From an uncultured Gammaproteobacteria bacterium (GTDB taxonomy: Bacteria > Pseudomonadota > Gammaproteobacteria > Arenicellales > Poriferihabitantaceae): 64,000 nt of DNA. The notes beneath the pieces are model-generated. The model had not been told where the DNA came from. It saw nothing but the letters and a program-made list of their open reading frames with translations, and searched no databases. Shown one piece after another: positions 1 to 64,000 of this stretch (positions within the stretch are counted from its first letter, which is position 1; the number at the start of each line of letters is the position of its first letter). A program made the position numbers and the translations under genes. Where the stretch lies: assembly GCA_937992195.1 (NCBI GenBank), contig CALKKV010000007.1, forward strand, positions 21,581 through 85,580. Direction: 5' to 3'.

Positions 1-921
1 TTTCTTTCAAGGGTAACTCCAGAACTTGGCATCATTATGGAGACGGAACTATGGCCGAACTTGATTCAAGGTTGCCATAACCAGGGTGTGCCGATGATCT
101 ATGCCAACGTTAGACTGTCAGAGCGTTCCTTTAAAGGGTACTGGCGCGTTCGTTGGCTATTCATTCCTCTGCTTGCAAAAGTACATCGGTTTGCGGTTCA
201 GGCGGGAGCTGATGCCGAACGTTTGATGCAGCTTGGAGCACCAAAGGAGGCAGTTGAGATTACCGGTAGCTTAAAATTTGATATCAATATGCCGGCAAGC
301 GTTATCGAGGCTGGACAATCAATTCGACGACAAATAGGAGGGCATAGACAAGTTATTGTCGCCGCTAGTACCCATGAAGGAGAAGAGCTTGCACTATTAG
401 AAATGTATCAACGTCTCAAAACGTCTGTCGATAACCTTCTCCTTATTTTAGTGCCTCGACACCCTGAACGTTTTGATGGCGTTTATCGATTGTGTCAAAA
501 AAAGTCTGTAACAGTAATTAGGCAGTCGCAAAATAGTAGCTCTGTTGCGACCGAAACAGAAGTGGTTCTTGTCGACTCAATGGGACTATTGCCACAGTAT
601 TTGTACGCCTCAGATGTGACGTTTATGGGTGGGAGTCTGGTGCCTACAGGAGGACATAATTTGCTCGAGCCGGCGGCGTTGGGAAGGGTGGTTGTATTTG
701 GTCCTTATATGTTTAATTTTGCAGAAATCGCCGGGTTATTTGTTGAGCTGGAAGCAGGGCTGCAGGTTAGCGATGCCAGCGAGCTCGACGATGTGATGAT
801 TAAACTGTTAGATGACTCGGCACTGCGCAATCGGTATGCCGGAGCCAGTGAGAAATTAATCAGAAATAATCGCGGCGCTCTTGACAAGGTTATTAGAATA
901 ATAGAATCATCTGTAACCTAG
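1..921 (+). CDS. waaA: 3-deoxy-D-manno-octulosonic acid (Kdo) transferase, C-terminal part; 5' end lies outside the window
   Basis: Frame 1 is open from nt 1 (FLSRVTPELGII precedes the first Met at 37). IIMETELWPNLI, ANVRLSERS, GSLKFD, LVPRHPERF and GGSLVPTGGHNLLEP match my recollection of E. coli WaaA/KdtA almost block for block. Confidence 0.9.
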   Translation, partial: FLSRVTPELGIIMETELWPNLIQGCHNQGVPMIYANVRLSERSFKGYWRVRWLFIPLLAKVHRFAVQAGADAERLMQLGAPKEAVEITGSLKFDINMPASVIEAGQSIRRQIGGHRQVIVAASTHEGEELALLEMYQRLKTSVDNLLLILVPRHPERFDGVYRLCQKKSVTVIRQSQNSSSVATETEVVLVDSMGLLPQYLYASDVTFMGGSLVPTGGHNLLEPAALGRVVVFGPYMFNFAEIAGLFVELEAGLQVSDASELDDVMIKLLDDSALRNRYAGASEKLIRNNRGALDKVIRIIESSVT

Positions 922-979
922 AAATAAAAAAAAGACCTACCCAGAATTGTCTAGCGCTAACGAAAACTAGGTGTTTCCT

Positions 980-3628
980 CTAGACGAGTGCCCGGTTAAC
1001 GATTTCGGAAACATTGTTTGAAAGAGGCTGTTTCTCCTGAACAGCAATGAGTGCAGCGCGCATACGATCACCAATTTCCGGGATCATGTCCTGCCATTGA
1101 TTAAAGCCGGATGCGAGCCGTGCGGCAATTTGTGGATTGATTGAATCCAGCTTCAATATCCAATTTGCCAAAAACTGATACCCGTCCCCGTTTTTTTGGT
1201 GAAAGGCAATAGGGTTTCCATGCGTAGCGCCAAGAATTAGCGCGTAAACTTTGTTTGGGTTTGAAGGGTCGAATGCATTATGTGACGTCAATGCTTTAAC
1301 TTGATCGAGTGTATCCGGCATTCTTGACGTCGCCTGAATTCGTAGCCACTTATCCAACACGAGCGGATGCTCTTTCCATTCTTCATAGAAGGCGGCGATT
1401 AATTCTCCGCGATTTGCACTGGAAGAATTAACAATACATTGAAAGGCCGCAGCACGATCGGTCATGTTTTTTGCTGTAGACAGCTGCTGCTCTGCGAGCA
1501 GGTGAGTCTCGTTAGTATCTAACGTGCAGATCAAAGATAACAGAACATCTCTTAAGTCTCGAATGCCCATTTGAACACCGCTAATACTGCCATCATTGAT
1601 TGCTGATAGTGATTTATACAGAACCATGATCGATTGATAGTGATCGCTGGCGATTTTTTCGGAAAGCTCATGATGTGCTGTTGCTATGGCGTGGGGGTCT
1701 ATCGGTTTAGATTGTTGTGCTATCCAGGACTGCCCGGGAAGGGTGAGTAACTTAGCGGTCAACGCATAGTCAAGTTCGGCAGTGTCTTCGGCTTGGAGAT
1801 GAAGGATAGTTTTATCAATAATTGATCCGACTGTGTCGATTAAAGATCTGTCATATTGACATGGTTTACTATTTTGTAGGCGTTTAACGTTGCCCAGAAT
1901 GGCTTGTTGTAGAAGTTGCTGTCCCGCTTCCCAGCGGTTAAACGGATCATCGTCATATAAGAAAAGAGTCTTTAGGCCATCATTGTCTAAATTTTGTTTG
2001 AGAATAACGGGACTGGTAAATTCTCGGAGGACTGAAGGGACTGGCTCAATGTCAATATCGTTAATCACCAGCTGCTCCGTTTGTTCTTTCAATTGAAAGA
2101 TTATTTCAGTGCTTTTGTTTTCAAGCTCGAGCTTTTCCCCTGTTTGATCAAAGAGAGCGATCTTTATGGGAATATGAAAAGGCTCTTTCTCTTCGCCGTC
2201 CGGCGTTTGCGGGCAACTTTGGGTGAGCGCTATCTTGAAGCTTTTTGTTGCGGCATCATATTGATATTCGACGTTTACTCGAGGTGTTCCTGCCTGACTA
2301 TACCAATTTTGAAACTGATCCATATTTTCACCGCTCGCATCACTTATGGCTTTAACAAACTCGTCCGTCGTCACCGCTTGACCATCATGGCGATCAAAAT
2401 ATAGATCTGTACCCTGACGAAACGGTTTAGCGCCAACCAGAGTGCGCAGCATTCTGACTACCTCTGCACCTTTTTCGTATATTGTTACAGTATAAAAATT
2501 ATTGATTTCTTGATAATAGGCTGGTCTGACCGGATGCGCCATTGGACCAGAGTCCTCAGGAAACTGATGGTTTCTCAGCACGTTAACATCGCCAATTCTT
2601 TGTACCCCGCGAGAGTGCATATCGGCGCTAAACTCCTGATCACGAAAAACTGTGAATCCTTCCTTCAGGCTCAGCTGAAACCAGTCCCTGCAAGTAACAC
2701 GGTTGCCGGACCAGTTATGAAAGTATTCATGGGCCACAACTCGCTCAACATTCATAAAATCGGTATCAGTTGCCTGGTTTGGGTCCGCCAGTACGTATTT
2801 CGTGTTGAAGATATTCAGGCTCTTATTTTCCATTGCCCCCATATTAAAATCTCCAACCGCAACGATATTGAATAGATCGAGGTCGTATTCGCGGCCGTAT
2901 ACTTCTTCGTCCCATTTCATTGAGCGCTTAAGTGCGCCCATAGCAAATTCACATTTCTCAATATCTTCATCCCTTGCATAGAACCGGAGGCTAACCTCTC
3001 TGCCGCTTTGCGTCGCGAACGTATCGCGCATTTCGGAAAGTACGCCGGCAACAATGGCAAATAAATAGGTAGGTTTGGGAAATGGATCATGCCAGACGAC
3101 AGTCTGGTGGTTTCCTGAGTTTTCGGACTTTTCCAAATTGCCATTGCTTAACATGATTGGAAAGCGCTCACGATCCCCTTGCAATTTCACTCGGTAAGTT
3201 GCCAAGTTATCCGGGCGATCAATCGAAGGAGTAATACGTCTAAATCCTTCCGCCTCACACTGCGTACACAGCATGTCTGTGGATTTATACAAACCACTGA
3301 GTTCAGTATTTTTGTCTGGATGGATGATGTTTACAATACGTAACTTGCAGGATTGCGGCACTGAGGAAATTACTAGGTTTTTTTCTGATTGAAAATAACG
3401 TGTTGCGTCAAGCTTCTGCTCGTTAATCTCTATTGAGATGATTTCCATATTTTCGCAGTCGAGTTCTAACGGAGTTTCATTAGCAATACCTTCTCGACGA
3501 TCTATTTGATGCGTGGTGGTTACCTCAGTTCGCCCCGGATCTAAAACAAAGCCGATATCACTGTGGGATATTCGGTACGGATGCGGTTGATAGTCTTTTA
3601 AATAGATGACGTCTTGTTCTGTTTTCAT
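980..3628 (-). CDS. pepN: aminopeptidase N (M1 family zinc metallopeptidase)
   Basis: 882 aa. GAMEN exopeptidase motif (FNMGAMENKSLN). HEYFHNWSGNRVTCRDWFQLSLKEG is the HExxH-x18-E zinc site. Length and C-terminal ERAP-like domain are typical of PepN. Confidence 0.95.
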   Translation of the reverse strand: MKTEQDVIYLKDYQPHPYRISHSDIGFVLDPGRTEVTTTHQIDRREGIANETPLELDCENMEIISIEINEQKLDATRYFQSEKNLVISSVPQSCKLRIVNIIHPDKNTELSGLYKSTDMLCTQCEAEGFRRITPSIDRPDNLATYRVKLQGDRERFPIMLSNGNLEKSENSGNHQTVVWHDPFPKPTYLFAIVAGVLSEMRDTFATQSGREVSLRFYARDEDIEKCEFAMGALKRSMKWDEEVYGREYDLDLFNIVAVGDFNMGAMENKSLNIFNTKYVLADPNQATDTDFMNVERVVAHEYFHNWSGNRVTCRDWFQLSLKEGFTVFRDQEFSADMHSRGVQRIGDVNVLRNHQFPEDSGPMAHPVRPAYYQEINNFYTVTIYEKGAEVVRMLRTLVGAKPFRQGTDLYFDRHDGQAVTTDEFVKAISDASGENMDQFQNWYSQAGTPRVNVEYQYDAATKSFKIALTQSCPQTPDGEEKEPFHIPIKIALFDQTGEKLELENKSTEIIFQLKEQTEQLVINDIDIEPVPSVLREFTSPVILKQNLDNDGLKTLFLYDDDPFNRWEAGQQLLQQAILGNVKRLQNSKPCQYDRSLIDTVGSIIDKTILHLQAEDTAELDYALTAKLLTLPGQSWIAQQSKPIDPHAIATAHHELSEKIASDHYQSIMVLYKSLSAINDGSISGVQMGIRDLRDVLLSLICTLDTNETHLLAEQQLSTAKNMTDRAAAFQCIVNSSSANRGELIAAFYEEWKEHPLVLDKWLRIQATSRMPDTLDQVKALTSHNAFDPSNPNKVYALILGATHGNPIAFHQKNGDGYQFLANWILKLDSINPQIAARLASGFNQWQDMIPEIGDRMRAALIAVQEKQPLSNNVSEIVNRALV

Positions 3629-3735
3629 GTTGCTGTTTTGTAGGACGGGTTAATCCAAGATTGCCACGGCTATATGTGGTACGCAATGGTCATTACTGCG
3701 AGATCCAGTAAAATTGATCCGATATAAATCAAGTA

Positions 3736-4137
3736 ATGCGGATAATGCACATTCAATCGATTGATCACCTTGTTTTGACCGTGAATAATATTTCCGATAC
3801 CGTCGATTTTTATACCGAAGTTTTGGGTATGACAGTTGAAAAATTCTCTTCTGACAGAGTGATGAGAACTGCGCTTCGCTTTGGAAGTCAGAAGATCAAT
3901 TTACACCAGACAACAGATCAATTTTTGCCTCGAGCATACCATCCGGTAGCTGGCTCAGGTGATCTATGTTTTCTGACGGATGTCGACATCCAACAGGTAA
4001 TGCAGCACTTAGAGCAGCGCAACGTCGAGGTTCTGGAAGGTCCGGTCGAACGAACAGGAGCAGTAGGAAAGCTGATTTCTGTCTATATCCGAGATCCGGA
4101 TCAAAACCTTATTGAAATCTCAAATCAAATAGACTGA
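3736..4137 (+). CDS. VOC/glyoxalase-bleomycin resistance family protein
   Basis: 133 aa. IDHLVLTVNNISDTVDFYTEVLGM and IRDPDQNLIE are typical beta-alpha-beta-beta-beta VOC modules. An alternative ATG at 3745 is possible. Confidence 0.75.
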   Translation: MRIMHIQSIDHLVLTVNNISDTVDFYTEVLGMTVEKFSSDRVMRTALRFGSQKINLHQTTDQFLPRAYHPVAGSGDLCFLTDVDIQQVMQHLEQRNVEVLEGPVERTGAVGKLISVYIRDPDQNLIEISNQID

Positions 4138-4166
4138 GTTTATTCTACGGACACGAACCGCAAGTT

Positions 4167-4490
4167 CTAACGTTCCAGATATTTAAGCTTGTCTTTAACT
4201 GCTGCCCATTCTTCCGCATCTTCTGGCGCAGGCTTCATTTCTGTAATTACCGGCCACTTCTGGCTAAGCTCAGTATTGAGTTCAAGAAAATGCTGCTGAT
4301 CCTCAGGTAGCTCATCTTCAGCGAAAATAGCATCCACCGGGCACTCCGGCTCGCACAGACTGCAGTCAATACATTCTTCGGGGTCTATAACTAAAAAGTT
4401 GGGACCTTCATGGAAGCAGTCGACAGGGCACACTTCAACACAATCGGTGTGTTTACATTTAATACAGGATTCAACAACAACGTAAGTCAT
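4167..4490 (-). CDS. fdxA: 7Fe ferredoxin ([3Fe-4S][4Fe-4S], Azotobacter FdI type)
   Basis: 107 aa. [18 protein letters not shown] and [16 protein letters not shown] cysteine clusters. Located next to mutS as in pseudomonads. Confidence 0.92.
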
Positions 4491-4526
4491 GAGCGCTTGG
4501 TAGCATAAAAGGGTTTCAGGATTATA

Positions 4527-7130
4527 CTATCTTCGAAACTTTTTCCCCAGCATCTTGTTAAGGTCGAACAGCAGATCAAGAGCTTGCCTCGGTGTAATGT
4601 CATTGGGCGATGTGCTTTTGAGTCGAGCGATTACTGCCTGCTCCTCGGGCCGGCTTTCGGGGAAAAGACTAGATTGTGGGGTGGGTTTTTTTTCTAACTC
4701 CTTACCCGCAACGACATAATGATCCTCAAGAGAAAGAAGTTTTTGTTGGGATTCGTTTATTACCGATTCAGGGACACCTGCCAATCGGGCTACCTGTAAG
4801 CCATAACTTTGACTCGCTGGCCCTTGTTTAACACTGTAGAGAAAAACAATTCGATCTCCGTGTTCGACCGCGTCTAAATGCACGTTTGAGACGCCTTTCA
4901 GTTGATCGGCTAATGCAGTTAATTCAAAATAGTGAGTTGAGAACAGGGTGTATGCGCCGATTCGTTTCGCCAGATCAACGGCGCATGCCCACGCCAGAGA
5001 CAGGCCATCGAATGTGCTGGTGCCTCGACCAATTTCATCAACTAGCACCAGGCTTTGCTCTGTAGCGTTCCTCAGAATTTGTGCCATCTCAGTCATTTCC
5101 ACCATAAAAGTAGATCTGCCACCAGCGAGGTCATCAGCAGCCCCAATCCGGGTGAATATTCTATCCACGAGCCCAATCGATGCATTCTTTGCGGGTACGA
5201 AGCTGCCGCTATGCGCTAGCAAAACAATTACCGCGACCTGTCTCATATAAGTGCTTTTACCGCCCATATTCGGTCCGGTAATCATTTGCATTCGGGTTTG
5301 TCCGCCTAACTTTGTGGAATTCGCGATGAATCCGCTTTCGAGAATCGATTCAACGACCGGATGCCGTCCTTCCTCTATGTGTAAAGTTTGCTGATCGGTC
5401 AGCTCCGGGCGATTCCATCTTAACGTGATGGCACGCTCCGACAAGTTTTGCAGGGCGTCAATGGTCGCAAGGCAGCGCGCTCTCTCCATAAGAAGCGAAA
5501 GAGACTCGTTAAGCTTTTCTAAGAGCTGGTCATAAAGCCATTTTTCGCGGGCGAGGGCTTTTCCTTTGGCGCTCAGTATTTGATCTTCAAACTCTTTTAG
5601 TTCTTCAGTAATAAATCGCTCAGCGTTTTTAACTGTTTGTCTACGGATGTAATGGGCAGGCACAGACTCTGACTGCGATCTTGGCATTTCAATAAAGTAG
5701 CCGTGTACCTTGTTGAATTTAACTCTTAAATTTGTAACCCCAGTTTCCCGCTTTTCTTTTTCTTCGAGTGCCAGTAAAAACTCACTGGAATCTCTTTGTA
5801 AGTGCCGCAGCTTGCCTAGCTCTTCGTCGTATTGGTCACGGAGAACGCCGCCATCACGAATCACGCTCGGTGGCTCGTCGAGCACAGCATCGGTTAAGAG
5901 CGAATGTATTTCAGGAAGAGGTTCAAGCCCCGGACGCAGTTGTTCAACCAGTTTTGATGATGTTTGATTTAATAAGGCAGATAATGCAGGTAGAGCAGAC
6001 AAACCAGCACGTAATCTTACTAAGTCTCTGGGGCGCGCACTTTTCATCGCTACCCGAGCCAGAATACGCTCCATATCCCCGACCAAACGCAATGGCTCAG
6101 GAAAATCACTGAAGCGTTGATTGTCTATTAACCAGTCGATAGCATCGTGTCTTCCTCGAAGTAACTCATGGTTACGGGTTGGGCTTGTCAGCCAGCGCCG
6201 AATCATGCGCGCTCCCATCGGCGTTGCACACTGATCAATTAATCCAATCAGGGTATGTACCCCTGACTTGTTCCTCGGTTGTAAAGCGTTATAGGGATGC
6301 TCAATTTCCAGATTTGCACGGGTTACAGGATCCAGAACAAGAAGATCTTCGTCACGTTGAAATCGAATACCCGAAAGATGCGGCGCCGACATACCGTGTA
6401 AATCTTTGATGTACTGGATCAGGGCGCCGCCGGCCCTTGTGGCAAGTGGAAACTGGTCGCATTCAAATGCACTGAGGTCTTTAGTTGAAAACTGTTCGCT
6501 CAAGCAGGTATTGGCGCGTGCAGGATCAAAATACCAGTCCGGAATCACGTTAGAACCTTCCAGTGCAGACAGTTGTATCTGCTCCATTTGATGTTCTCCA
6601 ACCAGTATCTCAGCTGCACCAATTCGCGCTAGTTCTGCACTTAGCTGGTCGAGAGAAGATAGTTCTAGACCTTCAAATCGTCCGCTGGAAATCTCAAGAG
6701 TCGCGATACCAACCCGTTGGTTGTGTATCAATACAGCTGCTGAGAGATTTTGTTGTCGATCATCAAGCAGGTTTTCTTCGGTCAGTGTGCCGGGCGTGAT
6801 TACTCTAACAACTTTACGTTCCACTGGGCCTTTGGAAGTAGCTGGGTCTCCAATTTGCTCACAAATTGCGACCGGTAAATTCGCCCTGACTATCTTGGCG
6901 AGGTATTGATCGGCGCTATGAAAAGGTATGCCGGCCATAGGAATGGGGGAGCCTGCAGATTTCCCCCTTGCTGTCAGAGTGATATCCAATATTTTAGAAG
7001 CACGTTCAGCATCTTCGTAGAACAGCTCGTAAAAATCGCCCATGCGGTAGAAAATCATAGTATCCGGGTAGTCTGCTTTGATCGCCAAATACTGGCGCAT
7101 CATCGGGGTATGATTTTCGGTTTGACTCAT
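4527..7130 (-). CDS. mutS: DNA mismatch repair protein MutS
   Basis: 867 aa. N-terminal [31 protein letters not shown], Walker [26 protein letters not shown]. Confidence 0.97.
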
Positions 7131-7182
7131 CGCTTCTATACAATTGGCCGCACTAGATCATCAAAGTGATGCCACGTTTGAA

Positions 7183-7977
7183 TTATTTCTCATTTCGGCT
7201 TTTAACAATGGACATTAATTCATTAAACATTGGCTGGTTCGCAGCGACAATGTCTCCGGAGTCGAGAAAGTTTTGTTCACCCTGATAGTCTGCGGATAAT
7301 CCGCCTGCTTCTCGGACCAACAGGCTGCCAGCGGCAATATCCCATGCTTTCAGTCCGCTTTCCCAATAACCGTCCAGTCGACCGCAGGCGACATATGCCA
7401 GATCGAGGGCAGCAGATCCGCTCACTTTGATATCGCTTACTTTTGGCAGCACCGCGCGCAGTATTCTCATGCTGGGGTCCAGTTTGGTCAGATCGCGCAA
7501 TGGAAAGCCAGATGCCACCAGGGCTTCGTCCAAACTGGATTTTCCACTGGTACGCATTCTCCGGCCGTTAAGTTGTGCTCCTTTTGACCTTGTTGCGGTA
7601 AATAGCTCGTCTCGCAGAGGGTCAAATATTATTGCGTGATGTACAACACCTTTTTTACGTACCCCTAATGAAACACAAAAGTGCGGATGACCATGAAGGA
7701 AATTGGTGGTGCCATCCAATGGGTCAATCACCCATTCAAATTCTTCTTCGGTCTCTCCATTTGTTGAGCCACTCTCTTCAGCGAGGATGCCGTGACCTGG
7801 ATAGGCATGATGGATTGTGTCGATGATGTCCTGTTCGGCCATCCGGTCGATTTCACTGACAAAGTCACGGCGCCCCTTTTTTTCTACTGAGACTTGTTCA
7901 AGCCGATCAAGGTAACGAACTATAAACTGGCCGGCACGGCGAGCCGCTTTAATGCCAATATTTACGATAGGGTCCAT
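7183..7977 (-). CDS. suhB: inositol monophosphatase family protein (SuhB)
   Basis: 264 aa. WVIDPLDGTTNF, ILAEESG and KAWDIAAG motifs of the IMPase fold. Divergent from trmJ, as in E. coli. Confidence 0.9.
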   Translation of the reverse strand: MDPIVNIGIKAARRAGQFIVRYLDRLEQVSVEKKGRRDFVSEIDRMAEQDIIDTIHHAYPGHGILAEESGSTNGETEEEFEWVIDPLDGTTNFLHGHPHFCVSLGVRKKGVVHHAIIFDPLRDELFTATRSKGAQLNGRRMRTSGKSSLDEALVASGFPLRDLTKLDPSMRILRAVLPKVSDIKVSGSAALDLAYVACGRLDGYWESGLKAWDIAAGSLLVREAGGLSADYQGEQNFLDSGDIVAANQPMFNELMSIVKSRNEK

Positions 7978-8094
7978 GGAGAGTGCGCGACGGGTAGGTG
8001 TAAGTAGCAGATATAACGATTAGCCGACTAAATTGCAGCCAAGATGAGTCAATCATCATTTCTTTTACTACGGGGTTATTGCAAAATCGGGTTG

Positions 8095-8829
8095 ATGAGC
8101 AAGCTGGATTATATCCGAGTCGTCCTGATTCAACCTAGTCACCCTGGAAATATTGGTGCAACCGCTCGTGCGATGGGTAATATGGGAATATCAAATCTTA
8201 TTTTGGTGAATCCGGCAGATTTTCCCAGTCCGATTGCGAATGCGCGAGCAGCTGGTGCGGATCGGATTTTAGAGAATGCAAAGGTGGTTGGCAGCCTAGA
8301 TGAAGCAATTGCAGATTGTGAACTCGTTATTGGGACGACAGCGCGATCGCGCTCAATTCAATGGCCGGAGGTTTCTCCATCAGGTGCTGCGGAGCGGGTT
8401 ATCGCCTCTGTATCGCGCCATACTGCGTTTCTTTTTGGTCGGGAAAGCAGTGGAATGACCAATGAAGAGCTGGAGCGCTGCCAGTTTCTAATCCGAATAC
8501 CAGTGGACGAAGCGTTTTCTTCATTGAATCTAGGATCTGCGGTAACGGTTATCTTGTATGAAATACGTAAACAGTTTCTTGAGGTTGAAGAGATCGTAGC
8601 AGTTGCCAAGGGTAAAAGTGACCGCTTAGCAACAGCTGAAGAGTTGAGACACTTTTACGAGCATTTACAGCAGTTTATTGAGAAGGTGGAGTTTAGCGAC
8701 GGTCGGTCAACCAAATTGCAACGCAAGATGGCGAGACTGTTTAATCGTTCAGAGATGAATGCGCAAGAGGTTAGGATGCTGAGAGGACTATTTACCTCGG
8801 TTTCAGACAAGCTCGATGGCAAGTACTGA
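8095..8829 (+). CDS. trmJ: tRNA (cytidine/uridine-2'-O)-methyltransferase TrmJ (SpoU/TrmH family)
   Basis: IRVVLIQPSHPGNIGATARAMGNMG, LFGRESSGMTNEEL and SLNLGSAVTVILYE match SPOUT class motifs and align with E. coli TrmJ from the Met at 8095. The track ORF start at 8044 adds 17 aa with no counterpart. Confidence 0.85.
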   Translation: MSKLDYIRVVLIQPSHPGNIGATARAMGNMGISNLILVNPADFPSPIANARAAGADRILENAKVVGSLDEAIADCELVIGTTARSRSIQWPEVSPSGAAERVIASVSRHTAFLFGRESSGMTNEELERCQFLIRIPVDEAFSSLNLGSAVTVILYEIRKQFLEVEEIVAVAKGKSDRLATAEELRHFYEHLQQFIEKVEFSDGRSTKLQRKMARLFNRSEMNAQEVRMLRGLFTSVSDKLDGKY

Positions 8830-8848
8830 CGATTTTACCTATTGGCTC

Positions 8849-9307
8849 TCAGGTAATGTCCAATTGATAGGTGTTCCACATTGTTTTGTTTGAAAGTTTG
8901 TCGTACAAATTTCTCGCGCGATAGTTATCGTCTGCAGTAATCCAGCGTATTAGTGGCCATCCCTTGAGTCGTGCGTGACTCTCTAGTTTGTCGAATAGTG
9001 CCTGAGCTGCGCCACCACCGCGATACTCAGGATCGACAAAGAGATCATCCAGGAATCCGACCTCAGCGCCGCGCAATGGACTGGGCATCGATCTAATATG
9101 TGCAAAGCCAATTAGATTTTCTTTTTCGTCGAGTGCTACAAAACAATCGATCACATGGTGTTCATCGTGAATCCAGCTCCACAATCTTTCCTTTATCTGA
9201 TCGTCCATATAAACTTTGTAGAAAGCGGCGTACCCATCGTAAAGCTTCGACCAACTTCCGTGATCGTCTTTTTTCACTTTTCTTGTTTGAATTGAAAGCA
9301 TTGTCAT
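8849..9307 (-). CDS. GNAT family N-acetyltransferase
   Basis: 152 aa. The acetyl-CoA site LFVDPEYRGGGAAQALF (Q/RxxGxG/A) is present. Its start abuts the stop of the upstream GNAT gene at 9308. Confidence 0.8.
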   Translation of the reverse strand: MTMLSIQTRKVKKDDHGSWSKLYDGYAAFYKVYMDDQIKERLWSWIHDEHHVIDCFVALDEKENLIGFAHIRSMPSPLRGAEVGFLDDLFVDPEYRGGGAAQALFDKLESHARLKGWPLIRWITADDNYRARNLYDKLSNKTMWNTYQLDIT

Positions 9308-10045
9308 TTATAAAATTAGAGTTCTCCCAGGTAAGGCAATATTTGTTAAATCCGAGAGCGAAGCGATTTGTTGTCCATCGGATTTAAAGTTACCCGGGTC
9401 TAGCCATTGGTTAAAAACTCGGGAAAGCACCGGCCACTCACTATCAATAATCGAAAACCAGCTGGTATCTCTGTTATGACCTTTTACCACGGTTGCCTGT
9501 CGAAACTCGCCTTCGTAAGAAAACCCCAATCGCAAAGCTGCATTTCGAGATCGTTTATTCAGGGAATCGCATTTCCACTCGTATCGACGGTAGCCAAGTG
9601 CAAAAACCGTCTCCATCATTAGATACATCGCTTCGGTTGCGGCAACGGTATTTTGCAGGGCAGGAGAATAATTGATATGGCCGACTTCGATAGATCCACT
9701 CTCTGGCTGCAATCGCAGGTAGCTCGCTACTCCGATAGCGCTATTAGATGCTTCATCCACGATAGCGTAGAACATCGGGTCGCGTTTATCTTCAAATTCT
9801 TTGATCCATTGTAAATACGCTTGTTCGCCTGCAAAAGGCCCATAAGGTAGATAATTCCAGATCAAACCTTCAGCATCAGAGGCGTTTGCCAAATATAAAT
9901 CGGTGCCATGTGCGGAAGCTGAAAGTCTTTCCAAACGGCAGGTTCTTCCTGCCATCAACGTTTTATCCGGAATCGCAGGAGGTATCCAACCTTCAACTGG
10001 AGCGCCAACAGGCAGAGTGTTTCTTCGGTAGCTGGTTGCTGACAT
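9308..10045 (-). CDS. GNAT family N-acetyltransferase (RimJ/RimL-like)
   Basis: 245 aa. GSIEVGHINYSPALQNTVAATEAMYLMM, RYEWKCDSLNKRSRNAALRLGFSYEGEFRQ and KGHNRDTSWFS are typical of the RimJ/L-like Acetyltransf_3 group. Confidence 0.8.
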   Translation of the reverse strand: MSATSYRRNTLPVGAPVEGWIPPAIPDKTLMAGRTCRLERLSASAHGTDLYLANASDAEGLIWNYLPYGPFAGEQAYLQWIKEFEDKRDPMFYAIVDEASNSAIGVASYLRLQPESGSIEVGHINYSPALQNTVAATEAMYLMMETVFALGYRRYEWKCDSLNKRSRNAALRLGFSYEGEFRQATVVKGHNRDTSWFSIIDSEWPVLSRVFNQWLDPGNFKSDGQQIASLSDLTNIALPGRTLIL

Positions 10046-10186
10046 GACTTGGGGTTTTGTCTAGAGGGGAAGAAATAAACCACTATCCCGTCGTGTTGAG
10101 CAAAAGACTTACAACTGCAAGATATAGATTCACTGTCGTGTAATAATACTACTTCATAATATGACACAAAAATAGGAAGAACGACT

Positions 10187-11611
10187 ATGCGAAGACGTCG
10201 TAAAGCGAAAATTGTTGCGACCCTCGGGCCGGCTAGTTCAACGAAAGAAGTGATTCGAGAGTTGTTTGATACCGGGGTAGATGTTTTTCGATTGAATTTT
10301 AGTCACGGCACCCACGAAGAACATGAAGCTCGACATAAAGCGATACGAGATATAGAGAAAGAGACCGGTAGGCCAATTGGGATTTTGATGGATATTCAGG
10401 GGCCAAAATTAAGGCTCGGAAAGTTCAGTCAAAAGAAGGTCTGGCTTGCAGAGGGCAGTCGATATCGTCTCGATATGGATCCGGCTCCCGGTGATGAAAC
10501 GCGTGCTGAATTGCCACATCCTGAAATCTTCGCGGCCCTTGGTGTAGGCAATGAGCTGTTGATTAACGATGGACGAGTAAAATTAAAGGTAATTGAGCAT
10601 CACAAGGAATACGCAATTACCGAAGTTGTTGTTGAAGGCGAAGTGAGCAGTCATAAGGGGGTTAATGTTCCAGACGTCATACTGCCGATATCGGTGATTA
10701 CGGAGAAAGACCGAGAAGATATTACCTATGGCCTCTCTCTTGGGGTCGACTGGGTCGCTCAATCTTTCGTGCAACAGGCGAGTGACGTCGCCGAACTTCG
10801 TAGTCTGGTGGGCGATGATATTTATATTATGGTGAAGCTAGAAAAACCTTCTGCGCTCGACAATCTAGACGACATTTTGGCTTTAAGCGATGGTGCGATG
10901 GTGGCAAGAGGTGATCTTGGCGTTGAGCTGCCTCCAGAACAGGTGCCGGTAGCACAAAAAGAAATTATCCGACGTTGTCGTAAAGTAGGTAAGCCGGTTG
11001 TTATCGCAACCCATATGTTGGATTCCATGGTTAGTGTTCCAGTGCCGACAAGAGCGGAGGCATCCGACGTCGCTACCGCAATTTATGATGGTGCAGATGC
11101 GGTGATGCTGTCTGCAGAATCTGCTGCTGGAAATTATCCAGTGGAATCGGTGCAAATGATGGATAACATTATTCATGCCGTTGAGCAGGATTCGCTTTAC
11201 ATGAATATTTTGGACGCCCAAAGGCCAAGACCCGACAGCACGGTTGCAGATGCAATTTGTAATTCTTTGCAGAGTATTACCGGTATTTTGTCTTCTTCTG
11301 CAACGGTGACTTATACCACTTCGGGTAGTACCAGTTTGCGTGCAGCAAGAGAACGACCGGGCGCGCCGATTTTAAGTATTACTCCTGAGGTGTCTACGGC
11401 GCGTTATTTGGCATTGGCTTGGGGTGTACATGCCGTGGTGCTCGATGTGGCCAATGAAGACGCCGATTTGCTTGGGGTGATAGAGGCAGCAAAAGATATC
11501 GCTGTAGAGCAGGAATTTGCGAGCTCCGGGCAGGCGATTATTGTTGCTGCTGGTATCCCTTTCGGTATCTCTGGTACCACTAATTCGCTCCATGTCGGAA
11601 CGATTGATTAG
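10187..11611 (+). CDS. pyk: pyruvate kinase
   Basis: 474 aa. RRKAKIVATLGPAS, FRLNFSHG, MVARGDLGVELP and ATHMLDSM signature blocks. Confidence 0.95.
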   Translation: MRRRRKAKIVATLGPASSTKEVIRELFDTGVDVFRLNFSHGTHEEHEARHKAIRDIEKETGRPIGILMDIQGPKLRLGKFSQKKVWLAEGSRYRLDMDPAPGDETRAELPHPEIFAALGVGNELLINDGRVKLKVIEHHKEYAITEVVVEGEVSSHKGVNVPDVILPISVITEKDREDITYGLSLGVDWVAQSFVQQASDVAELRSLVGDDIYIMVKLEKPSALDNLDDILALSDGAMVARGDLGVELPPEQVPVAQKEIIRRCRKVGKPVVIATHMLDSMVSVPVPTRAEASDVATAIYDGADAVMLSAESAAGNYPVESVQMMDNIIHAVEQDSLYMNILDAQRPRPDSTVADAICNSLQSITGILSSSATVTYTTSGSTSLRAARERPGAPILSITPEVSTARYLALAWGVHAVVLDVANEDADLLGVIEAAKDIAVEQEFASSGQAIIVAAGIPFGISGTTNSLHVGTID

Positions 11612-11655
11612 TTATAGGGTGCTGTTGTTTAAAATAGATTTTTTGGAGAGAAGTT

Positions 11656-12642
11656 TTGAAGGCAGTTTTACTTAAGAATTTTGGTGGCCCAGAAAACATG
11701 TTTCTGGGGGAGGCAGAAAAGCCGCAAGCGAAGACCGATGAAATATTAATACGCGTGTACGCAAGTTCGGTGAATCGCCCGGATATCGTGCAGCGCCAGG
11801 GTAACTATCAACCGCCGCCAGGGGACTCGGAGATTCTCGGATTAGAGGTTGCCGGTGTTGTTGAAGCATTGGGGGAGGGTGCTACCCGGTGGCAGGTGGG
11901 AGATCGTGTGATGGCGCTGATTGGTGGTGGTGGCTATGCCGAATACGCGACCGCACATCAAGACCACGCGATGGGTATTCCAATCGAAATGTCATTTGAG
12001 GAGGCGGCATGTATTTGCGAGACATATCTCACCGCCTTTTTGAATGTGTTTATGCTCGGCAAGCTCACGAATGGACAAACGGCGCTGCTGCATGGTGGAG
12101 GTGGTGGGGTTAATAGCGCAGCAATTCAGCTGTGTCAGTATCTTGTGCCTGATACGAAATTAATTGTTACTTGTTCGAGTGGAAAAGTTGAACGCATGCA
12201 GTCGATGGGGGTAGATCATGTTATTGACTACCAGAACAGTTCGTTTGTAGAAGAAGTTGCAAAGATAACCGATAAAAAAGGGGTGAACGTAATTCTGGAT
12301 CACCTTGGTGCGGACTACCTTGCTGGGAATATGCGTTCTCTCTCTGTTTATGGCAGGTTGTTACAAATTGGTGTCATGAGCGGGGCGAAAGCCGAATTGA
12401 ACCTGGCCGTGATGATGGTAAAGCGTCAGCAGATTATCGGCTCTGTTTTGCGTGCAAGGTCAGTTGAGGAAAAAGCCCATATCATCAGTACATTCGATCA
12501 AAAGGTAGGCGGAGCGCTAAGCAATGGAAAGATTGCTCCAGAGATTTCACACGTTTTTCAATTTTCAGAGGCGGCGGATGCGCATCGAATGATGGAGTCC
12601 AGTCAGCATTTCGGTAAGATCGTGTTAAAACTCATTGATTAA
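11656..12642 (+). CDS. NAD(P)H:quinone oxidoreductase, zeta-crystallin/MDR family
   Basis: 328 aa with a TTG start. VNRPDIVQRQGNYQPPPG, the GGGGGV nucleotide loop, and HFGKIVL at the C-terminus. Confidence 0.85.
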   Translation: MKAVLLKNFGGPENMFLGEAEKPQAKTDEILIRVYASSVNRPDIVQRQGNYQPPPGDSEILGLEVAGVVEALGEGATRWQVGDRVMALIGGGGYAEYATAHQDHAMGIPIEMSFEEAACICETYLTAFLNVFMLGKLTNGQTALLHGGGGGVNSAAIQLCQYLVPDTKLIVTCSSGKVERMQSMGVDHVIDYQNSSFVEEVAKITDKKGVNVILDHLGADYLAGNMRSLSVYGRLLQIGVMSGAKAELNLAVMMVKRQQIIGSVLRARSVEEKAHIISTFDQKVGGALSNGKIAPEISHVFQFSEAADAHRMMESSQHFGKIVLKLID

Positions 12643-12719
12643 TTGGATTAAAGTTAATCTTTTTGATTGTTTGTCGGCAGGCTTTACAAGTGGATACCAG
12701 CGCAGTATGCTTCTTCTGG

Positions 12720-12737
12720 TATTTGGTATACCAAATA
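12720..12737. promoter_or_regulatory. 18-bp perfect palindrome TATTTGGTATACCAAATA; candidate GntR/FCD operator upstream of tctC
   Basis: Read directly from the sequence, 40 bp upstream of the tctC ATG. The core GGTATACC/TGGTATACCA fits the GT-Nx-AC type palindrome used by GntR-family regulators. It is related to the sites at 16154 and 27857. A degenerate copy, TGGATACCA, lies at 12691-12699. Confidence 0.55.
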
Positions 12738-12776
12738 TCAATATTCTAAAAATTAACCTCCAAAGGAGAGTAGAAC

Positions 12777-13784
12777 ATGAAGCTCGTACTAGAATCACTT
12801 AAGAAAGCTGCAATTCCTGCAGTGGTAGCCGCTGCGACAACGTTGGGATTGTCAGCACCTGCTATGGCAGAATGGTCTCCAAAGAAACCAGTGGAACTCA
12901 TCATCATGGCTGGAGCCGGTGGTGGTGCTGATCAGATTGCACGTTTACTACAAGGTTTGATTGAAACCAAAAAACTTTCTCCGCGACCTATTATTCCAAT
13001 AAACAAAGCTGGTGGTTCCGGTGCTGAAGCATTGCGATATATCCAGGATAAGAAAGGCGATGACCATACTATTCTTGTTACGCTCAATAGCTTTTATACC
13101 ACCCCGGTAATTCAAAAGGGTATCGGTGTGGATGTCAGTAACTTCACTCCTATTGGCCGGATGGCAGTTGATAACTTCCTGCTTTGGGTAAACAGTGAAA
13201 TGACAGATATCACTGATCTCGATAGCTACGTTGCGGCAGTAAAAGCTGCAGGTACAGGCTGGAAGGTTGGCGGAACGGGCACAGGTCAGGAAGACTCTAT
13301 TCTTACTGCAATGATGGAAAAAGAGTTTGGTTATGACGTAACCTATATTCCATTTCCTGGTGGCGGAACGGTAGCGAAGAATCTGGTGGGTAAGCACATT
13401 GACTCTACGGTAAACAATCCGGCTGAGCAAAGTGAGTTTTTCCGCGCTGGAAATACCAAGCCTCTAGTTCAATTCACCGCAGAGCGTTTACCTGCATACC
13501 CTGATGTTCCTACAGCGAACGAGTTAGGCGTAAACATGGAGTATTACATGCAGCGCTCTATCAATGGACCTCCAGGAATGTCTGCTGAAGCACAAGAGTG
13601 GTATATCAACCTGTTTGAGCAGCTGTTCAATTCTGAAGAATGGCAGAAGTTCTGTGTAGAAGATGGACTTGCATGCGACACCTATCTTTCAGGTGATGCA
13701 CTGGGTCAATATCACCAGGATCAAATTGCATTGCACAAAGAGCTGATTGAATCAGTGGGTGCATCTGCAATTACCGGAGAATAA
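12777..13784 (+). CDS. tctC: tripartite tricarboxylate transporter (TTT) periplasmic substrate-binding protein, TctC/Bug family
   Basis: 335 aa. Signal peptide ending PAMA-EW, then PVELIIMAGAGGGADQIARLL and NKAGGSGAEA, typical of Bug/TctC proteins. Followed by tctB and tctA. Confidence 0.9.
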   Translation: MKLVLESLKKAAIPAVVAAATTLGLSAPAMAEWSPKKPVELIIMAGAGGGADQIARLLQGLIETKKLSPRPIIPINKAGGSGAEALRYIQDKKGDDHTILVTLNSFYTTPVIQKGIGVDVSNFTPIGRMAVDNFLLWVNSEMTDITDLDSYVAAVKAAGTGWKVGGTGTGQEDSILTAMMEKEFGYDVTYIPFPGGGTVAKNLVGKHIDSTVNNPAEQSEFFRAGNTKPLVQFTAERLPAYPDVPTANELGVNMEYYMQRSINGPPGMSAEAQEWYINLFEQLFNSEEWQKFCVEDGLACDTYLSGDALGQYHQDQIALHKELIESVGASAITGE

Positions 13785-13808
13785 TTCTCCGCTATCGGTG
13801 GATTTGTT

Positions 13809-13924
13809 GTCGTCAGCAGCGGCTGAAATTTAAGGCTGCTGCTTTACGACAGCAATCATACTGATTGCTTCATACCGTTAGTCGGCATACTCGCTGCACA
13901 CAGGGAGTATGCCGCTAGCAATCA
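13809..13924 (+). other. structured intercistronic region between tctC and tctB (several stem-loops with alternative pairings)
   Basis: Stem 1 is GTCGTCAGCAGC (13809-13820) with GCTGCTG..ACGAC (13835-13850). Stem 2 is a 10-bp perfect stem, CGGCATACTC (13883-13892) with GAGTATGCCG (13905-13914). TGATTGCT (13862-13869) is complementary to both AGCAATCA copies (13851-13858 and 13917-13924). Confidence 0.5.
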
Positions 13925-14000
13925 ACATCAACCCTGCTTTTTTCGAGTGTGAGCTCGATGACAAGAAAGTTACGTCTGCATTTTGATAGAGATTGGTTAA

Positions 14001-14510
14001 ATGACTGTAAGAACTGCTGAAATCTGTATGGCCATTCTATTGGCGCTGTGTTCAATTGCCTTGATGTTCAAGAGCGCCGAGCTAAAGATTGGTTGGGTGC
14101 CTGAAAGAGGACCCGGGTCCGGAGCGTGGCCATTTTGGCTTTCAGCCGGCATGTTGCTGACGTGTCTCGCGACTATCTACCGCTGGTTCAAGGGTGTCAC
14201 TCCTGAGTCGAAGAACCTCGAGCCGTTTATGACTAAGGATACGATTTTGGTAGTGGGGGTTTCTGCGGGTTCAATTTTATTCTTGCTGGCTGCGACGCAC
14301 TTTGTGGGTATCTATATTGCGCTGTTTTTTTTCTTATTGTTCTATCTAAGATTTATTGGGCACCATAGCTGGTTGCTAACTATTGTGATGGTGATAGTTG
14401 TGCCAATTATTGTTTTTTGCTTGTTTGAATGGGCATTAAAAATTCCATTACCGAAAGCGATCACTGAAGAATGGTTTTATCCAATCTATGATTTGATGTA
14501 TTCCTACTAA
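14001..14510 (+). CDS. tctB: TTT transporter small membrane subunit TctB
   Basis: 169 aa with 4 predicted TM helices. Its position between tctC and tctA matches TctB-family size and topology. Confidence 0.8.
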   Translation: MTVRTAEICMAILLALCSIALMFKSAELKIGWVPERGPGSGAWPFWLSAGMLLTCLATIYRWFKGVTPESKNLEPFMTKDTILVVGVSAGSILFLLAATHFVGIYIALFFFLLFYLRFIGHHSWLLTIVMVIVVPIIVFCLFEWALKIPLPKAITEEWFYPIYDLMYSY

Positions 14511-14580
14511 TATTTATTCGTTGATTTACAAACACCAACGTAAAACTATTTTCCATCAACATTATTCGTAAAACAAAACA

Positions 14581-16104
14581 ATGGAAGAGATACTGATTCA
14601 TCTTGGAGGCGGACTTGCACAAGCAATGGAGCCGCTGAACTTCACCATGATTATCCTTGGCTGTATGCTGGGGCTGTTGATTGGCGCGATGCCTGGGCTT
14701 GGTTCTGTAAACGGCGTTGCGATTCTGTTGCCGATCACTTTTCTTGTGCCGCCAACAGCCGCTATTATTTTTCTCGCAGCTATTTACTATGGTGCAATGT
14801 ACGGCGGTGCGATTAGTTCGATTACGCTTGGTATACCCGGGGCTTCCACTGCGGTAGCAACGGTGTTTGACGGTAGGCCGTTAGCGCAAGCCGGCCATGC
14901 CGATCGAGCGTTAACCGCTGCTGCTGTCGCTTCATTTATTGGTGGCACGATTTCAGTTGTGTTATTCACTTTATTTGCGCCGCCGCTTGCAGCATTTGCC
15001 CTTAGGTTTGGTCCTGCGGAAGAGTTCGCGTTAATGCTTTTAGCGTTCGCGACGTTTATCGGCTTGGGCGGTGATGATATTCCAAAAACAGTGTTTTCAA
15101 TTTTGATCGGTCTGGTCCTGGCTACGGTCGGTCTGGATATTATTTCCGGACAGCCGAGATTGATTTTTGGCGATATAGATGGATTTCTCCACGGTATTAA
15201 TTTCCTTGTTTTAGCAATTGGAATTTATGGTATCGGAGAGATGCTTTGGACTTTGGAAACTACCCAGGGAAAAGTAACTGTCCACAAAGTGAAAATGTCG
15301 GTCTCTCAGATGAAAAGGAATTTGGGTGATGTAAAACAATATATCGGTACTACCTCACTTGGATCTGTACTGGGTTACTTTGTTGGTACCTTGCCTGCAG
15401 CGGGTGCAACCCCTGCATCGCTAATGTCTTACGGACTTGCGAAGACTTTTTCAAAAGATCCCGAGAGTTTTGGTAAGGGTAATATTGCTGGCGTCGCAGC
15501 ACCTGAGGCTGCAAATAATGCGGCATCAACTGGCTCGATGTTGCCGATGATTACCCTCGGTATTCCTGGATCTCCGACTACAGCTATTTTGCTTGGTGGC
15601 ATGATTATTTGGGGACTGAGACCTGGTCCACTTTTATTTACCGAAAACCCTGAGTTTGTATGGGGGTTGATTGGATCATTGTATATTGCAAATTTGGCGA
15701 CGGTTATCATAAATATTGCGTTTATACCTCTGTTTGTGAAGGTGTTAACTTGTCCGTTTACGATTCTTGCGCCAATTATTTATATCCTTTGCGTGGTAGG
15801 CGGGTATGCGCCGACACAAACTATGCACGATGTTTGGCTTATGCTGCTGTTTGGCATTGTTGGCTATCTACTGAGGAAACTTAATTATCCCGTTGCTCCG
15901 GCTGTGTTGGCGATTGTTTTAGGACCATTAGCGGAGCGTTCCCTTAGACAGTCGCTGCTATCTTCTCAAGGCGAGCTTTCTATCTTTGTTACACGCCCGA
16001 TATCAGCAACCTGTATTGTTATTGCCTTGGCTTTGGTTTTCTATCCGGTATACAAAAAGTTTTCGAATAAACGCGCTGCGGATATGCCGGCGGCGAGCGG
16101 CTAA
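14581..16104 (+). CDS. tctA: TTT transporter large permease subunit TctA
   Basis: 507 aa polytopic protein. GAMPGLGSVNGVAILLP, YYGAMYGGAISSI and GIPGSPTTAILLGG are conserved TctA blocks. Confidence 0.92.
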   Translation: MEEILIHLGGGLAQAMEPLNFTMIILGCMLGLLIGAMPGLGSVNGVAILLPITFLVPPTAAIIFLAAIYYGAMYGGAISSITLGIPGASTAVATVFDGRPLAQAGHADRALTAAAVASFIGGTISVVLFTLFAPPLAAFALRFGPAEEFALMLLAFATFIGLGGDDIPKTVFSILIGLVLATVGLDIISGQPRLIFGDIDGFLHGINFLVLAIGIYGIGEMLWTLETTQGKVTVHKVKMSVSQMKRNLGDVKQYIGTTSLGSVLGYFVGTLPAAGATPASLMSYGLAKTFSKDPESFGKGNIAGVAAPEAANNAASTGSMLPMITLGIPGSPTTAILLGGMIIWGLRPGPLLFTENPEFVWGLIGSLYIANLATVIINIAFIPLFVKVLTCPFTILAPIIYILCVVGGYAPTQTMHDVWLMLLFGIVGYLLRKLNYPVAPAVLAIVLGPLAERSLRQSLLSSQGELSIFVTRPISATCIVIALALVFYPVYKKFSNKRAADMPAASG

Positions 16105-16153
16105 CAGAAATTTTATTAATGTTGAATTCGAAACATAAATCTCGGATGCAGTC

Positions 16154-16170
16154 TTGTATACAATATACAA
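16154..16170. promoter_or_regulatory. palindromic operator TTGTATACAATATACAA in front of the GntR-ThDP enzyme-frc operon
   Basis: 7-bp inverted arms TTGTATA/TATACAA with a 3-bp spacer. TTGTATACAA is itself a perfect 10-bp palindrome. The 15-mer GTATACAATATACAA (16156-16170) recurs exactly at 27862-27876. The site lies 47 bp upstream of the likely ATG of the GntR gene. Confidence 0.6.
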
Positions 16171-16216
16171 GCCACTGGAGCTGTTGAAATTCTTTTATGG
16201 ATGCGAACAAATAAGA

Positions 16217-16918
16217 ATGTCGGAAGACAAACCAACAATCGGCAGTTTGAAACCTCTGGATCTCTATCCTGGATTAAAAGACGCGGTATACCAATCGCTA
16301 AGGGATGCGATTTCCGAGATGGATATTTACTCCGGAATTGAACCTCCGAAATTGGATGAGCGGAAGCTTGCGGAGGAGCTTGGTGTCAGTAGAACGCCAG
16401 TGCGGGAAGCCTTGAGCCGACTAGAACAGGAGGGCCTGGTTGTGACGTATCCACGTCGTGGTGCTTTTGTAGTACGGAAAACTAAAAAAGAAATTATAGA
16501 AATTGTTACGGTATGGGCCGGACTTGAAGGAATGGCTGCGAGACTGGTGACTGAGAATGCCAGTGATCAGGAAATTTCATCGATGAGGGAAATGTTCTCC
16601 ACTTTTGACGCGAGCAATGAAGCGAGAGCGCATATAGACGAGTATTCAAGCACCAATATTGCTTTTCATCAGAGACTGATTGAGTTGAGCAAATGCAAGC
16701 TGTTGATAGATATCGCTGAAAGCTTGTTTGTCCATATGCGCGCGATTCGTCGAAAGACAATTAGCGAGCGAGATCGGGCAACAGAATCGATTATTGACCA
16801 TATGCGGATCATCCAAACGCTTGAATTGCGGGATGCCACGATGGCAGAACAACTGGTTAGAGAACACGCTATGTATTTAGCGGACCATATTAAGAAGTAT
16901 GTTGATTACTTGGATTGA
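16217..16918 (+). CDS. GntR family transcriptional regulator with FCD ligand-binding domain
   Basis: The winged HTH LDERKLAEELGVSRTPVREALSRLEQEGLV is followed by an all-helical FCD-type C-terminal domain (FHQRLIELS...). The start is taken at ATG 16217 because the longer TTG-start ORF (16154) begins inside the operator palindrome. Confidence 0.85.
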   Translation: MSEDKPTIGSLKPLDLYPGLKDAVYQSLRDAISEMDIYSGIEPPKLDERKLAEELGVSRTPVREALSRLEQEGLVVTYPRRGAFVVRKTKKEIIEIVTVWAGLEGMAARLVTENASDQEISSMREMFSTFDASNEARAHIDEYSSTNIAFHQRLIELSKCKLLIDIAESLFVHMRAIRRKTISERDRATESIIDHMRIIQTLELRDATMAEQLVREHAMYLADHIKKYVDYLD

Positions 16919-16951
16919 AAACACACTGAAAACACAAATTGGACAGAACTA

Positions 16952-18688
16952 ATGACAAATAAATCAGATACCGCGCATGATACTTTGGCGCAGAAAGACA
17001 AAAGCGGCAGCGTAATTTCCGGTGGCCACCTGGTTGCCAAAGCGCTAAAGAATGAAGGGGTTGACACCGTCTTTACCCTGTGTGGTGGACATATCATCGA
17101 TATTTATGACGGCTGCATTGATGAAGGTATACGTATTGTAGATGTGCGCCACGAGCAAACCGCAGCCCATGCCGCGGATGGCTATGCGCGACAAACTGGA
17201 AAGCTGGGTTGTGTGGTAACAACTGCGGGGCCAGGATGTACCAATGCAGTGACAGGTGTTGCTACCGCATTTCGTTCAGAAAGTCCTATCTTGCATATCG
17301 GTGGTCAAAGTTCGTTGACCCAACATAAGATGGGGTCGCTACAAGACTTGCCTCATGTTGACATGATGACACCGATTACCAAGTTTGCTTCGGGTGTGTT
17401 CTCTACAGAGCGTGTTGCCGATATGGTTTCGATGGCTGCACGAGAGTGCTTTAATGGCGCTTATGGCCCGTCATATCTCGAAATTCCAAGAGATGTTCTC
17501 GATCGTGAAGTACCGATTGAGTCTGCGACTATTCCTGCGCCGGGATCGTATCGTGCTTCTGTGAAGTCGATTGGTGATCCTGCGGATATTGAAAAACTTG
17601 CCGATATATTGGTCAAAGCGGAACGTCCTGCGGTACTTTTTGGACAGCAGGTTTGGGCTTCCCAAGGACACCATGAGGCGATTCAGTTTGTCCGTGATTT
17701 GGATATTCCCGCTTATATGAACGGCGCTAGTCGGGGCATGTTGCCAAATGATGATCCGCACCATTTTGATCGCACGCGTCGTGACGCCTTCAATAATGCG
17801 GATGTCATTCTTATCGTTGGAACACCGTTCGATTTTAGAATGGGTTATGGCAAGCGAATTTCGAGCAAAGCGACTTTGGTGCAAATTGATCAAAGTTACA
17901 ACACGGTTGGAAAGAATAGAGATATCGACTTAGGAATTGCAGGTGATCCAGGTGCAATATTGGCTGCTGCAGCCCAGGCCGCCAGCGGTCGTATCGACAA
18001 TGGTGCCAAGAAAAAGCGACAGGCCTGGATGAAAGAACTTCGAGAGATCGAGGTAACCAAGCTAGAGAAACTTATGCCGATGTTTACTACCGATCAAAAT
18101 CCGATCCATCCGTATCGGTTGGCCTATGAAATTAATGAGTTTCTCGGAGACGATACAATTTATATCGGCGATGGCGGTGACATCGTAACCATCTCGGCGC
18201 AGGCGGTGAGGCCACGCAATCCTGGGCAGTGGATGGATCCTGGTGCACTGGGTTCTCTGGGTGTTGGAACTGGATTTTCCATGGCGGCAAAGCTTGCGCA
18301 TCCCGATAAAGAAGTGGTTTGCTTATACGGTGATGGCTCTTTTGGTATGACTTCTTTTGATATGGAAACGTCTCAGCGATTTGGTGCGCCGTATCTCGCG
18401 ATTGTTGGAAACAACAGTCATATGAATCAAATTCGATATGGCCAGATTGCAAAATATGGAGAAGAGCGCGGAAACATTGGAAACAAGCTCGGCGACATTC
18501 CTTTCGGTCAGTTTGGTGAAATGATCGGCGGCTATGGAGAAGAGGTAAGAGAAGCCAGCGAAATTCAGCCTGCGCTAAATCGTGCCCGTGAAGCAATTGC
18601 GAAAACAGGAAAATGTGCGGTTGTGAATGTTTGGGTAGATCCTGACGAGTATGCTCCGGGAACCAAAGCGCAAACTATGTACAAGTAA
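16952..18688 (+). CDS. thiamine-diphosphate-dependent enzyme; probable oxalyl-CoA decarboxylase or 2-hydroxyacyl-CoA lyase (specificity inferred from context only)
   Basis: 578 aa with the three-domain ThDP fold. It has an N-terminal Pyr domain (RHEQTAAHAADGYAR, TAGPGCTNAVTG) and a C-terminal PP domain with the ThDP/Mg motif GDGSFGMTSFDMETSQRFGAPYLAIVGNN. Located immediately upstream of frc. The N-terminal blocks look more acetolactate-synthase-like than the OXC sequences I recall. Confidence 0.6.
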   Translation: MTNKSDTAHDTLAQKDKSGSVISGGHLVAKALKNEGVDTVFTLCGGHIIDIYDGCIDEGIRIVDVRHEQTAAHAADGYARQTGKLGCVVTTAGPGCTNAVTGVATAFRSESPILHIGGQSSLTQHKMGSLQDLPHVDMMTPITKFASGVFSTERVADMVSMAARECFNGAYGPSYLEIPRDVLDREVPIESATIPAPGSYRASVKSIGDPADIEKLADILVKAERPAVLFGQQVWASQGHHEAIQFVRDLDIPAYMNGASRGMLPNDDPHHFDRTRRDAFNNADVILIVGTPFDFRMGYGKRISSKATLVQIDQSYNTVGKNRDIDLGIAGDPGAILAAAAQAASGRIDNGAKKKRQAWMKELREIEVTKLEKLMPMFTTDQNPIHPYRLAYEINEFLGDDTIYIGDGGDIVTISAQAVRPRNPGQWMDPGALGSLGVGTGFSMAAKLAHPDKEVVCLYGDGSFGMTSFDMETSQRFGAPYLAIVGNNSHMNQIRYGQIAKYGEERGNIGNKLGDIPFGQFGEMIGGYGEEVREASEIQPALNRAREAIAKTGKCAVVNVWVDPDEYAPGTKAQTMYK

Positions 18689-18810
18689 CGTACAGAAGTT
18701 CGTAAAGAACGGACCCGGTAACGAGATTGAGGCCGAGTCCTTCATGCAATGTGATTCCTGATTTGGAATACACACAACAGATTAACTAATTCCCATTTTG
18801 GAACGAGATT

Positions 18811-20055
18811 ATGAAAGCGTTAGACGGTATCAAGATACTTGATTTCACCCATGTGCAGTCGGGTCCAACCTGCACGCAATTGCTCGGCTGGTTCGGTGCT
18901 GACGTAATTAAGGTGGAACGTCCCGGTGTTGGTGATGCAACGAGAAAGCAGCTCATCGACAAGCCCGGTTCCGATTCACTGTATTTCACCATGTTGAATC
19001 ATAACAAACGCTCTTTGACGCTCAATACCAAGACTGATGATGGCAAAGAAGTTTTGGAACGGCTGATCAAAGAATGCGATGTCATGGTGGAAAACTTTGC
19101 ACCGGGAGCACTTGATCGAATGGGATTTACCTGGGAGCGAATTCAGGAGCTGAACCCGAAGATGATTATGGCTTCGGTAAAGGGTTTTGGACCTGGTCCT
19201 TATGAAGACTGCAAGGTGTATGAAAACGTTGCGCAATGTGCGGGTGGTGCGGCATCGACAACAGGCTTTCGTGATGGGCCGCCGCTGGTAACGGGCGCGC
19301 AAATTGGCGATTCCGGGACAGGGTTACACCTGTGCCTTGGAATCGTGACCGCTTTATTTCAAAGAGAACGGTCGGGGCGCGGACAAAAGGTATTAGCGCC
19401 AATGCAGGACAGTGTACTGAACTTATGTCGGGTCAAACTTCGCGATCAGCAGAGACTGGATGCCGGACCGTTAAAAGAATATTCGCAATTTGGTGAAGGC
19501 GTTGCTTTTGGTGAAGCAACTCCGCGGGCAGGAAACGATTCCGGCGGAGGTCAACCGGGTCGAATTTTGAAATGCCTTGGTTGGGAAAATGATCCAGATG
19601 CCTATACCTACTTCATCACCCAAGCCGCGGTGTGGAAAAATATTTGTGATGTGATTGGCAAGCCCGAGTGGAAGGACGATCCCGACTATGCGACTCCAGA
19701 TGTTAGATTAAATAAGCTCAATGAAATATTTGACACCATTGAAGCCTGGACAATGACGAAAGACAAGTTTGACGTGATGGATATTTGTAACCCGTTGAAT
19801 ATTCCAGTGGGCCCGATTTTGTCGATGAAAGAGTTGGCTGAAGAACCCGCCTTGCGTGACACCGGCACTATTGTTGAAGTGGATCATCCTGAACGCGGTA
19901 AGTATTTAACAGTGGGTTGCCCGGTTAAGCTTTCTGATTCTGAAGTGGACGTTACGCGATCGCCATTATTAGGAGAGCATTCTGAAGAAGTTTTAGCAAT
20001 GCTTGGTTATTCAGAAACCGATATTAGCGCAATGCGTGAATCAGGCGCTATTTAG
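18811..20055 (+). CDS. frc: formyl-CoA:oxalate CoA-transferase (family III CoA-transferase)
   Basis: 414 aa. Long colinear blocks match recalled Oxalobacter Frc: [107 protein letters not shown]. Confidence 0.88.
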
Positions 20056-20066
20056 GAGAATATAAA

Positions 20067-20978
20067 ATGAGAATTGTCGTACACGGCCAGCAGGCTTTCG
20101 GTGAAGCAGTGTTGCAAAAGCTGCTGGATAACAAAGAAGATATTGTTGCGGTTTGTACTGCGCCGGATAAAGAAGGAAGCCCAATAGACCCGTTGAAGCA
20201 GCTTGCATTGGATAATAATCTTCCAGTGCATCAACCCGCTTCATGGAAAACACCTGAAGCGGCAGAATTGATGCATTCTTTTGAGGCCGATGTATGCATG
20301 ATGGCTTATGTCCTGTTGTTCGTGCCATCAGAAGTATTAAACATCCCAAAACATGGGTCATTCCAGTATCATCCGTCCTTGCTGCCGATGCACAGGGGGC
20401 CATCGTCTATAAACTGGCCGATCGCCACAGGGGCTGTCAAAACAGGACTCACTATTTTTTGGCCAGATGATGGTCTTGATGAAGGTCCTATTCTGTTGCA
20501 AAAGACTTGCGACATCGGTCCGGATGAGACCCTAGGTGATGTTTACTTTAATAAGCTATTCCCAATGGGCGTAGACGCCATGATCGAGTCTCTTGATCTG
20601 GTGAAGCAGGGGACTGCGCCAAAAGTGGTCCAAGATCTGTCACAGGGCTCATATGAGTCGTGGTTTGGTAAAAACGAGGCGAAGTTAGATTGGTCACAAC
20701 CGGCGCACCAGGTTTATAACGTTATCCGAGCTGCAAATCCTCAACCTTCGGCCTGGACCACCCATGACGGCAATATTTTAAAGCTGTTCGATAGCCGTGT
20801 TGGCAATGGCAAGGGTGAGCCTGGAGAGGTGGTGAAAGCTAGCGGCAATGAGATTGAAATTGCGGCAGCAGAGGGTTCTATCATTGTAAGCAGAGTGAGG
20901 GCAGATGCCGGAAAAGTCTCTGCTGAAGACTATATAGCCGAAACTGGATTAAAAGCAGGTGCGCGACTGGGCACCTGA
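20067..20978 (+). CDS. formyltransferase-fold protein resembling the N-terminal hydrolase domain of 10-formyltetrahydrofolate dehydrogenase
   Basis: 303 aa. It aligns colinearly with recalled FDH N-terminal domain: GQQAFGEAV, PDKEGSPIDPL, the HG..YHPSLLPMHRGPSSINW catalytic His block, TIFWPDDGLDEGPILLQK with the catalytic Asp, and a C-terminal Fmt-like beta-barrel region. It has no dehydrogenase or ACP-like domains. Confidence 0.75.
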   Translation: MRIVVHGQQAFGEAVLQKLLDNKEDIVAVCTAPDKEGSPIDPLKQLALDNNLPVHQPASWKTPEAAELMHSFEADVCMMAYVLLFVPSEVLNIPKHGSFQYHPSLLPMHRGPSSINWPIATGAVKTGLTIFWPDDGLDEGPILLQKTCDIGPDETLGDVYFNKLFPMGVDAMIESLDLVKQGTAPKVVQDLSQGSYESWFGKNEAKLDWSQPAHQVYNVIRAANPQPSAWTTHDGNILKLFDSRVGNGKGEPGEVVKASGNEIEIAAAEGSIIVSRVRADAGKVSAEDYIAETGLKAGARLGT

Positions 20979-21108
20979 TAGAGAGTTCGACACAGTTACT
21001 TTGAAGATTCAAGGCAACTGCGAGAAAACGAAATGATGTTGAGGGCGTAAGATAAGTTGATGCCCTCTACATGATACTTAACTGCTGGAACTAAAAAGAG
21101 AAATACCA

Positions 21109-22776
21109 ATGAGTGATATTGAGATCGCACGAAAGGCGACGATTAAACCTATCGGTGAAATTGCCAAGCGATTGGATATTCCAAACGAAGCGTTAGCACC
21201 ATTTGGACATACCAAAGCAAAAGTAAACCTTGAGTATATTGATACCTTAAAGGATAAGCCTGATGGCAAGCTGATTCTGGTCACAGCGATTACACCAACG
21301 CCCGCTGGCGAAGGTAAAACCACGACTTCAGTTGGATTAACCGATGGCCTAAATAAAATTGGCAAAGATGCGATGGTTTGCCTACGTGAACCTTCTCTAG
21401 GACCGTGTTTCGGAATGAAAGGTGGTGCCGCCGGTGGTGGTCATGCTCAGGTAATTCCTATGGAGGATATCAACCTTCACTTTACCGGAGACTTTCACGC
21501 AATCACATCTGCGCATAGTTTATTGTCTGCGCTAATCGACAATCATATATATTGGGGTAATGAGGCAGGAATTGATACTCGTCGTGTTGCCTGGAGAAGG
21601 GTGGTCGACATGAATGACCGCTCACTTCGTCAAATCACCAGCTCCCTTGGTGGTGTATCAAATGGTTTCGCTAGAGAAGATGGTTTCGATATCACAGTAG
21701 CTTCGGAAGTAATGGCTATTTTTTGTCTGTCTAAGGATCTCGAAGATCTGCAGCAGCGGCTGAGTAAAATTGTGATCGGATATACCCGTGATAGAAAACC
21801 AATTACTGCTGATGCGGTTTCTGCGCCGGGACCAATGACCGTGTTGTTAAAAGATGCACTTGCTCCGAATCTGGTGCAAACATTGGAACACAATCCTGCG
21901 TTTATTCATGGTGGACCGTTTGCCAATATAGCCCACGGCTGTAACTCTGTGATCGCAACGAAAACTGCGTTGAAGATGGCGGATTATGTGGTGACTGAAG
22001 CCGGTTTCGGCGCTGATTTGGGTGCGGAAAAATTTCTTGATATCAAGTGTCGGAGCGCTGGTTTAGCGCCTGATGCTGTTGTGATCGTTGCCACGGTGCG
22101 TGCCTTGAAAATGCATGGCGGTGTGGGCAAAGACGATTTAGGAAACGAAAACGTTCAAGCGGTGAAAGACGGTTGCGTAAATCTACAAAGACATGTTGAA
22201 AATGTAAAGTCATTTGGGGTGCCTGTGGTCGTTGCAATCAACCGCTTTAGCGCTGACACCGACGCTGAAATGGCCGCGGTTAGAGAAGTTGCTGACGGCC
22301 TTGGCGTTAAGGCAATTGACGCAACCCATTGGGCAGATGGTGGTAATGGCACAACCGAGCTTGCCGAGCATGTTGCTGGTTTGGCTGACAGTGGCGAAGG
22401 TGACTTTTCGCATCTCTATCCATCGGAAATGCCGCTTTGGGAAAAGATTGAAACCATTGCAACCAAGATATATCGCGCAGACGGTATTGCGGCGGATCAG
22501 AAAACAAAAAATCAGATCAAAGATTTGCAGGATGGTGGCTTTGGTAATCTGCCTGTTTGTATTGCCAAGACGCAATATAGTTTTTCTGATGACCCAAGCA
22601 AAAAAGGTGCACCTACGGGACATACTTTACCGGTTCGAGAAGTCAGATTGTCAGCGGGAGCGGGTTTTATTGTTGCCGTGTGCGGCGACATTATGACAAT
22701 GCCTGGTTTACCTCGGGTGCCTGCAGCAAACAGTATTCGTATGAACGATGCTGGACAAGTTGAAGGGTTGTTCTAA
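21109..22776 (+). CDS. fhs: formate-tetrahydrofolate ligase (10-formyl-THF synthetase)
   Basis: 555 aa. [16 protein letters not shown]-loop, [34 protein letters not shown]. Confidence 0.96.
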
Positions 22777-22824
22777 ACCCCAAAACATATTAGCCTGAGC
22801 CCTCATTTATGATGAGCGGTAAAG

Positions 22825-23688
22825 ATGTCGATTCATGCTATTTTGGTCCCCACCGATGGTGGGGACTCACTTCCTAATTTACTCGAAGCGGCGCTGGTCG
22901 TAGCGCGACGTTTCGAAGCACATATCTCGGTTCTGCTGGTTTCTGAGCGGAAAATCAAAAAATCCGCGACCAAAGAGATTTCTAAAGAGCTGCGCAAGAA
23001 CCTGATCGATGAGGAAATGAGTATTCTCACCGGAGTGGCTTCCGAAACAGAGCAGCTAGTGGAAGCGTTTTCCAAACGTCGACGAATTGAATTGACAGAC
23101 CGTCCGATGAAGCAATCTGGCGTAAGTATTTCCTTTCACCATGAAAGGGGAAAGGCGACAGAAATTATGGTTCACTGGTCTAGGATGTTTGACACTACGG
23201 CGGTCATGCGACCAACCTTTAAAAGCGGTTTAGGTTGGCGCAAGGCAAGCAAGCGCTATCATGAATCTATCATGATGCAATCCGGTAGGCCGGTACTCTT
23301 GGTTCCTCCGAAATGGGACGTGCATAAAGCGCAACATGCTGTAGTTGCATGGAATCACAGTTTGGAAGCATCTCGAGCTGTTGCGATGACTTATCCTTGG
23401 CTGGTCCAAATGAAAAAAGTGACTTTAGTCGTTCCCAAAGCTTCTTTGGCCGATGGAGAAAAACTGGTTGAGAATCTGGCATGGAATGGTGCCAACGCAG
23501 AATTAATGCCACTCAACAGACGAACTTCTTCTGTTGGAAGAAGGTTGCTAAAGATCTGTGACAACATTGGTGCTGACTTTCTTGTTATGGGGGGATATAG
23601 CCATTCAAGAGTAAAAGAACGGGTTTTTGGCGGCACCACGGAATACGTGCTGCAAAACAGTCAGATTATCACTGTCATGGTGCATTGA
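22825..23688 (+). CDS. universal stress protein, tandem USP domains
   Basis: 287 aa. ILVPTDGGD at the N-terminus, a second USP repeat beginning HAVVAWNHS, and ADFLVMGGYSHSRVKERVFGGTTEYVL (USP ATP-binding G-2x-G-9x-G[ST]) at the C-terminus. Confidence 0.8.
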   Translation: MSIHAILVPTDGGDSLPNLLEAALVVARRFEAHISVLLVSERKIKKSATKEISKELRKNLIDEEMSILTGVASETEQLVEAFSKRRRIELTDRPMKQSGVSISFHHERGKATEIMVHWSRMFDTTAVMRPTFKSGLGWRKASKRYHESIMMQSGRPVLLVPPKWDVHKAQHAVVAWNHSLEASRAVAMTYPWLVQMKKVTLVVPKASLADGEKLVENLAWNGANAELMPLNRRTSSVGRRLLKICDNIGADFLVMGGYSHSRVKERVFGGTTEYVLQNSQIITVMVH

Positions 23689-23817
23689 TGCGCCAATACT
23701 GTGCCGCTGGATATAGTATTCAACTAATTAATGGTTGGTATAGTTTTTTCAGTTGGTGCGGAGGTTGTTTCGATTTCGCGCAGGATTAAAATATCGCTAT
23801 TTTATTAGGATTTCTGA

Positions 23818-24822
23818 ATGAAGATCTGTGTTGTCGGCGCCGGCGCAATCGGTGGCTTTATGGGGGCGCGTTTAGCCCAGTATGATCATGAAGTATCATT
23901 AATCGCAAGAGGACCGCATCTTGCCGCGATTAAAGCAAATGGTCTCAGGCTAGTGCAGGATGGCGAGGAGATTGTCGCTAAAAATGTTGTTGCCACCGAT
24001 GATATTGCCGAGCTGGGTGTTCAGGACGTCGTATTGATGGCGTTGAAGTCTCACCAAATACACGCTGTCTTGGACAAATTACCCAATATAATTGGCCCTG
24101 AGACCGTAATGGTAACTTTGCAAAATGGAATTCCCTGGTGGTATTTCCAAAAGCTGTCGGGCGACTACGAGAATAGAATTGTAGAGACATCGGATCCTGG
24201 TGGTGTACTTGCAAAAACGATCAATCCTGATTGTTTGATTGGCTGTATCGCCTATCCGGCGGCAACGATTTCTGAGCCCGGTGTTATCCAGCATATTGAG
24301 GGCGTACGGTTTCCCATTGGAGAGTTAGATGGTAGTCAGTCCGCTAGAGCCCAAAAAATTGCAGAAGCGTTTGTAGAAGCTGGATTCAAGTCTCCGGTAT
24401 TGGATGACATTCGTTCCGAGATCTGGCTCAAATTATGGGGCAATCTAACCTTTAACCCGATTAGTGCAATGACTCACGCAACACTGGAGGCAATCTGTCA
24501 ATTTCCACTAACTCGCGAAACCGCAGCGACCATGATGAGCGAAGCACAACAGGTCGCTGAACAGCTGGGTGCCAGCTTTCGGGTGTCATTGGAACGGCGG
24601 ATTGAGGGTGCCGAAAAAGTCGGGAAACATAAGACTTCAATGTTGCAAGACGTTGAAGCGGGTAAACCGCTGGAAATTGATGGAATGCTTGGCGTTGTGA
24701 TTGAGCTTGCTGATATGACTGCGATCCCTGTTCCAACTCTGAAGGCGGTATATGCCTGTGTATCTCTGTTAAACCATACAATGGCTGAGCAAGGTATACG
24801 CATAGAAGGCACTACTGTTTAG
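23818..24822 (+). CDS. ketopantoate reductase (PanE/ApbA) family oxidoreductase; physiological substrate uncertain
   Basis: 334 aa. N-terminal Rossmann MKICVVGAGAIGG, LQNGI, and KTSMLQD in the C-terminal ApbA domain. Only 24 bp separate it from aceK. Confidence 0.8.
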   Translation: MKICVVGAGAIGGFMGARLAQYDHEVSLIARGPHLAAIKANGLRLVQDGEEIVAKNVVATDDIAELGVQDVVLMALKSHQIHAVLDKLPNIIGPETVMVTLQNGIPWWYFQKLSGDYENRIVETSDPGGVLAKTINPDCLIGCIAYPAATISEPGVIQHIEGVRFPIGELDGSQSARAQKIAEAFVEAGFKSPVLDDIRSEIWLKLWGNLTFNPISAMTHATLEAICQFPLTRETAATMMSEAQQVAEQLGASFRVSLERRIEGAEKVGKHKTSMLQDVEAGKPLEIDGMLGVVIELADMTAIPVPTLKAVYACVSLLNHTMAEQGIRIEGTTV

Positions 24823-24846
24823 TTTGCTGTTTGTTGAAGACTCGTT

Positions 24847-26583
24847 ATGCCAAATAATGAAGTCAAAATAGCAGAGGAAGCCGGCAGCGCCGCTAAGTTG
24901 GTCCATGACCAGTTTATGCGGTTCTATCAAGAGTTTCGGCAGATACCGGATCAAGCCAAGCTCGCATTTGAAAGTCGAGATCATCAAGAATCTCTTAACC
25001 TGAGCAGCCGGCGCCTGCGTTTATATAGTATTAGCATTCGCGCAGTAGGTGAGCAAATCAAAAAGCAGCTCACTTGTCTCAGTGATTCCGAGGCCCATTG
25101 GCAGCTGGTCGAATCGCAATATCGAGATAGTGTTGCGAATGAGTACTTTGCTGACCTCTCTATGGCGTATTTACACTCGATTCGACGAAAAATCTATCAA
25201 GGAGAGTGGCGAGCCGAGGATTACACGTTATATAGAAGTAAGTACCAAACCGATAGCGATTTCCAGGATGATGTTGACCGTTATCCGGTTACGAGAACAG
25301 AGTTATCAAGTGCGACAGAAAAAATTCTTGAAGCAGCAGGATTCAATATTCCTTATGAAAACTTGCATAGAGATATTGGGAAACTTGCGGAACGCGCGCA
25401 GAGGAATCTCGGCGGCAGAGCCGACGTGGAAAGCGATTTTGAAATTGAGATGTTTCGTGCAATTTTTTTTCGCAATCGCGGTGCGTATTTAGTTGGTCGT
25501 GCAGTATTTCGTTCCGGGAGAATTCAACCCCTGATTATTGCACTGTTAAATGGTGAAGATGGAATCTACGTAGACGCTTTAATTACCAGCAGAACCTACG
25601 CTCACAATATGTTCAGCTCGACCTTGGCGAACTTCCATGTGACGAATGAACATTACCATGAGCTTTGTCGCTTCTTGCGCAGCATTATGCCTTCCAGGCC
25701 GTTGGGGTTACATTATTCTACTGTGGGGTATAACCATCTAGGGAAGGTTGCCGTGATGAACGAAATGGAAGAAGAGTGGGAGAAGTTTGGTGACACGATG
25801 TCGGTTGCTCCCGGCACTCCCGGAACCGTTGCCATAGGATTCTGCATGCCTGACTCAGCTTATGTTTTAAAAGTAGTCAGAGATAAACCTACCGAAGGAT
25901 ATAAATGGGGAGAGTTTAGTGGCGTAGAGTCTGTCTTAAGAAAGTATAACCAGGTGCATGAAATCAATCGTACGGACAGTATGTTGGATAGCATTGTCTA
26001 CTACAATTTTCGATTACGCCTTGACTGGTTTACAGATGATTTGAAAGAGCAGTTGTTGGATCAGGCTGGTGGTAGCGTTCGGGTCGACAATCAAGATCTT
26101 GTATTCAAATACTTGATCGTGCAAAGAAAGCTAACACCACTACCAATTTATCTCGAGACGGCGAGTGAAAAACAACAGCAAACAGTAATGGTGAATCTTG
26201 GATACTGCATTCGCAATAATGCGGCAGGAAATATTTTTAACCGAGATCTTGATGCGCGGAACTATGGCGTGTCGTCCATGAGTAAAGTGTATCTATTTGA
26301 CTATGATGCAATCGAACCATTGACCGAGATAAAAGTCAGAACCAACCTTGATCGTATTGATGGTGAAGAAGATATACCTGACTGGTATTTCGAAGATGGC
26401 GTCATTTTTCTTCCAGAAGAGCTGACTACTGGACTCTGTTTGCCGTTTCGTGAGTTACGAAGATTGTTTTCGGACGAACACAAGCAGTTACATACCGTGG
26501 ATTATTGGGAATCTATCCAGAAAGACTTGAATAATAATATTGTGCCATCGGTGAGTGTTTATCCCGATAGCGAAAGGCTGTGA
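24847..26583 (+). CDS. aceK: isocitrate dehydrogenase kinase/phosphatase
   Basis: 578 aa, colinear with E. coli AceK. Examples: FFRNRGAYLVGR vs FYRNKAAWLVGK, the kinase region VLKVVRDK, NIFNRDLDARNYGV, and VYLFDYDAI vs VVFYDYDEI. Confidence 0.92.
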   Translation: MPNNEVKIAEEAGSAAKLVHDQFMRFYQEFRQIPDQAKLAFESRDHQESLNLSSRRLRLYSISIRAVGEQIKKQLTCLSDSEAHWQLVESQYRDSVANEYFADLSMAYLHSIRRKIYQGEWRAEDYTLYRSKYQTDSDFQDDVDRYPVTRTELSSATEKILEAAGFNIPYENLHRDIGKLAERAQRNLGGRADVESDFEIEMFRAIFFRNRGAYLVGRAVFRSGRIQPLIIALLNGEDGIYVDALITSRTYAHNMFSSTLANFHVTNEHYHELCRFLRSIMPSRPLGLHYSTVGYNHLGKVAVMNEMEEEWEKFGDTMSVAPGTPGTVAIGFCMPDSAYVLKVVRDKPTEGYKWGEFSGVESVLRKYNQVHEINRTDSMLDSIVYYNFRLRLDWFTDDLKEQLLDQAGGSVRVDNQDLVFKYLIVQRKLTPLPIYLETASEKQQQTVMVNLGYCIRNNAAGNIFNRDLDARNYGVSSMSKVYLFDYDAIEPLTEIKVRTNLDRIDGEEDIPDWYFEDGVIFLPEELTTGLCLPFRELRRLFSDEHKQLHTVDYWESIQKDLNNNIVPSVSVYPDSERL

Positions 26584-26621
26584 GAGGCTGAAATAAAATA
26601 CTGCTTATGCGTTTTTTCAGT

Positions 26622-26993
26622 TTACAGAGATGCCGTCACGACCGGCCACTCAAAAAATACTTTTTGCGTCAAAAAATAAACAACTAAAACCTGAGCAAGC
26701 ATTAACGTGGTTCCAGAAAAACGTATGATTTGCATCGTGCTCTCATTCATCTCGCTATTATTCTTTGCCAGCAAACGATAACAGAATACTTGATGTATCT
26801 TCGCTAGTAGCCAGCCAAATAAATTTGAAATAACTAGGCCTAAGGCGATAAAAGTAATTCCCCTAGACGAGAGGATTAACGAGAGTTGTTGTTCGCTCCA
26901 AAAAAGGAATGCCGAGCAGCCAATAAATATCATGCCTGAAAAGTTAATGCGCAACCCCTTGGGAATAGGGAGCCTTGCTTTAAGTGGATTCAT
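26622..26993 (-). CDS. hypothetical small membrane protein (3-4 TM)
   Basis: 123 aa, hydrophobic. Its start codon directly abuts the stop of the upstream FAH-family gene (26994), which suggests translational coupling. I recognise no family. Confidence 0.5.
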   Translation of the reverse strand: MNPLKARLPIPKGLRINFSGMIFIGCSAFLFWSEQQLSLILSSRGITFIALGLVISNLFGWLLAKIHQVFCYRLLAKNNSEMNESTMQIIRFSGTTLMLAQVLVVYFLTQKVFFEWPVVTASL

Positions 26994-27779
26994 TTAGCTG
27001 TCGATGAAAACATTCTCTAAAGTACCAACGCCATCTATCTCTATGCGCACAGTCCAACCGTCTTTCATTGCGCCAGCGCCCACAGAAGTGCCGCAAGCAA
27101 TCACGTCGCCAGGATAGAGCGTCATATCATGAGAAATCTTACTGACGATTTCATAGGGTTTGAAAAACATATCGCTGACAGGATAATTTTGTCTTTCTTG
27201 TTCCTGATCATTTCCACACATATAGGTGCGTATAGATAGTGCATCTGGCTCGATATCGGTTGTAATGCCCGGTCCAAATACCCCAAATCCATCAAACCCC
27301 TTTGCTCTGGTCCAATGGGCAAAGTCATCTTCGTTGAACAAGTACTCGAGTGCGGTGACATCGTTGATGCAGGTGTATCCGAAAATAGAGTCGGCCACGT
27401 TGTCTAAACTCATGTTTTTACATTCCTTGCCAATGACAATACCAAGCTCTCCCTCGAAAAGAATTTTGCCTTCGCAAATTTCGGGTTTATAGATGTTGCT
27501 GTTTGCAGGTGCGTAGCTATTTGGCGTTTTCACGAAATACCAAGGGTGTTCCGGTTTTGGCAAACCTGATTTTTCAGCAGTCGCAGTAAAGTTATTCCAG
27601 AGTGCAAGGAACTTAGAAGGCGAACACGGGGTAAGTAGCGTCACGTCCGCGTAGTTAACAGATTCATTGGTAGCTTGATTTTCACCGAAGATATCACCTT
27701 CATAAATCTCGATAACATCTTGATTTAGAATACCTATTTTTGTTTTTCTGTTGTGCTCAAATCGAATCCAGGTGCGCAT
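26994..27779 (-). CDS. fumarylacetoacetate hydrolase (FAH) family protein
   Basis: 261 aa. EGELGIVIGK, YTCINDVTA, AKGFDGF and PGDVIACGT are FAH-fold metal and substrate blocks. Confidence 0.8.
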   Translation of the reverse strand: MRTWIRFEHNRKTKIGILNQDVIEIYEGDIFGENQATNESVNYADVTLLTPCSPSKFLALWNNFTATAEKSGLPKPEHPWYFVKTPNSYAPANSNIYKPEICEGKILFEGELGIVIGKECKNMSLDNVADSIFGYTCINDVTALEYLFNEDDFAHWTRAKGFDGFGVFGPGITTDIEPDALSIRTYMCGNDQEQERQNYPVSDMFFKPYEIVSKISHDMTLYPGDVIACGTSVGAGAMKDGWTVRIEIDGVGTLENVFIDS

Positions 27780-27856
27780 TTTCTATTGCCTTTGTAGTTC
27801 AAATAATAGGGAAGAGGCTACCAGCTGCTCTCGCTGGTTAACAGCCATATTATCAA

Positions 27857-27878
27857 TTTTGGTATACAATATACAAAA
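27857..27878. promoter_or_regulatory. operator-like element TTTTGGTATACAATATACAAAA in the FAH/sucC divergent intergenic region
   Basis: It contains the same 15-mer, GTATACAATATACAA, as the site at 16156-16170. The imperfect inverted arms are TTTTGGTATA/TATACAAAA. It lies 78 bp upstream of the FAH gene start and 185 bp upstream of sucC. Confidence 0.55.
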
Positions 27879-28062
27879 TTCTAAACACAGGCCTTCCTGG
27901 TTCTTCGTAATCAAATTTATAAAAACTGTAATCACGATAAAACCGACTCTATAGCAACTCTTGCTGTGATATCTTCCATCCGCAGCAAGGCGTTTTGACC
28001 CAACAAATAATTGAGTTTGAGCCGTCTTTTGAGCGTAATAAATAGTTAAAAATTGGAAATCT

Positions 28063-29232
28063 ATGAATATTCATGAATATCAAGCCAAGCAGCTATTAGG
28101 CGAGTTTGGTGTAGCAGTTCCTCGGGGCAAGGTAGCCTTTAGCGTCGATGATGCAGTTTCTGCCGCAGAGGAGCTAGGTGGCTCAATTTGGGTTGTCAAA
28201 GCACAAATACACGCCGGTGGTCGGGGCAAGGGCGGTGGCGTAAAAGTGGTGGACTCAATGGATAAATTGAAATCTACCGCTGAGGAGATCTTAGGTATGC
28301 AGCTAGTGACCCACCAGACGGGTCCAGCTGGGCAGGAAGTTAAGCGTATCTATATTGAAGAGGGGTGCGATATCGCGAGAGAGCTATATCTTGGTTTATT
28401 GATTGATCGAGCGACCAGTCGTGTAACGATTATTGCTTCTACAGAAGGCGGTATGGATATCGAGGAAGTTGCGGCGAATACCCCTGAGAAAATCATTACC
28501 GTAGTGATTGATCCGGCAATAGGTCTTCAGTCTTTCCATGCAAGGCGACTTGCCTTCGGTCTGGGTCTTGAGGGCGCACAGGTGAAGTCAGCAGTAAAGT
28601 TTTTAACGGCGATGTATAGGTCATTTATGGATCTAGATGCCAGTATGGTAGAGATCAATCCGTTGGTTGTGAAAGGTGACGGTGACCTGATTGCACTGGA
28701 TGCAAAAATGAACTTCGATAGCAATGCGCTTTACCGTCATCCGAATGTCGAAGAATTACGAGATGAGGACGAAGAAGATCCAGCGGAATTAGAAGCGGCG
28801 AGTCATGAGCTGAATTATATAAAGCTGGATGGTTCAATTGGTTGCATGGTCAACGGTGCTGGCCTTGCGATGGCAACTATGGACATTATTCAGCTTTATG
28901 GAAGTTCTCCGGCAAACTTCCTAGACGTCGGTGGTGGAGCAACCACAGAACGAGTGACTGCGGCATTCAAAATTATTCTTTCTGATGACAATGTTAAAGG
29001 TATTTTGGTAAACATATTTGGCGGTATTATGAAATGTGATGTCATCGCTGAGGGCATTGTCGCAGCGGCAAAACAGGTTGAGCTGGATGTGCCGTTGGTT
29101 GTGCGTTTAGAAGGAACCAATGTCGATCTTGGTAAGAAGATTCTGGCGGATTCGGGGCTTCCGATTCTGTCCGCAGATAATCTGGCAGATGCTGCCGAAA
29201 AGGCAGTAAAAGCTGTCAAGGAGGCTGCGTAA
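28063..29232 (+). CDS. sucC: succinate-CoA ligase (ADP-forming) beta subunit
   Basis: 389 aa. [72 protein letters not shown]. Confidence 0.9.
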
Positions 29233-30104
29233 TGGCTGTTTTAATCGATAAAAATACCAAGGTAATCTGCCAGGGTTTCACTGGTTCAACCGCGACTTTT
29301 CACAGCGAACAAGCGATTGAATACGGTACCAAGATGGTGGGTGGGGTTGTTCCCGGAAAGGGGGGCATGACCCATCTTGGTCTTCCAGTTTTTGACACAG
29401 TGGTAGGGGCTAAAGAAAAAACAGAAGCAAATGCTTCGGTCATTTATGTGCCGCCGCCATTCGCGACAGACGCGATCATGGAAGCCATCGATGCAGAAAT
29501 TGAGCTGATCGTTTGCATTACAGAAGGCGTTCCGGTTCTGGATATGGTGAAGGTAAAACGGATGCTTGAAGGTAGCAACAGTCGTCTGGTTGGACCCAAC
29601 TGTCCCGGTGTGATTACGCCAGACGCCTGCAAGATTGGAATTATGCCTGGGCATATCCACAAGAAAGGTAACGTAGGGATCGTTTCTCGGTCCGGCACCC
29701 TTACATACGAAGCAGTAGCGCAAACTACCGCGGCCGGAATGGGTCAAAGTACTTGTATTGGCATTGGTGGTGACCCGGTCAATGGCACCAACTTTATTGA
29801 CTGTCTTGAGATGTTTTTGGGAGACGATGAAACCGAGTCCATCATTATGATTGGTGAAATCGGCGGCACTGCAGAAGAAGAAGCTGCGGAATTCATCAAA
29901 CAAAACAAAGTAAAGAAACCGATGTGTGGTTTTATTGCCGGTGTGACCGCGCCTCCGGGGCGGCGTATGGGGCACGCTGGTGCAATTATTGCAGGCGGCA
30001 AGGGAAGCGCAGGCGATAAAATCGAGGCGATGCAGTCTGCCGGCATTCAGGTTGCGGATTCACCTGCTTCTTTAGGAACTACACTAAAGAAGGCATTGTC
30101 GTAA
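29232..30104 (+). CDS. sucD: succinate-CoA ligase alpha subunit
   Basis: 290 aa. [34 protein letters not shown] and the phosphohistidine loop MGHAGAII. The ATG overlaps the sucC stop. Confidence 0.92.
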
Positions 30105-30124
30105 GTTTGAAAAGTTAAATGGCG

Positions 30125-30158
30125 AAGGCAATCTCGGGTGTCTAACAGGGATTGCCTT
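30125..30158 (+). terminator. stem-loop after sucD (weak intrinsic terminator candidate)
   Basis: AAGGCAATC (30125-30133) pairs with GATTGCCTT (30150-30158) around a 16-nt loop. Only a short T run follows. Confidence 0.35.
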
Positions 30159-30329
30159 TGTCCGTTAATGATGACGCTTTTTCATGTACTTTGAGTTCCG
30201 TCGGTAGAACGACAATTCAAGACGTATAGAAAAGCGAACAAGGTCGATTCGTGGGTTAAAACGTGTCGTCTAATACCCCCCGCTTGTTTGTTAGCGGGGA
30301 AATAACTAATCGTTACAGGATATCTCTCA

Positions 30330-32027
30330 ATGGGCATCGTTTCCAATATCGCACAAAAGCGTGGTCACCCCGGTAGTGGGCGGAAAAAAACACGGGGGCA
30401 GCCAAAAGGACGTCAAGTTAACCCTCAGGCGCTCGAGCAAATGTCAGCATTGATCGGCACGCCAACCAGACGCGATCTGTTGATCGAATATCTACATCAA
30501 ATTCAGGATAAATTCGGACATCTTTCGTCAGATAATCTGACTGCTCTGGCAACCCACATGAAGCTGGCGTTGACCGAAGTTTACGAAGTGGCAACTTTTT
30601 ACGCCCACTTCGATGTCGTGCGAGATGAAGAGGTTCCTCCTCCAGCGGTAACAATTCGCGTTTGTGACAGCATTTCCTGTCAGCTGGCGGGTGCGGAACA
30701 ATTGATCACTGAGCTTGAAGCTGATGCAGGTAAGGATATCCGGGTTGTGCGCGCTCCCTGCATGGGGCGGTGTGATTTGGCACCAGTGGCTGAAGTGGGC
30801 CATAACCATGTTGAGCAGGTTACTGCTGAGAAAGCGCTTGCTGTGGCTAAGGCCGGTGATCTACATCCAACTATTCCCGATTACAAAAACTTGGAAGCTT
30901 ACGTGGCCGATGGCGGCTATGGCCTGCTTAAAGAATGTCTGGCTGGAAAAAGAACCCCCGAAGAAATTATCGAAGTACTGAATAATTCGTCACTTCAAGG
31001 TCTCGGAGGAGCGGGTTTTCCAACCGGTCGGAAATGGAGCATTGTGCGTGGATTTGATGGTCCTAGACTGATGGCGGTGAACGGCGATGAAGGTGAGCCC
31101 GGCACGTTTAAAGATCGGTTTTATATGGAGTCTGATCCACATCGATTTATTGAAGGAATGTTGATTGCAGCTTGGGTAGTTGGTATTGAAACTAGCTATG
31201 TATATATGCGTGACGAGTATCCAGCGGTTATTAAAATTCTCAAAACTGAGATTGATAAGGTGCAGGCTGCGGGCTTGGCCGACCATCTGAACATTGAGAT
31301 TCGACGTGGTGCCGGCGCCTATATCTGCGGTGAAGAATCTTCCATGATTGAGTCCATTGAAGGTAAGCGTGGTTTGCCGCGTAATAGACCGCCGTATGTA
31401 GCTGAAGTCGGTATATTTGGTAAGCCGACGTTGGTGAATAACCTGGAGACTTTGTTTTGGGTGCGAGATATCGTTGAAAAAGGCGCCGACTGGTTTGCAA
31501 ATTCTGGTTCCAACGGCCGCAAAGGTCTGCGCTCTTATTCGGTTTCAGGCAGAGTCAATAAGCCGGGTATGATCCTCGCTCCAGCGGGAACCACGGTCAA
31601 TGAACTAATAGAGAAGTACTGCGGCGGCATGGTTGGTGGTCATAGCTTTAAAGGCTATCTCCCGGGTGGTGCTTCCGGTGGAATTCTGCCGGCTCGGTTG
31701 GGTGACGTTCCGCTGGACTTTGGCACTTTGCAGGAGCACGGCTGTTTTATCGGTTCTGCAGCAGTGGTTATATTCAGCGATCAGGACAATATGAAAGACG
31801 TTGCGCTGAATCTAATGCGATTCTTCGAGGATGAAAGCTGCGGTCAATGTACGCCATGTCGCGTCGGAACGGAAAAAGCGGTGAAACTGATGGTGAAACC
31901 GGATTGGGATACCGGCTTGTTGACGGAACTCAGTCAGGTAATGACAGACGCATCGATTTGCGGTCTGGGGCAGGCGGCAGGGAATCCGATAAATTGTGTT
32001 CTGAAGTATTTTCCGGAGGATCTGTAA
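30330..32027 (+). CDS. NAD-dependent formate dehydrogenase diaphorase subunit (fused NuoE-like 2Fe-2S plus NuoF-like FMN/NAD/4Fe-4S modules)
   Basis: 565 aa. The NuoE-like part carries C..SC...C.GRC cysteines. The NuoF-like part has GLGGAGFPTGRKW, GDEGEPGTFKDR, YICGEESSMIESIEG and ESCGQCTPCR. The basic N-terminal extension is RGHPGSGRKKTRGQPKGRQ. The stop abuts the ATG of the catalytic subunit. Confidence 0.85.
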   Translation: MGIVSNIAQKRGHPGSGRKKTRGQPKGRQVNPQALEQMSALIGTPTRRDLLIEYLHQIQDKFGHLSSDNLTALATHMKLALTEVYEVATFYAHFDVVRDEEVPPPAVTIRVCDSISCQLAGAEQLITELEADAGKDIRVVRAPCMGRCDLAPVAEVGHNHVEQVTAEKALAVAKAGDLHPTIPDYKNLEAYVADGGYGLLKECLAGKRTPEEIIEVLNNSSLQGLGGAGFPTGRKWSIVRGFDGPRLMAVNGDEGEPGTFKDRFYMESDPHRFIEGMLIAAWVVGIETSYVYMRDEYPAVIKILKTEIDKVQAAGLADHLNIEIRRGAGAYICGEESSMIESIEGKRGLPRNRPPYVAEVGIFGKPTLVNNLETLFWVRDIVEKGADWFANSGSNGRKGLRSYSVSGRVNKPGMILAPAGTTVNELIEKYCGGMVGGHSFKGYLPGGASGGILPARLGDVPLDFGTLQEHGCFIGSAAVVIFSDQDNMKDVALNLMRFFEDESCGQCTPCRVGTEKAVKLMVKPDWDTGLLTELSQVMTDASICGLGQAAGNPINCVLKYFPEDL

Positions 32028-34772
32028 ATGAGCGACATGATTAAATTTACGCTTAATGGTAGCGAAGTCGAGGCAGCTCCAGGTCAAACCATTTGGCAGG
32101 TTGCCAAAGAGCATGAGGTGGAAATTCCCCATCTTTGTTACGCGCCAAAACCAGATTATCGTCCCGACGGTAACTGCAGAGCATGTATGGTGGAAATCGA
32201 AGGAGAGCGAGTTTTAGCCGCATCCTGTTTGCGCACTCCAACCGAAGGCATGAAAGTCACTACCGATAATCATCGGGCAAAGACAGCGCAAAAGATGGTG
32301 ATGGAGCTGCTAGTAGCAGATCAGCCGAAACGCGAAGTCGCTCATGAAAAGACATCGACACTTTGGCATTGGTCCGATCATCTTGAGGTAGACAGTAGCC
32401 GCTTTGAACCGCGGGTTGCTCACGCCAGCGATACCAGCCATCCTGCGATGCATGTTGCGCTGGATGCATGTATCCAATGTAACCTTTGTGTCCGTGCCTG
32501 CCGTGAGGTTCAGGTAAACGATGTGATTGGTATGGCCCATCGAGGTGCCGAAGCAAAAATCGTATTCGATTTTGATGATGCCATGGGAGCAAGTACGTGT
32601 GTCGCCTGTGGTGAATGCGTCCAGGCTTGTCCAACCGGCGCTTTGATGGAAGCAACGCGGGTTGATGAGAAGGGCGTGGACCGTGGTTTGGAAACAGAAA
32701 AAACCAATAGCGTTTGCCCATATTGCGGCGTTGGATGCCAGCTGACTTATGAAACCAAAGATAATTTGATCGTATCGGTGCAAGGAAGGGAAGGGCCAGC
32801 GAATAAAAACCGGCTTTGCGTTAAAGGCCGATTTGGATTTGACTATGTTAAGCATCCGCATCGTTTGACCAAGCCGTTAATTCGTCTTGAAAATGTTGAT
32901 AAGAAGGGTGATATAGACCTTGATCCCTCCAATCCGTTTACCCACTTTCGTGAAGCAACTTGGGAAGAGGCTTTGGATTTTGCTGGTGGAGGACTCAAGG
33001 AAATTCGTGATACCAAAGGCAGTTCAGCGTTGGCTGGATTTGGTTCAGCCAAGTGCTCTAACGAAGAAGCCTATATGTTCCAGAAACTGGTTCGGACCGG
33101 CTTTGGCACCAACAACGTCGATCACTGTACGCGACTTTGTCATGCGTCATCGGTAGCTGCTCTATTGGAAGGCGTCGGATCTGGTGCGGTATCTGCGCCA
33201 TTTAACGCGGTGAAAGACGCTGATTGCGTTATTGTAATTGGTGCTAACCCAGTCGAAAACCATCCTGTCGCCGCAACATTTTTTAAGCAGGCGGCTAAAG
33301 ACGGAACCTTGATTGTGATGGATCCGCGGGGTACTGCCCTGAAACGGCACGCAACCCATATGTTGCAATTTAAGCCTGGTGCTGATGTATCAATGCTCAA
33401 TGCGATCTTAAATGTGATTGTTACCGAGAACCTGGTTGATCAAGATTATGTTGCCAAGCATACAGAAGGCTATGAGAACCTGAAGTCGCATATCGCAGAA
33501 TTTACACCGGAAGCAATGGCGCCAATTTGTGGGATTGATGCAGATACACTGCGCACCGTCGCCCGCACCTTTGCGACATCCAAAGCCTCGATTATTTTTT
33601 GGGGAATGGGTGTTTCTCAGCATATTCACGGTACCGACAATGCAAGATGTTTAATCGCTCTTTCATTGATTACCGGACAGGTAGGCAGACCGGGAACCGG
33701 CTTGCATCCTCTTCGAGGGCAAAACAATGTGCAGGGTGCATCGGACGCCGGTTTGATTCCAATGATGCTGCCAGACTATCGTTTAGTGGATGTTGATAAT
33801 CTACGATCTAATTTTGAAGATGCATGGGGCACCAAGCTGGACCCAAATCGCGGTTTAACGGTGGTTGAGATCATGCATGCAATTCATGATGATGAAATCA
33901 GCGGTATGTATATCATGGGAGAAAATCCCGCGATGTCTGATCCGGATGTGCAGCACGCACGAGACGCTCTGGCTAAGCTGGAACATTTGGTGGTTCAGGA
34001 TTTGTTTCTAACCGAAACTGCTTTTTATGCTGACGTAATTTTGCCGGCATCTGCATGGCCTGAGAAAGATGGCACGGTGACCAATACCAATCGTCAGGTG
34101 CAGATGGGGAGAGCCGCTTTGGATTTACCCGGTGATGCAAGACAGGACTGGTGGATCACTCAGGAGCTCGCTCGAAGGTTGGATCTTGATTGGCATTACA
34201 ATCATCCTTCCGATGTGTTTGCCGAGATGAGCACTGTAATGCCCTCGCTGAATAATATTACCTGGGAGCGTTTGCAGCAAGAGAGCGCCGTTACCTATCC
34301 CTGTGACGCCATTGATCAGCCGGGTAATGATATTGTCTTTACTGATGGGTTTCCGACCGCTAGTAAAAAGGCCAAACTGGTTCCTGCGAAACTGATATCC
34401 CCTGATGAAGTACCAGACGATGAATATCCCTTGATACTCACGACAGGGCGTCAGCTAGAGCACTGGCACACTGGATCAATGACGCGTCGAAGCGATGTGC
34501 TGGATCAAATAGAGCCTGAGGCTGTTGCTGCGATATCTCCTGTAGCACTGCACAAATTGAATATTGCCGCCGGAGACAAAGTGAGAATATCAACGCGCAG
34601 AGGGGTGATTGAGTTAAAAGCCCGCGCCGATGGTGCGGTCCCTGAAGGCGTGGTGTTCATTCCGTTTTGCTATGCAGAAGCTGCAGCAAATACACTGACT
34701 AACTCGGCGTTGGATCCGGTTGGGAAAATACCGGAATTCAAGTTTTGTGCGGCGAAACTCGAAGCGGTTTAA
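32028..34772 (+). CDS. formate dehydrogenase catalytic (alpha) subunit, molybdopterin type, Cys variant
   Basis: 914 aa. It has an N-terminal 2Fe-2S (CRACMVEIEG), two 4Fe-4S ferredoxin motifs (CIQCNLCVRAC, CVACGECVQACP) and the MopB 4Fe-4S motif CPYCGVGCQL. The active-site region is DHCTRLCHASS with Cys at 33138-33140, not UGA. Confidence 0.92.
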   Translation: MSDMIKFTLNGSEVEAAPGQTIWQVAKEHEVEIPHLCYAPKPDYRPDGNCRACMVEIEGERVLAASCLRTPTEGMKVTTDNHRAKTAQKMVMELLVADQPKREVAHEKTSTLWHWSDHLEVDSSRFEPRVAHASDTSHPAMHVALDACIQCNLCVRACREVQVNDVIGMAHRGAEAKIVFDFDDAMGASTCVACGECVQACPTGALMEATRVDEKGVDRGLETEKTNSVCPYCGVGCQLTYETKDNLIVSVQGREGPANKNRLCVKGRFGFDYVKHPHRLTKPLIRLENVDKKGDIDLDPSNPFTHFREATWEEALDFAGGGLKEIRDTKGSSALAGFGSAKCSNEEAYMFQKLVRTGFGTNNVDHCTRLCHASSVAALLEGVGSGAVSAPFNAVKDADCVIVIGANPVENHPVAATFFKQAAKDGTLIVMDPRGTALKRHATHMLQFKPGADVSMLNAILNVIVTENLVDQDYVAKHTEGYENLKSHIAEFTPEAMAPICGIDADTLRTVARTFATSKASIIFWGMGVSQHIHGTDNARCLIALSLITGQVGRPGTGLHPLRGQNNVQGASDAGLIPMMLPDYRLVDVDNLRSNFEDAWGTKLDPNRGLTVVEIMHAIHDDEISGMYIMGENPAMSDPDVQHARDALAKLEHLVVQDLFLTETAFYADVILPASAWPEKDGTVTNTNRQVQMGRAALDLPGDARQDWWITQELARRLDLDWHYNHPSDVFAEMSTVMPSLNNITWERLQQESAVTYPCDAIDQPGNDIVFTDGFPTASKKAKLVPAKLISPDEVPDDEYPLILTTGRQLEHWHTGSMTRRSDVLDQIEPEAVAAISPVALHKLNIAAGDKVRISTRRGVIELKARADGAVPEGVVFIPFCYAEAAANTLTNSALDPVGKIPEFKFCAAKLEAV

Positions 34773-34794
34773 CGTTCGTTTGAAAATGGGAAAG

Positions 34795-34821
34795 AGCGCG
34801 ACAATGTTCGCGCTTTTTTTT
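34795..34821 (+). terminator. rho-independent terminator after the formate dehydrogenase operon
   Basis: AGCGCGA (34795-34801) pairs with TCGCGCT (34808-34814) around a 6-nt loop, followed by a T8 run. An A-rich run precedes it, so it may also serve the convergent gene ending at 34857. Confidence 0.8.
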
Positions 34822-34856
34822 GGTCTAAAGACCGTATTCTGCTTTGTTTGCAAGTT

Positions 34857-36077
34857 TTAGGGTGATATCTCGGTTGTTTTGATTACCAACTTCCCGTGCA
34901 ATGTGCGATGAACGGGGCAACGATCAGCAATCGTTAATAGTTTCTGACGTTGTTGTTCATCCATATCACCGCGTAAGGTGATTTCTCTTTCAATTATATC
35001 TACTTGAGAATGGGTTTCATCGCATTCGGAACAGTCGTCACCATGTTGTCGGTAGTGCTTCAGTTTCACGCTTGCCTGTTTTAATGGAATTTTCTTTCTT
35101 TCAGCATACATTCGTAACGTCATCGTAGTGCAACTGCCTAATGCGGCTAACAGTTGCTCATAGGGATCGGGGCCGAGATCGTTACCGCCAACAGAAAGCG
35201 GTTCATCAGCGAGCCAAAAATGGTGATCGGTGACAACGTTTTGCGTGAAGTTTTTGTTTTTCTCTGTAACCAGCACCTCGCCACTATTTACCCTTTCGCT
35301 TAATGGAGTGGTTTGATCGAGATTGGTCATAAGTCTGCTTGACCATGCGGAGATCACCTCTCCAACATATTGCGCATCATTTTTATTGGATAACAGATGA
35401 TCTGCTTGATCGAGACTGACGAAGCTCTTCGGGTGTTTCGCCGCACGATAGATTTTTTCAGCCTGATCGATAGAAACTACGGTGTCGACAGGGGAGTGCA
35501 TTACCAATAGTGCTTTATTCAAAAGCGGGATGTGATCGATAGACTGAGATTGAATATCGTCGAGGAACTGTTTTTTTATGGTGAACGGTCGCCCGGCCAG
35601 GTTGACCTTGGCTTCGCCACTTTTCTTGATCGTATCAATCTCGCAAAAAAACTGCTTGGCGACATGATCCGCTTCAGCCGGCGATCCTAGTGTAACGACA
35701 CCTTTGACCGATGAAATTTTTTCCGCAGCTTTCAATACAGCAGTGCCACCAAGACTATGGCCAATCAGAAGGCTAGGTGGTAACCAGTCGCTCTCCAAGT
35801 ACGCGGCTGCAGAAACAAGATCTTCCACATTGGAAGAAAAGTTAGTGTTTTCAAAGTCACCATCGCTGCTACCAAGTCCTGTGAAATCAAAACGCATAAC
35901 GGCAAAACCCTTTTGTACCAGAGCACGCGATATGCGAGAGGCGGAGGCAATATCTTTGCCGCAGGTGAAGCAGTGTGCAAAAAGTGCAAAGGCGGTTGGT
36001 TTTCCCAGTGGCAATTCGAGTAATCCCGCTAAGCGCGTACTGTGATGGCCTTGGAATTCGACTTTTTGTTTATTCAT
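34857..36077 (-). CDS. alpha/beta hydrolase - OsmC family fusion protein
   Basis: 406 aa. The N-terminal half has the nucleophile elbow GHSLGG and a late DH pair. The C-terminal roughly 140 aa carry OsmC/Ohr-like [13 protein letters not shown] and CPVHRTL. Confidence 0.8.
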
Positions 36078-36134
36078 GGTCTGTTTTGAGAGCGATACAT
36101 TAAAATCAGGTTTATATGAGAGTAATTCTAGTTA

Positions 36135-38969
36135 TCAGGTCTTTAATAATGGTTTTAAGTATTTGGCAGTATGCGAATTTTTCACTTTAGCAACTGCTTC
36201 GGGAGTGCCTGAAGCAACGACTTCACCACCGCCGTCACCGCCTTCCGGACCAATATCAATGATCCAGTCCGCGGTTTTTATAACGTCCAGATTGTGTTCA
36301 ATAACAATAATCGTGTTGCCATGGTCTCTTAACCGATGGAGAACCTTAAGCAGCTGACGAATATCATGGAAATGTAGGCCGGTAGTGGGTTCGTCAAGAA
36401 CATACAGGGTGCGACCAGTATCTCGCTTTGATAGTTCCCTGGCGAGCTTGATTCGCTGCGCTTCACCTCCGCTTAATGTGATCGCACTTTGCCCAAGGGT
36501 GATATAACCGAGGCCCACGTCTATTAAAGTATCGAGCTTTTTCTTTAGCACAGGAATCGCATCAAAAAATTGCACGGCTTCCTCGATTGTCATTCTTAAC
36601 ACATCGCTTATATTCTTCCCTTTAAACCGAACTTCCAGGGTTTCTCTGTTATAACGCTCTCCTTTACAAACATCACAAGCGACGTATACATCCGGTAGAA
36701 AATGCATCTCCACCCGTATCATGCCATCTCCCTGACAGGCTTCACAACGACCGCCCTTGACATTAAAAGAAAACCGACCGGGTTTGTATCCTCTGGCTCT
36801 CGCTTCCTGGGTATTGGTAAACAGTTCCCGTAAATGCGTGAACAAGCCAGTATAGGTGGCTGGATTCGAGCGAGGGGTTCGGCCAATGGGGCTCTGATCA
36901 ATCATAATGACTTTATCAAAGTGATCCAGGCCTTCGATATTCTCATAAGGCATCGGCTGCGCGCGCACAAGATTCAGTGCACGGGATACAGCAGGATATA
37001 GTGTTCCATTCACCAGGGTCGACTTGCCCGAGCCTGAAACACCTGTGACACAAGTTAACAGCCCAACCGGAATTTGCGCCTCGATCGATTTTAGGTTGTT
37101 GCCGGTAGCCCCAGTGATTGACATCATGCGATCAATATCTGCAGGTGTTCGTTTTTTCGGAACCAAGATCGATTCCTTACCGTTCAGATACTGAGCGGTT
37201 AGTGAGGTTTTATGCTTTAGTAGTTGTTTTGGAGTGCCCTCCGCTACGATTTTTCCACCGTGCTTGCCGGCTCCGGGCCCGATGTCAACAACGTAATCTG
37301 CATTGCGAATGGCGTCTTCGTCGTGCTCTACAACGATCACAGTATTACCGAGGTCGCGTAAATGAAAAAGGGTCTTTAATAACCTTTCATTATCTCTTTG
37401 ATGCAACCCAATAGAGGGTTCATCAAGAACATACATTACTCCTACCAGTCCGGAGCCAATTTGTGACGCTAGTCGAATTCGCTGTGCTTCGCCCCCTGAT
37501 AACGTTTCTGCCGCACGAGAGAGAGAAAGATAGTTCAGTCCAACGTTGATTAAAAAACCGAGTCTGGCATTGATCTCCATCAGGATCTTTTGCGCAATTT
37601 TGGCTCGCCAGCCCTTTAGTTTCATCTCTTCAAAAAACGCCATGGCACGTCCCACCGGCAGTGAAGTGATGTATTGAATTGGCTGCCCATCGATAAATAC
37701 GTTACGGGCAGCACGTCGCAGTCTGCTGCCTTCGCATGTCGAGCAAGTTGCGGTGTTCATACATTTGGCGAGTTCTTCTCTTGCAGAGCTCGATTCTGTT
37801 TCCCTATATCGGCGTTCGTAGTTATGGATTACACCCTCGAACGCGTGCTTTTTCTCGAACTTTCGGCCGGGTCTCACATAGACAAAGGAAATCTCTTCTT
37901 TTCCGCTACCGTACAACACAATGTTTTGTTGTTTCTTTGTGAGAGAGCTAAACGGAGTATCGACGTTAAAATTATAGTGATCAGCAAGACTTGTGAGCTG
38001 AGAAAAATAATAGGCGCTACGTCTGTCCCATCCGCGAATTGCGCCTGCCGCCAGGGAGCTGTCGGCATCCACAACAATGCGATTGGGGTCAAAGAACTGT
38101 CTAACCCCTAAACCATCACAATCGCTGCAAGCACCAGCGGGGTTGTTGAACGAAAATAAGCGTGGTTCCAGCTCGTTTAGGCTGTAACCACATTGTGAGC
38201 AGGCAAATTTACTTGAGAAAAGTACGGATTCAGTAATGTTCCGTTGATCGTCGAGAAATGCTATCTTTGCCGTTCCATCGGTGAGCGCCAACGCGGTCTC
38301 AAAGGATTCGGCCAATCGCTGTTGGTTATCTGGTTTTACCACTACGCGATCAATAATGACCTCTATGGAATGCTTGTAGCGTTTGTCCAGTTTGGGAGGG
38401 GTATCCAGTTCGACAGTTTTGCCATCTATCTGGGCACGGATATAACCCTGAGAGTGTAATTCTCCCAGCAGCTGCTGAAACTCGCCTTTCCTGTCATTTA
38501 CCACGGGTGCCAGGAGCATTAATCTGGTTCCCTCCGGCTGTTCCATCACCAAATCTACCATTTGGCTGACGGTTTGTGCTTCTAAAATGGTGCCATGATC
38601 TGGACAGCGAGGTTCGCCTATCCGAGCATAAAGTAGTCGAAGATAATCGTATATTTCGGTTACCGTTCCCACTGTCGACCGGGGATTATGAGAAGAGGAT
38701 TTCTGTTCTATGCTGATAGCGGGGGAAAGGCCTTCAATCAGATCAACCTCCGGCTTCTCCATCATGGAGAGAAATTGCCGCGCATAAGTTGACAAGGATT
38801 CAACATATCGTCTCTGACCTTCGGCATAAATCGTGTCGAAAGCCAATGATGATTTTCCGGAGCCCGATAGACCGGTAATAACAATCAGTTTATCTCTTGG
38901 AAGTTCGAGGTTAACGTCTTTCAGATTGTGGGTGCGGGCGCCCCGTATGAGAATATTTTCAGTGCTCAC
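36135..38969 (-). CDS. uvrA: excinuclease ABC subunit UvrA
   Basis: 944 aa. [10 protein letters not shown], two ABC modules ([23 protein letters not shown]), LSGGEAQRI twice, and zinc-finger cysteines. Confidence 0.98.
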
Positions 38970-39044
38970 GTAAGATTTGGAGAAGGCAAAACAAAACCTG
39001 ATACTATACGCGCCACTTCAGTTTAGAGCCAATATTTATTCCCC

Positions 39045-40442
39045 TTGTCTATCTCCTCGAATAAGATGAATAGTGCCGAGCGTCGCGCTGTTCTAGCACT
39101 TAGTACAATTTCGTCGTTAAGGATATTTGGCCTGTTTTTGCTGTTACCTGTGCTGTCGATTTATGCGGCGCGTTATCCTGACAGTACACCATTCACGATT
39201 GGACTGGCGATGGGGATTTATGGCCTAACCCAAGCAGTATTGCAGATACCCTTTGGGCTACTTTCTGATCGCATCGGGCGGAAACCAGTAATTACCGCTG
39301 GGCTGGTTATATTTGCGATAGGAAGCGTGATCGCGGCGCTTTCAACCAGTCTTGAATGGTTGATTGTAGGTCGAGCAATACAGGGTGGGGGTGCCGTATC
39401 GGCCGCTGTTCTCGCACTGGTAGCGGATCTGACCCGGGAAGAACAACGCGGTAAATCAATGGCCATCATTGGAATGGGGATTGGGTCGATGTTTTTACTC
39501 TCAATTTCCGTGGCTACCCCGTTGGCAAACGTTTTCGGTGTAGAAGGGTTGTTTTGGCTAACTGCGATTAGCGCTGTGCTTGCAATTGCTATTTTGCATC
39601 TTGCTGTACCAACACCTGATTCGACACTACTCCATCGTGACGTGGCTCCCGTGTGGAACCAAGTGAAAGATGTTCTTTTGGACAAACAATTGCTTCGTCT
39701 GGATCTAGGGATATTTGTATTACATTTCACAATGACCGCGGTCTTTGTGGTTTTACCCGCGGAGCTTGTTCGAATTGGCGAGTTACCACTGGTCGCACAC
39801 TGGAAAGTGTATTTGCCTGTTGTTTTGTTGTCTGTAATTGGAATGTCACCGCTCGTGATGCTCACTTCGAGGACCCATTTTAACTATCGTATTTTGAAGG
39901 TTGCCAGTTTGATTGTGCTGCTTTCGCTAATTGGATTAGCCATCGCCACCGCAGGGGAGGGGCGATATGGTGTTTTGTTGTTTGCCTTGTGGTTATATTT
40001 TGTTGGCTTTAACGTGTTGGAAGCGATGTTTCCGTCTCTTGTTTCCAGAGTTGCTCCGGCGGCGAGTAAGGGTAGTGCCAGTGGTGTCTATAACAGTATC
40101 CAGTTTTTTGGAATTTTTACCGGTGGTGTCGGAGGCGGTCTTGTTGCCCAATATTTTGGATCTTCAGGGCTATTTTGGTTTGTGGGAACTGTCATGTTCG
40201 GCTGGCTGGTATCCTGCCAATTGCTGACACCCTTTAAATTAGCTTCTTCCAGAGTGATTAATCTGGGGTCAGAGAGCGGAGAAATACTATCAGATTCGCA
40301 TAGAGCGTCTCTGATTGATAAACTACGCAATGTCAGAGGTGTACAGGAAGTCACCGTCCTTGATGGTGAGCAGATTGCTTACTTAAAGGTAGACGACAAG
40401 GAACTGGACACTGATGCACTTTTTCAACTTAAAACGACCTAA
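39045..40442 (+). CDS. MFS transporter with a small C-terminal cytoplasmic extension
   Basis: 465 aa with 12 predicted TM helices and the MFS loop motif GLLSDRIGRKP. It sits between uvrA and ssb, as I recall for pseudomonads. The track uses a TTG start; ATG at 39066 is an alternative. Confidence 0.85.
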   Translation: MSISSNKMNSAERRAVLALSTISSLRIFGLFLLLPVLSIYAARYPDSTPFTIGLAMGIYGLTQAVLQIPFGLLSDRIGRKPVITAGLVIFAIGSVIAALSTSLEWLIVGRAIQGGGAVSAAVLALVADLTREEQRGKSMAIIGMGIGSMFLLSISVATPLANVFGVEGLFWLTAISAVLAIAILHLAVPTPDSTLLHRDVAPVWNQVKDVLLDKQLLRLDLGIFVLHFTMTAVFVVLPAELVRIGELPLVAHWKVYLPVVLLSVIGMSPLVMLTSRTHFNYRILKVASLIVLLSLIGLAIATAGEGRYGVLLFALWLYFVGFNVLEAMFPSLVSRVAPAASKGSASGVYNSIQFFGIFTGGVGGGLVAQYFGSSGLFWFVGTVMFGWLVSCQLLTPFKLASSRVINLGSESGEILSDSHRASLIDKLRNVRGVQEVTVLDGEQIAYLKVDDKELDTDALFQLKTT

Positions 40443-40454
40443 GGAGGTCAAATA

Positions 40455-40943
40455 ATGGCTCGAGGTATCAATAAGGTTATCTTGGTGGGTAACCTTGGAC
40501 GTGATCCAGAAATGCGTTACACCCCTAGCGGTTCCGCCGTGGCAAATCTCGCATTAGCAACCAGTGAATCATGGAAAGACAAGCAGACTGGTGAAAATCA
40601 AGAACGCACAGAATGGCATCGAATTGTGATGTTTAATCGGCTAGCCGAAATTGCCGGGGAGTATCTGAAGAAAGGCTCCAAGGTGTATATTGAAGGCAAA
40701 CTGCAGACGCGCAAGTGGCAAGACAAAGAAGGTCAGGACCGCTACACCACCGAGATTGTTGGCAATGAAATGCAAATGTTAGACAGTCGCGGCGGTGGCG
40801 GAGGAATGAGCGGTGGAATGGATAATTTTGATCAATCTGCACCTACTCAGCAGCGTCAGCAAGCATCAACGGCGGCAGCGACACCCCAGGTCGCGCAACA
40901 AAAAGGTGCTTTTGATGATTTTGATGATGATATTCCGTTCTAG
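40455..40943 (+). CDS. ssb: single-stranded DNA-binding protein
   Basis: 162 aa. [32 protein letters not shown], a Gly/Gln-rich linker and the acidic tail DFDDDIPF. Confidence 0.97.
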
Positions 40944-40974
40944 ATCTGGTTCATATTTATTCCTGAATACTTGC

Positions 40975-40996
40975 AGGGGCTGCAATAAGCCCCTTT
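40975..40996 (+). terminator. stem-loop after ssb
   Basis: AGGGGC (40975-40980) pairs with GCCCCT (40989-40994) around an 8-nt loop, followed by TTTAAT. Confidence 0.45.
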
Positions 40997-40998
40997 AA

Positions 40999-41026
40999 TC
41001 AGGAGTTTAGTCAGGAGTTTAGTCAC
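40999..41026. repeat. 12-bp tandem duplication TCAGGAGTTTAG x2 plus a partial third copy
   Basis: Read directly: tcaggagtttag tcaggagtttag tcac. Confidence 0.8.
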
Positions 41027-41323
41027 TCGGTATCTACTTAACTTACCTTGACTTGGTTGTTTTATATTTTTACGAAATTTTCAAAAATATAATAAAAAAC
41101 AATGGGTAAGGTTTTTTGAAATAGCTATTTATATCTTGTACTCCACCATTGTAGAGTGATGTGGGTGGTTTGATAAGTTAAATCGCAAGCGGCGAATCCT
41201 CCTGCTTCACGATGAACTTTAAGTGGGCACATTACTCTACAGCCTACTAACCAAACCTTTCTGGTTTTCAACAGATTGGGCACATATTTATTGCATTGCT
41301 AACTGCTTCCGGAACCCTAAATA

Positions 41324-41770
41324 ATGACAAATTCTAAACTTGAGCCTAACCTGATCGTCGGCGCGATGGTGATTGTTGGTTTTGCGGTAGGTAGATTACC
41401 GAGTGAATTGACTTTAGGAAGGCTTGTTTTATGGTTATCGGTTTTATTTTTAGTCCATACGTTGGTGCGAGATTTGTATCTTTACATGCGTTTAAAAAAT
41501 CAAACCAAGCCTGCGGAGCGAAGAGATGCCCAATGTTTTTGCGTTGAATCCGGGGTAGGAATTCTTATTTTGATATTGGGTCTAGCATTACTAACGGCAA
41601 ATATTGGCGGTAACGTCACAATGACTAATGTCAGCTGGTTTTTTTCAATAACTATCTGTCTTTGGCTCAATTTTTGGATGAAAGATTTTGTCTTTAGCTG
41701 GAACCCTTGGCGTGTTTATCGAGATCCAGATCATCTAAATATCGTTCCACGTTTTAAAGTAAAACCATAG
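41324..41770 (+). CDS. hypothetical membrane protein (about 4 TM)
   Basis: 148 aa, hydrophobic, with a 380-bp AT-rich upstream region. I recognise no family. Confidence 0.5.
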   Translation: MTNSKLEPNLIVGAMVIVGFAVGRLPSELTLGRLVLWLSVLFLVHTLVRDLYLYMRLKNQTKPAERRDAQCFCVESGVGILILILGLALLTANIGGNVTMTNVSWFFSITICLWLNFWMKDFVFSWNPWRVYRDPDHLNIVPRFKVKP

Positions 41771-41996
41771 CAATTGAACGGAAATTTCACAAATAACTGT
41801 TCAAAAACTCGTTGCTAAACCCGTTTATATCGCGCTCAATTTCAACCGCGTATTATCTGATTGGCGTCATATTTTCTCTGCAATACAACCTTCAACTTCA
41901 GCACCGCTAAGTCGCAGAACGCTAGGTTTGACCAAAGCAAAAACCGTCCGTCATCTGATTAGGTTTTTTCTCATTTGAGAAAACAGTTTTAGTCGA

Positions 41997-42728
41997 TTAC
42001 TTATTCGTCGACTTCTGCATCAGACGTCGGATAGCAACTTTTAAGCTGTTTTGCATTCTACCGAAGCTGTCCGCAAGCACCCCAATTTCGTCTTTTGAAT
42101 TGATGAAAACTCTCTGGTTTAAATCTCCTCTGGAAATCAGGTCTGCTGCGCTGGTCAACTTTTGAAGCGGCACGATCAACAATTTGCGTAGAACTAGCAC
42201 CATAACCAGAATAATAAATATATTTAGGACAAGAAGCGTACCCAAAACACCCTGACCAAATTGTTTTAAATCCCTCAACATGCTGGCCGGTGAAACATAT
42301 ATACCTACCTGGCCAATGGCTTGTTCATCTTTGCTTACTTCACGCTCTACGTATATTAGATCTCCGGCCACGGTACCGGATGAATCCACGACCGAGCCAT
42401 CTGACAAACGCTCTTTTGCCGCAAAAAGACCTTTACCTTCTTCGTCTTGCACTACAATTGCAGAGACTCTTCGTTCCGAGAGTTCAGCAGTCAGTAACTC
42501 GCTAACCTGTTCACGATCCAGGCTCCACATCGGTAATGAGAGGTGCTTTGAAAGCCGAGTCGCCGAAACTTCAGCCAGCTCTTGCAAATCCGCTTGCTCA
42601 GTTTTCTCCAGGTACTTGTATGCCAAGATACCAGCCAAGCCAAGAATTAAGGTGATAGTAATGATAATAGTGACAATGACCTTGGTGCGGATTGTGTTGT
42701 ACCATTTAATATCTTTTGATGAACTCAT
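41997..42728 (-). CDS. membrane sensor stub: TM - periplasmic domain - TM - HAMP, with no output domain
   Basis: 243 aa. TM1 is VIVTIIITITLILGLAGILAY. A periplasmic region of about 130 aa follows, then TM2 VLGTLLVLNIFIILVMVLVL. The canonical HAMP is RKLLIVPLQKLTSAADLISRGDLNQRV..SKDEIGVLADSFGRMQNSL. The protein ends 15 aa after the HAMP. Confidence 0.75.
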   Translation of the reverse strand: MSSSKDIKWYNTIRTKVIVTIIITITLILGLAGILAYKYLEKTEQADLQELAEVSATRLSKHLSLPMWSLDREQVSELLTAELSERRVSAIVVQDEEGKGLFAAKERLSDGSVVDSSGTVAGDLIYVEREVSKDEQAIGQVGIYVSPASMLRDLKQFGQGVLGTLLVLNIFIILVMVLVLRKLLIVPLQKLTSAADLISRGDLNQRVFINSKDEIGVLADSFGRMQNSLKVAIRRLMQKSTNK

Positions 42729-42838
42729 TTTTTTCTTCCCAGAAATTGTTGGAAGCGTTGTTTCGTAAAATCTACTAACGCGTTAAAAATTAAATATAGG
42801 CTATCAGATGCGAAAGATCTGGTAGCAATGGACCCTGC

Positions 42839-43582
42839 TTACTTAAGACTTTGTATCACCGCAGCCTCTGCCTTGGTAATCAGGCTTTCTAGCTCGCCAC
42901 TATCCTGCATTGCCACAATAGCCTCGTCCACTTGCGGTACGATGTCAGCGTGGTCTTCATGGATGTAGTTATAAAGATCAAGCACCGCAAGGGGCTGCTG
43001 AATAGGGCCGATATTTTCGTACCCTAATTTCTCCAACACCAGTATTCCATCTACAGTGTTGGTTAGTGCAACGTCCGCCCGCCCGCGCTGCAGAAACTCC
43101 ATCATCGTTTCGGTATTTTTAATGTCAAATACATTGTCCAGGCCTTGAGTGATATTGTTTGTGTGCTTTACGCCTCTCACTTTGACAACTCGGTATTTGG
43201 CTAAATCCTCTTTTGTCCGAATTTTAATTCCACTGTTCTTGCGCACAAATCCCATTGTCTCCAGGTAATAGTAAGGAGTTGGTACCCGAATGGTAGTCGG
43301 GTTTTCATTTCCATAGGTAAAGATACGCATGATCTCACCGTCTTTGGATCCGCTGGTAGCTTCTTCTTGGGCGCGTTTCCCAGGCATCGGAGAGATGTCG
43401 ACAGTGAAGCCAATCTTTTTGTAGATTTCGGGTATTAACAGTCGGCCCACTTCTTGCTCAATTAAATTCTGAATCGACACAAATTGATAATCTTGCGAGA
43501 GACTGGTTCTCGGAAACAGCATCAGTAGGGCTGCTAAAACAGCAAAAGATTTTGTAGCAATAGTAAGTAAGTTTCTTTTCAA
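42839..43582 (-). CDS. periplasmic solute-binding protein (SBP_bac_3-like), orphan
   Basis: 247 aa with a signal peptide (ALLMLFPRTSLSQ) and a type-2 periplasmic binding fold pattern (RADVALTN...). No ABC permease or ATPase genes are adjacent. Confidence 0.7.
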   Translation of the reverse strand: MKRNLLTIATKSFAVLAALLMLFPRTSLSQDYQFVSIQNLIEQEVGRLLIPEIYKKIGFTVDISPMPGKRAQEEATSGSKDGEIMRIFTYGNENPTTIRVPTPYYYLETMGFVRKNSGIKIRTKEDLAKYRVVKVRGVKHTNNITQGLDNVFDIKNTETMMEFLQRGRADVALTNTVDGILVLEKLGYENIGPIQQPLAVLDLYNYIHEDHADIVPQVDEAIVAMQDSGELESLITKAEAAVIQSLK

Positions 43583-44114
43583 AGTTTTATTCCTGTCGCG
43601 GGCCCATGGCCTAGATTAGGGGTTATTAATTCCACTAACAGCATAATTGTAGTTAAACAGTACCACTCTCAATCAGCCTTAACGGATTGATCAAAGTGCC
43701 AATACAAGCGCAGGTGAGGTGGTCAATATAAAGAAAGCATCTCAAGAATGCTTAAAACTTATAGATATATTTCAAGTCGCCGCAATATTATTGTATTTCT
43801 ACCGGCGCTACCAAAATTATACCAAAACTATCTGATCGATTACAGGCCAAAATACCCCGCATCTGATTCAGTAAGATAAGCGGTGCATTATTATGCACGA
43901 TATGTATTCCCCCAATTAATTTTTTGAGTTTTTAAAATATTTATGGGTTCGACTAAATATTGAAATATACAGCGATGTTGAGCGACTGTATTTGTAATGT
44001 GTCACTCAAGGCCAGAAATCACATCAGTGGGAACAGAGTAAATTGTATCTCTTTCTCTGAGAACAGCGGTTTGAACACCGCTGTGCTATCTTCAAAGTTT
44101 ATAAATATGCAAGC

Positions 44115-45266
44115 TTAGTAGCTGTCCCACTGCACGCGGACACCGTCTGCTCCCGTATTGAGATATAAAATCCCTAAAGCGCCGAGTAAAACAACCCCGG
44201 TGATAACGGCTAAACCTATTTTTATCGCACTCCATGGCCGATCTCCCTGTACCTCACCGGTTCGGCCATTGACGATAAACTGGAATGTTCTGTCTCTGAA
44301 TCGAAATCCGGCAATCCAGAATGGCAACAGAATGTGCTTGAATGTAATGTCACTGTAGCGTGTGTCGGCTTGATGGATACGTTGCTGGTCCCCGCCAATA
44401 TTGCGTCGAATGTCCTGACGAATAACTGGATGCATTCTTTGTTTGGCGAAGTCAAACCCCTGATCGAGCTCAACCTTATACACCTCGCTTTGAAACCCGG
44501 TGAGAAATTCTTCCTGATAGGGTTTTAACTCCCCAAGGTCCCAGGGAGCAAGTTCCTTGGCCATTGATCTTGGAAGGGAGTTCGTTCCGTAAATCAAGAC
44601 ATCATTAAAATCCCTTCTTACGTGACCGCTGACTGGCGACCATCGAATCTTGCTTACCATGCGCGTTTGGGTCTGCATCTTGCCGTTCACTCTGACCCGG
44701 ACCCGCTGTCGTACCTGATAAATATCACCGCGTTCACCCCGATATCGGGTTTCGGTTGCGCTATCGTATGTCCAGTAGGGAACATAGACACCATTTAGCT
44801 TACGGTCCGTGCGCGCAAACTTTTTGAGCTTGTTCGGCGCAAACCATAGCCGAGTCAGCCACTTTCGATACGAGTCGCCGGCCTGTTTCGCATTGATCCG
44901 AAATGGCAGCAGTGATTTCGGTTGAATCAGACGATGTTCGTGACTGTCGACGATAATCTTAGTGCTGCAAAAAGGGCATTCGTCGGCATGCAAGTTCTTG
45001 TCGAATTCAAATTCCGCAGCGCATGCTTGGCATTTGACCGTGTATTGAACAGAATTTGGCGCAGCCCCGGGCAACTGTTTTAATGTCGAGTGGAAATCGT
45101 ACTCCTCGATCGGTACGCGAGATAGCTGAATCTGATGCAGATGATCACAATGGGTGCACTGCAACGAGTCGCTGCCCTCCAAGTACTGAAGTTGGGCACC
45201 ACACTGTTCACAGGGAAAAGTATGCTGCCGCGATGCGAGAAATTCAGTGGTGCTTGGGTTTTGCAA
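44115..45266 (-). CDS. double zinc-ribbon protein with a C-terminal TM anchor (unknown function)
   Basis: 383 aa. It has two CxxC-x(n)-CxxC ribbons (CEQCGAQLQY..LQCTHCDH; CQACAAEFEF..ECPFCS), a large beta-rich middle region and a C-terminal TM helix, IGLAVITGVVLLGALGILYL. Only a TTG start is available and there is no clear SD, so the start is uncertain. Confidence 0.6.
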   Translation of the reverse strand: MQNPSTTEFLASRQHTFPCEQCGAQLQYLEGSDSLQCTHCDHLHQIQLSRVPIEEYDFHSTLKQLPGAAPNSVQYTVKCQACAAEFEFDKNLHADECPFCSTKIIVDSHEHRLIQPKSLLPFRINAKQAGDSYRKWLTRLWFAPNKLKKFARTDRKLNGVYVPYWTYDSATETRYRGERGDIYQVRQRVRVRVNGKMQTQTRMVSKIRWSPVSGHVRRDFNDVLIYGTNSLPRSMAKELAPWDLGELKPYQEEFLTGFQSEVYKVELDQGFDFAKQRMHPVIRQDIRRNIGGDQQRIHQADTRYSDITFKHILLPFWIAGFRFRDRTFQFIVNGRTGEVQGDRPWSAIKIGLAVITGVVLLGALGILYLNTGADGVRVQWDSY

Positions 45267-45350
45267 AACCGGTTTACTGCTAAATTCTTAATTTAAAAGA
45301 CAATGAAAACCACTTGTTCAAAGGTTTTAAGACATTGCTCAATGATACGA

Positions 45351-46448
45351 TTAAACAGGAATATCTGGCGGTATGTGCTTGAGTACCTCTGTAACTTCTT
45401 TAACTTCCGAAGCAATTGTCCACTCCGTCATACCGTTTCTCCAAACCAGCGAATCCCGCTGAAGTGAGCCGTTCTCAGCTTGTTCCTTCAGCTCTTCTAA
45501 CTCATACGGTCCCGCGCGCTTACCGTCTACAACGATATAATACATTGCCTCTTCGGGTACCGGCGGTGGACCACTTTGATTGGTATTTTCTGGAGGTGCA
45601 TTCAGAGTCGCACCGAGCTTATTTGCCATCGCAAAACCCATACCCATCGCAATTGCTTCTCCACCACCACCCGGATTGTCGGCCGCACGGGTTAGCGCAT
45701 CCGCAGCTTGATAGTCAGTGTATTTCTTCAGGTCGCCGATTACACCCATAGAGGTGCGCTTGTCGAGGGCTTTCTCAACTTCTGGAGGAAGAGAAATATT
45801 CTCGACCAAGAGAGTAGTGAGCGATAAGCCATAGTCGGCAAATTCGGGGTTAATTTTGTCTTGAAGGAAATTGCCCAAATCGTCGTAGTTAGCAGCAAGG
45901 TCAAGCACTGGAATACCAGCAGACGCTGTAATCTCAGCGAAGCGAGAGACCACTAAGTTACGCAGCTGATCAGTGATTTCGTCAGTGGTAAAGTAATCAT
46001 CAGTTCCGGCCACTTCTTTGAGAAATTTTGCCGGATCTTCAACCCGAATCGCATAGGTTCCAAAACCACGTAAGCGGACAGCGCCAAACTCTTCATCCCG
46101 CATCATGATGGGGTTTTTGGTGCCCCATTTCAAATCAATAAACTGCTTGGTTGATAAGAAATAAACTTCGGCCTTGAATGGACTCTTAAAGCCGTGAGGC
46201 CAAGACTGAAGCGTAGTTAGAATCGGAAGATTCGCTGTTTCCAGCTGGTATAGACCGGGAGAAAATACGTCAGCGATCTGTCCTTCGTTTACAAACACAG
46301 CAACCTGCGACTCTCTTACGGTTAACATCGCACCGTATTTAATTTCATTTCCCTGCCGTTCAAATCGCTTTACCATCAGATCTTCGTCGTCGCTCATCCA
46401 TTCGATGACGTCGATAAACTGGCCGGTAATGATGTCCCATAGTCCCAT
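45351..46448 (-). CDS. SPFH/Band-7 superfamily protein of the YdjI type with a C-terminal GYF_2 domain
   Basis: 365 aa. The N-terminal FIDVIEW...VKRF...GAMLTVRESQVAVFVNEG and the WGTK block resemble my recollection of B. subtilis YdjI. A Gly/Met-rich linker (GGGGEAIAMGMGFAMAN) follows. The C-terminal YYIVVDGKRAGPYELEELKEQAENGSLQRDSLVWRNGMTEW fits the GYF_2 pattern. Confidence 0.75.
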   Translation of the reverse strand: MGLWDIITGQFIDVIEWMSDDEDLMVKRFERQGNEIKYGAMLTVRESQVAVFVNEGQIADVFSPGLYQLETANLPILTTLQSWPHGFKSPFKAEVYFLSTKQFIDLKWGTKNPIMMRDEEFGAVRLRGFGTYAIRVEDPAKFLKEVAGTDDYFTTDEITDQLRNLVVSRFAEITASAGIPVLDLAANYDDLGNFLQDKINPEFADYGLSLTTLLVENISLPPEVEKALDKRTSMGVIGDLKKYTDYQAADALTRAADNPGGGGEAIAMGMGFAMANKLGATLNAPPENTNQSGPPPVPEEAMYYIVVDGKRAGPYELEELKEQAENGSLQRDSLVWRNGMTEWTIASEVKEVTEVLKHIPPDIPV

Positions 46449-46449
46449 G

Positions 46450-47607
46450 CTATACCTCCGCGGTGGCTGCAGGGGCGTCAGCGCGCGCGCTAGCTGCCGT
46501 TAACGCAGATCGAAGCTCTCGCTCACATTTTTCAAGTTCAACTACCGCTTCCGCACGCTGTTTTTTTCCTTTGTCGGCGATTTCGAGGCTTTCATTGATC
46601 GTCTCGATCAATTTCGCATTAGCGACTTTGACAGATTCGAGATCAAACACTCCACGTTCAATTTGCTCCCGGACTTCGCGATTCGCCTGTTGCAGGTTTT
46701 CAGCATTCTTTTCCAGCAGTTCATTGGTCAGGTCGGTAGCCGCTTTTACCGTGCTCGCAGCTTGTTGTGAGCGATAGATCGTTACCGCCTGCGCCAGCTG
46801 TTGCCGCCATAGCGGAACGGTGTTGGCTATTGTCGATTGAATCTTGCGAATTAAACCTTTATCGTTTTCCTGGACAAGTCGAATCGACGGCAGGGCTTGC
46901 ATAGTGACCGTGCGGGTCAGGCGTAAATCATGCACCCGCCTTTCCAAATCGTCTCTAGCAGTGCGAATATCTCTGAGCTCTTGGGCCTTCAATACATCGT
47001 CGCTTTGTTCGGTAACTGACACCATTTCAGGTATCACTACTTTATCTAGCTGTTCCAGCTTTTCATCGCCAGCGTGTATATAGTTTTCGAGATCACCAAA
47101 GTAGTCCAGACTCGCATCGTATAGTCGATCCAGTGAAGCGATATCGGTTAACAGCGTGGTCTTGTGTCCTTCTAGTTTGTCGGTCACCGTATCAAGTTGC
47201 TTTCGTATTTCTTCATATTCTTGTAGAAACTTGACTACAGGCTTAGCACCACGGAACAAGCGAGCAAACCAGCTAGGATTAACCGCGAGATCTTCAGCGC
47301 CAAATCCTCTCAGCGTGGCCACCATGTCATTGAGAGAGTCTGAGGCAGGGCCGATATCTTTATTTCGGACTCCCTCAAGCATGTTGTCGGAGACAGTGGT
47401 TAATTGTTGCTGTGCTTTTGTACCAAAGAAGATAATTGAGTTACTGTCGTCCATATCGATTTCGGCCATCATACGATCTATGTCGACTTTGTCGGCTTCG
47501 GTAAGAGCGACCTTGTCTTTAATTTGTTCTTCAACAACTGGAAGCATCTTTTCGGTGACTGCTGCCACTTCGCTGTCTGCGACTAAGGTTTGAGTTTCTT
47601 CGTTCAT
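46450..47607 (-). CDS. TelA-like toxic anion resistance family protein
   Basis: All-helical and coiled-coil rich. IIFFGTKAQQQLTTVSDNMLEGVRNKDIGPASDSLNDMV resembles the conserved TelA/YaaN N-terminal block. The start is taken at ATG 47607, preceded by GGAGAAAAT. The track ORF begins 13 codons earlier. The stop is 1 bp from the next gene's start. Confidence 0.75.
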   Translation of the reverse strand: MNEETQTLVADSEVAAVTEKMLPVVEEQIKDKVALTEADKVDIDRMMAEIDMDDSNSIIFFGTKAQQQLTTVSDNMLEGVRNKDIGPASDSLNDMVATLRGFGAEDLAVNPSWFARLFRGAKPVVKFLQEYEEIRKQLDTVTDKLEGHKTTLLTDIASLDRLYDASLDYFGDLENYIHAGDEKLEQLDKVVIPEMVSVTEQSDDVLKAQELRDIRTARDDLERRVHDLRLTRTVTMQALPSIRLVQENDKGLIRKIQSTIANTVPLWRQQLAQAVTIYRSQQAASTVKAATDLTNELLEKNAENLQQANREVREQIERGVFDLESVKVANAKLIETINESLEIADKGKKQRAEAVVELEKCERELRSALTAASARADAPAATAEV

Positions 47608-47694
47608 ATTTTCTCCGTTGCGTGTTCCCGGTGAACAATTTTTCAATTGCTTGGGTATTAATTTATTTTCTATGTATAACTATTAAATTTTGAT

Positions 47695-48534
47695 TTAGAT
47701 GATTCCCTCATGCTTCAGCTGCGCCTCAAGTACTTCGATTTTGACATCTAAATCCAGGGCGTCATTTTCTAGAAGTTTTCCGTGCTGTTCCTCGATAACT
47801 GATTCGATACTTTCTAAGACATTGCGAAAATTTTGTTCTAGAGTTTCATTATCTTGAAGCTGATGCGTTCTCGCATATTGACTGGACACATTTTTGGCCC
47901 CGGTTAGATACACCTTTAAAAACTTGCGGGCGCGTCGCAAATCTTTTGGATCATCTTCAATAATTGAGAGAATGCTGCGAGTCTTACTGACGATTCGTCC
48001 GAGCCTTATTTTGAGTTCATTGTTACCAATCTGTTTGGAGGAGGCTTCAATTTGAACAAGATGTGCTTCAGCCTCATCTAGCGCCTCAACCACTTCTTCT
48101 GTGGTCACGCCAAATCGGGAAACATCTTGATTGCTATCGTACTGCGGGTCGAAGCCATAGCGCAGCGCGACCCCTGCAAAGCCCATGCCCGCTGAAATTA
48201 CCCCAACAAGAAAGGGTAGTCCCGCTAACATCTTGGTGATAATAAACGCCGCCGTAGCGACAAACACCGCTGCGGAAAAACGCCAGGGAACACGAGTTGC
48301 ACGAGCCCACTTACGCTTACCAGCTATCCATTCGTATTTTGCGCCTTGGCGTAGAAACCATGCAGCAAGCCAGGTTAATCCCAATGCTGCTCCGCTATAT
48401 ATCAGTTTGCTGATATTGCCTGAGAGCAGAGAGGCGATAGCCACTAGCAGCAGCGGAAGCGGCAAGAAATACAGCAGCAGTGGACCGATGCCTGGTCCTT
48501 CCTTTTTGTTTAGTTGACGATAAGGTGTTGGCAT
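47695..48534 (-). CDS. XpaC-like (5-bromo-4-chloroindolyl phosphate hydrolysis protein family) membrane protein
   Basis: 279 aa. The N-terminal half has 4 TM helices. The C-terminal half is a helical domain with RRARKFLKVYLTGAKNVSSQY, resembling the XpaC family block. It is paired with a TelA-like gene, as xpaC-yaaN is in Bacillus. Confidence 0.65.
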   Translation of the reverse strand: MPTPYRQLNKKEGPGIGPLLLYFLPLPLLLVAIASLLSGNISKLIYSGAALGLTWLAAWFLRQGAKYEWIAGKRKWARATRVPWRFSAAVFVATAAFIITKMLAGLPFLVGVISAGMGFAGVALRYGFDPQYDSNQDVSRFGVTTEEVVEALDEAEAHLVQIEASSKQIGNNELKIRLGRIVSKTRSILSIIEDDPKDLRRARKFLKVYLTGAKNVSSQYARTHQLQDNETLEQNFRNVLESIESVIEEQHGKLLENDALDLDVKIEVLEAQLKHEGII

Positions 48535-48611
48535 AGGCGCGCTAGTTTCCTCGGGAAATTCAATGAACCTGAGAAGGGCAGTTGTGAGATGAGTAACATG
48601 GATACAATTGT

Positions 48612-48749
48612 CTACAGTGCGTTGACAGCAAGAGAGATCGCCGCTTTACAGCTTGTGAGATGAATACAGATAAATAGCAGTAAAGTGCCAAGAAGCTTTC
48701 GCCATCCACCCAAAATCGGCTTTGGATTGTCTTTGACCAAAGTGTTCAT
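48612..48749 (-). CDS. possible 45-aa small membrane or lipoprotein-like ORF (below the ORF-track cutoff)
   Basis: My own translation is MNTLVKDNPKPILGGWRKLLGTLLLFICIHLTSCKAAISLAVNAL. GGAG lies 3 nt before the ATG, followed by a hydrophobic stretch and a lipobox-like LTSC. It sits between the YdjM-like gene and the XpaC-like gene. Confidence 0.3.
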   Translation of the reverse strand: MNTLVKDNPKPILGGWRKLLGTLLLFICIHLTSCKAAISLAVNAL

Positions 48750-48771
48750 TTTCTCCATAAATCGTTGTTTT

Positions 48772-49860
48772 TCATGATTTTACCGCATTATTACTGAATT
48801 TGGTTGGGTCTTGGTCGACATTCCGCTCGCTTTCCAGTGACGCTAAGTCACGACCGAGCAAACGCTGGCCAAGCCAGCCAAAGAACTTGATTATTTCAAT
48901 CTTCATTGGCGCCTCGTTGGGGATAGAAGCTACAGGGAAACCTTTCCCTTCGGTGATACCCTTCTTTGCCTTGGGATAGTGGCCAAATTCAAACTGAAAA
49001 AAGTAATAGGGTTCTCCCCCCATACGTAAATCTTGTCCCAATATTCTGTCTCCATCCTCTGAAAAAGCGTGAAAATTGTGATTAAACCTCGCAAATTGAT
49101 CTAGCGCTTTCTTGTCCCGAATGTCGGCGACATATTCGATCCCTCTATTGTAAGTTGAGAAATTGATACCTTCGTCAGGCTTCAGATAACTAAAATATCC
49201 TTCGTGAAAATATTGATCATCTATCGCTATCACTCTCCACAATATCGAGTTAAATGGGGTTGGTGTTGCCACTAACGCCTGAGGGCTTATTTTTGCTTTT
49301 GCTAAGGTGTTTATCGCTAATTCTTCAATATTGTTCTTTGCATACAGACCCCAGCAAAGATAGAGACTGCTAATGACGAGTCCCGCTAAAGAAACGGTTA
49401 AAACATGCTGTTGTAATGGTCTGCGCCAAATCCAGATCGCCGCCATGAGCAGTGGCAAAGAAAAAAGCGGGTCGATGATAAAAGTACTGCCGCCCATTAT
49501 TGGTTCTGTACCAAAAGGCCAAAATAGCCACGTTCCGTATATCGTTAACGCATCAAGGCCGCTATGGGTTACAAAAATTAAAAAGCATGTCAGAAAACGA
49601 TTCAAGAAACCCCAGCTTCTATCAATGTATCCGAGTAAAAATGCAAAAACCGGAGCAATTATTAAGTGCATGAGCCACGAGTGTGACCAGCTACGATGTT
49701 TGGTCATTGCATCCAAATCATTTTCGAATGGAACCAATACATCTAGATCAGGGAGTGTTCCTAACAGTGCGCCGATTACAATTGCACGGCGAGGCTGTCT
49801 GCCTCTAGTTGCGACCAAGGCAACTGCACTCCCCAGCATCGCCTGACTAAGGCTATCCAT
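48772..49860 (-). CDS. membrane-bound metal-dependent hydrolase, YdjM/YbcI (DUF457) family, with a C-terminal extracytoplasmic domain
   Basis: 362 aa. MDSLSQAMLGSAV, LLGTLPDLDVL, HRSWSHSW and THSGLDALT are His/Asp-rich blocks typical of DUF457. Confidence 0.7.
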   Translation of the reverse strand: MDSLSQAMLGSAVALVATRGRQPRRAIVIGALLGTLPDLDVLVPFENDLDAMTKHRSWSHSWLMHLIIAPVFAFLLGYIDRSWGFLNRFLTCFLIFVTHSGLDALTIYGTWLFWPFGTEPIMGGSTFIIDPLFSLPLLMAAIWIWRRPLQQHVLTVSLAGLVISSLYLCWGLYAKNNIEELAINTLAKAKISPQALVATPTPFNSILWRVIAIDDQYFHEGYFSYLKPDEGINFSTYNRGIEYVADIRDKKALDQFARFNHNFHAFSEDGDRILGQDLRMGGEPYYFFQFEFGHYPKAKKGITEGKGFPVASIPNEAPMKIEIIKFFGWLGQRLLGRDLASLESERNVDQDPTKFSNNAVKS

Positions 49861-50028
49861 TTTTCTTGAGACTGAGTAGTGGGATTGGGTGTAACATATT
49901 CAGTATGAGATACAGCAACTTATATCTCAAAACAGCTGCTTACATTCGCATATATTTTTTCTAATATTTTTACCATTAGCCTGTTATATGCGGCCTTTTT
50001 ACGAAATTTGAAGAGCTTGCCTTACGCA

Positions 50029-50679
50029 ATGTTGCAAAAAGAGATCGAAACTTTAAGAAATGATTACTCGAATGAGGGTATTAACTTTGAAAGTTTACCC
50101 GACGAGCCTCATCCGCTTTTCTCTACATGGTTAGACCAGGCTGTTTCAGCGGGTATTCCTGAGCCGAATGCGATGATCGTTGCCACCAACGATACAAAGT
50201 CTGAACCGAGTTTGCGTACGGTTTTGATGAAATCTCTTGATCAGTCTGGCTTATGTTTTTATACAAACTATACAAGCAGGAAATCGATTCAGCTCAACCA
50301 AAATCCGGCTATCAGCTGTTTATTTCCATGGCTTGCTTTACATCGGCAAGTGAGTTTCCAAGGTAAAGTAAGGATTGTTTCTGCCGAGCAATCTAAAGCA
50401 TATTTTCACAGCCGGCCGAGAGCGAGTCAGATTGGTGCATGGGCTTCAAGACAGAGCGAGCCGTTAACATCACGAGATGAATTAGAGAAGCGTTTTCAAA
50501 AGCTCGAAAAGCGTTTTGAAGGTCGGGAAGTGCCTTATCCAGAGTTTTGGGGAGGGTTCCAAGTTCTGCCGACTCGTGTCGAATTTTGGCAGGGTAGAAA
50601 TAGCCGACTGCATGATAGAGTTGTCTATTCTCGACCATCCCAGGACCAAGACTGGGATGTCAGATTGTTAAATCCTTGA
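50029..50679 (+). CDS. pdxH: pyridoxamine 5'-phosphate oxidase
   Basis: Colinear with E. coli PdxH: LRNDY, PNAMIVAT, FYTNYTSRK, FPW..L.RQV, YFHSRPRASQIGAWAS, FWGGF, EFWQGR..RLHDR. The track ORF starts at TTG 50008; ATG 50029 is preferred. Confidence 0.93.
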   Translation: MLQKEIETLRNDYSNEGINFESLPDEPHPLFSTWLDQAVSAGIPEPNAMIVATNDTKSEPSLRTVLMKSLDQSGLCFYTNYTSRKSIQLNQNPAISCLFPWLALHRQVSFQGKVRIVSAEQSKAYFHSRPRASQIGAWASRQSEPLTSRDELEKRFQKLEKRFEGREVPYPEFWGGFQVLPTRVEFWQGRNSRLHDRVVYSRPSQDQDWDVRLLNP

Positions 50680-50693
50680 CTAAGAGCATTCCG

Positions 50694-52430
50694 CTATTTG
50701 ACACCCAGAATACTTAGGTTCTCATTCGCAACCCGGTCACCTTGAGCACCTGCTCTTTTCAACCATTCTACGGCCTTAGAGCGATTGTAGGGAACGCCAT
50801 CTCCTTGTGCATACAAGACGCCAAGATTTGTTTGCGCTCCTGCATATCCCTGATTCGCCGCTTTTTGATACCAAAAAGCGGCGCGCTCAAAGTCCTGTTG
50901 CAGTGATATGCCAAATTCGTACGCAGTACCGAGATCCGTTTGCGCCCAAGCTACGCCTTTTTGCGATTGTCGTAACAATTCAGGGAGTGCATCAGTGAAC
51001 CATTTTTCTGCAAGATCCGGGTTTTTTGCAACGCTTCTGCCGAATTGATACATGATACCAATTCGAAATTGTGCTCGGGTTACGCCCTCTTGAGCGAGCG
51101 GGTAGAGCAGTTCGAAGGATTTTGCATATTCGCCATCATAGTATGCTTTGATGCCACTAATCAGAACAGCTGAATTTGCTCCAATATTGGCTTTCGCCGT
51201 GCGGTTTAGACCAATAACACCACTAACAATGTTTGGTTCTTTGGGGGTGACGTTGTTTGAAGGTGCGAGTGCGTCTGTGATGGTCGGTAATGTTTCTGTT
51301 GAGGCGATTTGTGTCTTACTGTTACTTGGTTCGATCTTTTGCGGCTTTTTCTGTTGTTTAGGTTCCTTTGGTTTTGTCGCCTGCGCTTTCGCTGTTGCTG
51401 CCGCTTCTGCCTTCGCTTTTGCTTCTTTTTCCTTTTGAATGATTTCTTCTTCTTTAGCGCGCTCTTGTTTTAGGCTGGCATCCAGCGCCAGTTGAAGGCT
51501 TCCGATACGTTTGCTGGAAGGGTAGATGTCCTTTGCTTTTTTGAGCTCGCTGCTCGCAGTCGTAAAATCACCGTTCCGAAGGGCGTCTTCCACTTCGTCC
51601 AGTTTTCTATCGGATAAGGCAGCCAGACCCTGCTGAGCTTCAATATTATCCGGCTCGAGTTCAGCAACTAAACCGTAAAGATCCCTGATTTTATTGAAAT
51701 TCGGTTCGTTGGTCGAAAGCTCAGTGTCAGCTTGATTCAATGCGGTTTGAATTTTTTCCAGTTTTTCTTCTTCAGCTTGCTCTAGCAGTTTCTGTTCGGC
51801 ATCAAGCTCAATCAGTTCACTTATTTCTCCCCTTAAACTTATCTGAAGCGAATCATCTGGTTGTATTAAATCTAGCTGTCCCAACCAGTTTTCCGCTTCT
51901 TCATAATTGCCGGAATCAATGGCAGTTTCAGCATTGCTGATCAGTCGAGATTTAATCTTGGTTTTGCCGGCAACAGCGATACTTTCTTCAGGTTCTATTT
52001 GCAGAATGGCGTTATAGCTTTCCCAAGCGTTATTGCCAGCCGGTGTAACAAACTGTTGGTTTTCAAATTGCACATCTGCTGCATCCAACAGCGGTAAGAT
52101 TTGTTGTTCAATAGATTCATAAGCCAGATATTCGGCAGCCCGATCCTGATCATCTTGTCGTGTGATCGACATTTCCGGCTCTTTCTTGACCACCTCGTCA
52201 GCGACAATATTTTGAGCCTCTTCAGGATTGAGTTTTTTTACAGTAGCAGTTGCTACGCTTGCGTTAGCGCCTCCAGCAAAGATGGAGAGCCAAATATAGC
52301 CAACTATAAGAAAGCCAATTGTTATGCCGAGCCAGACAAACGGATGCCCTAAGGAAAACCCATTTCTGGCGCTTGCCAAATAAGAGTTATCAACATCAAT
52401 AGAAATAGAGTCTGGATTATGATCGTTCAT
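50694..52430 (-). CDS. membrane-anchored Sel1-repeat (TPR-like) protein with coiled-coil and Lys/Ala/Glu-rich linker
   Basis: 578 aa from ATG 52430. It has an N-terminal TM helix (FVWLGITIGFLIVGYIWLSIF), long helical repeats and a KEKEAKAKAEAAATAKAQATKPKEPKQQKKPQK linker. The C-terminal SEL1 repeats are AQFRIGIMYQFG, AQTDLGTAYEFG and AQTNLGVLYAQGDGV. The 699-aa track ORF reads on through the tRNA-Ser gene and is rejected upstream of 52430. Confidence 0.75.
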   Translation of the reverse strand: MNDHNPDSISIDVDNSYLASARNGFSLGHPFVWLGITIGFLIVGYIWLSIFAGGANASVATATVKKLNPEEAQNIVADEVVKKEPEMSITRQDDQDRAAEYLAYESIEQQILPLLDAADVQFENQQFVTPAGNNAWESYNAILQIEPEESIAVAGKTKIKSRLISNAETAIDSGNYEEAENWLGQLDLIQPDDSLQISLRGEISELIELDAEQKLLEQAEEEKLEKIQTALNQADTELSTNEPNFNKIRDLYGLVAELEPDNIEAQQGLAALSDRKLDEVEDALRNGDFTTASSELKKAKDIYPSSKRIGSLQLALDASLKQERAKEEEIIQKEKEAKAKAEAAATAKAQATKPKEPKQQKKPQKIEPSNSKTQIASTETLPTITDALAPSNNVTPKEPNIVSGVIGLNRTAKANIGANSAVLISGIKAYYDGEYAKSFELLYPLAQEGVTRAQFRIGIMYQFGRSVAKNPDLAEKWFTDALPELLRQSQKGVAWAQTDLGTAYEFGISLQQDFERAAFWYQKAANQGYAGAQTNLGVLYAQGDGVPYNRSKAVEWLKRAGAQGDRVANENLSILGVK

Positions 52431-52624
52431 CTTGGTTCTTTTGAAACTCGCAGAATCGTCTAGTTTGCCGGGAATAATCGGTATTTTATCCCATGGATGG
52501 GAAAACGGGCCATTAGAATTGACAGAAACCACCAAAACCCCATTTGCACGCTTGTTCGTTAAACTCTGTTGCGTTAATCTCCGGCCTCCCTCGCGGTGTG
52601 CAATGCGCCGCAGTTTTGGGGCGC

Positions 52625-52714
52625 GGAGAGGTGTCTGAGTGGTCGAAAGAGCACGCCTGGAAAGTGTGTGTACGTTCACGCGTACCGAGGGTTCGAATCC
52701 CTCTCTCTCCGCCA
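52625..52714 (+). tRNA. tRNA-Ser (anticodon GGA), CCA encoded
   Basis: GGAGAGG acceptor pairs with TCTCTCC. T arm is GAGGG-TTCGAAT-CCCTC. Anticodon stem-loop is CACGC-CTGGAAA-GTGTG, giving anticodon GGA. It has a long class II variable arm and ends GCCA. Confidence 0.93.
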
Positions 52715-52895
52715 ATTCCATTAAGAAATATAAAGAAATTGTTATTTGTTGATGCCGGATAGCTTTGCATTGCGCATCACGGTATTTCTCCAATGCGCAC
52801 TAAAGGTGTAGGTGTTCAGCAACAGTTCAGGAGGGGTTCATTATCCGGTAGTAAGGTGATTTCCTGCTCAAATTCGCTTTCGACAAAGCATTATT

Positions 52896-53282
52896 ATGAT
52901 TAAGAAATTTCTGATAACAGGTTTTTTATCTGCGTTACTAACCTTTGGCAGCTTCACTCCGGCTATGGCGGGAGGAAAGTATAGGACTACCCTTAGTCTT
53001 GGGTATTTGGTTGGATCATTGTTCCACTATGGTCATCACCATAGATCTTATCGCCGTTCCTATCATCGTGGTTATCGTCATCAAGGTTACGGTTATCGTG
53101 GCGGCTATCATGGGTATAGCGGAGGCCGTTCTTATCATCGCCCACAGCGCCACTATGGAAATCGATCTTACTCCCATTCGGGTCGAAAGTATTACCACGG
53201 TTATCGAGGCGGGCATTCATACGGTGGCAAACGTTATGGTAACAGAGGTTATCGTCATCGCGCCGCTCGATACCATCATTAA
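52896..53282 (+). CDS. secreted Gly/Tyr/His/Arg-rich low-complexity protein
   Basis: 128 aa. The signal peptide is MIKKFLITGFLSALLTFGSFTPAMA. The mature part consists almost entirely of G, Y, H, R and S in short irregular repeats (HRGYRHQGYGYRGGYHGYSGGRSYHRPQRHYGNRSY...). This is the only one of four overlapping open frames that has a signal peptide. Confidence 0.6.
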   Translation: MIKKFLITGFLSALLTFGSFTPAMAGGKYRTTLSLGYLVGSLFHYGHHHRSYRRSYHRGYRHQGYGYRGGYHGYSGGRSYHRPQRHYGNRSYSHSGRKYYHGYRGGHSYGGKRYGNRGYRHRAARYHH

Positions 53283-53312
53283 GCGATTGGATTTAATGAT
53301 TCACTAGAAAGT

Positions 53313-53339
53313 TGGTTTTCAGGGTTTTCAGGGTTTTCA
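53313..53339. repeat. 3 x 9-bp tandem repeat (T/G)GGTTTTCA
   Basis: Read directly: tggttttca gggttttca gggttttca. Confidence 0.8.
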
Positions 53340-53364
53340 TCTATTGTCTATCATTTCTATTTTT

Positions 53365-53396
53365 GCTTTGATATATGCAAGAGCGTATATCAAAGC
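53365..53396. repeat. 11-bp perfect inverted repeat GCTTTGATATA / TATATCAAAGC with a 10-nt spacer
   Basis: Read directly. It lies in the non-coding-looking stretch of the tRNA-Ser islet. Confidence 0.8.
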
Positions 53397-54099
53397 AGAT
53401 GTTAATAACCCGATGACCAGGCCACATAAAACAGAATTGATCGCCAGTAAAACCAATATCGATTGCTTTCCCTTCTCCACTTTTAGCATTCAGTACGCAA
53501 GCGGGGCGATTGCCAGAATAAAACGTCGCTTATAACAGCTCGGTTAAGCCCCCAGGCAGCTCCATATGTCTGTAACTTCTGGATTATTGACTTTTTATGA
53601 CCTTTTGACTGAGAACAAAGGGGAATGCGAATGTCGCTGTCCGTAAGCCTATCCACACTTTTCCTCAGTGCGATGGGTGTTCCAATATTTCGGATATATA
53701 AGTATCCAATCAGCGGTTGATCAGGATGCAGGAGAGCGTTATACCGAGCAACACAATTTTTACAGCGTCTCCATAATAGATTATCCAGCAGAGCCCTTGT
53801 GAGTAGCTATTCCTGTGGGGTGACCTTGCATCGACGGAGAGGCTGATAGCCAAGATTTCGCTCAAGAAAATCGCAATAATTACAAATAGTTGGCGTAATC
53901 TAGGTACTTCTATTTGAATAACCGATTCATTTATAAAGAGAGAAGGGAATTATGATGCCTGAATGCTGTTTACAAGCGTCAATGAGCAAGAAGATTCAGA
54001 TTCTATTTAAGGGAAATACAGGTTTATGCTAAAATGACCCGCAAACGCTAGGTATAACTTACAAGAAGCCAAAAAAATTAGGCTCGGAGAGAAGATAGA

Positions 54100-55338
54100 G
54101 TGGGAAAATCCGTTCGAAGTAAAAGTGAAGGAATCTTAGGGGCGATCAAAACGGTCACGAATAAACCCGCTAATGCTGGTGGAGAGGTAAGATCGTCAAC
54201 CGGACCGCTTCCCAATGTACCAAAATTTCAGAAACTCGTTGGGTCGACCGGTGAGTCGACTTCATCTGCCGTTACGAGATCACAGGCGACAGATAGTTCG
54301 TCGGTTACTGGACCGGCTAAGACAAAAGCAAGTACTGTTTCCTCCGGTCGAGTTCAGGCTTCAAAAGAAGTTACTTCTGGAAGAGACGTCAAATCTCGCG
54401 AAAATGATTTACCTCCCCGGTATCAAAACCCTATTGAAGAAAATAACGCAAAGATTGAAGCGCGAAAGAAAAATATTGCTGCACTAACCAAAAAAATCGA
54501 AGCCAGAACCAAAAATATTGAGGCGAAAGCGAAAAAACCTGAACCTCAATCTAAACCTCAATCTGAACCCCAAACTGCTAAGTTAAACAAACCAAACGCA
54601 GCTGAATCGGACGATCAAGAAAATTCAGCAAGATTGGCCGCAGAACCTTCGTCACTTGTCTCGGGTAACGATGCGTTAGTCATGCTTGATTCGATTGATT
54701 TAGAGGCGAAGGCAAGAAACTTCATAACTGACAAAATAGGTCAGCAAGTATCTGATAATTTAGCGGATGTCGACCTGGTAGATATTTGTCAGCCGAATCT
54801 ATCGGTGGTCGGTCCAGCATTTAATGCTTTGAAGTACTCTTATCATCAACCTCAAATCGTAAAGTTGTATGGAAACTTAATTTCAACTGCTATGAGCGCT
54901 AAAACCGCACGCTTCGCTCATCCGGGATTTGTCGATCTAATTAGAAATATCACGGAAGATGAGGCGAGGGTGCTTTCCTGGTTTTTTAAACAGAAAGTGC
55001 TTCCAGTGATTGATATTAAAAAAGTGATCAATAAAACTCAGAGTGAGATGCGACTTAACACTCTTGTGTCGACGATTGCGCAAGATGCCGGTTGCGAATA
55101 TGATGATTTAGCTGAGAGCTATCTGGCAAACCTAGAACGCATTGGATTGCTCGAGATTCCTCGGTCAGTTTGTCTTACGGATGACAGCTTATATATCAGG
55201 GTGTTATCTCTTCCGGCTGTCCGAGAACGTATTGATGCTTTAAATAGCTCTAGTAAGGATTATTTTGGTGAAATCGTTCGCTATTATGCCAAGCTCTCAG
55301 TCTTCGGAATTAGGTTTTGTCACGCCTGTATACGTTAG
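54100..55338 (+). CDS. DUF4393/Abi_alpha-like protein with a long disordered Ser/Thr/Lys-rich N-terminal extension
   Basis: 412 aa with a GTG start 8 nt after GGAGAG. Residues 1-190 are low complexity, with the repeat KIEARKKNIAALTKKIEARTKNIEAKAKK. In the C-terminal 200 aa, VGPAFNALKYSYHQPQIVKLYGNLISTAMSAKTARFAHPGFVDLIRNITEDEARVLSWF and LANLERIGLLEIP fit my recollection of the Abi_alpha (PF14337) profile: ...L.elyanLLa.a.d......HPaFveii.qLtpdEAkiL ... nL.rLGLi. Confidence 0.6.
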   Translation: MGKSVRSKSEGILGAIKTVTNKPANAGGEVRSSTGPLPNVPKFQKLVGSTGESTSSAVTRSQATDSSSVTGPAKTKASTVSSGRVQASKEVTSGRDVKSRENDLPPRYQNPIEENNAKIEARKKNIAALTKKIEARTKNIEAKAKKPEPQSKPQSEPQTAKLNKPNAAESDDQENSARLAAEPSSLVSGNDALVMLDSIDLEAKARNFITDKIGQQVSDNLADVDLVDICQPNLSVVGPAFNALKYSYHQPQIVKLYGNLISTAMSAKTARFAHPGFVDLIRNITEDEARVLSWFFKQKVLPVIDIKKVINKTQSEMRLNTLVSTIAQDAGCEYDDLAESYLANLERIGLLEIPRSVCLTDDSLYIRVLSLPAVRERIDALNSSSKDYFGEIVRYYAKLSVFGIRFCHACIR

Positions 55339-55938
55339 CCTGTAAGAACCCATAGCCTGCCTCAAGGGGTTTGAAGCAGCGAAAATTAAAAAAAGAACAC
55401 CTGCTGGTTCGGAAAAAAGAATTAGTTTGTCAAAATTCGATCCGCTCTGCACAGCGCCTTGAAAATGATGAATTGCTGAGGCTCGATAGGCTATGTATAT
55501 CAATATCAATGTCAAGCCGAGCAATCCCAATCGTATCGTACTCCCACACTTGTTCGCCAATGAGCTAAACACTAGATATGTGTAACCAGCACTAGCTGTA
55601 ACAAGTAGAAAAAAGCTTATAGCGCCAGTTCGACTCGCATTTTCTACCAGACTGTTTCCGCTTTTCTCCTGTAAGAGCTCGATAAGTAGCGTTTGAAAAT
55701 CTAATTGCTTGTTTAATCCCATGGCTAGCGTAAATATCCCGCAAGCGAGCCAAAATAATCGAGAATCGAGTTGAATCGACAAGTATGAGTTTCCAATCAC
55801 TATTTCGATTTCTTTCTCACAGAAAAATATCCTAGTGCACATTGCACTGGATACTATGTACCCGATGGTGACCAGCCACGCCCCGAACGTTGGATCACCA
55901 ACTTGAAACATCCATCCTACATCAGTCTGTATATTCAT
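55297..55938 (-). CDS. hypothetical polytopic membrane protein (5-6 TM)
   Basis: 213 aa, hydrophobic, no family recognised. Its 3' end overlaps the convergent Abi_alpha-like gene by 42 bp (55297-55338). Confidence 0.5.
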   Translation of the reverse strand: MNIQTDVGWMFQVGDPTFGAWLVTIGYIVSSAMCTRIFFCEKEIEIVIGNSYLSIQLDSRLFWLACGIFTLAMGLNKQLDFQTLLIELLQEKSGNSLVENASRTGAISFFLLVTASAGYTYLVFSSLANKCGSTIRLGLLGLTLILIYIAYRASAIHHFQGAVQSGSNFDKLILFSEPAGVLFLIFAASNPLRQAMGSYRLTYTGVTKPNSED

Positions 55939-56166
55939 TGATTTGTTCTAAAACTAAGGATACGAGCTCTCAGTTAAGTAAATTGGTTTAATACGGTGTA
56001 CAGGCAGGGAGATGACAAACGATGTTCTTTGAGTGTATGTGACAAACCAAGTTTATGTAACTTAAGTTTCGTAGTCAGGTTAATTTAAGTAAGGTTTTAT
56101 AGAGATTCGAATATGGTGCTTTATACTCACTATTTTTAATTCAGGCGTTGATGGGTAAATACTTCG

Positions 56167-57582
56167 ATGACATTTTATTGGCACGATTACGAGACATTTG
56201 GCGTTAATCCTTCCAAGGACAGGCCGTCTCAGTTCGCCGGTATTAGAACCGATGATGAATTTAATATTTTAGGAGAGCCGCTTGTTCTGTTTTGTAAGCC
56301 GTCATTCGATACTTTACCGTCTCCTATGGCGTGTATTATTACAGGCATAACGCCGCAACAGGCGCTAGAAAAAGGGGTTAGAGAGTCAGAGTTTATCGCG
56401 AAAATTCACGGTGAGATGTCCCTTAGCGATACTTGTTCTGTTGGCTACAACTCCTTACGCTTCGATGATGAAGTCACCAGATACGCTTTGTACCGAAATT
56501 TCTATGATCCTTACGCCAGGGAGTGGCAAAACGGTTGCTCCAGGTGGGACATTATTGATTTAGTGAGAATGACCTATGCACTTAGACCTGATGGAATGGA
56601 GTGGCCATGCAATGAAAACGGACACCCTAGCTTTCGCCTAGAGCTACTGACTAAAGCAAACAATATTGCCCATGAGGCGGCGCATGATGCGTTATCTGAT
56701 GTTTACGCAACCATCGAGCTGGCAAAGTTGATAAAGCAAAAGCAACCGAAATTATTCACATGGCTGTTTGACCATCGTGGAAAAAATCAGATTTTGAACC
56801 TGATTGATGTGCGTGGAAAGAAGCCTTTTTTGCATACGACAAGAATGTATCCAGCTGAGAACGGGTGTACTTCATTGGTAGCTCCTTTGATTTTTGAGCG
56901 CAGAAACAAATCGAGTTTGCTTGTTTACGATCTAAGATACTCTCCTGAAGAGTTTCTTAACCTGGAGGCCGCTGAGTTAAAAAACCGGCTGTTTACACCT
57001 CTCGAAGAGCTACCGGAAGGTGTTAATCGATTGCCTGTGAAATCACTCAAGATTAACAAATGCCCAGCGATTGCGCCTGTCTCAATTTTGACTGGTGATG
57101 TCGCGACGAGAATCCATATAAATCCAGATATATGCGCTAAAAATAGAGAGTGCCTGATTTCAAATCCCGCGTTTTCTGAGCGCGTAAGGGAGGCTTATGA
57201 ATCTCAAGAATTTCAGTCTTCAGGAGATGTTGACTCGGCGCTCTATGATGGGTTCTTCGGAGCAGGAGATAAAAAACAAATAGAGCGGGTGCGTCAGTCA
57301 AGTGGCGCTGAATTAAGCGGTGCGGTATTCAATTTCTCTGATAGTAGGCTGGAGGAGTTGCTGTTCCGGTACAGAGCTAGAAACTGGCCAGAATCTCTCT
57401 CTGAAGATGAGAGGGGTCGCTGGATTGCTCATTGTGAAAATCGTTATCAAAACGAAGAAACTGGTCTGGAAAGGTATTTTGCGGAGTTAGCTTCCCTCAG
57501 AATCAAATATGGCGAAGATCATAGAACCACTGAAGTGATTGACGCGCTCGAGGATTGGGGAGACAGCTTACTCGGTTCATAG
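56167..57582 (+). CDS. sbcB: exodeoxyribonuclease I
   Basis: 471 aa. FYWHDYETFG (DEDDh ExoI motif), SVGYNSLRFDDEVTR and AHDALSDVYATIELAK. Confidence 0.95.
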   Translation: MTFYWHDYETFGVNPSKDRPSQFAGIRTDDEFNILGEPLVLFCKPSFDTLPSPMACIITGITPQQALEKGVRESEFIAKIHGEMSLSDTCSVGYNSLRFDDEVTRYALYRNFYDPYAREWQNGCSRWDIIDLVRMTYALRPDGMEWPCNENGHPSFRLELLTKANNIAHEAAHDALSDVYATIELAKLIKQKQPKLFTWLFDHRGKNQILNLIDVRGKKPFLHTTRMYPAENGCTSLVAPLIFERRNKSSLLVYDLRYSPEEFLNLEAAELKNRLFTPLEELPEGVNRLPVKSLKINKCPAIAPVSILTGDVATRIHINPDICAKNRECLISNPAFSERVREAYESQEFQSSGDVDSALYDGFFGAGDKKQIERVRQSSGAELSGAVFNFSDSRLEELLFRYRARNWPESLSEDERGRWIAHCENRYQNEETGLERYFAELASLRIKYGEDHRTTEVIDALEDWGDSLLGS

Positions 57583-57921
57583 CTGTAGATTTACGGATAT
57601 TGTTTAGTAACTAAGAGCATTAAAAATCAAATGTAAATAATTGTTTTTATTATTAAAATTTAAACTTTTGGAATTGCTTGGGATTGATGGAAGAAAAATT
57701 GAGTGAGCTGCGATTTGACATAGTTAGTCAGTTAATCAATCTGAAGTGCCACATTGCGCATCAGATTTACTCTAGAGCAGGGTATCTGTTGAAGCAAATG
57801 TTTACGTTGTAGCCACATATGTATCAAAGTGCGACAGTCTTAAATCAGTGCAACTTTAAAGAATAATTAAAGTCTTGATACTGTTAACAAGAAGCCGATA
57901 ATTCAGCTTACAGTCGTGTTC

Positions 57922-57950
57922 TTGACTTTGTCAGAGTTGAAAAATAAATT
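57922..57950 (+). promoter_or_regulatory. candidate sigma70 promoter for the moxR-bat operon
   Basis: -35 TTGACT (57922-57927), a 17-bp spacer, and -10 TAAATT (57945-57950), about 67 bp upstream of the moxR ATG. The predicted leader contains the hairpin ACCGGG-n12-CCCGGT. Confidence 0.4.
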
Positions 57951-58016
57951 ACCGACCGGGTTGACCCTTGAGCCCGGTTATTCCGATAAAAAATAAGTGG
58001 GAGAATTCGAATTTTC

Positions 58017-59039
58017 ATGACAGAACAGGCGAGTGTAATGCAAGCTGCCGATGCAAAAACGAGTGAGATCTGGGCATCGTTTAATCAGGCGCAGATCTCT
58101 CTCAATAACCTAGTGTTAGGGCAAGAGCAGTTGGTCTCGAGACTGCTGACTTCATTGCTAGCCGACGGTCACTTGCTTGTGGAGGGTGCGCCCGGCTTAG
58201 CGAAAACCAGAGCAGTTAAATCTCTGGCCTCGGTAGTAGACGGTTCATTCCACCGCATTCAGTTTACGCCCGATTTATTGCCTTCTGATCTCACGGGAAC
58301 TGATATATATCAACCTACGGATGGAAGTTTTCATTTCCAAAGGGGTCCGCTATTTCATAACATTGTCCTCGCTGATGAAATCAATCGAGCTCCAGCTAAA
58401 GTGCAATCAGCACTTCTTGAGGCAATGGCGGAAAGACAGATTACTGTAGGTAAAACCAGCCATCCTCTACCACCATTGTTTTTAGTGATGGCCACGCAGA
58501 ATCCGATTGAGCAAGAAGGAACCTACCCATTACCTGAAGCTCAAATGGATCGTTTCCTGTTCCATGTCAAAGTCGACTATCCGAGTGAGTCTGTAGAGAG
58601 GCAGGTTTTGTCTCTCGCTCGAGAAGAAGCGCTTGACGGGTTGGATGATAGTCGCGTGCTCAAAAAAGTGCAGAGTTTACTTACGCCCGATATCGTGAAT
58701 CAAGCTAGAAAAGAGGTGTTGGCTTTGCACCTGGCGCCAAGTATAGAAGAATATATCGTGCAATTGGTTTTAGCGACTCGTGATCCCGGCGCATACGACT
58801 ATACATTGCAAGATATGATTGAGTTTGGTTCTAGTCCGCGCGGGACGATTAGTCTTGAGAGAGCTGCGAGATCTAACGCTTGGCTTTCGGGTCGAGATTT
58901 CGTGTCGCCAGATGATGTTCAAGCTGTTGTGCATGATGTTTTACGACACAGAATTATTGTTTCTTTTAGTGCCGAGGCAGAGGGAATTGATAGTGATATG
59001 TGTATCAACCGCCTTTTATCTCAGGTTCCGGTGTCCTAA
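58017..59039 (+). CDS. MoxR-family AAA+ ATPase
   Basis: 340 aa. Walker A is LVEGAPGLAKT and Walker B is VLADEINRAPAKVQSALLEAMAERQ. Also ATQNPIEQEGTYPLPEAQMDRF and SPRG. Confidence 0.93.
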   Translation: MTEQASVMQAADAKTSEIWASFNQAQISLNNLVLGQEQLVSRLLTSLLADGHLLVEGAPGLAKTRAVKSLASVVDGSFHRIQFTPDLLPSDLTGTDIYQPTDGSFHFQRGPLFHNIVLADEINRAPAKVQSALLEAMAERQITVGKTSHPLPPLFLVMATQNPIEQEGTYPLPEAQMDRFLFHVKVDYPSESVERQVLSLAREEALDGLDDSRVLKKVQSLLTPDIVNQARKEVLALHLAPSIEEYIVQLVLATRDPGAYDYTLQDMIEFGSSPRGTISLERAARSNAWLSGRDFVSPDDVQAVVHDVLRHRIIVSFSAEAEGIDSDMCINRLLSQVPVS

Positions 59040-59121
59040 GTTCTGCTGTCAATATTTTGCATCCTTGTAATTCTTAGCAAGAGAGATAGGAATCGGTACT
59101 TTCGATTCGATTAAAGCGATC

Positions 59122-60063
59122 ATGAATAAAGAACACGTCGATGCAGGCATTTCAATAGACATAAAGAGCTTGGTTGCAATCGGTGGCCAGACTAGAGTGA
59201 GTCATGCGCAGCTTTTAAAGAATGCGAAAGCGATCTTATCCGGGGCACATATTTCCACGTTTCGAGGCCGAGGAATGGATTTTGCTGAATCTCGTGAATA
59301 CTTGCCGGGAGATGATCGTAGACATATCGATTGGCGAGTTACCGCTAGAACCGGAAAGGCGCATACCAAGCTCTACACAGAGGAAAAGGAGCGGCCGGTG
59401 TTTTTACTGGTGGATTTGAGTCCATCAATGTTTTTTGGAACGCAAGGCGGGTTCAAATCTGTCACCGCTGCTCGATTATCTGCATATCTAGCTTGGTGTA
59501 CGGTAGGTGCTGGTGACCGGGTAGGTGGTGTTATCGGGGTCGACGAACACTTTGTTGATCTTCGACCAACGTCAGGCCGCAGGGGCGCACTGAAAATGAT
59601 TAACGCGCTTTCGTCCGCTACTGAATACGATCCTGATCTTACGTATGGTGGTAATCATATGTTGAATGGTCTCTTGGAGCAGGCTGGGCGCTTGGTTCAT
59701 CCCGGGAGTCAGATTTTTGTGATTAGCGATTTCTACCTTATTGATGAACTCACCCGACGTTTTGTGAGCCGGCTAGTCAAACACAATGATTTAATGTTTT
59801 GTCATATCGTTGACGATCTTGAGGTTGCTCCACCAGAACCTGGTAGTTATCGTTTTACGGATGGTCAGAATAGTCGTTCTGTAGGATTGCGAAATCAAAC
59901 AGGGAGAAAACAATACCAACATATGTTCAATCACAGAGTGAAGATTCTCTCCGAGCTGAGTCGATCTTTTAGTGCTCCAGTGGTTACGATGTCAGCCCAG
60001 GATTCTTTTTCCACTGTGTTTTCTGAAAATGCCCCAAGCAGACTTAATAAAAGTGGCAAATGA
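59122..60063 (+). CDS. DUF58 domain protein (MoxR-associated, degenerate VWA-like)
   Basis: 313 aa. FRGRGMDFAESREYLPGDDRRHIDWRVTARTGKAHTKLYTEEKE is the DUF58 signature block. It follows moxR. Confidence 0.88.
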   Translation: MNKEHVDAGISIDIKSLVAIGGQTRVSHAQLLKNAKAILSGAHISTFRGRGMDFAESREYLPGDDRRHIDWRVTARTGKAHTKLYTEEKERPVFLLVDLSPSMFFGTQGGFKSVTAARLSAYLAWCTVGAGDRVGGVIGVDEHFVDLRPTSGRRGALKMINALSSATEYDPDLTYGGNHMLNGLLEQAGRLVHPGSQIFVISDFYLIDELTRRFVSRLVKHNDLMFCHIVDDLEVAPPEPGSYRFTDGQNSRSVGLRNQTGRKQYQHMFNHRVKILSELSRSFSAPVVTMSAQDSFSTVFSENAPSRLNKSGK

Positions 60064-60578
60064 ACACTTCTTTTGACCCATTAGATAATTTACGCGATAT
60101 ACATCTGCCTGATGATCCCGGGTTCTGGCCGCTAGCGTTTGGCTGGTGGCTTGTTGGTTTTTTATCGTTGCTAGCGCTTGTTTTGCTTTTTTTTGCAATC
60201 AAACGATGGTACCTCAGGAGGGTGCCGTTGAAGGAGTTTAAAAGGCAGATGTTATCGATACCTTTAGATAACTTAGATACTGATAGAGAAAGACAAACGG
60301 CCGTTGCAGCAATGTCTTCTACTGTCAGACAGTTGTGTGTTTATTTGCTTGGCCGGGAAACGGTGGCATCGGTTAGCGGATCAGCACTATTGACACTGTT
60401 AGATAAGCTGAGTGCAAGCACGGCTTTTTCTCTTGGACCGGGAAAGATACTTGCTACCGGTTCCTATGAGCCATCTATAAGAGGAGACCTTGTTGAGCTG
60501 AGGCATGTAGTTTTGGAGCAGTTGACAAAGTGGTCAGTTCTTAGAAACGCAAAAAAGATAACTTCTTATGAACGGTGA
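60060..60578 (+). CDS. DUF4381-like small membrane protein of Bat operons
   Basis: 172 aa. LRDIHLPDDPGFWPLAFGWW is followed by a single TM helix. Its position between the DUF58 and BatA genes is typical. Its start and stop overlap the neighbouring genes. Confidence 0.65.
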   Translation: MNTSFDPLDNLRDIHLPDDPGFWPLAFGWWLVGFLSLLALVLLFFAIKRWYLRRVPLKEFKRQMLSIPLDNLDTDRERQTAVAAMSSTVRQLCVYLLGRETVASVSGSALLTLLDKLSASTAFSLGPGKILATGSYEPSIRGDLVELRHVVLEQLTKWSVLRNAKKITSYER

Positions 60579-61599
60579 GTTCCATTTTGAAGCTGCATGG
60601 GTATTCTTCCTGTTACCGCTGCCTTTTTTTGTTTATCGGTTTCTTCCAAAGGCGCATAGCAGTGCAGCAGCGTTACGGGTTCCCTTCTACGATTCTTTGG
60701 GTGATCTGGATCAAAGTAAAGTTAACGTAAGAACGCCACGATTGTGGTTTATGTTGATATGCTGGGTGCTGCTGCTCATCGCAGCAGCTAGACCGCAATG
60801 GATTGGTGACAATGCTTCTGTTCCGCTTAGTGGGAGAGATCTAATGATGGCTGTAGATATATCAGGCAGCATGAAGGCGAGAGATATGTATGTTAACGGC
60901 ATCCCTGAGAATCGACTGCTCGCGGTTAAACGTGTTGCGGGGGATTTTATAGAAGGCCGTAGAGGAGACCGTATTGGTTTGATTCTTTTTGGAACAAATG
61001 CTTACCTGCAAGCACCCTTAAGTCTTGATCGGGTCACGGTGAATCAATTATTACAAGAATCTGCAATTGGACTGGCTGGGGAAAAAACAGCGATTGGGGA
61101 CGCTATAGGTCTAGCTGTCAAAAGATTAAATGATCGACCCGGGACAGAGAAGGTTTTAGTTTTGTTAACGGACGGGACAAATACCGCAGGTAGCACTGAT
61201 CCGATTGAAGCTGCCAGGCTTGCCGCGATTGCAGGACTCCGCATATATACTATTGGATTTGGTAGTGAAGGTTCTAATCAACGAAGTTTTTTTGGGCAAA
61301 GTTTCTTCAATCGTAGGAATTCTGTTGATATTGCGGTACTGAAAGAGGTGGCTGCAGTCACTGAAGGAAGATTTTTTAGGGCTAAGGATACAGAGACCTT
61401 GAAAGAAATCTATCGAATTATTGATCAGTTTGAACCAGTAGAAGAAGATTTAGATGAGCTTAAGCCAATATTAGAATTGTTCTATATTCCTTTAGGGTTG
61501 GTTTTGTTGCTTACGCTTGGGTTTGCCGGCTTTGCTTTAATGCGGATATTTATTTCATCTAGCCACCAAAGTAATCTATCCAGGAAGGCGACACAATGA
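60568..61599 (+). CDS. batA: VWA domain membrane protein BatA
   Basis: 343 aa. It has two N-terminal TM helices and a VWA domain with MIDAS DISGSM...TAIGDA...LLTDG. A C-terminal TM helix follows. Confidence 0.85.
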   Translation: MNGEFHFEAAWVFFLLPLPFFVYRFLPKAHSSAAALRVPFYDSLGDLDQSKVNVRTPRLWFMLICWVLLLIAAARPQWIGDNASVPLSGRDLMMAVDISGSMKARDMYVNGIPENRLLAVKRVAGDFIEGRRGDRIGLILFGTNAYLQAPLSLDRVTVNQLLQESAIGLAGEKTAIGDAIGLAVKRLNDRPGTEKVLVLLTDGTNTAGSTDPIEAARLAAIAGLRIYTIGFGSEGSNQRSFFGQSFFNRRNSVDIAVLKEVAAVTEGRFFRAKDTETLKEIYRIIDQFEPVEEDLDELKPILELFYIPLGLVLLLTLGFAGFALMRIFISSSHQSNLSRKATQ

Positions 61600-63431
61600 A
61601 CTTTGCTGAGTTTCATTTTTTGAGACCTGTTTGGCTTTTGTTAATACCGTTATGCATAATTCTCTCATACGCGGTTTGGCGGTTGCTCGGTAAGAAGAGC
61701 GCCTGGGGAAAAATTGTATCTTCGAAATTACTCGCGGTTTTGACAACAGACAGAAGACGAGGCAAGAGTTGGCCCGCTTATATTCTGCTTTGCCTTGGCT
61801 GGTTGCTTGCTGTTGTTGCTGTAGCTGGGCCGAGTTGGGAGCGGCTACCGCAACCATTGTATGAACAAAACCAGAGCCGTGTGATTGTTTTCGATTTGTC
61901 GCTTTCAATGAATAGTTCTGATTTGCAACCGAATCGTTTGCAGCAGGCAAAATTTAAGTTGATGGACCTTATCCAAACTGCTGAAAATAAACAGCAGGCT
62001 CTGATTGTGTTTGCAGGGGACGGTTTTATTGTATCGCCATTTACCAATGATGCTGAGACACTGACTAATCTTGTTCCTAGTCTGGATGTCGATACCGTCC
62101 CGGTGCAAGGCAGTCGCGCCGATAAAGGACTGGAGCAGGCGGCTTCAGTGATCGCTAACGCTGACGTTAGCGCTGTGGAAATCGTGCTCATTACTGATGG
62201 TGCAAATGATGACAGTATTCCAATAGCCAAAAAACTCTCGACCCAAGGTCATAGCTTGCAGGTTCTTGGCGTCGGGACATCTGAAGGTGCTCCGGTATTG
62301 CTTCCCAATGGGAGTTTATTAAAGGATGAGAGTGGCAATATCGTGATCCCAACCTTAAATCGCGCGCAACTCAAGGAGCTTGCTTCTGCAGGTGGCGGTT
62401 TCTATGCCGATATGGGGGTTGGGGATCAACAAATTTCAAGATTAAATTCATCCACAGAAAGTTTGCAAGATCGGTTTGCAGACGCCGAGTCAACAGCATT
62501 GTTTGGCGATAGCTGGGTTGATGCTGGTAGCTGGCTGCTACTACCACTCTTGCTGATTTCATGCCTCAGCTTTCGTAAGGGTTGGCTGTTAATCTTGGTG
62601 ATGTTGATAACCCCAGTACAACAGGAAGCTCACGCATTTGAGTGGCAGGACTTGTGGCTAACCGATGATCAACAAGCCGCGCGGGCAATGGCTGATGAAG
62701 GTGAGTTGTCGATTCCTGAAGGTGCTTCTATTGACTGGCAGGCCGCAATGGCTTTCAAAAAACAGCAATTTGACAAAGCAGTCGAATCCTATGAAGCACT
62801 GGTTTCTTCGGAAGATAGCACAGCGACTAATTATTATAACTATGGGAATGCACTTGCGAAATCAAATGCGTTACAAGACGCGCTTGATAGTTACGAGCAG
62901 GCGCTACGTTTAGATCCTGACATGCAGGATGCGATCTATAATCGTGACATAGTGAAAGAGTTGTTAAAACAACAACAACAGCAACAGCAACAGAATAACT
63001 CTGAGTCTGAGAAATCTCAGGATCAGAGCGAAAATCAAGAACAGTCCGACGATCAGCAGGGAGGTCAAGAGCAACAACAGCAGGCAAGCGAATCGTCTTC
63101 TGAGCAGAGTGATGGAGCGACTGAACCTCAGGACGAACAGGGAGAGAGTCAACCGGAGGCAGATCCACAAGATAGTGAAACAAAGAATACGTCGCGGTCT
63201 GAACAAGAATCACTGCAGGAGGATTCACTCTCTGATTCAGATCAACAGCAAGAGCTTGCCGAGTTGCAACAACCAAAAGATACTTTAGATCAGTCTCAAT
63301 CTGAGGAGCAACAGGCGTTGGAGCAGTGGCTAAAGAAGGTGCCTGATGATCCTGGTGGGCTCTTGAAAAGAAAATTTCAACATCAATATCGCCTTCGGGA
63401 ACAACCTGCGCAAGGTGTTTCGTCATGGTAA
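61596..63431 (+). CDS. BatB-BatC-like fusion: TM + VWA domain + TM + TPR repeats + Gln/Glu/Ser-rich acidic tail
   Basis: 611 aa. FHFLRPVWLL, VWA with DLSLSM...LITDG, a central TM pair, and TPR repeats (YNYGNALAKSNALQDALDSYEQALRLDPDMQDAIYNRDI). About 130 aa of Q/E/S/D low complexity follow, then a conserved basic end, KKVPDDPGGLLKRKF. Confidence 0.85.
   Translation: MNFAEFHFLRPVWLLLIPLCIILSYAVWRLLGKKSAWGKIVSSKLLAVLTTDRRRGKSWPAYILLCLGWLLAVVAVAGPSWERLPQPLYEQNQSRVIVFDLSLSMNSSDLQPNRLQQAKFKLMDLIQTAENKQQALIVFAGDGFIVSPFTNDAETLTNLVPSLDVDTVPVQGSRADKGLEQAASVIANADVSAVEIVLITDGANDDSIPIAKKLSTQGHSLQVLGVGTSEGAPVLLPNGSLLKDESGNIVIPTLNRAQLKELASAGGGFYADMGVGDQQISRLNSSTESLQDRFADAESTALFGDSWVDAGSWLLLPLLLISCLSFRKGWLLILVMLITPVQQEAHAFEWQDLWLTDDQQAARAMADEGELSIPEGASIDWQAAMAFKKQQFDKAVESYEALVSSEDSTATNYYNYGNALAKSNALQDALDSYEQALRLDPDMQDAIYNRDIVKELLKQQQQQQQQNNSESEKSQDQSENQEQSDDQQGGQEQQQQASESSSEQSDGATEPQDEQGESQPEADPQDSETKNTSRSEQESLQEDSLSDSDQQQELAELQQPKDTLDQSQSEEQQALEQWLKKVPDDPGGLLKRKFQHQYRLREQPAQGVSSW
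62970..62993 (+). repeat. CAA/CAG trinucleotide tract encoding Q8 inside the BatB/C gene
   Basis: caa caa caa cag caa cag caa cag, read directly. Confidence 0.9.
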
Positions 63432-64000
63432 ATGCAATTTCCATTTTGCTCTTGGGTGTATTGTTTGTATCCTCCATTGCAAGCGCAACAACTACTGCTC
63501 GTTTTAATCGCGATACGATTCGTCAAAATGAGACGGTTGAATTGATTATTGAATCTGATCAACCTTCTATTAAGGAGGGTGCGGAGTTAGATGTTCTTGA
63601 AAAAGACTTCCGTATTATTAGTCGCCGCCGAGATACCAATGTCACTGTAATCAATGGGAAAAGTCAGCTTGTTCATCGTTGGAGAGCGCAGCTCTCTCCC
63701 TTATCCGTAGGATCATTTGGCGTAGGACCGATCAAGGTGGATAGTGAGGAATCGAATCGGCTACGACTAACGGTTTTGCCTGAAGCAGAGCAGCCCGATG
63801 GAGGTGAGGAGGTTTTTATTGAATTAGAAATTGATAAGGAATCTGTGTATGTTCAACAGCAGATCCTGTTAACCGCCAATCTATTTATTTCCGTCCGACT
63901 GATTGATGGCAGCTTAGCTGATCCCAATCCCGCTAATGCCATTGTGCGTCGTCTTGGTAAAGACGTTAGATATGAGGCAATGAGAGGCGGGAGATCTTAT
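63425..64000 (+). CDS. batD: BatD-like protein, N-terminal part (3' end outside the window)
   Basis: My own translation from ATG 63425, which overlaps the batB/C stop, is MVNAISILLLGVLFVSSIASATTTARFNRDTIRQNETVELIIE... The frame stays open to nt 64000. A signal peptide is followed by beta-rich repeats (VYVQQQILLTANLFISV), as in BatD/oxygen tolerance proteins. Confidence 0.75.
   Translation, partial: MVNAISILLLGVLFVSSIASATTTARFNRDTIRQNETVELIIESDQPSIKEGAELDVLEKDFRIISRRRDTNVTVINGKSQLVHRWRAQLSPLSVGSFGVGPIKVDSEESNRLRLTVLPEAEQPDGGEEVFIELEIDKESVYVQQQILLTANLFISVRLIDGSLADPNPANAIVRRLGKDVRYEAMRGGRSY

Follow-up and report, generated by a model that had tools for sequence, protein, structure and literature searches.

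A gene cluster in which a TTT-type transporter, a ThDP enzyme, a formyl-CoA transferase (Frc) and folate C1 genes lie side by side raises two questions: which acid is taken up and cleaved, and how the released C1 unit is joined to the folate pool. The cluster considered here lies in a 64,000-nucleotide stretch of DNA from an uncultured gammaproteobacterium, referred to below as the window. The initial annotation of this stretch read the cluster as carboxylate uptake followed by CoA-dependent C-C cleavage by Frc and a non-canonical ThDP enzyme, with a link to folate C1 metabolism, and it left the choice between oxalate and a 2-hydroxy acid open. The core of that reading is supported by the present analysis, and comparison of related loci settles the substrate question largely towards oxalate. 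On balance, the region appears to be an oxalate uptake and utilization locus in which a distinct ThDP enzyme (“type A”) takes the place of oxalyl-CoA decarboxylase (OXC) and a formyltransferase-like protein (FmtL) joins formyl-CoA to folate C1 metabolism.

Organization of the locus

The eight co-directional open reading frames originally described (TctCBA, GntR/FCD, the ThDP enzyme, Frc, the Fmt/FDH-like protein and Fhs) are all found on the + strand at 12777-22776, and profile matches place them in the families claimed (Table 1). The gene content given for the span 12720-22776 therefore stands, but its end does not, since the co-directional, co-conserved set runs on to 26583, past which lie SucCD and a formate dehydrogenase at 28063-34772. 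The parts identified by homology or by curated score thresholds are the TTT transporter, the GntR/FCD protein, a genuine Frc, Fhs, a close homologue of PanE2 and the NAD-linked formate dehydrogenase.

Table 1. Features of the locus, with positions in the window.
Feature	Position	Strand	Evidence
Promoter-like site TTTACA-17-TATGCT, 5' of tctC	12683..12711	+	Consensus scan alone; weak by itself
Palindrome TTGGTATACCAA, candidate GntR/FCD operator	12723..12734	.	Core TGGTATACCA in 46/82 loci
TctC, TTT-transporter periplasmic binding protein; putative ligand oxalate	12777..13784	+	PF03401
TctB, small membrane subunit	14001..14510	+	PF07331
TctA, large membrane subunit	14581..16104	+	PF01970, 497 bits
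GntR-family regulator with FCD effector domain	16154..16918	+	PF00392 + PF07729
Type A ThDP enzyme, 578 aa, putative non-canonical oxalyl-CoA decarboxylase	16952..18688	+	Three ThDP domains
Frc, formyl-CoA:oxalate CoA-transferase	18811..20055	+	TIGR03253, 710 bits > 504
FmtL, 303 aa, Formyl_trans_N/C, putative formyl-CoA:THF (10-formyl-THF:CoA) formyltransferase	20067..20978	+	FDH-N-domain likeness
Fhs, formate-tetrahydrofolate ligase	21109..22776	+	NF010030, 925 bits > 652
Tandem universal stress protein (Usp), conserved accessory gene	22825..23688	+	PF00582, two stretches
PanE2-like, probably an oxalyl-CoA reductase yielding glyoxylate	23818..24822	+	M. extorquens PanE2 homology
AceK, isocitrate dehydrogenase kinase/phosphatase	24847..26583	+	PF20423 + PF06315
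Operator near-copy TTGGTATACAAT, 5' of sucC	27859..27870	.	Exact operator near sucCD at other loci
SucC/SucD-type ADP-forming CoA ligase pair	28063..30104	+	NF001913, 604 bits
NAD-linked formate dehydrogenase: NuoE/F-like and molybdopterin alpha subunits	30330..34772	+	TIGR01591, 742 > 666

Conservation of gene order and the two types of ThDP enzyme

The gene order, which the initial annotation had proposed to compare with that of relatives, recurs as GntR-ThDP-Frc-FmtL(-Fhs) together with TctCBA in about 80 species-level genomes of alpha- and gammaproteobacteria, and the arrangement is not a product of chance. Type A occupies the ThDP slot in 32 loci and canonical OXC in 30, and in none do the two occur together. 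The OXCs of these sister loci (TIGR03254, 980-997 bits) occupy exactly the same slot as type A, with which they share 23% identity, and both kinds of locus occur within a single family, the Granulosicoccaceae. The identities of the partner proteins track taxonomy and not ThDP type: Frc is 83.6% identical between ThDP types and 84.7% within type A, and the corresponding values are 74.3% and 73.6% for TctC and 82.7% and 81.4% for TctA. The active-site motifs of Frc are the same in both kinds of locus, and the TctC of Breoghania sp. L-A4, a cultured organism with a canonical OXC, is 77.5% identical to that of the window. Because the slot is common to both enzymes, and because the similarity of Frc, TctC and TctA does not depend on which of them fills it, OXC seems to have been replaced in place by type A, which argues that the substrate is oxalate and not a 2-hydroxy acid.

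The identification of Frc in the initial annotation is borne out by a score above the curated TIGR03253 cutoff, which makes the protein an equivalog-level match to oxalate Frc, and by retention of the catalytic Asp; the glycine loop is also in place, and the pairwise scores are 568 bits against E. coli YfdW and 522 against O. formigenes FRC. The PanE2-like protein is 52% identical over its full length (360 bits, E 3e-129) to PanE2 of M. extorquens, a characterized oxalyl-CoA reductase, and a homologue is present in the cluster at 15 or more loci. It is reasonably probable, judging from these comparisons, that the cluster is a widely conserved oxalate-utilization locus of marine proteobacteria.

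The GntR regulator gene is conserved directly 5' of the ThDP gene across loci, while Fhs directly follows FmtL in about half of them and many type A loci have no adjacent Fhs. Clusters without frc are abundant, and in these FmtL still adjoins the ThDP gene; oxalate activation is unexplained there, and the ThDP/FmtL pair could have another substrate.

Proposed pathway

In the proposed pathway, TctCBA would bring oxalate in, Frc would convert formyl-CoA to oxalyl-CoA, and the type A enzyme would cleave oxalyl-CoA to formyl-CoA and CO2. The PanE2 homologue could reduce a share of the oxalyl-CoA to glyoxylate, which would then be assimilated, with AceK, encoded next to it, tuning the isocitrate branch point, and formate would be either oxidized by the formate dehydrogenase or ligated to THF by Fhs. 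The known Frc/OXC and PanE2 systems (Oxalobacter formigenes, E. coli yfdXWUVE, Methylorubrum extorquens) resemble the window in having an equivalog Frc, an adjoining ThDP enzyme, a PanE2 homologue, Fhs and formate dehydrogenase. The window differs from them in that its putative decarboxylase does not belong to the OXC family, a TTT system and not an OxlT antiporter serves for uptake, an FDH-N-like formyltransferase lies between frc and fhs, and regulation would fall to a GntR/FCD protein that has a TGGTATACCA operator.

The formyltransferase-like protein FmtL

FmtL is the most novel part of the locus, and it is more than a generic agent of “C1 capture”. Among solved structures, the hydrolase domain of 10-formyl-THF dehydrogenase (FDH) comes closest to it, at 200 bits compared with 154 for Fmt, and it is 41% identical to the FDH N-terminal domain (that of ALDH1L1) compared with 33% to Fmt. 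The predicted fold matches FDH/Fmt, but a fold search does not separate the two kinds (E 4.6e-31 for FDH-like, 6.6e-30 for Fmt-like). FmtL adjoins frc in 79 of 80 loci, and the triad residues H102, S104 and D138 do not vary across 68 FmtL sequences.

The ALDH1L1 N-domain, which exchanges formyl between THF (at N10) and a pantetheine thiol, shares with FmtL the two-subdomain fold, the His/Ser/Asp triad and the GQxxFG start. FmtL is instead a stand-alone protein without carrier or ALDH domains, and its thiol partner would be free CoA; the residue two before the catalytic His is Gln in FmtL, Ile in FDH and Asn in Fmt. The only described case in which 10-formyl-THF is proposed to pass its formyl group to CoA is HypX's N-terminal domain, which has been put forward as a maker of formyl-CoA (PMC6802093). 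HypX is about 18% identical to FmtL, is fused to an enoyl-CoA-hydratase-like decarbonylase, holds CoA as a prosthetic group and belongs to hydrogenase maturation (CO synthesis for [NiFe]-hydrogenase), whereas the context of FmtL is oxalate. The His/Ser/Asp chemistry of FmtL would be that of the ALDH1L1 N-domain, acting on a 4'-phosphopantetheine thiol, and, as has been proposed, of the HypX N-domain, acting on CoA.

Since the neighbouring enzymes would make exactly the two compounds concerned, formyl-CoA by Frc and the ThDP enzyme and 10-formyl-THF by Fhs, since the segments of the folate site that FmtL has in common with FDH are strongly conserved, which points to THF as a substrate, and since FmtL keeps its place beside the ThDP gene in the frc-less clusters, FmtL is probably a formyl-CoA:THF formyltransferase connecting formyl-CoA with the folate C1 pool. 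Its net direction is most likely from formyl-CoA to 10-formyl-THF, in which case the C1 unit would be captured without ATP, or ATP would be gained by reversal of Fhs. FmtL, Fhs and Frc are stoichiometrically redundant in the capture direction.

FmtL could instead be a hydrolase only, acting on 10-formyl-THF like PurU or on formyl-CoA (EC 3.1.2.10) and feeding the formate dehydrogenase, with no formyl transfer between CoA and THF. This is unlikely, although the formate dehydrogenase genes lie close by, the frc-less clusters require a sink for formyl-CoA, no gene has been assigned to formyl-CoA hydrolase (PMC10192776), and the isolated FDH N-domain hydrolyses 10-formyl-THF in vitro (PMC8748788). 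That activity requires thiols and is thus really thiol formylation, the formyl group being moved to the pantetheine thiol (PMC6802093; PMC8748788); a 10-formyl-THF hydrolase beside Fhs would form an ATP-wasting cycle, and conservation of the folate-site segments again argues for THF as a substrate.

Somewhat less likely still is that FmtL works mainly from 10-formyl-THF and CoA to formyl-CoA, the direction in which both precedents, FDH and HypX, run. With Fhs it would then be an ATP-driven formyl-CoA synthetase that might start up or replenish the Frc/decarboxylase cycle as oxalyl-CoA drains to glyoxylate, a loss that should create a need for thioester input, and the frequent adjacency of Fhs and the co-located PanE2 homologue are in keeping with such a role. 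The frc-less clusters, however, keep FmtL with no obvious use for formyl-CoA, an adjacent Fhs is missing from many type A loci, and transfer from a thioester to N10 should, by our estimate of group-transfer potentials, be downhill. The net direction from formyl-CoA to 10-formyl-THF is accordingly preferred.

The type A ThDP enzyme

The initial annotation had noted that the N-terminus of the ThDP enzyme departs from OXC sequences, and it reads FTLCGGHIIDIYD in the window compared with YGVPGIPITD in the OXCs of sister loci. The profile and phylogenetic comparison proposed there yields a non-canonical enzyme in a separate clade that passes no curated family threshold. Scores fall below every NCBIfam cutoff (PRK05858, 449 bits for a cutoff of 587; HACL-ACT, 356 for 600; OXC, 222 for 557, and about 214 for 739 with a second OXC model), and type A forms its own clade (30/30 bootstrap) near AcHACL/PRK05858. 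The outer members of the type A clade, 64% and 51% identical, likewise adjoin frc. The OXC motifs Y120-E121, Y483 and S553/R555 (carboxylate-binding) were sought in the type A sequence and are absent. Because these motifs are missing and the OXC models are not reached, the decarboxylase role is assigned from context alone; it is nevertheless likely that type A decarboxylates oxalyl-CoA to formyl-CoA and CO2, standing in for OXC with an active site of different construction.

The alternative that type A is a 2-hydroxyacyl-CoA lyase, in which a Frc-like transferase would use formyl-CoA to activate a 2-hydroxy acid such as glycolate or lactate and the lyase would free formyl-CoA and an aldehyde in analogy to the oxalate cycle, draws on its structural kinship: the best solved relative is the actinobacterial lyase AcHACL (269 bits), followed by HACL/S (242) and true OXCs (151-167), and AcHACL/PRK05858, which supply both this structure and the closest curated models, have an N-terminal FxLxGGHI block and an active-site L/Q (MGSLQD) in common with type A. 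But the catalytic Glu of AcHACL, E493, on which 2-hydroxyacyl-CoA cleavage depends, is not conserved in type A (NQIRY, compared with NIERY), the C-terminal tail DPxEYAPGTKxQTMYK differs, and the partner gene is frc and not an acyl-CoA ligase. A search for an aldehyde-handling gene as a conserved member of the cluster found none. Of the two substrates originally left open, the 2-hydroxy acid loses ground with the missing Glu, and oxalate is favoured because of the OXC in the same slot, the identical motifs of an equivalog-level Frc, the partner identities, the Breoghania TctC, and the PanE2 homologue and NAD-linked formate dehydrogenase downstream, so that the lyase reading is improbable.

That type A is an acetolactate synthase (ALS)-type carboligase and FmtL a second methionyl-tRNA formyltransferase, with no meaning in their adjacency, follows the names given in public annotation (“acetolactate synthase”, “methionyl-tRNA formyltransferase”), but is very improbable and already largely refuted by context, given 299 bits for a TIGR00118 cutoff of 538, no ALS small subunit gene found nearby, an Fmt model score of 146.7 bits below the cutoff of 201.5, no Fmt tRNA-binding loop 1 in the FmtL sequence, no def gene among the neighbours, and synteny with frc kept across two classes.

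Downstream genes, transporter and regulator

Loci of both Gamma and Alpha have Usp in the cluster, and AceK follows the cluster in most Gamma loci, including frc-less ones. The SucCD pair scores 593.5 bits against a malate-CoA ligase model (cutoff 604); 35 loci have SucCD-like pairs beside the cluster, and the NuoE/F-like and molybdopterin alpha formate dehydrogenase pair lies near it in 7-8 others. The TctC gene is kept adjoining the cluster across loci; the solved relatives of TctC are distant only, and oxalate as its ligand is inferred.

The GntR/FCD protein probably controls the gene set through the candidate TGGTATACCA palindrome, which precedes the cluster in the window. The core lies mostly just 5' of tctC or gntR, whether the cluster is of one ThDP type or the other, and at other loci the exact operator lies in the gap that separates the cluster from a divergent sucCD pair.

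Gene content of the cluster

The eight co-directional genes described in the initial annotation were all recovered on the plus strand by ORF listing and profile searches, and the proposed tripartite tricarboxylate transporter (TTT) uptake system is present as tctC, tctB and tctA genes lying together. The boundary placed at the end of fhs proved too early, because the co-directional run continues to the end of AceK (26583). Two minus-strand genes then separate AceK from SucCD. The remainder of the window contains no pathway-related genes and a single tRNA gene. The window corresponds to a contig from a marine metagenome in ENA, and its nearest relatives are MAGs labelled Arenicellales or Acidiferrobacterales.

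Features of the window, with the profile or other basis for each assignment
Feature	Position	Strand	Basis or remark
Palindrome TTGGTATACCAA	12723-12734		between promoter-like site and tctC start
TctC	12777-13784	+	PF03401
TctB	14001-14510	+	PF07331
TctA	14581-16104	+	PF01970
GntR/FCD regulator	16154-16918	+	profile search
ThDP enzyme, 578 aa, three domains	16952-18688	+	profile search
Frc	18811-20055	+	TIGR03253, 710 bits (cutoff 504)
FmtL, 303 aa, Formyl_trans_N/C	20067-20978	+	profile search
Fhs	21109-22776	+	925 bits (cutoff 652)
Tandem-domain Usp	22825-23688	+	
PanE/ApbA-family reductase	23818-24822	+	
AceK	24847-26583	+	
FAA-hydrolase-family gene	26994-27779	-	
Near-copy of palindrome, TTGGTATACAAT	27859-27870		intergenic, between FAA-hydrolase-family gene and sucC
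SucCD	28063-30104	+	
NAD-type formate dehydrogenase	30330-34772	+	TIGR01591, 742 bits (cutoff 666)
SPFH/TelA/XpaC-like stress cluster	45351-48534		unrelated to pathway
tRNA-Ser GGA	52625-52714		only tRNA gene of the window
Abi_alpha abortive-infection-type protein	54100-55338		unrelated to pathway
MoxR-DUF58-VWA/TPR set	58017-63431		unrelated to pathway

Conservation of gene order

A genome scan with FmtL, the stand-alone formyltransferase-like protein of the window, as query returned 80 species-level loci (63-87% identity), against which the window proteins were run by tblastn. The order GntR-ThDP-Frc-FmtL, whose conservation had been put forward as a check on the pathway, recurs in both Gammaproteobacteria (Arenicellales, Granulosicoccaceae, Poriferihabitaceae) and Alphaproteobacteria (Filomicrobium/Hyphomicrobiaceae, Rhodobacteraceae, Aurantimonas, Pelagibius, Puniceispirillum, Kiloniellaceae, Geminicoccaceae). 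In 79 of the 80 loci the gene immediately upstream of fmtL is frc, fhs comes next after the four genes in about half of them, and TctCBA is near the cluster in every case, upstream in the Gammaproteobacteria and downstream in most Alphaproteobacteria. Clustering of all neighbouring ORFs identified further recurrent neighbours: SucCD-like pairs (35 loci), a PanE-like reductase (15), AceK (14), formate dehydrogenase subunits (7-8), Usp, isocitrate lyase and malic enzyme.

The ThDP enzyme lies outside the curated families

The initial annotation had remarked that the N-terminal blocks of the ThDP enzyme look nearer to acetolactate-synthase-like enzymes than to oxalyl-CoA decarboxylase (OXC) or HACL sequences. 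In the profile searches the protein falls under every curated threshold, scoring 449 against a cutoff of 587 for PRK05858 (“acetolactate synthase”), 356 against 600 for 2-hydroxyacyl-CoA lyase of the actinobacterial kind (AcHACL; NF058623), 299 against 538 for biosynthetic acetolactate synthase (TIGR00118) and 222 against 557 for OXC (NF006721). True OXCs match it at only 151-167 bits, and a homologue from a sister locus (L037) scores 214 on TIGR03254, where the cutoff is 739. We refer to the window enzyme and its close relatives, L037 included, as type A and to the canonical OXC found in the same gene slot of other loci as type B; the type B proteins score about 1005 bits on NF006721 and 980-997 on TIGR03254.

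Type A forms a narrow clade. When 1.84 billion cluster representatives were searched, the full-length sequences closest to it were 64%, 51%, 51% and 45% identical, all four of them below curated cutoffs, and in a tree built with a fast distance method type A and the first three of these form a clade of their own (30/30 bootstrap), apart from both AcHACL and OXC. The gene that follows the 64% relative and one of the 51% relatives is again frc; the other 51% relative adjoins an AMP-ligase gene, and the contigs of two more distant relatives (P0124 and P0128) are too short or have a different context. Within type A, 365 of 578 positions are invariant across two classes, which indicates very slow evolution, and the C-terminal tail carries a family-specific pattern, DPxEYAPGTKxQTMYK.

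The AcHACL residue Q128, which contacts the acyl carbonyl, is conserved (MGSLQD in the window protein aligns to MGPLQD), the L-Q pair of AcHACL and acetolactate synthase being kept in type A. The CoA-contact residues of AcHACL map only in part (R273 to Arg, R362 to Lys, others falling in indels or an unaligned lid) and were given no weight. Glu493 of AcHACL aligns to Ile in the window protein, with Gln at 492 (NQIRY in place of NIERY), so that the acid/base catalyst of the lyase is missing. Since most uncharacterised neighbours also lack Glu493, its loss counts against AcHACL-type chemistry and not specifically for decarboxylation. Identity with biosynthetic acetolactate synthase is very unlikely, given the TIGR00118 score and since no small-subunit (ilvN-like) ORF occurs among the neighbours.

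The oxalyl-binding residues of OXC include Y120/E121 and R555. The OXC motifs GDYEE, NNGIY and ESGRI are present in the type B proteins and absent from type A, the window protein having MGSLQD, NQIRY and APGTKAQTMYK at these positions. Y483 and S553 are also among the oxalyl-binding residues (PMC8760513).

Probable replacement of OXC within a conserved slot

Between gntR and frc, 32 loci encode a protein 77-96% identical to the window enzyme (type A) and 30 loci one only 22-26% identical to it (type B); the two types occur together in none. The window gene occupies the genomic position of oxc, partnered with frc. A single family, the Granulosicoccaceae, includes species of each type, and there are cultured carriers of both: Filomicrobium insigne has type A, and Breoghania sp. 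L-A4 has type B in the order TctCBA-GntR-OXC-Frc-FmtL-Fhs, with a TctC 77.5% identical to that of the window. The partner proteins are indifferent to the ThDP type present. Between gammaproteobacterial type A and type B loci, identity is 83.6% for Frc, 74.3% for TctC and 82.7% for TctA; within gammaproteobacterial type A the corresponding values are 84.7%, 73.6% and 81.4%. The active-site motifs of Frc are letter-identical between the two kinds of locus.

The simplest reading of these comparisons is that OXC has been replaced in place by a paralogous ThDP enzyme which would have taken over its function and its substrate, type A being in that case a putative oxalyl-CoA decarboxylase. No decarboxylase substitute of this kind is described in the searchable literature, which also yielded nothing relevant on Arenicellales and oxalate.

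Evidence for oxalate as the substrate

The window Frc scores above the equivalog cutoff of TIGR03253 and matches E. coli YfdW at 568 bits and O. formigenes FRC at 522. The catalytic Asp169 (GDSGTG) and the glycine loop (sought as GGGGQ) are present, with serine in place of the loop's first glycine in both kinds of locus. The protein is accordingly a predicted formyl-CoA:oxalate CoA-transferase.

The PanE-like reductase was compared with PanE2, the characterised oxalyl-CoA reductase of M. extorquens (WP_015822665; sequence from the supplement of PMC12686821), to which it is 52% identical over the full length (360 bits, E 3e-129). It is a PanE2 homologue, predicted to reduce oxalyl-CoA to glyoxylate with NADPH, and has counterparts in at least 15 loci. 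Together with Frc, formate dehydrogenase and Fhs it reproduces the scheme reviewed for M. extorquens (PMC13409138).

Oxalate would also be the ligand of TctC. The closest solved binding proteins match the window TctC at only 78 bits, have other ligands or none, and are too distant to suggest one, and no link between TTT systems and oxalate was found in the searchable literature. If the assignment is correct, the large TTT family gains a new small-dicarboxylate substrate.

A stand-alone relative of the FDH formyl domain

Among solved structures FmtL comes closest to the hydrolase domain of 10-formyl-THF dehydrogenase (FDH, ALDH1L1) from zebrafish, rat and human, at 200 bits, followed by Met-tRNA formyltransferases (154), ArnA (about 90) and HypX (37). 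It is 41% identical to the N-terminal domain of FDH and 33% to E. coli Fmt. Loop 1 of Fmt serves in tRNA recognition, as the Fmt-tRNA structure shows. FmtL has a 5-6-residue deletion at this loop (PAGRGKKLMPS in E. coli), as does FDH, and Gln-x-His where Fmt has Asn-x-His; with a TIGR00460 score of 146.7 against a cutoff of 201.5, it is very unlikely to be a methionyl-tRNA formyltransferase. The folate-site segments are present, and the FDH triad His106/Ser108/Asp142 (PMC6802093) corresponds to H102/S104/D138 of FmtL, which are invariant in 68 homologues, as are 110 of the 303 positions overall. An AlphaFold model of FmtL (pLDDT 85; the input alignment consisted of database homologues) has the FDH/Fmt/ArnA fold, which a Foldseek search confirmed without separating FDH-like from Fmt-like.

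In FDH the formyl domain is fused to carrier and ALDH domains and passes the formyl group of 10-formyl-THF on to the 4'-phosphopantetheine thiol in its own carrier domain (PMC6802093), whereas FmtL stands alone. The in-vitro “hydrolase” activity of FDH requires high thiol concentrations (PMC8748788), and the N-domain of HypX has been proposed to formylate CoA from 10-formyl-THF, giving formyl-CoA (PMC6802093). Because the regular neighbours of FmtL would supply precisely formyl-CoA, through Frc and the decarboxylase, and 10-formyl-THF, through Fhs, we infer that FmtL may be a reversible formyl-CoA:THF formyltransferase. In its full form the proposal makes FmtL a 10-formyl-THF:CoA formyltransferase that stands on its own, a reversible formyl bridge between CoA and folate and the bacterial counterpart of the ALDH1L1-fused domain, with a non-OXC oxalyl-CoA decarboxylase, recruited independently, acting next to it; it is tentative, and we give it rather less than an even chance. 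Searches of the literature for formyl-CoA with 10-formyl-THF and for a formyltransferase in oxalate loci returned nothing relevant save HypX and ALDH1L1, and no description of a stand-alone FDH-N-like protein in such loci was found.

On our own reasoning, capture of formyl-CoA followed by Fhs in reverse would be energetically equal to the Frc cycle, so that the module would probably be flexible between formyl-CoA, 10-formyl-THF, and formate plus ATP. The same module could provide thioester at times when oxalyl-CoA is withdrawn towards glyoxylate.

A lineage without frc in the cluster

A search for type A homologues that did not depend on FmtL brought to light a lineage with the order TctCBA-ThDP-FmtL-AceK-amidase (loci L083-L085 and L091-L093; for example L083 4675-12550), in which no frc, gntR, fhs or panE occurs within 17.7 kb. 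The lineage is abundant (40 and 88 index blocks) and includes a MAG labelled Candidatus Thioglobus. Identity to the window is 88.5% for the ThDP enzyme, 55.6% for FmtL and 72.6% for TctC. The ThDP enzyme and FmtL occur together here in the absence of Frc, so FmtL travels with the ThDP enzyme; this argues that FmtL would use up formyl-CoA, the predicted product of that enzyme, and favours the capture direction. An frc gene or another activating enzyme for oxalate may lie elsewhere in these genomes.

A conserved operator candidate

The palindrome upstream of tctC has a core, TGGTATACCA, that is present in 46 of 82 loci; it mostly lies immediately upstream of tctC or gntR, and in many cases a divergent sucCD is on its other side. 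Since a 10-mer is expected by chance about 0.02 times per 20-kb locus, this core is a candidate for a conserved operator bound by the FCD regulator, and the GntR protein presumably regulates the cluster. Promoter and terminator scans gave nothing above shuffle expectation. The near-copy upstream of sucC hints that SucCD and formate dehydrogenase may belong to the same regulon.

Implications

The frame of the pathway is textbook, and the proposal for FmtL is the part most deserving of a test. In public databases type A is named “acetolactate synthase” or “thiamine pyrophosphate-binding protein” and FmtL “methionyl-tRNA formyltransferase”. If the reading of both enzymes is true, much marine oxalate turnover would pass through proteins annotated as “methionyl-tRNA formyltransferase” and “acetolactate synthase”, and surveys of oxalotrophy that count oxc would overlook all organisms with type A, among them abundant marine Arenicellales and their relatives. 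Hydrothermal plume metatranscriptomes contained 183 frc and only 13 oxc transcripts (PMC10192776, Table 1), the imbalance that would be expected if a non-canonical decarboxylase were in use. ATP-free formyl transfer between CoA and THF would be a new node of C1 metabolism and of direct use in synthetic formyl-CoA pathways, for which a clean natural route between formyl-CoA and folate is at present lacking. FmtL is also a plausible relative, in free-living form, of the ALDH1L1 N-domain.

Other conserved neighbours

SucCD, Usp and AceK may take part in the pathway. The tandem-domain Usp is retained within the cluster in the two classes alike, with 27-57% identity to distant loci, and may be a transporter or pathway regulator. 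AceK closes the oxalate cluster without aceB or aceA and is kept in most gammaproteobacterial loci, those without frc included; in sister loci the genes for isocitrate lyase and malic enzyme are a few kb distant (for example L003 14844-17504).

Further conserved genes occur in other loci. In many gammaproteobacterial loci (L003 474-2628; also L004, L005, L009, L012, L015, L022, L024 and L026), though not in the window, tctC is immediately preceded by a divergent SucC'/SucD' pair. SucC' is only 35.5% identical to the window SucC and falls below the succinyl-CoA ligase cutoff (363.6 against 370), and the pair might act as a ligase of the ADP-forming kind on oxalate or some other acid. Also missing from the window is a conserved protein, about 600 aa long and with a P-loop-like motif, whose gene comes after tctA or the PanE2-like gene in clusters of both classes (12 loci; L080 16739-18541, L095 13117-14922). 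A 355-aa conserved protein with a Rossmann-like N-terminus (MKIMILGASYGS...), found at L071 2486-3553 and in nine more loci, mostly with canonical OXC, may replace the PanE2-like reductase in clusters without one. Neither protein has a Pfam or NCBIfam match. In one locus (L094 4085-17755) the cluster is tandemly duplicated on a single contig, the first copy (TctCBA-GntR-ThDP-Frc) ending in gene fragments that include an AceK remnant and being followed by a second TctCBA-GntR-ThDP.

Follow-up and report, generated by a model that had tools for sequence, protein, structure and literature searches.

This locus raises the question of whether a short palindrome found in front of three separate sets of genes ties a transporter, a GntR-type regulator with the genes behind it, and a succinate-CoA ligase into a single regulon. 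The original prediction, made on the window (the whole stretch of 64,000 nucleotides analyzed here), started from the 15-mer GTATACAATATACAA. This 15-mer is indeed present at both places where it had been claimed, 16156-16170 and 27862-27876, and has no third match in the window when up to two mismatches are allowed. Its first copy lies in a perfect 7+3+7 inverted repeat, TTGTATA-caa-TATACAA (16154-16170), and the second is also embedded in an inverted repeat, in which 8 of the 9 arm positions pair. The related 18-bp perfect palindrome that had been described in front of tctC, TATTTGGTATACCAAATA, was found at 12720-12737, 40 bp upstream of the ATG of this gene (12777). In shuffled sequences, the 15-mer had 0.11 matches on average, and one shuffle in 100 gave at least two.

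The genes around these sites and the putative operators O1, O2, and O3 are listed in Table 1. Frc passes the equivalog of the oxalate-type formyl-CoA transferases (TIGR03253) with 709.8 bits against a cut-off of 504.2, and sucCD pass the NCBIfam models NF001913 (604 bits, cut-off 370) and NF004230 (470 bits, cut-off 336). SucC (28063-29232) also nearly reaches the cut-off of the malate-CoA ligase beta model (593.5 against 604). Two distinct types of sucCD occur among the related loci described below, one of which (L004) has both, so that the cluster-linked copy may be a specialized paralog. The regulator gene and the same-strand genes at 16952-26583 probably form one transcription unit. The row ends with a gene for an AceK-like isocitrate dehydrogenase kinase/phosphatase, whose score of 431 bits is under the cut-off of 488. 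In one relative (L170, 11248-15803), the AceK-like gene has isocitrate lyase and malic enzyme on its flanks, which hints at a link of the cluster to the control of the glyoxylate shunt. The 216-nt gap between tctC and tctB contains a terminator-like hairpin followed by a T-run (13788-13802) right after the tctC stop codon, and this could raise the transcript of the binding protein over that of the membrane subunits. A search of positions 12000-31000 for structured RNA gave 0 Rfam matches.

Table 1. Genes and putative regulatory elements of the locus, with their positions in the window.
Feature	Position	Strand	Basis and remarks
pyk	10187-11611	+	Pfam/NCBIfam
Quinone-oxidoreductase-like gene	11656-12642	+	Pfam/NCBIfam
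tctC promoter-like element	12683-12711	+	Consensus scan; -35 TTTACA, 17-bp spacer, -10 TATGCT
Operator O1 (tctC), putative	12717-12740		TGGTATTTGGTATACCAAATATCA; four half-sites; includes the 12720-12737 palindrome
tctC	12777-13784	+	Pfam TctC; tripartite tricarboxylate-type (TTT) transporter
tctB	14001-14510	+	Pfam TctB; tripartite tricarboxylate-type transporter
tctA	14581-16104	+	Pfam TctA; tripartite tricarboxylate-type transporter
Operator O2 (gntR-proximal), putative	16147-16170		Informative part 16154-16170, TTGTATACAATATACAA; three half-sites
GntR+FCD regulator gene (gntR)	16217-16918	+	Pfam; 233 aa
TPP-dependent lyase/decarboxylase	16952-18688	+	Pfam/NCBIfam
frc	18811-20055	+	NCBIfam TIGR03253
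Formyltransferase-like gene (fmt-like)	20067-20978	+	Pfam/NCBIfam
fhs	21109-22776	+	Pfam/NCBIfam
usp	22825-23688	+	Pfam/NCBIfam
panE-like gene	23818-24822	+	Pfam/NCBIfam
aceK-like gene	24847-26583	+	Pfam/NCBIfam
123-aa hydrophobic protein	26622-26993	-	Hydrophobic stretches in translation
FAH-family hydrolase	26994-27779	-	Pfam FAA_hydrolase
Operator O3 (FAH/sucC divergent), putative	27853-27876		Informative part 27860-27876, TGGTATACAATATACAA; three half-sites
sucC + sucD (sucCD)	28063-30104	+	NCBIfam; ADP-forming succinate-CoA ligase type
NAD-type formate dehydrogenase (fdh) subunits	30330-34772	+	Pfam/NCBIfam

The regulator combines an N-terminal GntR winged helix-turn-helix domain (PF00392, 61.9 bits, cut-off 27) with a C-terminal, all-helical, effector-binding FCD domain (PF07729, 71.5 bits, cut-off 24.3), and the solved structures nearest to it are GntR/FCD regulators. 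Its true start is the ATG at 16217; the TTG proposed by the ORF finder, at 16154, falls within O2. As had been stated, it is the sole GntR-family gene of the window, since a phmmer comparison with all window ORFs found no other. The protein passes none of the named NCBIfam equivalogs, the best being phnR_burk with 106 bits for a cut-off of 271. It scores 55 with the LldR model (cut-off 311) and 34 with the PdhR model (cut-off 330), and the UxuR/ExuR models are absent among its NCBIfam matches. It reaches 70 bits with the NanR model NF003011, for which the cut-off is 260, and is therefore not NanR. Full-text literature searches found no GntR regulator of frc/oxc or of a TTT-linked oxalate cluster.

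To describe the motif independently of the window, we used 160 related loci, mostly from marine Alpha- and Gammaproteobacteria, which were collected in two scans. The first one, with Frc as the query and one genome per species, gave 80 loci (L001-L080), mostly of marine Gamma- and Alphaproteobacteria; the best matches, up to 86% identical, were from Granulosicoccaceae, Candidatus Spongiihabitans, and Arenicellales. The second one searched metagenomes with the formyltransferase-like protein and gave another 80 loci (L081-L160), with a top match at 77% identity. Nearer relatives of the gntR and FAH/sucC loci (L161-L171) were supplied by exact-protein look-ups. The regions upstream of the gntR orthologs have in common a palindrome around GGTATACC. 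Across the related loci, this sequence is found in the promoters of gntR, tctC, sucC, frc, and oxc, or else at one conserved codon position of tctA. When 108 non-coding sites were symmetrized, the information extended past the core, following the pattern TGGTATnTGGTATACCAnATACCA. This family consensus is a 24-bp composite in which GGTAT-type half-sites, at a spacing of 7 bp, flank a central 10-bp palindrome. The latter, TGGTATACCA, has a GT..AC core and is accompanied by a further half-site on one or both sides.

The 24-bp weight matrix was built on the other genomes only, leaving the window out, and four rounds of refinement led to 137 non-redundant sites. In the core of the refined matrix, changes from G to T and from C to A are tolerated at about 13%. 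We then took the 86 perfect 10-bp cores, irrespective of their flanks, and counted the half-sites next to them. At least one flanking half-site (with at least 4 of 6 matches) accompanies 83% of these cores, for a random expectation of about 7%, and both are present in 23%. Hence, the usual operator has three or four half-sites, as in the window. Such additional half-sites point to the binding of more than one dimer.

Scanning the window with this matrix put the three predicted sites first: O1 (12717-12740) with 30.2 bits, O3 (27853-27876) with 19.7 bits, and O2 (16147-16170) with 19.5 bits. From the exact score distributions, chance alone should give 0.009 matches per 64 kb with 19.5 bits or more. 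For comparison, the related loci offer 1.04 million verified coding positions, the highest-scoring of which reaches 13.6, so that no site of at least 14 bits was found within their verified coding sequence. Elsewhere in the window, over the remaining 50 kb, the motif does not occur. The three sites are thus statistically exceptional, far beyond chance. O2 and O3 share changes from C to A, hence the exact 15-mer that they have in common. The same variant is present in another locus (L156), as TGGTATACAATATGCTA upstream of tctC and as TGGTATACAAAATACCA upstream of gntR.

The fourth match of the scan, at 16039-16062 in tctA, has 11.7 bits, a score for which 0.96 matches are expected per 64 kb. 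It corresponds to GGTATACAAAA (16047-16057), for which a role as a half site had been suggested. This part of the proposal did not hold, since about one match of this strength is expected by chance, the site is within coding sequence, and the DNA is not conserved in L161 or L164. The occurrences of GGTATACC at 14830-14837 (tctA) and 16285-16292 (within the gntR coding sequence) were also discarded, each having less than 8 bits with the refined matrix. In L036, L098, and L125, tctA has this sequence at the corresponding codons, which points to coding conservation, and the copy inside gntR has no counterpart in the gntR coding sequence of the other scanned loci. A pair of TATACAA at 50260 and 50269 is inside an ORF and outside the 12 best matrix matches of the window, and therefore scores less than 6.9 bits; it was treated as chance.

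One may wonder if the three sites merely reflect a chance likeness of AT-rich promoter DNA, or conserved -10/-35-like sequence, instead of the binding site of a transcription factor. They do include promoter-like hexamers (TACAAT and TTGTAT), and an exact 15-mer repeat is possible in 64 kb, as the shuffles indicated. Yet, the expectation of 0.009 per site comes from an independent matrix, and the conserved blocks are 17-24 bp long, palindromic, and of the GT..AC type of GntR proteins. The whole palindrome is conserved rather than one hexamer, and GC-rich Alphaproteobacteria have the same palindrome without any likeness to -10 or -35 elements. We therefore give this explanation almost no credence.

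The distribution of the sites in the related loci is informative about the protein that binds them. We counted a gene as having a site when a match of at least 14 bits was present at most 400 bp upstream of its start. Under this definition, sites are found upstream of gntR in 73 of 90 cases (81%), of sucC in 24 of 34 (71%), and of tctC in 27 of 64 (42%). The corresponding counts are 2 of 127 for frc (2%), and 0% for the fmt-like gene (0/131), fhs (0/76), tctB (0/57), and sucD (0/29); overall, sites precede 0-6% of the operon-internal genes. The motif is found where three transcription units begin, namely the regulator operon, the transporter, and sucCD, and over about 100 genomes the sites keep to these promoters. 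The phylogenetic footprinting called for by the original prediction was thus successful, as the motif recurs upstream of the orthologs of gntR, sucC, and tctC. The link that it had proposed between sucCD, 11 kb away, and the transporter and formyl-CoA genes is supported too: with the motif upstream of 24 of the 34 sucC elsewhere, sucCD is a recurrent member of the regulon in other genomes.

In most related loci, the orthologs of the regulator (37-96% identical overall, 37-78% among the 160 loci of the two scans) head the frc cluster, before the TPP enzyme and frc. The genes tctCBA, sucCD, and fdh are usually near the regulator, in varying order and orientation. In 73 of 90 loci, the motif stands in front of the gntR gene itself, which ties it to this orthologous group. 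A different possibility is that the operators are real and bound by another FadR-type GntR protein encoded elsewhere, e.g., one similar to UxuR/ExuR, the adjacent regulator having other targets. The core TGGTATACCA is common to UxuR/ExuR-type regulators, which makes cross-recognition by paralogs possible. Furthermore, in L004, L009, and L024, the cluster comprises tctCBA, oxc, and frc, and tctC is preceded by a strong operator, but gntR is missing from the cluster; in these loci, the regulator is encoded elsewhere or another protein binds. Nevertheless, we find this possibility very improbable for the window, because the 73 orthologs with the motif before their own gene are spread over two classes of Proteobacteria, the motif travels with the gene cluster and is missing from the remaining 50 kb, and there are no hexuronate genes nearby.

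In the nearer relatives, the three operators can be compared with the DNA that surrounds them. The 17-mer of O2, TTGTATACAATATACAA, is identical in L162, L163, and L171, whose GntR proteins are respectively 86%, 96%, and 82% identical to that of the window, while the intergenic DNA around it has diverged to a mean column identity of 48%. O2 is degenerate in L081 (GntR 78% identical) and missing in L161 and L164 (about 90%), where tctA and gntR abut without a spacer. Hence, O2 is kept where it is present, yet it is lineage-specific and dispensable in some lineages. O1 is conserved in L162, L171, L081, and L096. The conserved islands upstream of tctC in five relatives are the -35, the -10, the operator, and the ribosome-binding site; the promoter varies except for its -35, CTTTACAA, and its -10, TAT.CT, both of which are unchanged.

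O3 belongs to an invariant block of about 21 bp, TTGTATATTGTATACC.AAAT, in L165-L169 (FAH 73-84% identical), where it sits in an otherwise diverged intergenic region of about 300 bp. The FAH gene and the 123-aa gene are kept in these loci as a pair divergent from sucC. In L170 (FAH 63% identical), FAH is also divergent from sucC, with a near-identical O3, TTGTATTTTGTATACCAAAAAT (22.6 bits), and no 123-aa gene was called. L170 and L171 are overlapping parts of one contig of 1.0 Mb, in which all three operators are the top matches. The same intergenic region has two more islands conserved in L165-L169, at 27963-27985 and about 27812-27822, which read TTGCTGTGATATCTTCCATCCGC and GAGGCTACCAG on the plus strand. 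Neither an Rfam match nor a conserved hairpin was found for them, and they may represent the promoter of sucC or the site of a second regulator. A hairpin at 27960-27989 was rejected, being neither significant (z = -1.25) nor conserved.

The position of the operators relative to promoters and genes gives indications on their mode of action. O1 begins 5 bp downstream of the tctC -10. O2 ends 47 bp before the gntR ATG, and O3 is 74-97 bp from the start of FAH and 187 bp from that of sucC. Neither a consensus scan nor manual inspection identified a credible sigma-70 promoter at O2 or for sucC. A weak candidate for the FAH promoter on the minus strand (TTGTAT as -35, 16-bp spacer, GATAAT as -10) overlaps O3, and its -10 is weakly conserved in the relatives. 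The regulator might also activate transcription from O2 and O3, or have a dual role there, e.g., by recruiting RNA polymerase upstream of sucC: O3 is 187 bp away from this gene, no recognizable promoter overlaps O2, and some proteins of the FadR family, FadR included, activate certain promoters. This seems unlikely to us, since O1 is right behind a conserved -10, which is the classic position for a repressor, and the sucC sites of other loci are 30-390 bp upstream without the fixed distance that an activator would call for. The characterized FCD regulators of catabolic clusters are mostly repressors released by an effector.

We consider it likely that the GntR/FCD regulator (16217-16918) recognizes O1, O2, and O3 as its operators, in an autoregulated local regulon of three units under a repressor model. 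That this protein is the one that binds, that it represses, that an operator takes up more than one dimer, and that the effector is a metabolite of the pathway are what we infer from the protein family and the positions of the sites. The first unit would consist of tctCBA, with probable read-through into gntR. The second would comprise gntR, the TPP lyase, frc, the formyltransferase-like gene, and fhs, and probably usp and the panE-like and aceK-like genes. The third would be the divergent pair made of FAH with the small membrane protein on one side and sucCD on the other. The dimeric regulator, probably with more than one dimer per operator, would bind in the absence of the effector and repress transcription; at tctC, it would do so from a repressor position, directly after the conserved -10. 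The protein would leave the DNA once a small carboxylate of the pathway occupies its FCD domain. The regulator would also control the expression of its own gene.

This model has close precedents among known regulators. In the FadR subfamily, a short palindrome centered on GT..AC typically lies over the promoter or just after it, and the effector induces release. Operators of the FadR, PdhR, LldR, and DgoR types are palindromes of the form TGGT-Nx-ACCA or TTGTA-N-TACAA. FadR, PdhR, and LldR differ from the system of the window by their N3 spacing, which is N2 here, and by their effectors and regulons. The core coincides with that of a published operator, AAATTGGTATACCAATTT of Escherichia coli UxuR (PMC8092373). 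UxuR/ExuR have the GntR winged helix-turn-helix and FCD architecture of the window regulator, and their 12-bp core TTGGTATACCAA is identical to the one within O1; relative to it, 1-2 core positions differ in O2 and O3, which have the degenerate cores TTGTATACAA and TGGTATACAA. Given these domains and the UxuR-like core, it is most natural to picture a FadR-type dimer on the 10-bp palindrome. UxuR and ExuR, too, act locally on the catabolism of a carboxylate and have a site at their own gene. However, the window regulator is not their ortholog, its predicted targets concern formyl-CoA/oxalate, the TTT transporter, and sucCD instead of hexuronate genes, and the extra half-sites at 7-bp spacing are a feature of its own operators.

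For the repeated half-sites, a precedent may be found in E. coli NanR, a FadR-type GntR repressor whose operator is a (GGTATA)3 repeat on which three dimers assemble cooperatively, each of them engaging one consensus repeat and the adjacent non-consensus DNA (PMC8012715). Its GGTATA hexamers at short intervals make it a plausible model for the operators of the window. The NanR repeats are 8-9 bp apart and direct, whereas the half-sites described here are 7 bp apart, as direct repeats that form an inverted pair on the two sides of a true palindrome. The cooperativity of the NanR dimers involves an N-terminal extension of the protein. Local, autoregulated FadR/FCD regulators with palindromic operators are a well-known kind, from which the present one departs modestly, by its composite operator and by having sucCD and FAH among its predicted targets.

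The window agrees with canonical oxc/frc clusters regarding Frc and differs from them by the TPP enzyme that occupies the position of Oxc. This enzyme has 222 bits with the Oxc model PRK09259, for a cut-off of 557, and is thus not a canonical Oxc; the solved structure nearest to it is that of an actinobacterial 2-hydroxyacyl-CoA lyase. In many Alphaproteobacteria, the same slot is filled by a canonical Oxc, as exemplified by Roseovarius sp. 217 (L059), where the gene at 8167-9939 has 962 bits with the same model and cut-off. This looks like a non-orthologous displacement of Oxc by the TPP enzyme, under the same regulator and motif. This regulator and motif go with a canonical Oxc in Alphaproteobacteria, as in L059, and for this reason we regard oxalate, or a metabolite close to it, as the foremost effector candidate. 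The TTT transporter probably imports the substrate of the pathway.

A broader interpretation would be that these clusters encode a wider, not yet described form of the formyl-CoA/oxalate pathway of marine Proteobacteria, of which a dedicated SucCD and, in this lineage, FAH are integral parts, in which the TPP enzyme resembling 2-hydroxyacyl-CoA lyase has displaced Oxc, and whose regulator acts through several dimers on the half-sites at 7-bp spacing, as a palindromic counterpart of the NanR system. SucCD could then supply succinyl-CoA to prime the activation of oxalate, or harvest ATP from CoA-thioester turnover via Frc. We put this forward as a tentative proposal, which is possible and still rather doubtful.

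In practical terms, the analysis yields an operator matrix and a regulon definition that can be tested. Both concern a cluster found widely among marine Alpha- and Gammaproteobacteria, in which a TTT transporter and a GntR regulator are combined with Oxc or its substitute, Frc, Fhs, SucCD, and formate dehydrogenase. The predicted co-regulation is functional evidence that places sucCD in the pathway, together with FAH and its small membrane partner in this lineage. Once the effector is known, the regulator and its operator may be usable as a component of biosensors that respond to oxalate or to a related acid. The finding leaves the understanding of GntR regulators as it was, and its value lies in the annotation of a widespread marine pathway.

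Follow-up and report, generated by a model that had tools for sequence, protein, structure and literature searches.

The question raised by this locus is why the gene for a small formyltransferase should lie between frc and fhs, the genes for formyl-CoA:oxalate CoA-transferase and formate-tetrahydrofolate ligase, and what reaction its product carries out. The open reading frame begins with ATG and encodes a two-domain formyltransferase of 303 amino acids. Within the window, by which we mean the whole 64,000-nucleotide stretch of DNA that was analyzed, it starts 11 bp after the end of frc, whose TAG stop codon overlaps an AGGAGA ribosome-binding site. It is followed by fhs after a gap of 130 bp, in which no terminator-like site was seen on the + strand. 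The placement given by the initial annotation is sound, with frc and fhs both scoring above the cutoffs of their models (Table 1). No canonical fmt gene was found within the 64-kb window.

Table 1. Features of the window in the neighborhood of the formyltransferase gene
Feature	Position	Strand	Basis
TctC	12777-13784	+	Pfam TctC
TctB	14001-14510	+	Pfam TctB
TctA	14581-16104	+	Pfam TctA
GntR/FCD-family transcriptional regulator	16154-16918	+	Pfam GntR plus FCD
ThDP-dependent enzyme, Oxc/HACL family	16952-18688	+	PDB matches, NCBIfam
frc, formyl-CoA:oxalate CoA-transferase	18811-20055	+	TIGR03253 709.8 bits (cutoff 504.2); NF003809 720 bits
Stand-alone FDH-hydrolase-domain-like formyltransferase, predicted 10-formyl-THF:CoA formyltransferase	20067-20978	+	Homology, conserved residues, context
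fhs, formate-tetrahydrofolate ligase	21109-22776	+	NF010030 925 bits (cutoff 652)
Tandem universal stress protein (Usp)	22825-23688	+	Pfam Usp
PanE/ApbA-family reductase	23818-24822	+	NF005089 447.7 bits
AceK	24847-26583		NCBIfam
sucC/sucD-type ADP-forming acyl-CoA ligase	28063-30104	+	PRK00696 604 bits
NAD-linked formate dehydrogenase, fused 2Fe-2S/FMN subunit	30330-32027	+	Pfam 2Fe-2S_thioredx, Complex1_51K, NADH_4Fe-4S
NAD-linked formate dehydrogenase, molybdopterin subunit	32028-34772	+	Pfam Fer2_4, Molybdop_Fe4S4, Molybdopterin, Molydop_binding

The protein matches the Pfam models Formyl_trans_N (PF00551; residues 1-160, 101.1 bits against a cutoff of 26.1) and Formyl_trans_C (PF02911; residues 202-290, 68.9 bits against 21.1). 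No further Pfam domain was detected, neither PP-binding nor Aldedh, in agreement with the earlier observation that ACP-like and aldehyde dehydrogenase domains are missing. Its best sequence matches in the PDB are the hydrolase domains of 10-formyl-THF dehydrogenase (FDH, or ALDH1L1), namely 4qpd (200.6 bits) and 1s3i (198.5 bits), compared with at most 154 bits for Fmt and 90 bits for ArnA. The FDH hydrolase domain is ~40% identical over ~250 residues and is built of the same two sub-domains; the two also have in common a one-residue insertion and signature residues that are absent from Fmt, and in our alignment these FDH-type residues separate the formyltransferase family from Fmt. A phylogenetic placement had been suggested as a check, and in a neighbor-joining tree the family groups with the FDH N-domains and other stand-alone proteins of ~300 amino acids, apart from the Fmt clade. 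Unlike FDH, the formyltransferase is fused to neither a carrier-protein domain nor an aldehyde dehydrogenase domain and thus does not have the three-domain architecture, whereas true FDHs recovered in the same search (P0200 and P0259) do have both. It also lacks the 5-residue insertion found in FDH after Trp60, carries Gln100 in place of Ile104 of FDH, and comes from bacteria, where it shares an operon with frc and fhs.

Relatives of the protein are publicly named "methionyl-tRNA formyltransferase", and a second Fmt would have the same two-domain architecture and His/Asp catalytic pair; indeed, E. coli Fmt is 33% identical to our protein. However, the score with the NCBIfam fmt model (TIGR00460) is 146.7 bits, below the cutoff of 201.5. 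The protein has no counterpart of the basic loop of Fmt (the PAGRGKKLM insertion in E. coli), which recognizes the acceptor stem of initiator tRNA and is likewise missing from FDH, and Gln100 replaces the Asn of the N-x-H motif of Fmt and ArnA. Furthermore, the gene lies in an oxalate operon and not beside def, and pLA6_002, a plasmid of the cultured strain La 6, carries genes annotated fmt_2 and fhs_2, names that suggest second copies. With the family grouping with FDH as well, we consider a role as a second methionyl-tRNA formyltransferase highly improbable. Taken together, the scores of the sequence comparisons, the position in the tree, the signature residues, and the absence of the tRNA loop lead us to conclude that the protein belongs with the FDH hydrolase domain, as a relative that stands alone, and is an orthologue of neither Fmt nor PurN; the colinearity with FDH claimed in the initial annotation is thus borne out.

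Other members of the fold were compared as well. The PurN model (TIGR00639) gives 37.8 bits against a cutoff of 150.1, and a C-terminal domain is present, whilst PurN is a single domain of ~200 amino acids; PurU consists of an ACT domain and Formyl_trans_N only, and our protein has no ACT domain in Pfam and no match to the PurU model in NCBIfam. The score with the NCBIfam ArnA model is 117 bits against a cutoff of 777. HypX has the same fold at ~19% identity (PDB E ~1e-8), but relies on a His/Asp/Asp triad and has a crotonase-like decarbonylase as fusion partner, unlike the stand-alone formyltransferase. LctF, compared here by its published description, has the same fold and catalyzes the reaction that we propose below; it serves a polyketide/non-ribosomal peptide pathway, whereas the setting of our protein is primary oxalate and C1 catabolism. 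In comparison with HypX and LctF, the formyltransferase family is large and appears phylogenetically separate.

The catalytic blocks had been correctly recognized. His102 lies in YHPSLLPMHRG (residues 101-111) and Asp138 in DDGLDEGP (residues 134-141), and the catalytic His and Asp of FDH, Fmt, ArnA, and HypX fall at the same alignment positions. In an alignment of 92 family members (46-100% identity), His102 is kept in 91 and Asp138 in all 92. The key residues listed for the FDH hydrolase domain are Phe89, His106, Ser108, Arg114, Asp142, and Tyr200 (PMC4388273); they correspond to Phe85, His102, Ser104, Arg110, Asp138, and Tyr196, each at least 97% conserved in the family. An AlphaFold2 model (pLDDT 81.5, with low confidence at the catalytic loop, residues 104-116) gave 4qpd, the FDH hydrolase domain, as its top Foldseek match, with TM-scores of only ~0.6, probably because of the inter-domain orientation, so that the fold search adds little to the sequence result.

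We found relatives in at least 579 species genomes, and gene order was counted in 80 sampled loci, with denominators of 76 for frc and 66 for fhs and the Oxc slot. The initial annotation had set an association with frc and fhs outside the source genome beforehand as the test of its idea, and the association proved very strong: frc immediately precedes the formyltransferase gene in 71 of 76 loci (median gap 65 bp), and fhs immediately follows it in 42 of 66 (median gap 62 bp). Since it recurs across species, the adjacency to frc is not peculiar to the source genome. Upstream, 61 of 66 loci have either a canonical Oxc (34) or an HACL-like substitute (27), and a homologue of the GntR/FCD regulator precedes the ThDP gene in 60/80. 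TctA is present in 48/80, on either side of the cassette, and a Usp gene in 13/80, frequently after fhs. A PanE-type reductase gene comes immediately after the formyltransferase gene in 11 loci, and 18 loci have one within 10 kb. The formyltransferase gene thus shows the conserved same-strand co-location with frc and oxc across species that marks an accessory component of the Frc/Oxc cluster. The association with frc and fhs is kept in relatives at 46-52% identity and is gone at ~40-43%, where the neighborhoods were partly uninformative owing to short or absent contigs. On pLA6_002, the cassette order is kept at 46% identity, and a Usp gene is present. Besides strain La 6, cultured carriers of the gene are Filomicrobium insigne, Paracoccus albicereus, and Breoghania sp. 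L-A4. Lineages that carry the gene include the Arenicellales, Granulosicoccaceae, sponge symbionts, Hyphomicrobiaceae, the Roseobacter group, and the SAR116 relative Puniceispirillum. We found no description in the literature of a formyltransferase in frc/oxc operons, and the paper on strain La 6 mentions neither oxalate nor the formyltransferase gene.

In the window itself, the genes around the formyltransferase point to oxalate catabolism. The Tct tripartite tricarboxylate-type transporter is presumed to be the carboxylate (oxalate) importer of the cluster, and the GntR/FCD protein is likely the regulator of the cassette. The ThDP enzyme matches 2-hydroxyacyl-CoA lyase (HACL; 7pt3, 269 bits) and HACS (8vza, 242 bits) better than Oxc (2c31, 151 bits; 2q27, 167 bits) in the PDB, and scores 222 against the NCBIfam Oxc cutoff of 557; by sequence it is closer to the 2-hydroxyacyl-CoA lyases than to Oxc, and we presume that it catalyzes the step that releases formyl-CoA. 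We considered whether an HACL-like enzyme might be a sign that Frc uses a different substrate and rejected the idea, because Frc scores above the cutoff of the oxalate-specific equivalog model and, in most loci, shows 75-86% identity irrespective of which ThDP enzyme precedes it. The PanE/ApbA protein is a candidate oxalyl-CoA reductase or CoA-acylating glyoxylate dehydrogenase, by analogy with PanE2/ApbA2 (PMC7486775). Further downstream, the sucC/sucD-type ligase (593.5 against a cutoff of 604 with the NCBIfam malate-CoA ligase beta model) may act on succinyl-CoA or possibly malyl-CoA, and its membership of the cassette is uncertain. The NAD-linked formate dehydrogenase would be a sink for the formate that Frc releases.

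What, then, is the formyl acceptor? The native acceptor of the FDH domain is the thiol of a 4'-phosphopantetheine arm, which receives the formyl group from 10-formyl-THF (PMC8748788, PMC4388273), and the isolated domain requires millimolar beta-mercaptoethanol (PMC4388273, PMC8748788, PMC6802093). Our protein has no fused carrier domain, and the thiol must therefore come from elsewhere; free CoA is a plausible acceptor, since it carries the same phosphopantetheine arm. There are two precedents: LctF converts 10-formyl-THF and CoA to formyl-CoA in vitro (PMC11730586), and formylation of CoA by the N-domain of HypX has been proposed on structural grounds (PMC6802093). We therefore propose, tentatively and with a confidence that falls a little short of an even chance, that the formyltransferase is a reversible 10-formyl-THF:CoA formyltransferase that forms, with Fhs, an ATP-driven formyl-CoA module priming or replenishing the Frc cycle. 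The enzyme, which shares its lineage with the FDH hydrolase domain, would move the formyl group between N10 of THF and the thiol of CoA (10-formyl-THF + CoA <-> THF + formyl-CoA), with His102, Ser104, and Asp138 in the roles of His106, Ser108, and Asp142 of FDH, and with free CoA taking the place of the phosphopantetheine arm of the carrier domain. The oxidation of the formyl group to CO2 that FDH performs would have no counterpart.

We take the gene to be transcribed together with frc, probably with translational coupling between the two, as part of an oxalate-catabolic cassette of regulator, Oxc/HACL-like decarboxylase, Frc, formyltransferase, and Fhs, often with a PanE-type oxalyl-CoA reductase and a Tct transporter. 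Fhs would first convert formate, ATP, and THF to 10-formyl-THF, from which the formyltransferase would pass the formyl group to CoA, yielding formyl-CoA and THF, so that the pair would amount to a two-step, THF-mediated, ADP-forming formyl-CoA synthetase. Its product would serve Frc as CoA donor at start-up, before any formyl-CoA exists, and would replace labile formyl-CoA lost to hydrolysis, the half-life being ~1.9 h (PMC3720670). It would also be needed when oxalyl-CoA is withdrawn for assimilation, by reduction to glyoxylate, and is not decarboxylated back to formyl-CoA; a PanE-type reductase would cause just such a drain. That the Frc/Oxc cycle must be primed is recognized, and in E. coli the task falls to the acetyl-CoA:oxalate CoA-transferase YfdE (PMC3720670). 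YfdE/UctC would thus have the role that we propose here, providing an activated substrate that starts or maintains the oxalate cycle when formyl-CoA runs short, but it belongs to an unrelated family (class III CoA-transferases) and draws on acetyl-CoA and not on formate, ATP, and folate. Several observations count against our proposal. We estimate from textbook group-transfer potentials that transfer from 10-formyl-THF to CoA is uphill by several kJ/mol and needs product removal. In addition, fhs is non-adjacent in about a third of the loci, and in three Paracoccaceae loci the formyltransferase gene lies behind the regulator without frc nearby. The identity of ~19% to HypX, one of the precedents, is also low. 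SucCD-like genes adjoin the cassette in pLA6_002 and in locus L046, and such genes would fit an alternative supply of CoA donor.

The same estimate favors the same chemistry in the opposite net direction, from formyl-CoA to THF, which would feed C1 units into the serine cycle or purines, or would let Fhs run in reverse and save the thioester energy as ATP (formyl-CoA to 10-formyl-THF to formate plus ATP), analogous to Pta-AckA. Fhs is regarded as reversible (PMC5934484), and the pLA6_002 cassette lies beside serine-cycle-type genes (ppc, sucCD/mtk-like, and glyA2). Moreover, a PanE-type enzyme working oxidatively, from glyoxylate to oxalyl-CoA as proposed for ApbA2 of C. necator (PMC7486775), would be a net source of formyl-CoA. 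However, Frc would be unnecessary in such a glyoxylate-oxidizing route, and yet frc is the tightest neighbor, and the precedents of FDH, HypX, and LctF all run from folate to thiol. On oxalate, by our stoichiometric reasoning, Frc needs all of the formyl-CoA that decarboxylation yields, and its diversion saves nothing. We therefore regard the opposite direction as unlikely. The same reasoning bears on the initial annotation, which had suggested formyl transfer between formyl-CoA and THF as a bypass of the ATP cost of Fhs. The chemistry is plausible from the FDH, HypX, and LctF precedents, but the bypass is less well supported: by this reckoning there is no saving of ATP, because the Frc/Oxc cycle uses each formyl-CoA released by decarboxylation for activating the oxalate that follows, and if it were drained into folate, another ATP-costing CoA donor would be needed. 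The pairing with Fhs and the direction of the precedents fit better with Fhs and the formyltransferase working jointly towards formyl-CoA.

Two further possibilities concern acceptors other than CoA. If water took that part, the protein would be a 10-formyl-THF hydrolase, PurU-like on an FDH-like scaffold, that would release formate and THF and so balance the folate pool during formate influx through Fhs. All of the hydrolase residues are conserved, and the isolated FDH N-domain hydrolyzes 10-formyl-THF in vitro, but that activity depends on a thiol supplied in the assay and is not regarded as physiological (PMC4388273). Together with co-expressed Fhs, hydrolysis would constitute an ATP-wasting futile cycle; it would leave the near-obligate adjacency to frc, with its overlapping ribosome-binding site, unexplained, and the PurU architecture is absent. 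We find this function distinctly improbable. Slightly less so, though still quite unlikely, is that Fhs-made 10-formyl-THF is used to formylate an amine metabolite, the phosphopantetheine of a separate carrier, or an enzyme-bound intermediate of Frc. Most members of the fold are N-formyltransferases, such as ArnA and the sugar formyltransferases, and the family-specific Gln100 stands where Fmt and ArnA have Asn and FDH a hydrophobic residue, so that the chemistry at the acceptor could differ. Against this, none of the genes that recur in the 80 loci encodes a carrier protein or belongs to an amine or sugar-nucleotide pathway; the recurrent neighbors are all enzymes of formyl-CoA, oxalyl-CoA, formate, or folate. 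Among the longer family representatives, no fusion to Frc, Fhs, a carrier protein or another domain was found, the long proteins being true FDHs or fragments.

Should the formyl-CoA module be real, it would fill a recognized gap in oxalate metabolism, namely the origin of the first and the replacement formyl-CoA, with a solution different from the acetyl-CoA-dependent transferase of E. coli and used in abundant marine lineages. It would also correct the widespread misannotation of relatives as "methionyl-tRNA formyltransferase" and show what the FDH hydrolase domain does when it stands apart from the carrier and dehydrogenase domains. HACL-based synthetic one-carbon assimilation pathways use formyl-CoA as their C1 donor, and a natural route to it from formate by Fhs and the formyltransferase, in which one ATP is spent and ADP formed, would be directly useful for them. 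In its broadest form, which we judge somewhat less than evenly probable, the idea is that Fhs and the FDH-like enzyme make up a previously unrecognized, folate-mediated, ADP-forming formyl-CoA synthetase of primary metabolism. It would lead from formate to formyl-CoA at little cost in ATP, would both prime and replenish the formyl-CoA:oxalate cycle, and would occur in several hundred or more species of alpha- and gammaproteobacteria from the sea and from soil. With Frc added, the three would act as a three-step oxalyl-CoA synthetase, and the stand-alone enzyme could be the free-living ancestor type of the hydrolase domain of animal FDH.

The formyltransferase most closely resembles the hydrolase (N-terminal) domain of 10-formyl-THF dehydrogenase (FDH, ALDH1L1), as the initial annotation held when it set the protein apart from Fmt and PurN. 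When compared with all PDB sequences, its top matches were the zebrafish, rat, and human FDH hydrolase domains (189-201 bits, residues 1-260), versus at most 154 bits for Fmt proteins, at most 90 for ArnA, and ~35-37 or less for PurN and HypX (listed as HoxX). Pfam placed Formyl_trans_N at residues 1-160 and Formyl_trans_C at 202-290, and found no third domain in the protein. The motifs previously noted are indeed present, with YHPSLLPMHRG at residues 101-111 (His102) and DDGLDEGP at 134-141 (Asp138). An AlphaFold2 model (pLDDT 81.5) also gave an FDH hydrolase domain as its top Foldseek match, with modest TM-scores and a poorly modelled catalytic loop. None of the curated NCBIfam models was passed. 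Public sources name family members "methionyl-tRNA formyltransferase"; an Fmt role is very unlikely, as the window protein falls short on several counts, scoring 146.7 on the NCBIfam fmt equivalog (cutoff 201.5) and lacking the tRNA-recognition loop.

Features of the neighbourhood, in window positions
Feature	Position	Strand	Remarks
ThDP enzyme	16952-18688	+	upstream of frc; 2-hydroxyacyl-CoA lyase (HACL)-like, not canonical oxalyl-CoA decarboxylase (Oxc)
frc	18811-20055	+	passes formyl-CoA transferase equivalog
formyltransferase	20067-20978	+	303 residues; Formyl_trans_N + Formyl_trans_C
fhs	21109-22776	+	passes its equivalog
tandem universal stress protein (Usp)	22825-23688	+	directly after fhs
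AceK-like isocitrate dehydrogenase kinase/phosphatase	24847-26583	+	NCBIfam 431 bits, slightly below 488 cutoff
SucC-like beta subunit	28063-29232	+	succinyl-CoA ligase 604 bits; malate-CoA ligase 593.5 vs 604 cutoff
NAD-linked formate dehydrogenase, two genes	30330-34772	+	~8 kb 3' of fhs, past sucCD-type genes
stress-type run	44115-48534	-	unassigned 383-aa ORF, SPFH/Band-7 protein with GYF_2 domain, TelA, PF10112 (5-bromo-4-chloroindolyl phosphate hydrolysis family) protein
Abi_alpha (abortive infection) protein	54100-55338	+	412 aa

Trimmed columns of 109 sequences gave a rough neighbour-joining distance tree; to the representatives of clusters at 50% identity we had added Fmt and ArnA of E. 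coli, HypX of C. necator, and FDH of rat and zebrafish. In this tree the family shares a clade with other bacterial proteins that stand alone at ~300 aa and with the N-domains of true FDHs, those with all three domains; the Fmt clade is separate. The key residues of FDH are Phe89, His106, Ser108, Arg114, Asp142, and Tyr200 (PMC4388273), and their equivalents, Phe85, His102, Ser104, Arg110, Asp138, and Tyr196, are each kept in at least 97% of the 92 family members whose columns we analysed. The same columns match FDH and differ from Fmt at Gln8, Tyr101, Pro103, Ser113, Phe131, and Pro166, and in having one extra residue at position 161; the basic tRNA-recognition loop of Fmt is absent. Position 100 holds a family-specific Gln, where Fmt and ArnA have the Asn of their N-x-H motif and FDH has a hydrophobic residue.

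In vivo, the FDH N-domain does not merely hydrolyse its substrate, and the isolated domain depends on beta-mercaptoethanol at millimolar concentration; the compound has been observed bound in the formyl position (PMC4388273, PMC8748788, PMC6802093). A stand-alone enzyme with an FDH-type active site but no carrier domain would need an external thiol. This could be CoA, which bears the same 4'-phosphopantetheine arm as the carrier domain and serves both upstream enzymes as cofactor. Formyl transfer from 10-formyl-THF to CoA has been assigned to the HypX N-domain from structures (PMC6802093), and LctF, described as the first such enzyme, makes formyl-CoA from 10-formyl-THF and CoA, as determined by LC-MS (PMC11730586). 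From the shared active site without a carrier, the CoA arm, and these precedents, we infer a candidate reaction for the window enzyme, 10-formyl-THF + CoA <-> THF + formyl-CoA.

The genomic setting bears on this proposal. As originally described, the formyltransferase is flanked by frc and fhs; frc ends 11 bp upstream, its TAG stop overlapping an AGGAGA ribosome-binding site, and fhs starts 130 bp downstream with no plus-strand terminator-like site found in between. The plus-strand order is TctC, TctB, TctA, GntR/FCD regulator, ThDP enzyme, frc, formyltransferase, fhs, tandem Usp, PanE/ApbA-type reductase, and AceK; two genes on the minus strand then intervene before the sucCD-type ligase genes and those for an NAD-linked molybdenum formate dehydrogenase, again on the plus strand. 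The first formate dehydrogenase gene is an apparent fusion of 2Fe-2S (gamma-like) and FMN/NADH (beta-like) subunits (565 aa), and the second encodes a 914-aa molybdopterin subunit. The stress-type run and the Abi_alpha protein are unrelated to the formyltransferase.

Scanning one genome for each species, we found at least 579 that encode a relative, and we analysed the context of the best 80 of these loci (62-74% identical to the window protein), calling neighbours by tblastn with the window's proteins. Carriers include Gammaproteobacteria (Arenicellales, Granulosicoccaceae, Poriferihabitaceae) and Alphaproteobacteria (Hyphomicrobiaceae, Filomicrobium, Paracoccaceae, Kiloniellaceae, Puniceispirillum, Geminicoccaceae, Beijerinckiaceae). 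The co-occurrence expected from the initial annotation was borne out: frc adjoins the formyltransferase upstream on the same strand in 71 of the 76 loci that have room for it, the median gap being 65 bp, and fhs adjoins it downstream in 42/66 (median gap 62 bp), with a PanE-type reductase in its place at 11 loci. The GntR regulator was found in 60/80 loci and TctA in 48/80. Usp is kept directly after fhs in 13/80 loci and on plasmid pLA6_002 (identity low, 27-56%). The typical alphaproteobacterial cassette also turned up, at 65-67% identity, on the contigs of L062 (labelled Leptospira interrogans LS0056), L055 (Bacteroidota MAG), and L040 (Rubripirellula MAG), where contamination or mis-binning is more likely than genuine carriage by those taxa. 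Three Paracoccaceae MAG loci (L043, L046, L056) are exceptions to the cassette: the formyltransferase lies directly behind a GntR regulator, and frc, oxc, and fhs are all absent within 10 kb, which could reflect frc-independent use of the enzyme.

The cassette association survives deep divergence. Plasmid pLA6_002, from the cultured marine isolate La 6, bears a 46%-identical copy in the order GntR-oxc-frc-"fmt_2"-"fhs_2"-usp-tctCBA ... panE-glyA2, beside ppc and sucCD-like genes; a 50%-identical relative adjoins tctCBA, Oxc, and a CoA-transferase, and fhs comes next after a 52%-identical one. Relatives at ~40-43% identity have neighbours unrelated to the cassette, which puts the boundary of the frc-linked family near 45% identity. 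In full-text literature searches, no account of a formyltransferase within frc/oxc clusters came up, and the gene goes unmentioned in the genome paper for strain La 6.

The slot upstream of frc is variable. Canonical Oxc, assigned with the L050 protein (1011 bits on TIGR03254), occupies it in 34/66 loci, the window's HACL-like type in 27/66 (including L001, L004-L013, L026, L029, L044, L060, L068, L069, L073, L076, and L077), and neither in 5/66; frc is otherwise unchanged whichever type is present. The window ThDP enzyme scored 222 on the NCBIfam Oxc model (cutoff 557), and among solved structures it is closest to 2-hydroxyacyl-CoA lyases/synthases (242-269 bits, the highest being 7pt3), versus 151-167 bits for Oxc structures (151 for 2c31). 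It looks like a paralogous replacement, whose substrate may be oxalyl-CoA or a 2-hydroxyacyl-CoA.

In the Frc/Oxc cycle, oxalate and formyl-CoA give oxalyl-CoA and formate, and oxalyl-CoA then gives formyl-CoA and CO2. Formyl-CoA is thus catalytic, formate is the net product, and the cycle requires formyl-CoA to start. Formyl-CoA is lost through hydrolysis, with a half-life of ~1.9 h (PMC3720670), and through assimilation, in which a PanE2/ApbA2-type enzyme reduces oxalyl-CoA to glyoxylate and no decarboxylation back to formyl-CoA occurs (PMC7486775, PMC13409138). E. coli primes the cycle with the acetyl-CoA:oxalate CoA-transferase YfdE (PMC3720670), which draws on acetyl-CoA, whereas Fhs and the window enzyme would draw on formate, the pathway's own product, and spend one ATP on turning it into formyl-CoA. 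The opposite net direction, from formyl-CoA to THF, had been put forward as a bypass of the ATP cost of Fhs. It is thermodynamically easier, but we ranked it second: on oxalate it brings no ATP gain, since any formyl-CoA diverted has to be made good by another CoA donor, and it is attractive only if oxalyl-CoA arises from glyoxylate oxidation, in which case Frc is superfluous. Simple hydrolysis of 10-formyl-THF also ranks below our proposal; alongside Fhs it would constitute a futile cycle, as argued from the outset, and it leaves the coupling to frc without explanation.

The AceK-like gene lies directly 3' of the PanE-type reductase, with a homologue near the cassette in 6/80 loci, and may link oxalyl-CoA-derived glyoxylate to control of the glyoxylate shunt. 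The SucC-like subunit scores nearly equally as succinyl-CoA and malate-CoA ligase. Since the cassette has SucCD-like genes beside it on pLA6_002 too, next to ppc, and at L046, where we checked the neighbours and these genes are divergently transcribed, it may be a malyl-CoA/serine-cycle enzyme instead of TCA-cycle SucCD.

The chemistry we propose has precedent; the FDH-like stand-alone lineage, its place in the primary catabolism of oxalate and C1 units, and formyl-CoA supply as its suggested role do not. Such a role would account for the adjacency to frc, for fhs or PanE so often lying next door, and for what seem to be second copies (fmt_2 and fhs_2) in La 6, and Frc, Fhs, and the window enzyme together would be the equivalent of an ADP-forming oxalyl-CoA synthetase.

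Follow-up and report, generated by a model that had tools for sequence, protein, structure and literature searches.

A short open reading frame (ORF) of an uncultured gammaproteobacterium raised the question of whether DNA so biased in composition that several overlapping frames stay open encodes a protein, in which of these frames, and with what function. The ORF (52896..53282, + strand; ATG start, 128 aa) lies in the window, by which we mean the whole 64,000-nucleotide stretch of DNA analysed here. The presence of four overlapping open frames, a feature of the original prediction, was confirmed: alongside the 128-aa frame, a +1 frame of 120 aa and, on the minus strand, two ORFs of 75 and 66 aa are open. 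Codon shuffling of the repeat region was found to yield equally long open alternative frames, so the four-frame openness is a trivial by-product of codon composition. Only a weak 15-bp period was detected inside the gene by Tandem Repeats Finder, which argues against a clean DNA repeat. When all six frames of the window and 35 loci were scanned for segments of at least 60% GYHR per 40 aa with at least 5 Tyr, only the window ORF and its orthologs passed; the composition is not the product of a chance ORF. The features of the locus are listed in Table 1.

Table 1. Features of the G/Y/H/R-rich protein gene and its surroundings in the window.
Feature	Position	Strand	Basis or remark
tRNA-Ser(GGA)	52625..52714	+	ARAGORN, Rfam tRNA; context only, marks the locus
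Three direct hexamers GTTCAG-N5-GTTCAG-N5-GTTCAT, 11-bp period; putative response-regulator site	52814..52841	+	Match to the P. aeruginosa PhoP box
Predicted -10 hexamer TAAGGT, 10 nt downstream of the last repeat	52852..52857	+	Conserved position in six loci
Sec-type signal peptide, residues 1-25; predicted cleavage AMA/GG	52896..52970	+	n, h, and c regions; -3/-1 Ala/Val-Ala pattern
Conserved N-terminal motif of the mature protein, residues 26-49, GGKYRTTLSLGYLVGSLFHYGHHH	52971..53042	+	Best-conserved block of the family
G/Y/H/R(/S/N) low-complexity region, predicted disordered, residues 50-128	53043..53279	+	Composition, Tyr context, AF2
Stop codon TAA	53280..53282	+	
Palindrome with 15-bp stem, 82 nt past the stop codon	53364..53397		Inverted repeat; RNA fold z = -4.1

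The frame that begins with the signal peptide (frame A) was compared with the overlapping +1 frame between the window and its closest ortholog, located on contig L024. The two frame-A proteins were 67% identical, with a pS of 0.72 and a pN of 0.185; synonymous sites were essentially saturated, and pN was 0.19-0.20 in the low-complexity region. Differences were distributed 37/14/66 over the three codon positions, and every indel was a multiple of three. Within the repeat region, frame A displayed a pN/pS of 0.24 and 68% amino-acid identity, while the +1 frame displayed a pN/pS of 1.01 and 36% identity. Frame A was also the frame in which synonymous codon choice fit the genome best. The original prediction had allowed that another frame might be conserved in place of the signal-peptide frame, and the reverse was found. 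Substitution counts between the two orthologs show purifying selection acting on the signal-peptide frame, and the ORF is almost certainly a real and conserved protein-coding gene.

Public annotation points the other way. A contig of the same strain (L018; ENA ERZ6864208), which differs from the window at one position over 1101 compared bases, is annotated with a 102-aa Ile/Val/Thr-rich protein in the +1 frame (P0033, present in the public collection) and not with the G/Y/H/R-rich protein. Of the six loci that carry the gene, three were annotated in a wrong frame, namely the window's own strain (L018), L026 (where the product is P0034), and L027. If the gene callers were correct, this Ile/Val/Thr-rich hypothetical protein would be the true product, or nothing would be encoded here at all, and the overall codon log-odds score is indeed higher for the +1 frame, as Ile, Val, Ala, and Thr are common residues. 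Such a reading is already contradicted by the substitution pattern; the +1 frame has no conserved start or signal, and its openness is reproduced by shuffling the codons of frame A. We regard it as barely conceivable.

Orthologs were reached by walking from a neighbouring gene for a Sel1-repeat protein to syntenic contigs. The gene was found in six loci (the window, L024, L025, L026, L027, and L029), always downstream of tRNA-Ser(GGA), with a locus order of tRNA-Ser(GGA), gene, and sbcB; the tRNA was positioned 130-195 nt upstream of the gene in L024, L025, L026, and L029. In L026 and L027, the gene stands directly between the tRNA and sbcB, an arrangement that looks ancestral. The neighbouring Sel1 proteins were 79% (L024), 68% (L025), and 52-53% (L026, L027, and L029) identical to that of the window; the gene was not found at this position in loci with a Sel1 identity of 48% or less, nor in L035 at 55%. 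All five of the other loci belong to one small clade of uncultured gammaproteobacteria. L025, whose contig ends 31 codons into the gene, is part of a metagenome-assembled genome (MAG) labelled Acidiferrobacterales; an Acidiferrobacterales MAG is the nearest labelled relative. A search of GTDB with the Sel1 query revealed no syntenic locus. Among Rfam families, only the tRNA was found. The gene is a single-gene unit. The palindrome past its stop codon has no U-tract and thus is not a canonical intrinsic terminator; it may mark a transcript 3' end or act as a stabiliser, though its link to the gene is uncertain. Elsewhere, the window was found to carry oxalate/formate and housekeeping genes, with no genes of sulfur oxidation.

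Export of the protein was among the claims of the original prediction and is well supported by the family. The signal peptide, MIKKFLITGFLSALLTFGSFTPAMA, was judged by inspection against the usual Sec pattern (a positively charged n-region, an h-region spanning 10-15 residues, and small amino acids at -3 and -1); the window protein has the features of a Sec/SPase I substrate, with KK at residues 3-4 of the n-region, a hydrophobic core (maximum Kyte-Doolittle value of 2.3 over 11 residues), and Ala at both -3 and -1. Residues 2-19 were modelled as a helix by AF2. The AXA motif is common to all six loci, and the n, h, and c regions together with this cleavage motif are kept in seven family sequences, which end their signal peptides in P-A/V-x-A followed by G-G/N/K (S-R in L026). 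The window protein has no lipobox Cys, and no Cys at all, which argues against a lipoprotein, and no RR in its n-region, which argues against a Tat substrate. On the strength of these sequence features, the protein is very probably exported, with its signal peptide predicted to be cleaved.

The mature chain of 103 residues is composed of 21% G, 19% Y, 17% R, 15% H, and 10% S. The earlier description of a chain made almost exclusively of these residues holds in part: G, Y, R, H, and S account for 82% of the mature protein, but its first 24 residues (GGKYRTTLSLGYLVGSLFHYGHHH), skipped in the sequence quoted at the time, are moderately hydrophobic and not of low complexity. This segment may serve as a docking or oligomerisation element. 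With 21 K+R and 0 D+E, the chain carries a charge of +21 and has a pI of 10.7. In the low-complexity region, Tyr occurs every 3-7 residues, mostly in a [G/S]-Y-[R/H/G] context. In the AF2 model (from a shallow alignment of 3 sequences), pLDDT averaged 48 and stayed below 50 over residues 57-116, which is consistent with a disordered tail. The region has the marks of an intrinsically disordered low-complexity chain, as no confident fold was obtained and composition is kept while sequence and length drift.

A similar design was found across the family. Five of the six loci extend past the signal peptide, and these share an N-terminal motif of 20-25 residues and the start of the Gly/Tyr/His/Arg-rich tail, which is complete in four. 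The motif consensus, derived from the window, L024, L026, L027, L029, and a partial ortholog (P0035), is x-Y-R-F-S-[LI]-D-L-G-Y-[LI]-x-x-S-L-F-H-Y-x-H and is followed by a conserved HHH/HHGHH cluster. The ortholog tails, of roughly 80-140 residues, are built from G, Y, H, and R together with N or S; these residues (G/Y/H/R(/N/S)) make up 70-85% of the mature protein, though the tails vary in length and align poorly. The four full-length orthologs have between 0 and 5 acidic residues each and net charges ranging from +15 to +25, and Arg accounts for 17-22% of the window protein and its closest ortholog. The tail of L027 and P0035 is a perfect (HGYGHRG)n array, which broke the assembly. More distant members carry a short C-terminal hydrophobic patch (FSISWRGY, VTLNWRF, or ISFSYGEV) that is absent from the window protein. 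The conserved N-terminal motif, a PhoP-box-like promoter, and the wrong-frame public annotation had not been part of the original prediction.

Database searches were performed with the 128-aa protein, and no match was returned by phmmer among 5.8 billion clustered proteins or among 1.84 billion cluster representatives, by exact look-ups, in the GTDB species genomes, in plasmids (tblastn), or in PDB sequences. The JGI metagenome contigs likewise provided no match to the protein alone or to a two-sequence alignment. NCBIfam had no match to the window protein, and Pfam gave only a sub-threshold match to GtrA that fell on the signal peptide; five other family members had nothing above the Pfam thresholds, the BA14K domain included. 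These negatives are weak as statements on homology, since the L024 ortholog scores an E-value of 2e-29 locally yet is absent from the protein collection, and the protein of the window's own strain is missing from it since the wrong frame was called. Thus, the protein searches found nothing partly because gene callers picked the wrong frame. We consider this a systematic annotation failure, in which callers presented with such a composition favour an overlapping Ile/Val-rich frame. Public records consequently hold a spurious protein, while the real one is missing from the protein databases.

The family profile retrieved only three further proteins: the partial ortholog P0035 and two non-orthologous secreted proteins of similar composition, P0036 ((GYRGYRGHN)n; GCA_045611705.1) and P0037 (Rhizobium azibense). 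P0036 and P0037 share with the window protein a basic Y/R/H/G low-complexity chain, about 80-100 residues long, behind a signal peptide. Unlike the window family, P0036 lacks the N-terminal motif, has Cys pairs, and is encoded in an unrelated low-GC genome behind a constitutive-looking consensus promoter (TTGACA/TATACT), with a clean terminator after the gene. A GTTCA box was also considered for P0036 and was rejected, as its promoter contains no GTTCA repeats. The basic His/Tyr/Arg/Gly tract of Brucella BA14K is a further stretch that resembles secreted proteins with Tyr/Arg/Gly/His repeats. Secreted Y/R/G/H chains seem to have arisen more than once, by convergence on a composition and not by descent within one family. 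The window protein itself belongs to a new family of exported low-complexity polycations that is restricted to one clade, bears a recognisable regulatory signature, and has no member in any curated family.

The name of the relative prompts one comparison by lineage. Sulfur oxidisers export small structural proteins rich in Gly and Tyr, the sulfur-globule proteins, via Sec, and a sulfur-globule-type envelope protein of an Acidiferrobacterales-labelled lineage would share the general design found here, a signal peptide followed by a repetitive Gly/Tyr-rich chain, in addition to the label of the nearest named relative. The extreme Arg and His content is atypical of sulfur-globule proteins, and neither a family member above any Pfam threshold nor a sulfur-oxidation gene in the window was found, which leaves this identity highly improbable.

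The regulatory signature was recognised in the region between the tRNA and the gene, which could not be aligned across the six loci save for a repeat block and a -10 element. The block takes the form GTTCAG-N5-(G/A)TTCA(G/T)-N5-GTTCA(G/T) with an exact 11-bp period in all six loci, and in each it is followed, at a distance of 10-11 nt from the third repeat, by TA[AG][GT][GA]T; a further 32-40 nt separate this hexamer from the ATG. In the window, transcription is predicted to start near 52864. The triple repeat was detected a single time in the 64-kb window, where even a search tolerating 2 mismatches would be expected to give 0.12 matches, and once per ortholog-bearing locus, always upstream of the gene, and was not detected in 29 other loci; the two-hexamer pattern was likewise found only at the gene, with 0.055 expected by chance over 463 kb of loci. 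A generic sigma-70 scan called no promoter at the gene, since there is no -35 element, and a generic promoter and terminator scan returned nothing above chance. The Shine-Dalgarno sequence was weak in the window and L024. Direct repeats placed one helical turn apart in the position of the -35 element are a hallmark of OmpR/PhoB-family class II activators, and the arrangement makes control of this promoter by a response regulator probable.

The repeats were compared with the PhoP box of Pseudomonas aeruginosa, with the consensus GTTCAGNNNNNRTTCAG (PMC3156716; PMC7916210). An exact match was found at 52814-52830, and a second, overlapping box (52825-52841) matched save for its last base (T for G). 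ChIP-seq of P. aeruginosa PhoP identified the motif G/ATTCAG and a regulon of envelope-remodelling genes that includes oprH, pagP, arn, and slyB (PMC7916210). In architecture I promoters of Salmonella, the PhoP box is in direct orientation, overlaps the -35 region, and is positioned about 12 nt upstream of the -10 element (PMC3335776), compared with 10-11 nt from the box to the predicted -10 in the window family. The Streptomyces phosphate regulator PhoP, a member of the OmpR family, likewise uses repeats with a GTTCA core at an 11-nt period (PMC2275107). Because the core is shared with other OmpR-family regulators in this way, the identity of the regulator is inferred and not established, and a PhoP-type signal behind the promoter has, by the motif match, slightly less than an even chance. 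No response-regulator gene, phoPQ included, was found among the window ORFs scanned (~64 kb). The CreBC regulon was also considered; its cre/blr tag is TTCAC-N6-TTCAC (PMC13214185), and it was ruled out as all 18 half-sites of the family were TTCAG or TTCAT and never TTCAC.

Three roles had been suggested for the protein, namely metal buffering, adhesion or matrix formation, and polyanion binding. By charge and composition, polyanion binding would fit best, given a net charge of +15 to +25 and only 0-5 acidic residues in the full-length orthologs; adhesion or matrix formation is still compatible with the data. A periplasmic buffer or chaperone for metals (Ni/Zn/Cu), in which HH, HxH, and (HGYGHRG)n elements coordinate the metal and the promoter repeats form a metal-responsive OmpR-family operator, would account for the His content (10-20% of the mature chain in all members), the conserved His cluster after the N-terminal motif, and the perfect tandem repeats of L027 and P0035. 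Yet the chain is strongly positive, and the Asp, Glu, Cys, and Met residues that might complete coordination or balance the charge are almost absent; none of the six loci has a linked gene for metal transport, efflux, or sensing; and the repeats match the PhoP consensus exactly. Metal buffering is therefore unlikely, and as the primary role it is less likely than polyanion binding. The His-rich metal binders Hpn and SmbP are comparable to the window protein in their high His content and small size but differ in charge: their His is accompanied by acidic, Cys, or Gln residues and they are not polycations, while the window protein has no Asp/Glu and 21 Arg+Lys.

The same composition could also be read as that of a self-associating structural, adhesive, or condensate-forming protein, with Tyr, His, and Arg as stickers and Gly and Ser as spacers, that undergoes pH-dependent coacervation or builds a surface matrix. 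Consistent with this reading are the contents of about 20% each for G, Y, and R and 15% for H, the [G/S]-Y-[R/H/G] pattern, the predicted disorder of the tail, and the retention of composition while sequence and length drift. The GHGLY-repeat proteins of squid beak, in which His-Tyr and Tyr-Tyr contacts give pH-dependent coacervation (PMC10766971), provide a precedent. These histidine-rich beak proteins and the window family are alike in being Gly/His/Tyr-rich, disordered, and secreted, and the HGYGHRG tandem repeats of L027 and P0035 recall the GHGLY repeats; the window protein differs in being bacterial, presumably periplasmic, and far richer in Arg, and there is no homology. Tyr/Arg sticker-spacer low-complexity domains are similarly related to it in chemistry and not by homology. 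Homotypic condensation is disfavoured by the high net positive charge in the absence of a polyanion, and the window protein would probably need such a partner to condense; beyond Sec no secretion route was found, nor were matrix or adhesin genes linked to the gene. Self-association as the main role appears a poor prospect, somewhat more so than metal buffering, though it overlaps with the explanation preferred below and does not exclude it.

The protein is also cationic, Gly-rich, and small, as would suit a secreted antimicrobial peptide or bacteriocin resembling the many Gly/His/Tyr/Arg-rich antimicrobial peptides of eukaryotes. The variable neighbours include, in L024, a gene of the CPBP/Rce1-like family, which has ties to bacteriocin immunity. 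However, neither an immunity nor an export gene is conserved, the signal peptide is an ordinary Sec type and not a double-glycine leader, and the gene is stably syntenic in a housekeeping region, standing with no other gene between tRNA-Ser and sbcB in L026 and L027. An antimicrobial function is thus quite improbable.

The best explanation overall, which we put forward tentatively as it falls short of even odds, is that of an envelope polycation under PhoP-like regulation that binds anionic envelope polymers when divalent cations are scarce. According to this proposal, the hexamers would form the operator at which a response regulator of the OmpR/PhoB family works as a class II activator, and the best-matching regulator would be a Pseudomonas-type PhoP that responds to Mg2+/Ca2+ limitation. 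On induction, the protein would be exported via Sec and its signal peptide removed. The Tyr/Arg/His polycation might then bind the anionic envelope, i.e., (i) phosphates of phospholipids or LPS, (ii) carboxylates of peptidoglycan, or (iii) exopolysaccharide or eDNA, and act as a protein counter-ion or cross-linker that replaces or supplements missing Mg2+/Ca2+ bridges. Net negative surface charge would be lowered by the chain, and with 15% His its own charge would rise further at low pH. The polyanion-binding or cation-substitute function, taken by itself, is a possibility that we hold to be doubtful. A Sec substrate reaches the periplasm only, and the proposal leaves access to the phosphates of outer-leaflet LPS unexplained.

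The closest known systems by function may be the PhoP-induced envelope stabilisers and, with a different charge, the secreted His/Tyr/Gly-rich low-complexity proteins of eukaryotes. The PhoP-activated envelope factors of P. aeruginosa (e.g., OprH) have the same direct-repeat box, GTTCAGNNNNNRTTCAG, as the promoter of the window gene, are likewise exported, and share with its product the proposed task of dealing with a shortage of divalent cations in the envelope. The proteins are unrelated in sequence and fold, OprH being a folded outer-membrane beta-barrel and the window protein a disordered chain with only a Sec signal, and PhoP control of the window gene is putative. A more far-reaching and rather unlikely version of the preferred explanation is a new envelope class, that of periplasmic disordered Tyr/Arg/His polycations that are PhoP-like-induced and condense with anionic polymers as a genetically encoded and pH-tunable substitute for Mg2+/Ca2+ bridges.

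Were such a class to exist, it would represent a periplasmic counterpart of the eukaryotic Tyr/Arg low-complexity condensate formers, and one largely invisible in databases owing to wrong-frame gene calls. Other secreted low-complexity proteins of a similar kind are probably being under-counted. The tie between an extreme, disordered, exported polycation and a specific regulatory input, here a PhoP-type box, offers a concrete hypothesis for low-complexity envelope proteins of bacteria. Surface polyamines are another route of envelope stabilisation under divalent-cation limitation. If the polyanion or condensate idea holds, the family would add to lipid A modification a protein-based means of stabilising the envelope when divalent cations are limiting.

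Public gene calls at the locus encoding the G/Y/H/R-rich protein were found to have chosen overlapping wrong frames in the window's own strain (L018) and in two syntenic contigs carrying orthologs (L026 and L027). The products of these calls are Ile/Val/Thr/Ala-rich 'hypothetical proteins', including P0033 (102 aa, the L018 call, present in NCBI and ENA) and P0034 (148 aa, from L026). For the window's strain, and for L024 (another contig with an ortholog), the protein collections lack the true G/Y/H/R product.

In L027 (~5190-5450, minus strand) and in the partial ortholog P0035, the tail of the protein is encoded by a perfect 21-bp tandem array specifying (HGYGHRG)n. A scaffold gap of Ns interrupts the array, whose repeat number may vary. 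Similar composition was also detected in two non-orthologous secreted proteins. P0036 has a signal peptide followed by a (GYRGYRGHN)n chain with two Cys pairs. A near-perfect sigma-70 promoter (TTGACA...TATACT) and a strong SD precede its gene, a clean terminator follows it, and GTTCA repeats are absent. P0036 appears to be a secreted Tyr/Arg/Gly/His protein of independent evolutionary origin. P0037 of Rhizobium azibense (105 aa) is basic and His/Arg/Trp/Tyr-rich, and it ends with ...HLYFSIDL, which is similar to the YRFSIDLGY motif, although in the G/Y/H/R gene family that motif is N-terminal rather than C-terminal.

Three small features lie directly downstream of the gene (window 53314-53489), of which the minus-strand ORF overlaps the other two; this ORF might encode a small membrane protein or a toxin, or be nothing. 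The interval between the gene and sbcB (window 53283-56166) spans ~2.9 kb; compared with L026 and L027, in which sbcB adjoins the gene directly, it appears to be inserted sequence. The genes found at this position differ in other relatives: CCP_MauG and DAHL genes in L029 and a CPBP/Rce1-like gene in L024. The site has the appearance of a variable-gene hot spot.

Locations of features at and around the G/Y/H/R locus and in related contigs
Feature	Location	Strand	Remarks
Wrong-frame public gene call	L018 6845-7153 (window 52999-53307)	+	+1 frame
Wrong-frame public gene call	L026 4883-5329		
Wrong-frame public gene call	L027 4879-5193		
P0036 gene	L036 1551-1898		GCA_045611705.1; unrelated low-GC bacterium
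9-bp tandem repeat	window 53314-53339		GGTTTTCAG x2.9
Palindrome	window 53364-53397		15-bp stem; fold z = -4.1; no U-tract
Very hydrophobic 50-aa ORF	window 53337-53489	-	MLKVEKGKQSILVLLAINSVLCGLVIGLLTSALIYALAYIKAKIEMIDNR
Abi_alpha (abortive infection) gene	window 54100-55338		inside ~2.9-kb segment
Unknown 213-aa gene	window 55297-55938	-	inside ~2.9-kb segment
Syntenic gene block	window 44115-49860		matched in L018, L022, L024-L030, L035
Oxalate/formate-type gene set	window 16154-22776, 30330-34772		

The syntenic block encodes a zinc-ribbon-like 383-aa protein, SPFH/Band7 with GYF_2, TelA, Halogen_Hydrol (XpaC-like), and YdjM; pdxH and then the Sel1-repeat gene come next. Synteny was strict among relatives with identities of the Sel1-repeat gene as low as 48%; the arrangement differs in contigs L032-L034 (44%). 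The block resembles a gene cluster for envelope or stress functions. Elsewhere in the window, the oxalate/formate-type set includes a GntR/FCD regulator, an oxalyl-CoA decarboxylase-like TPP enzyme, a family III CoA-transferase, a formyltransferase, a formate-tetrahydrofolate ligase, and, farther along, an NADH-dehydrogenase-51K/molybdopterin formate-dehydrogenase-like pair, which together hint at the metabolism of the organism.
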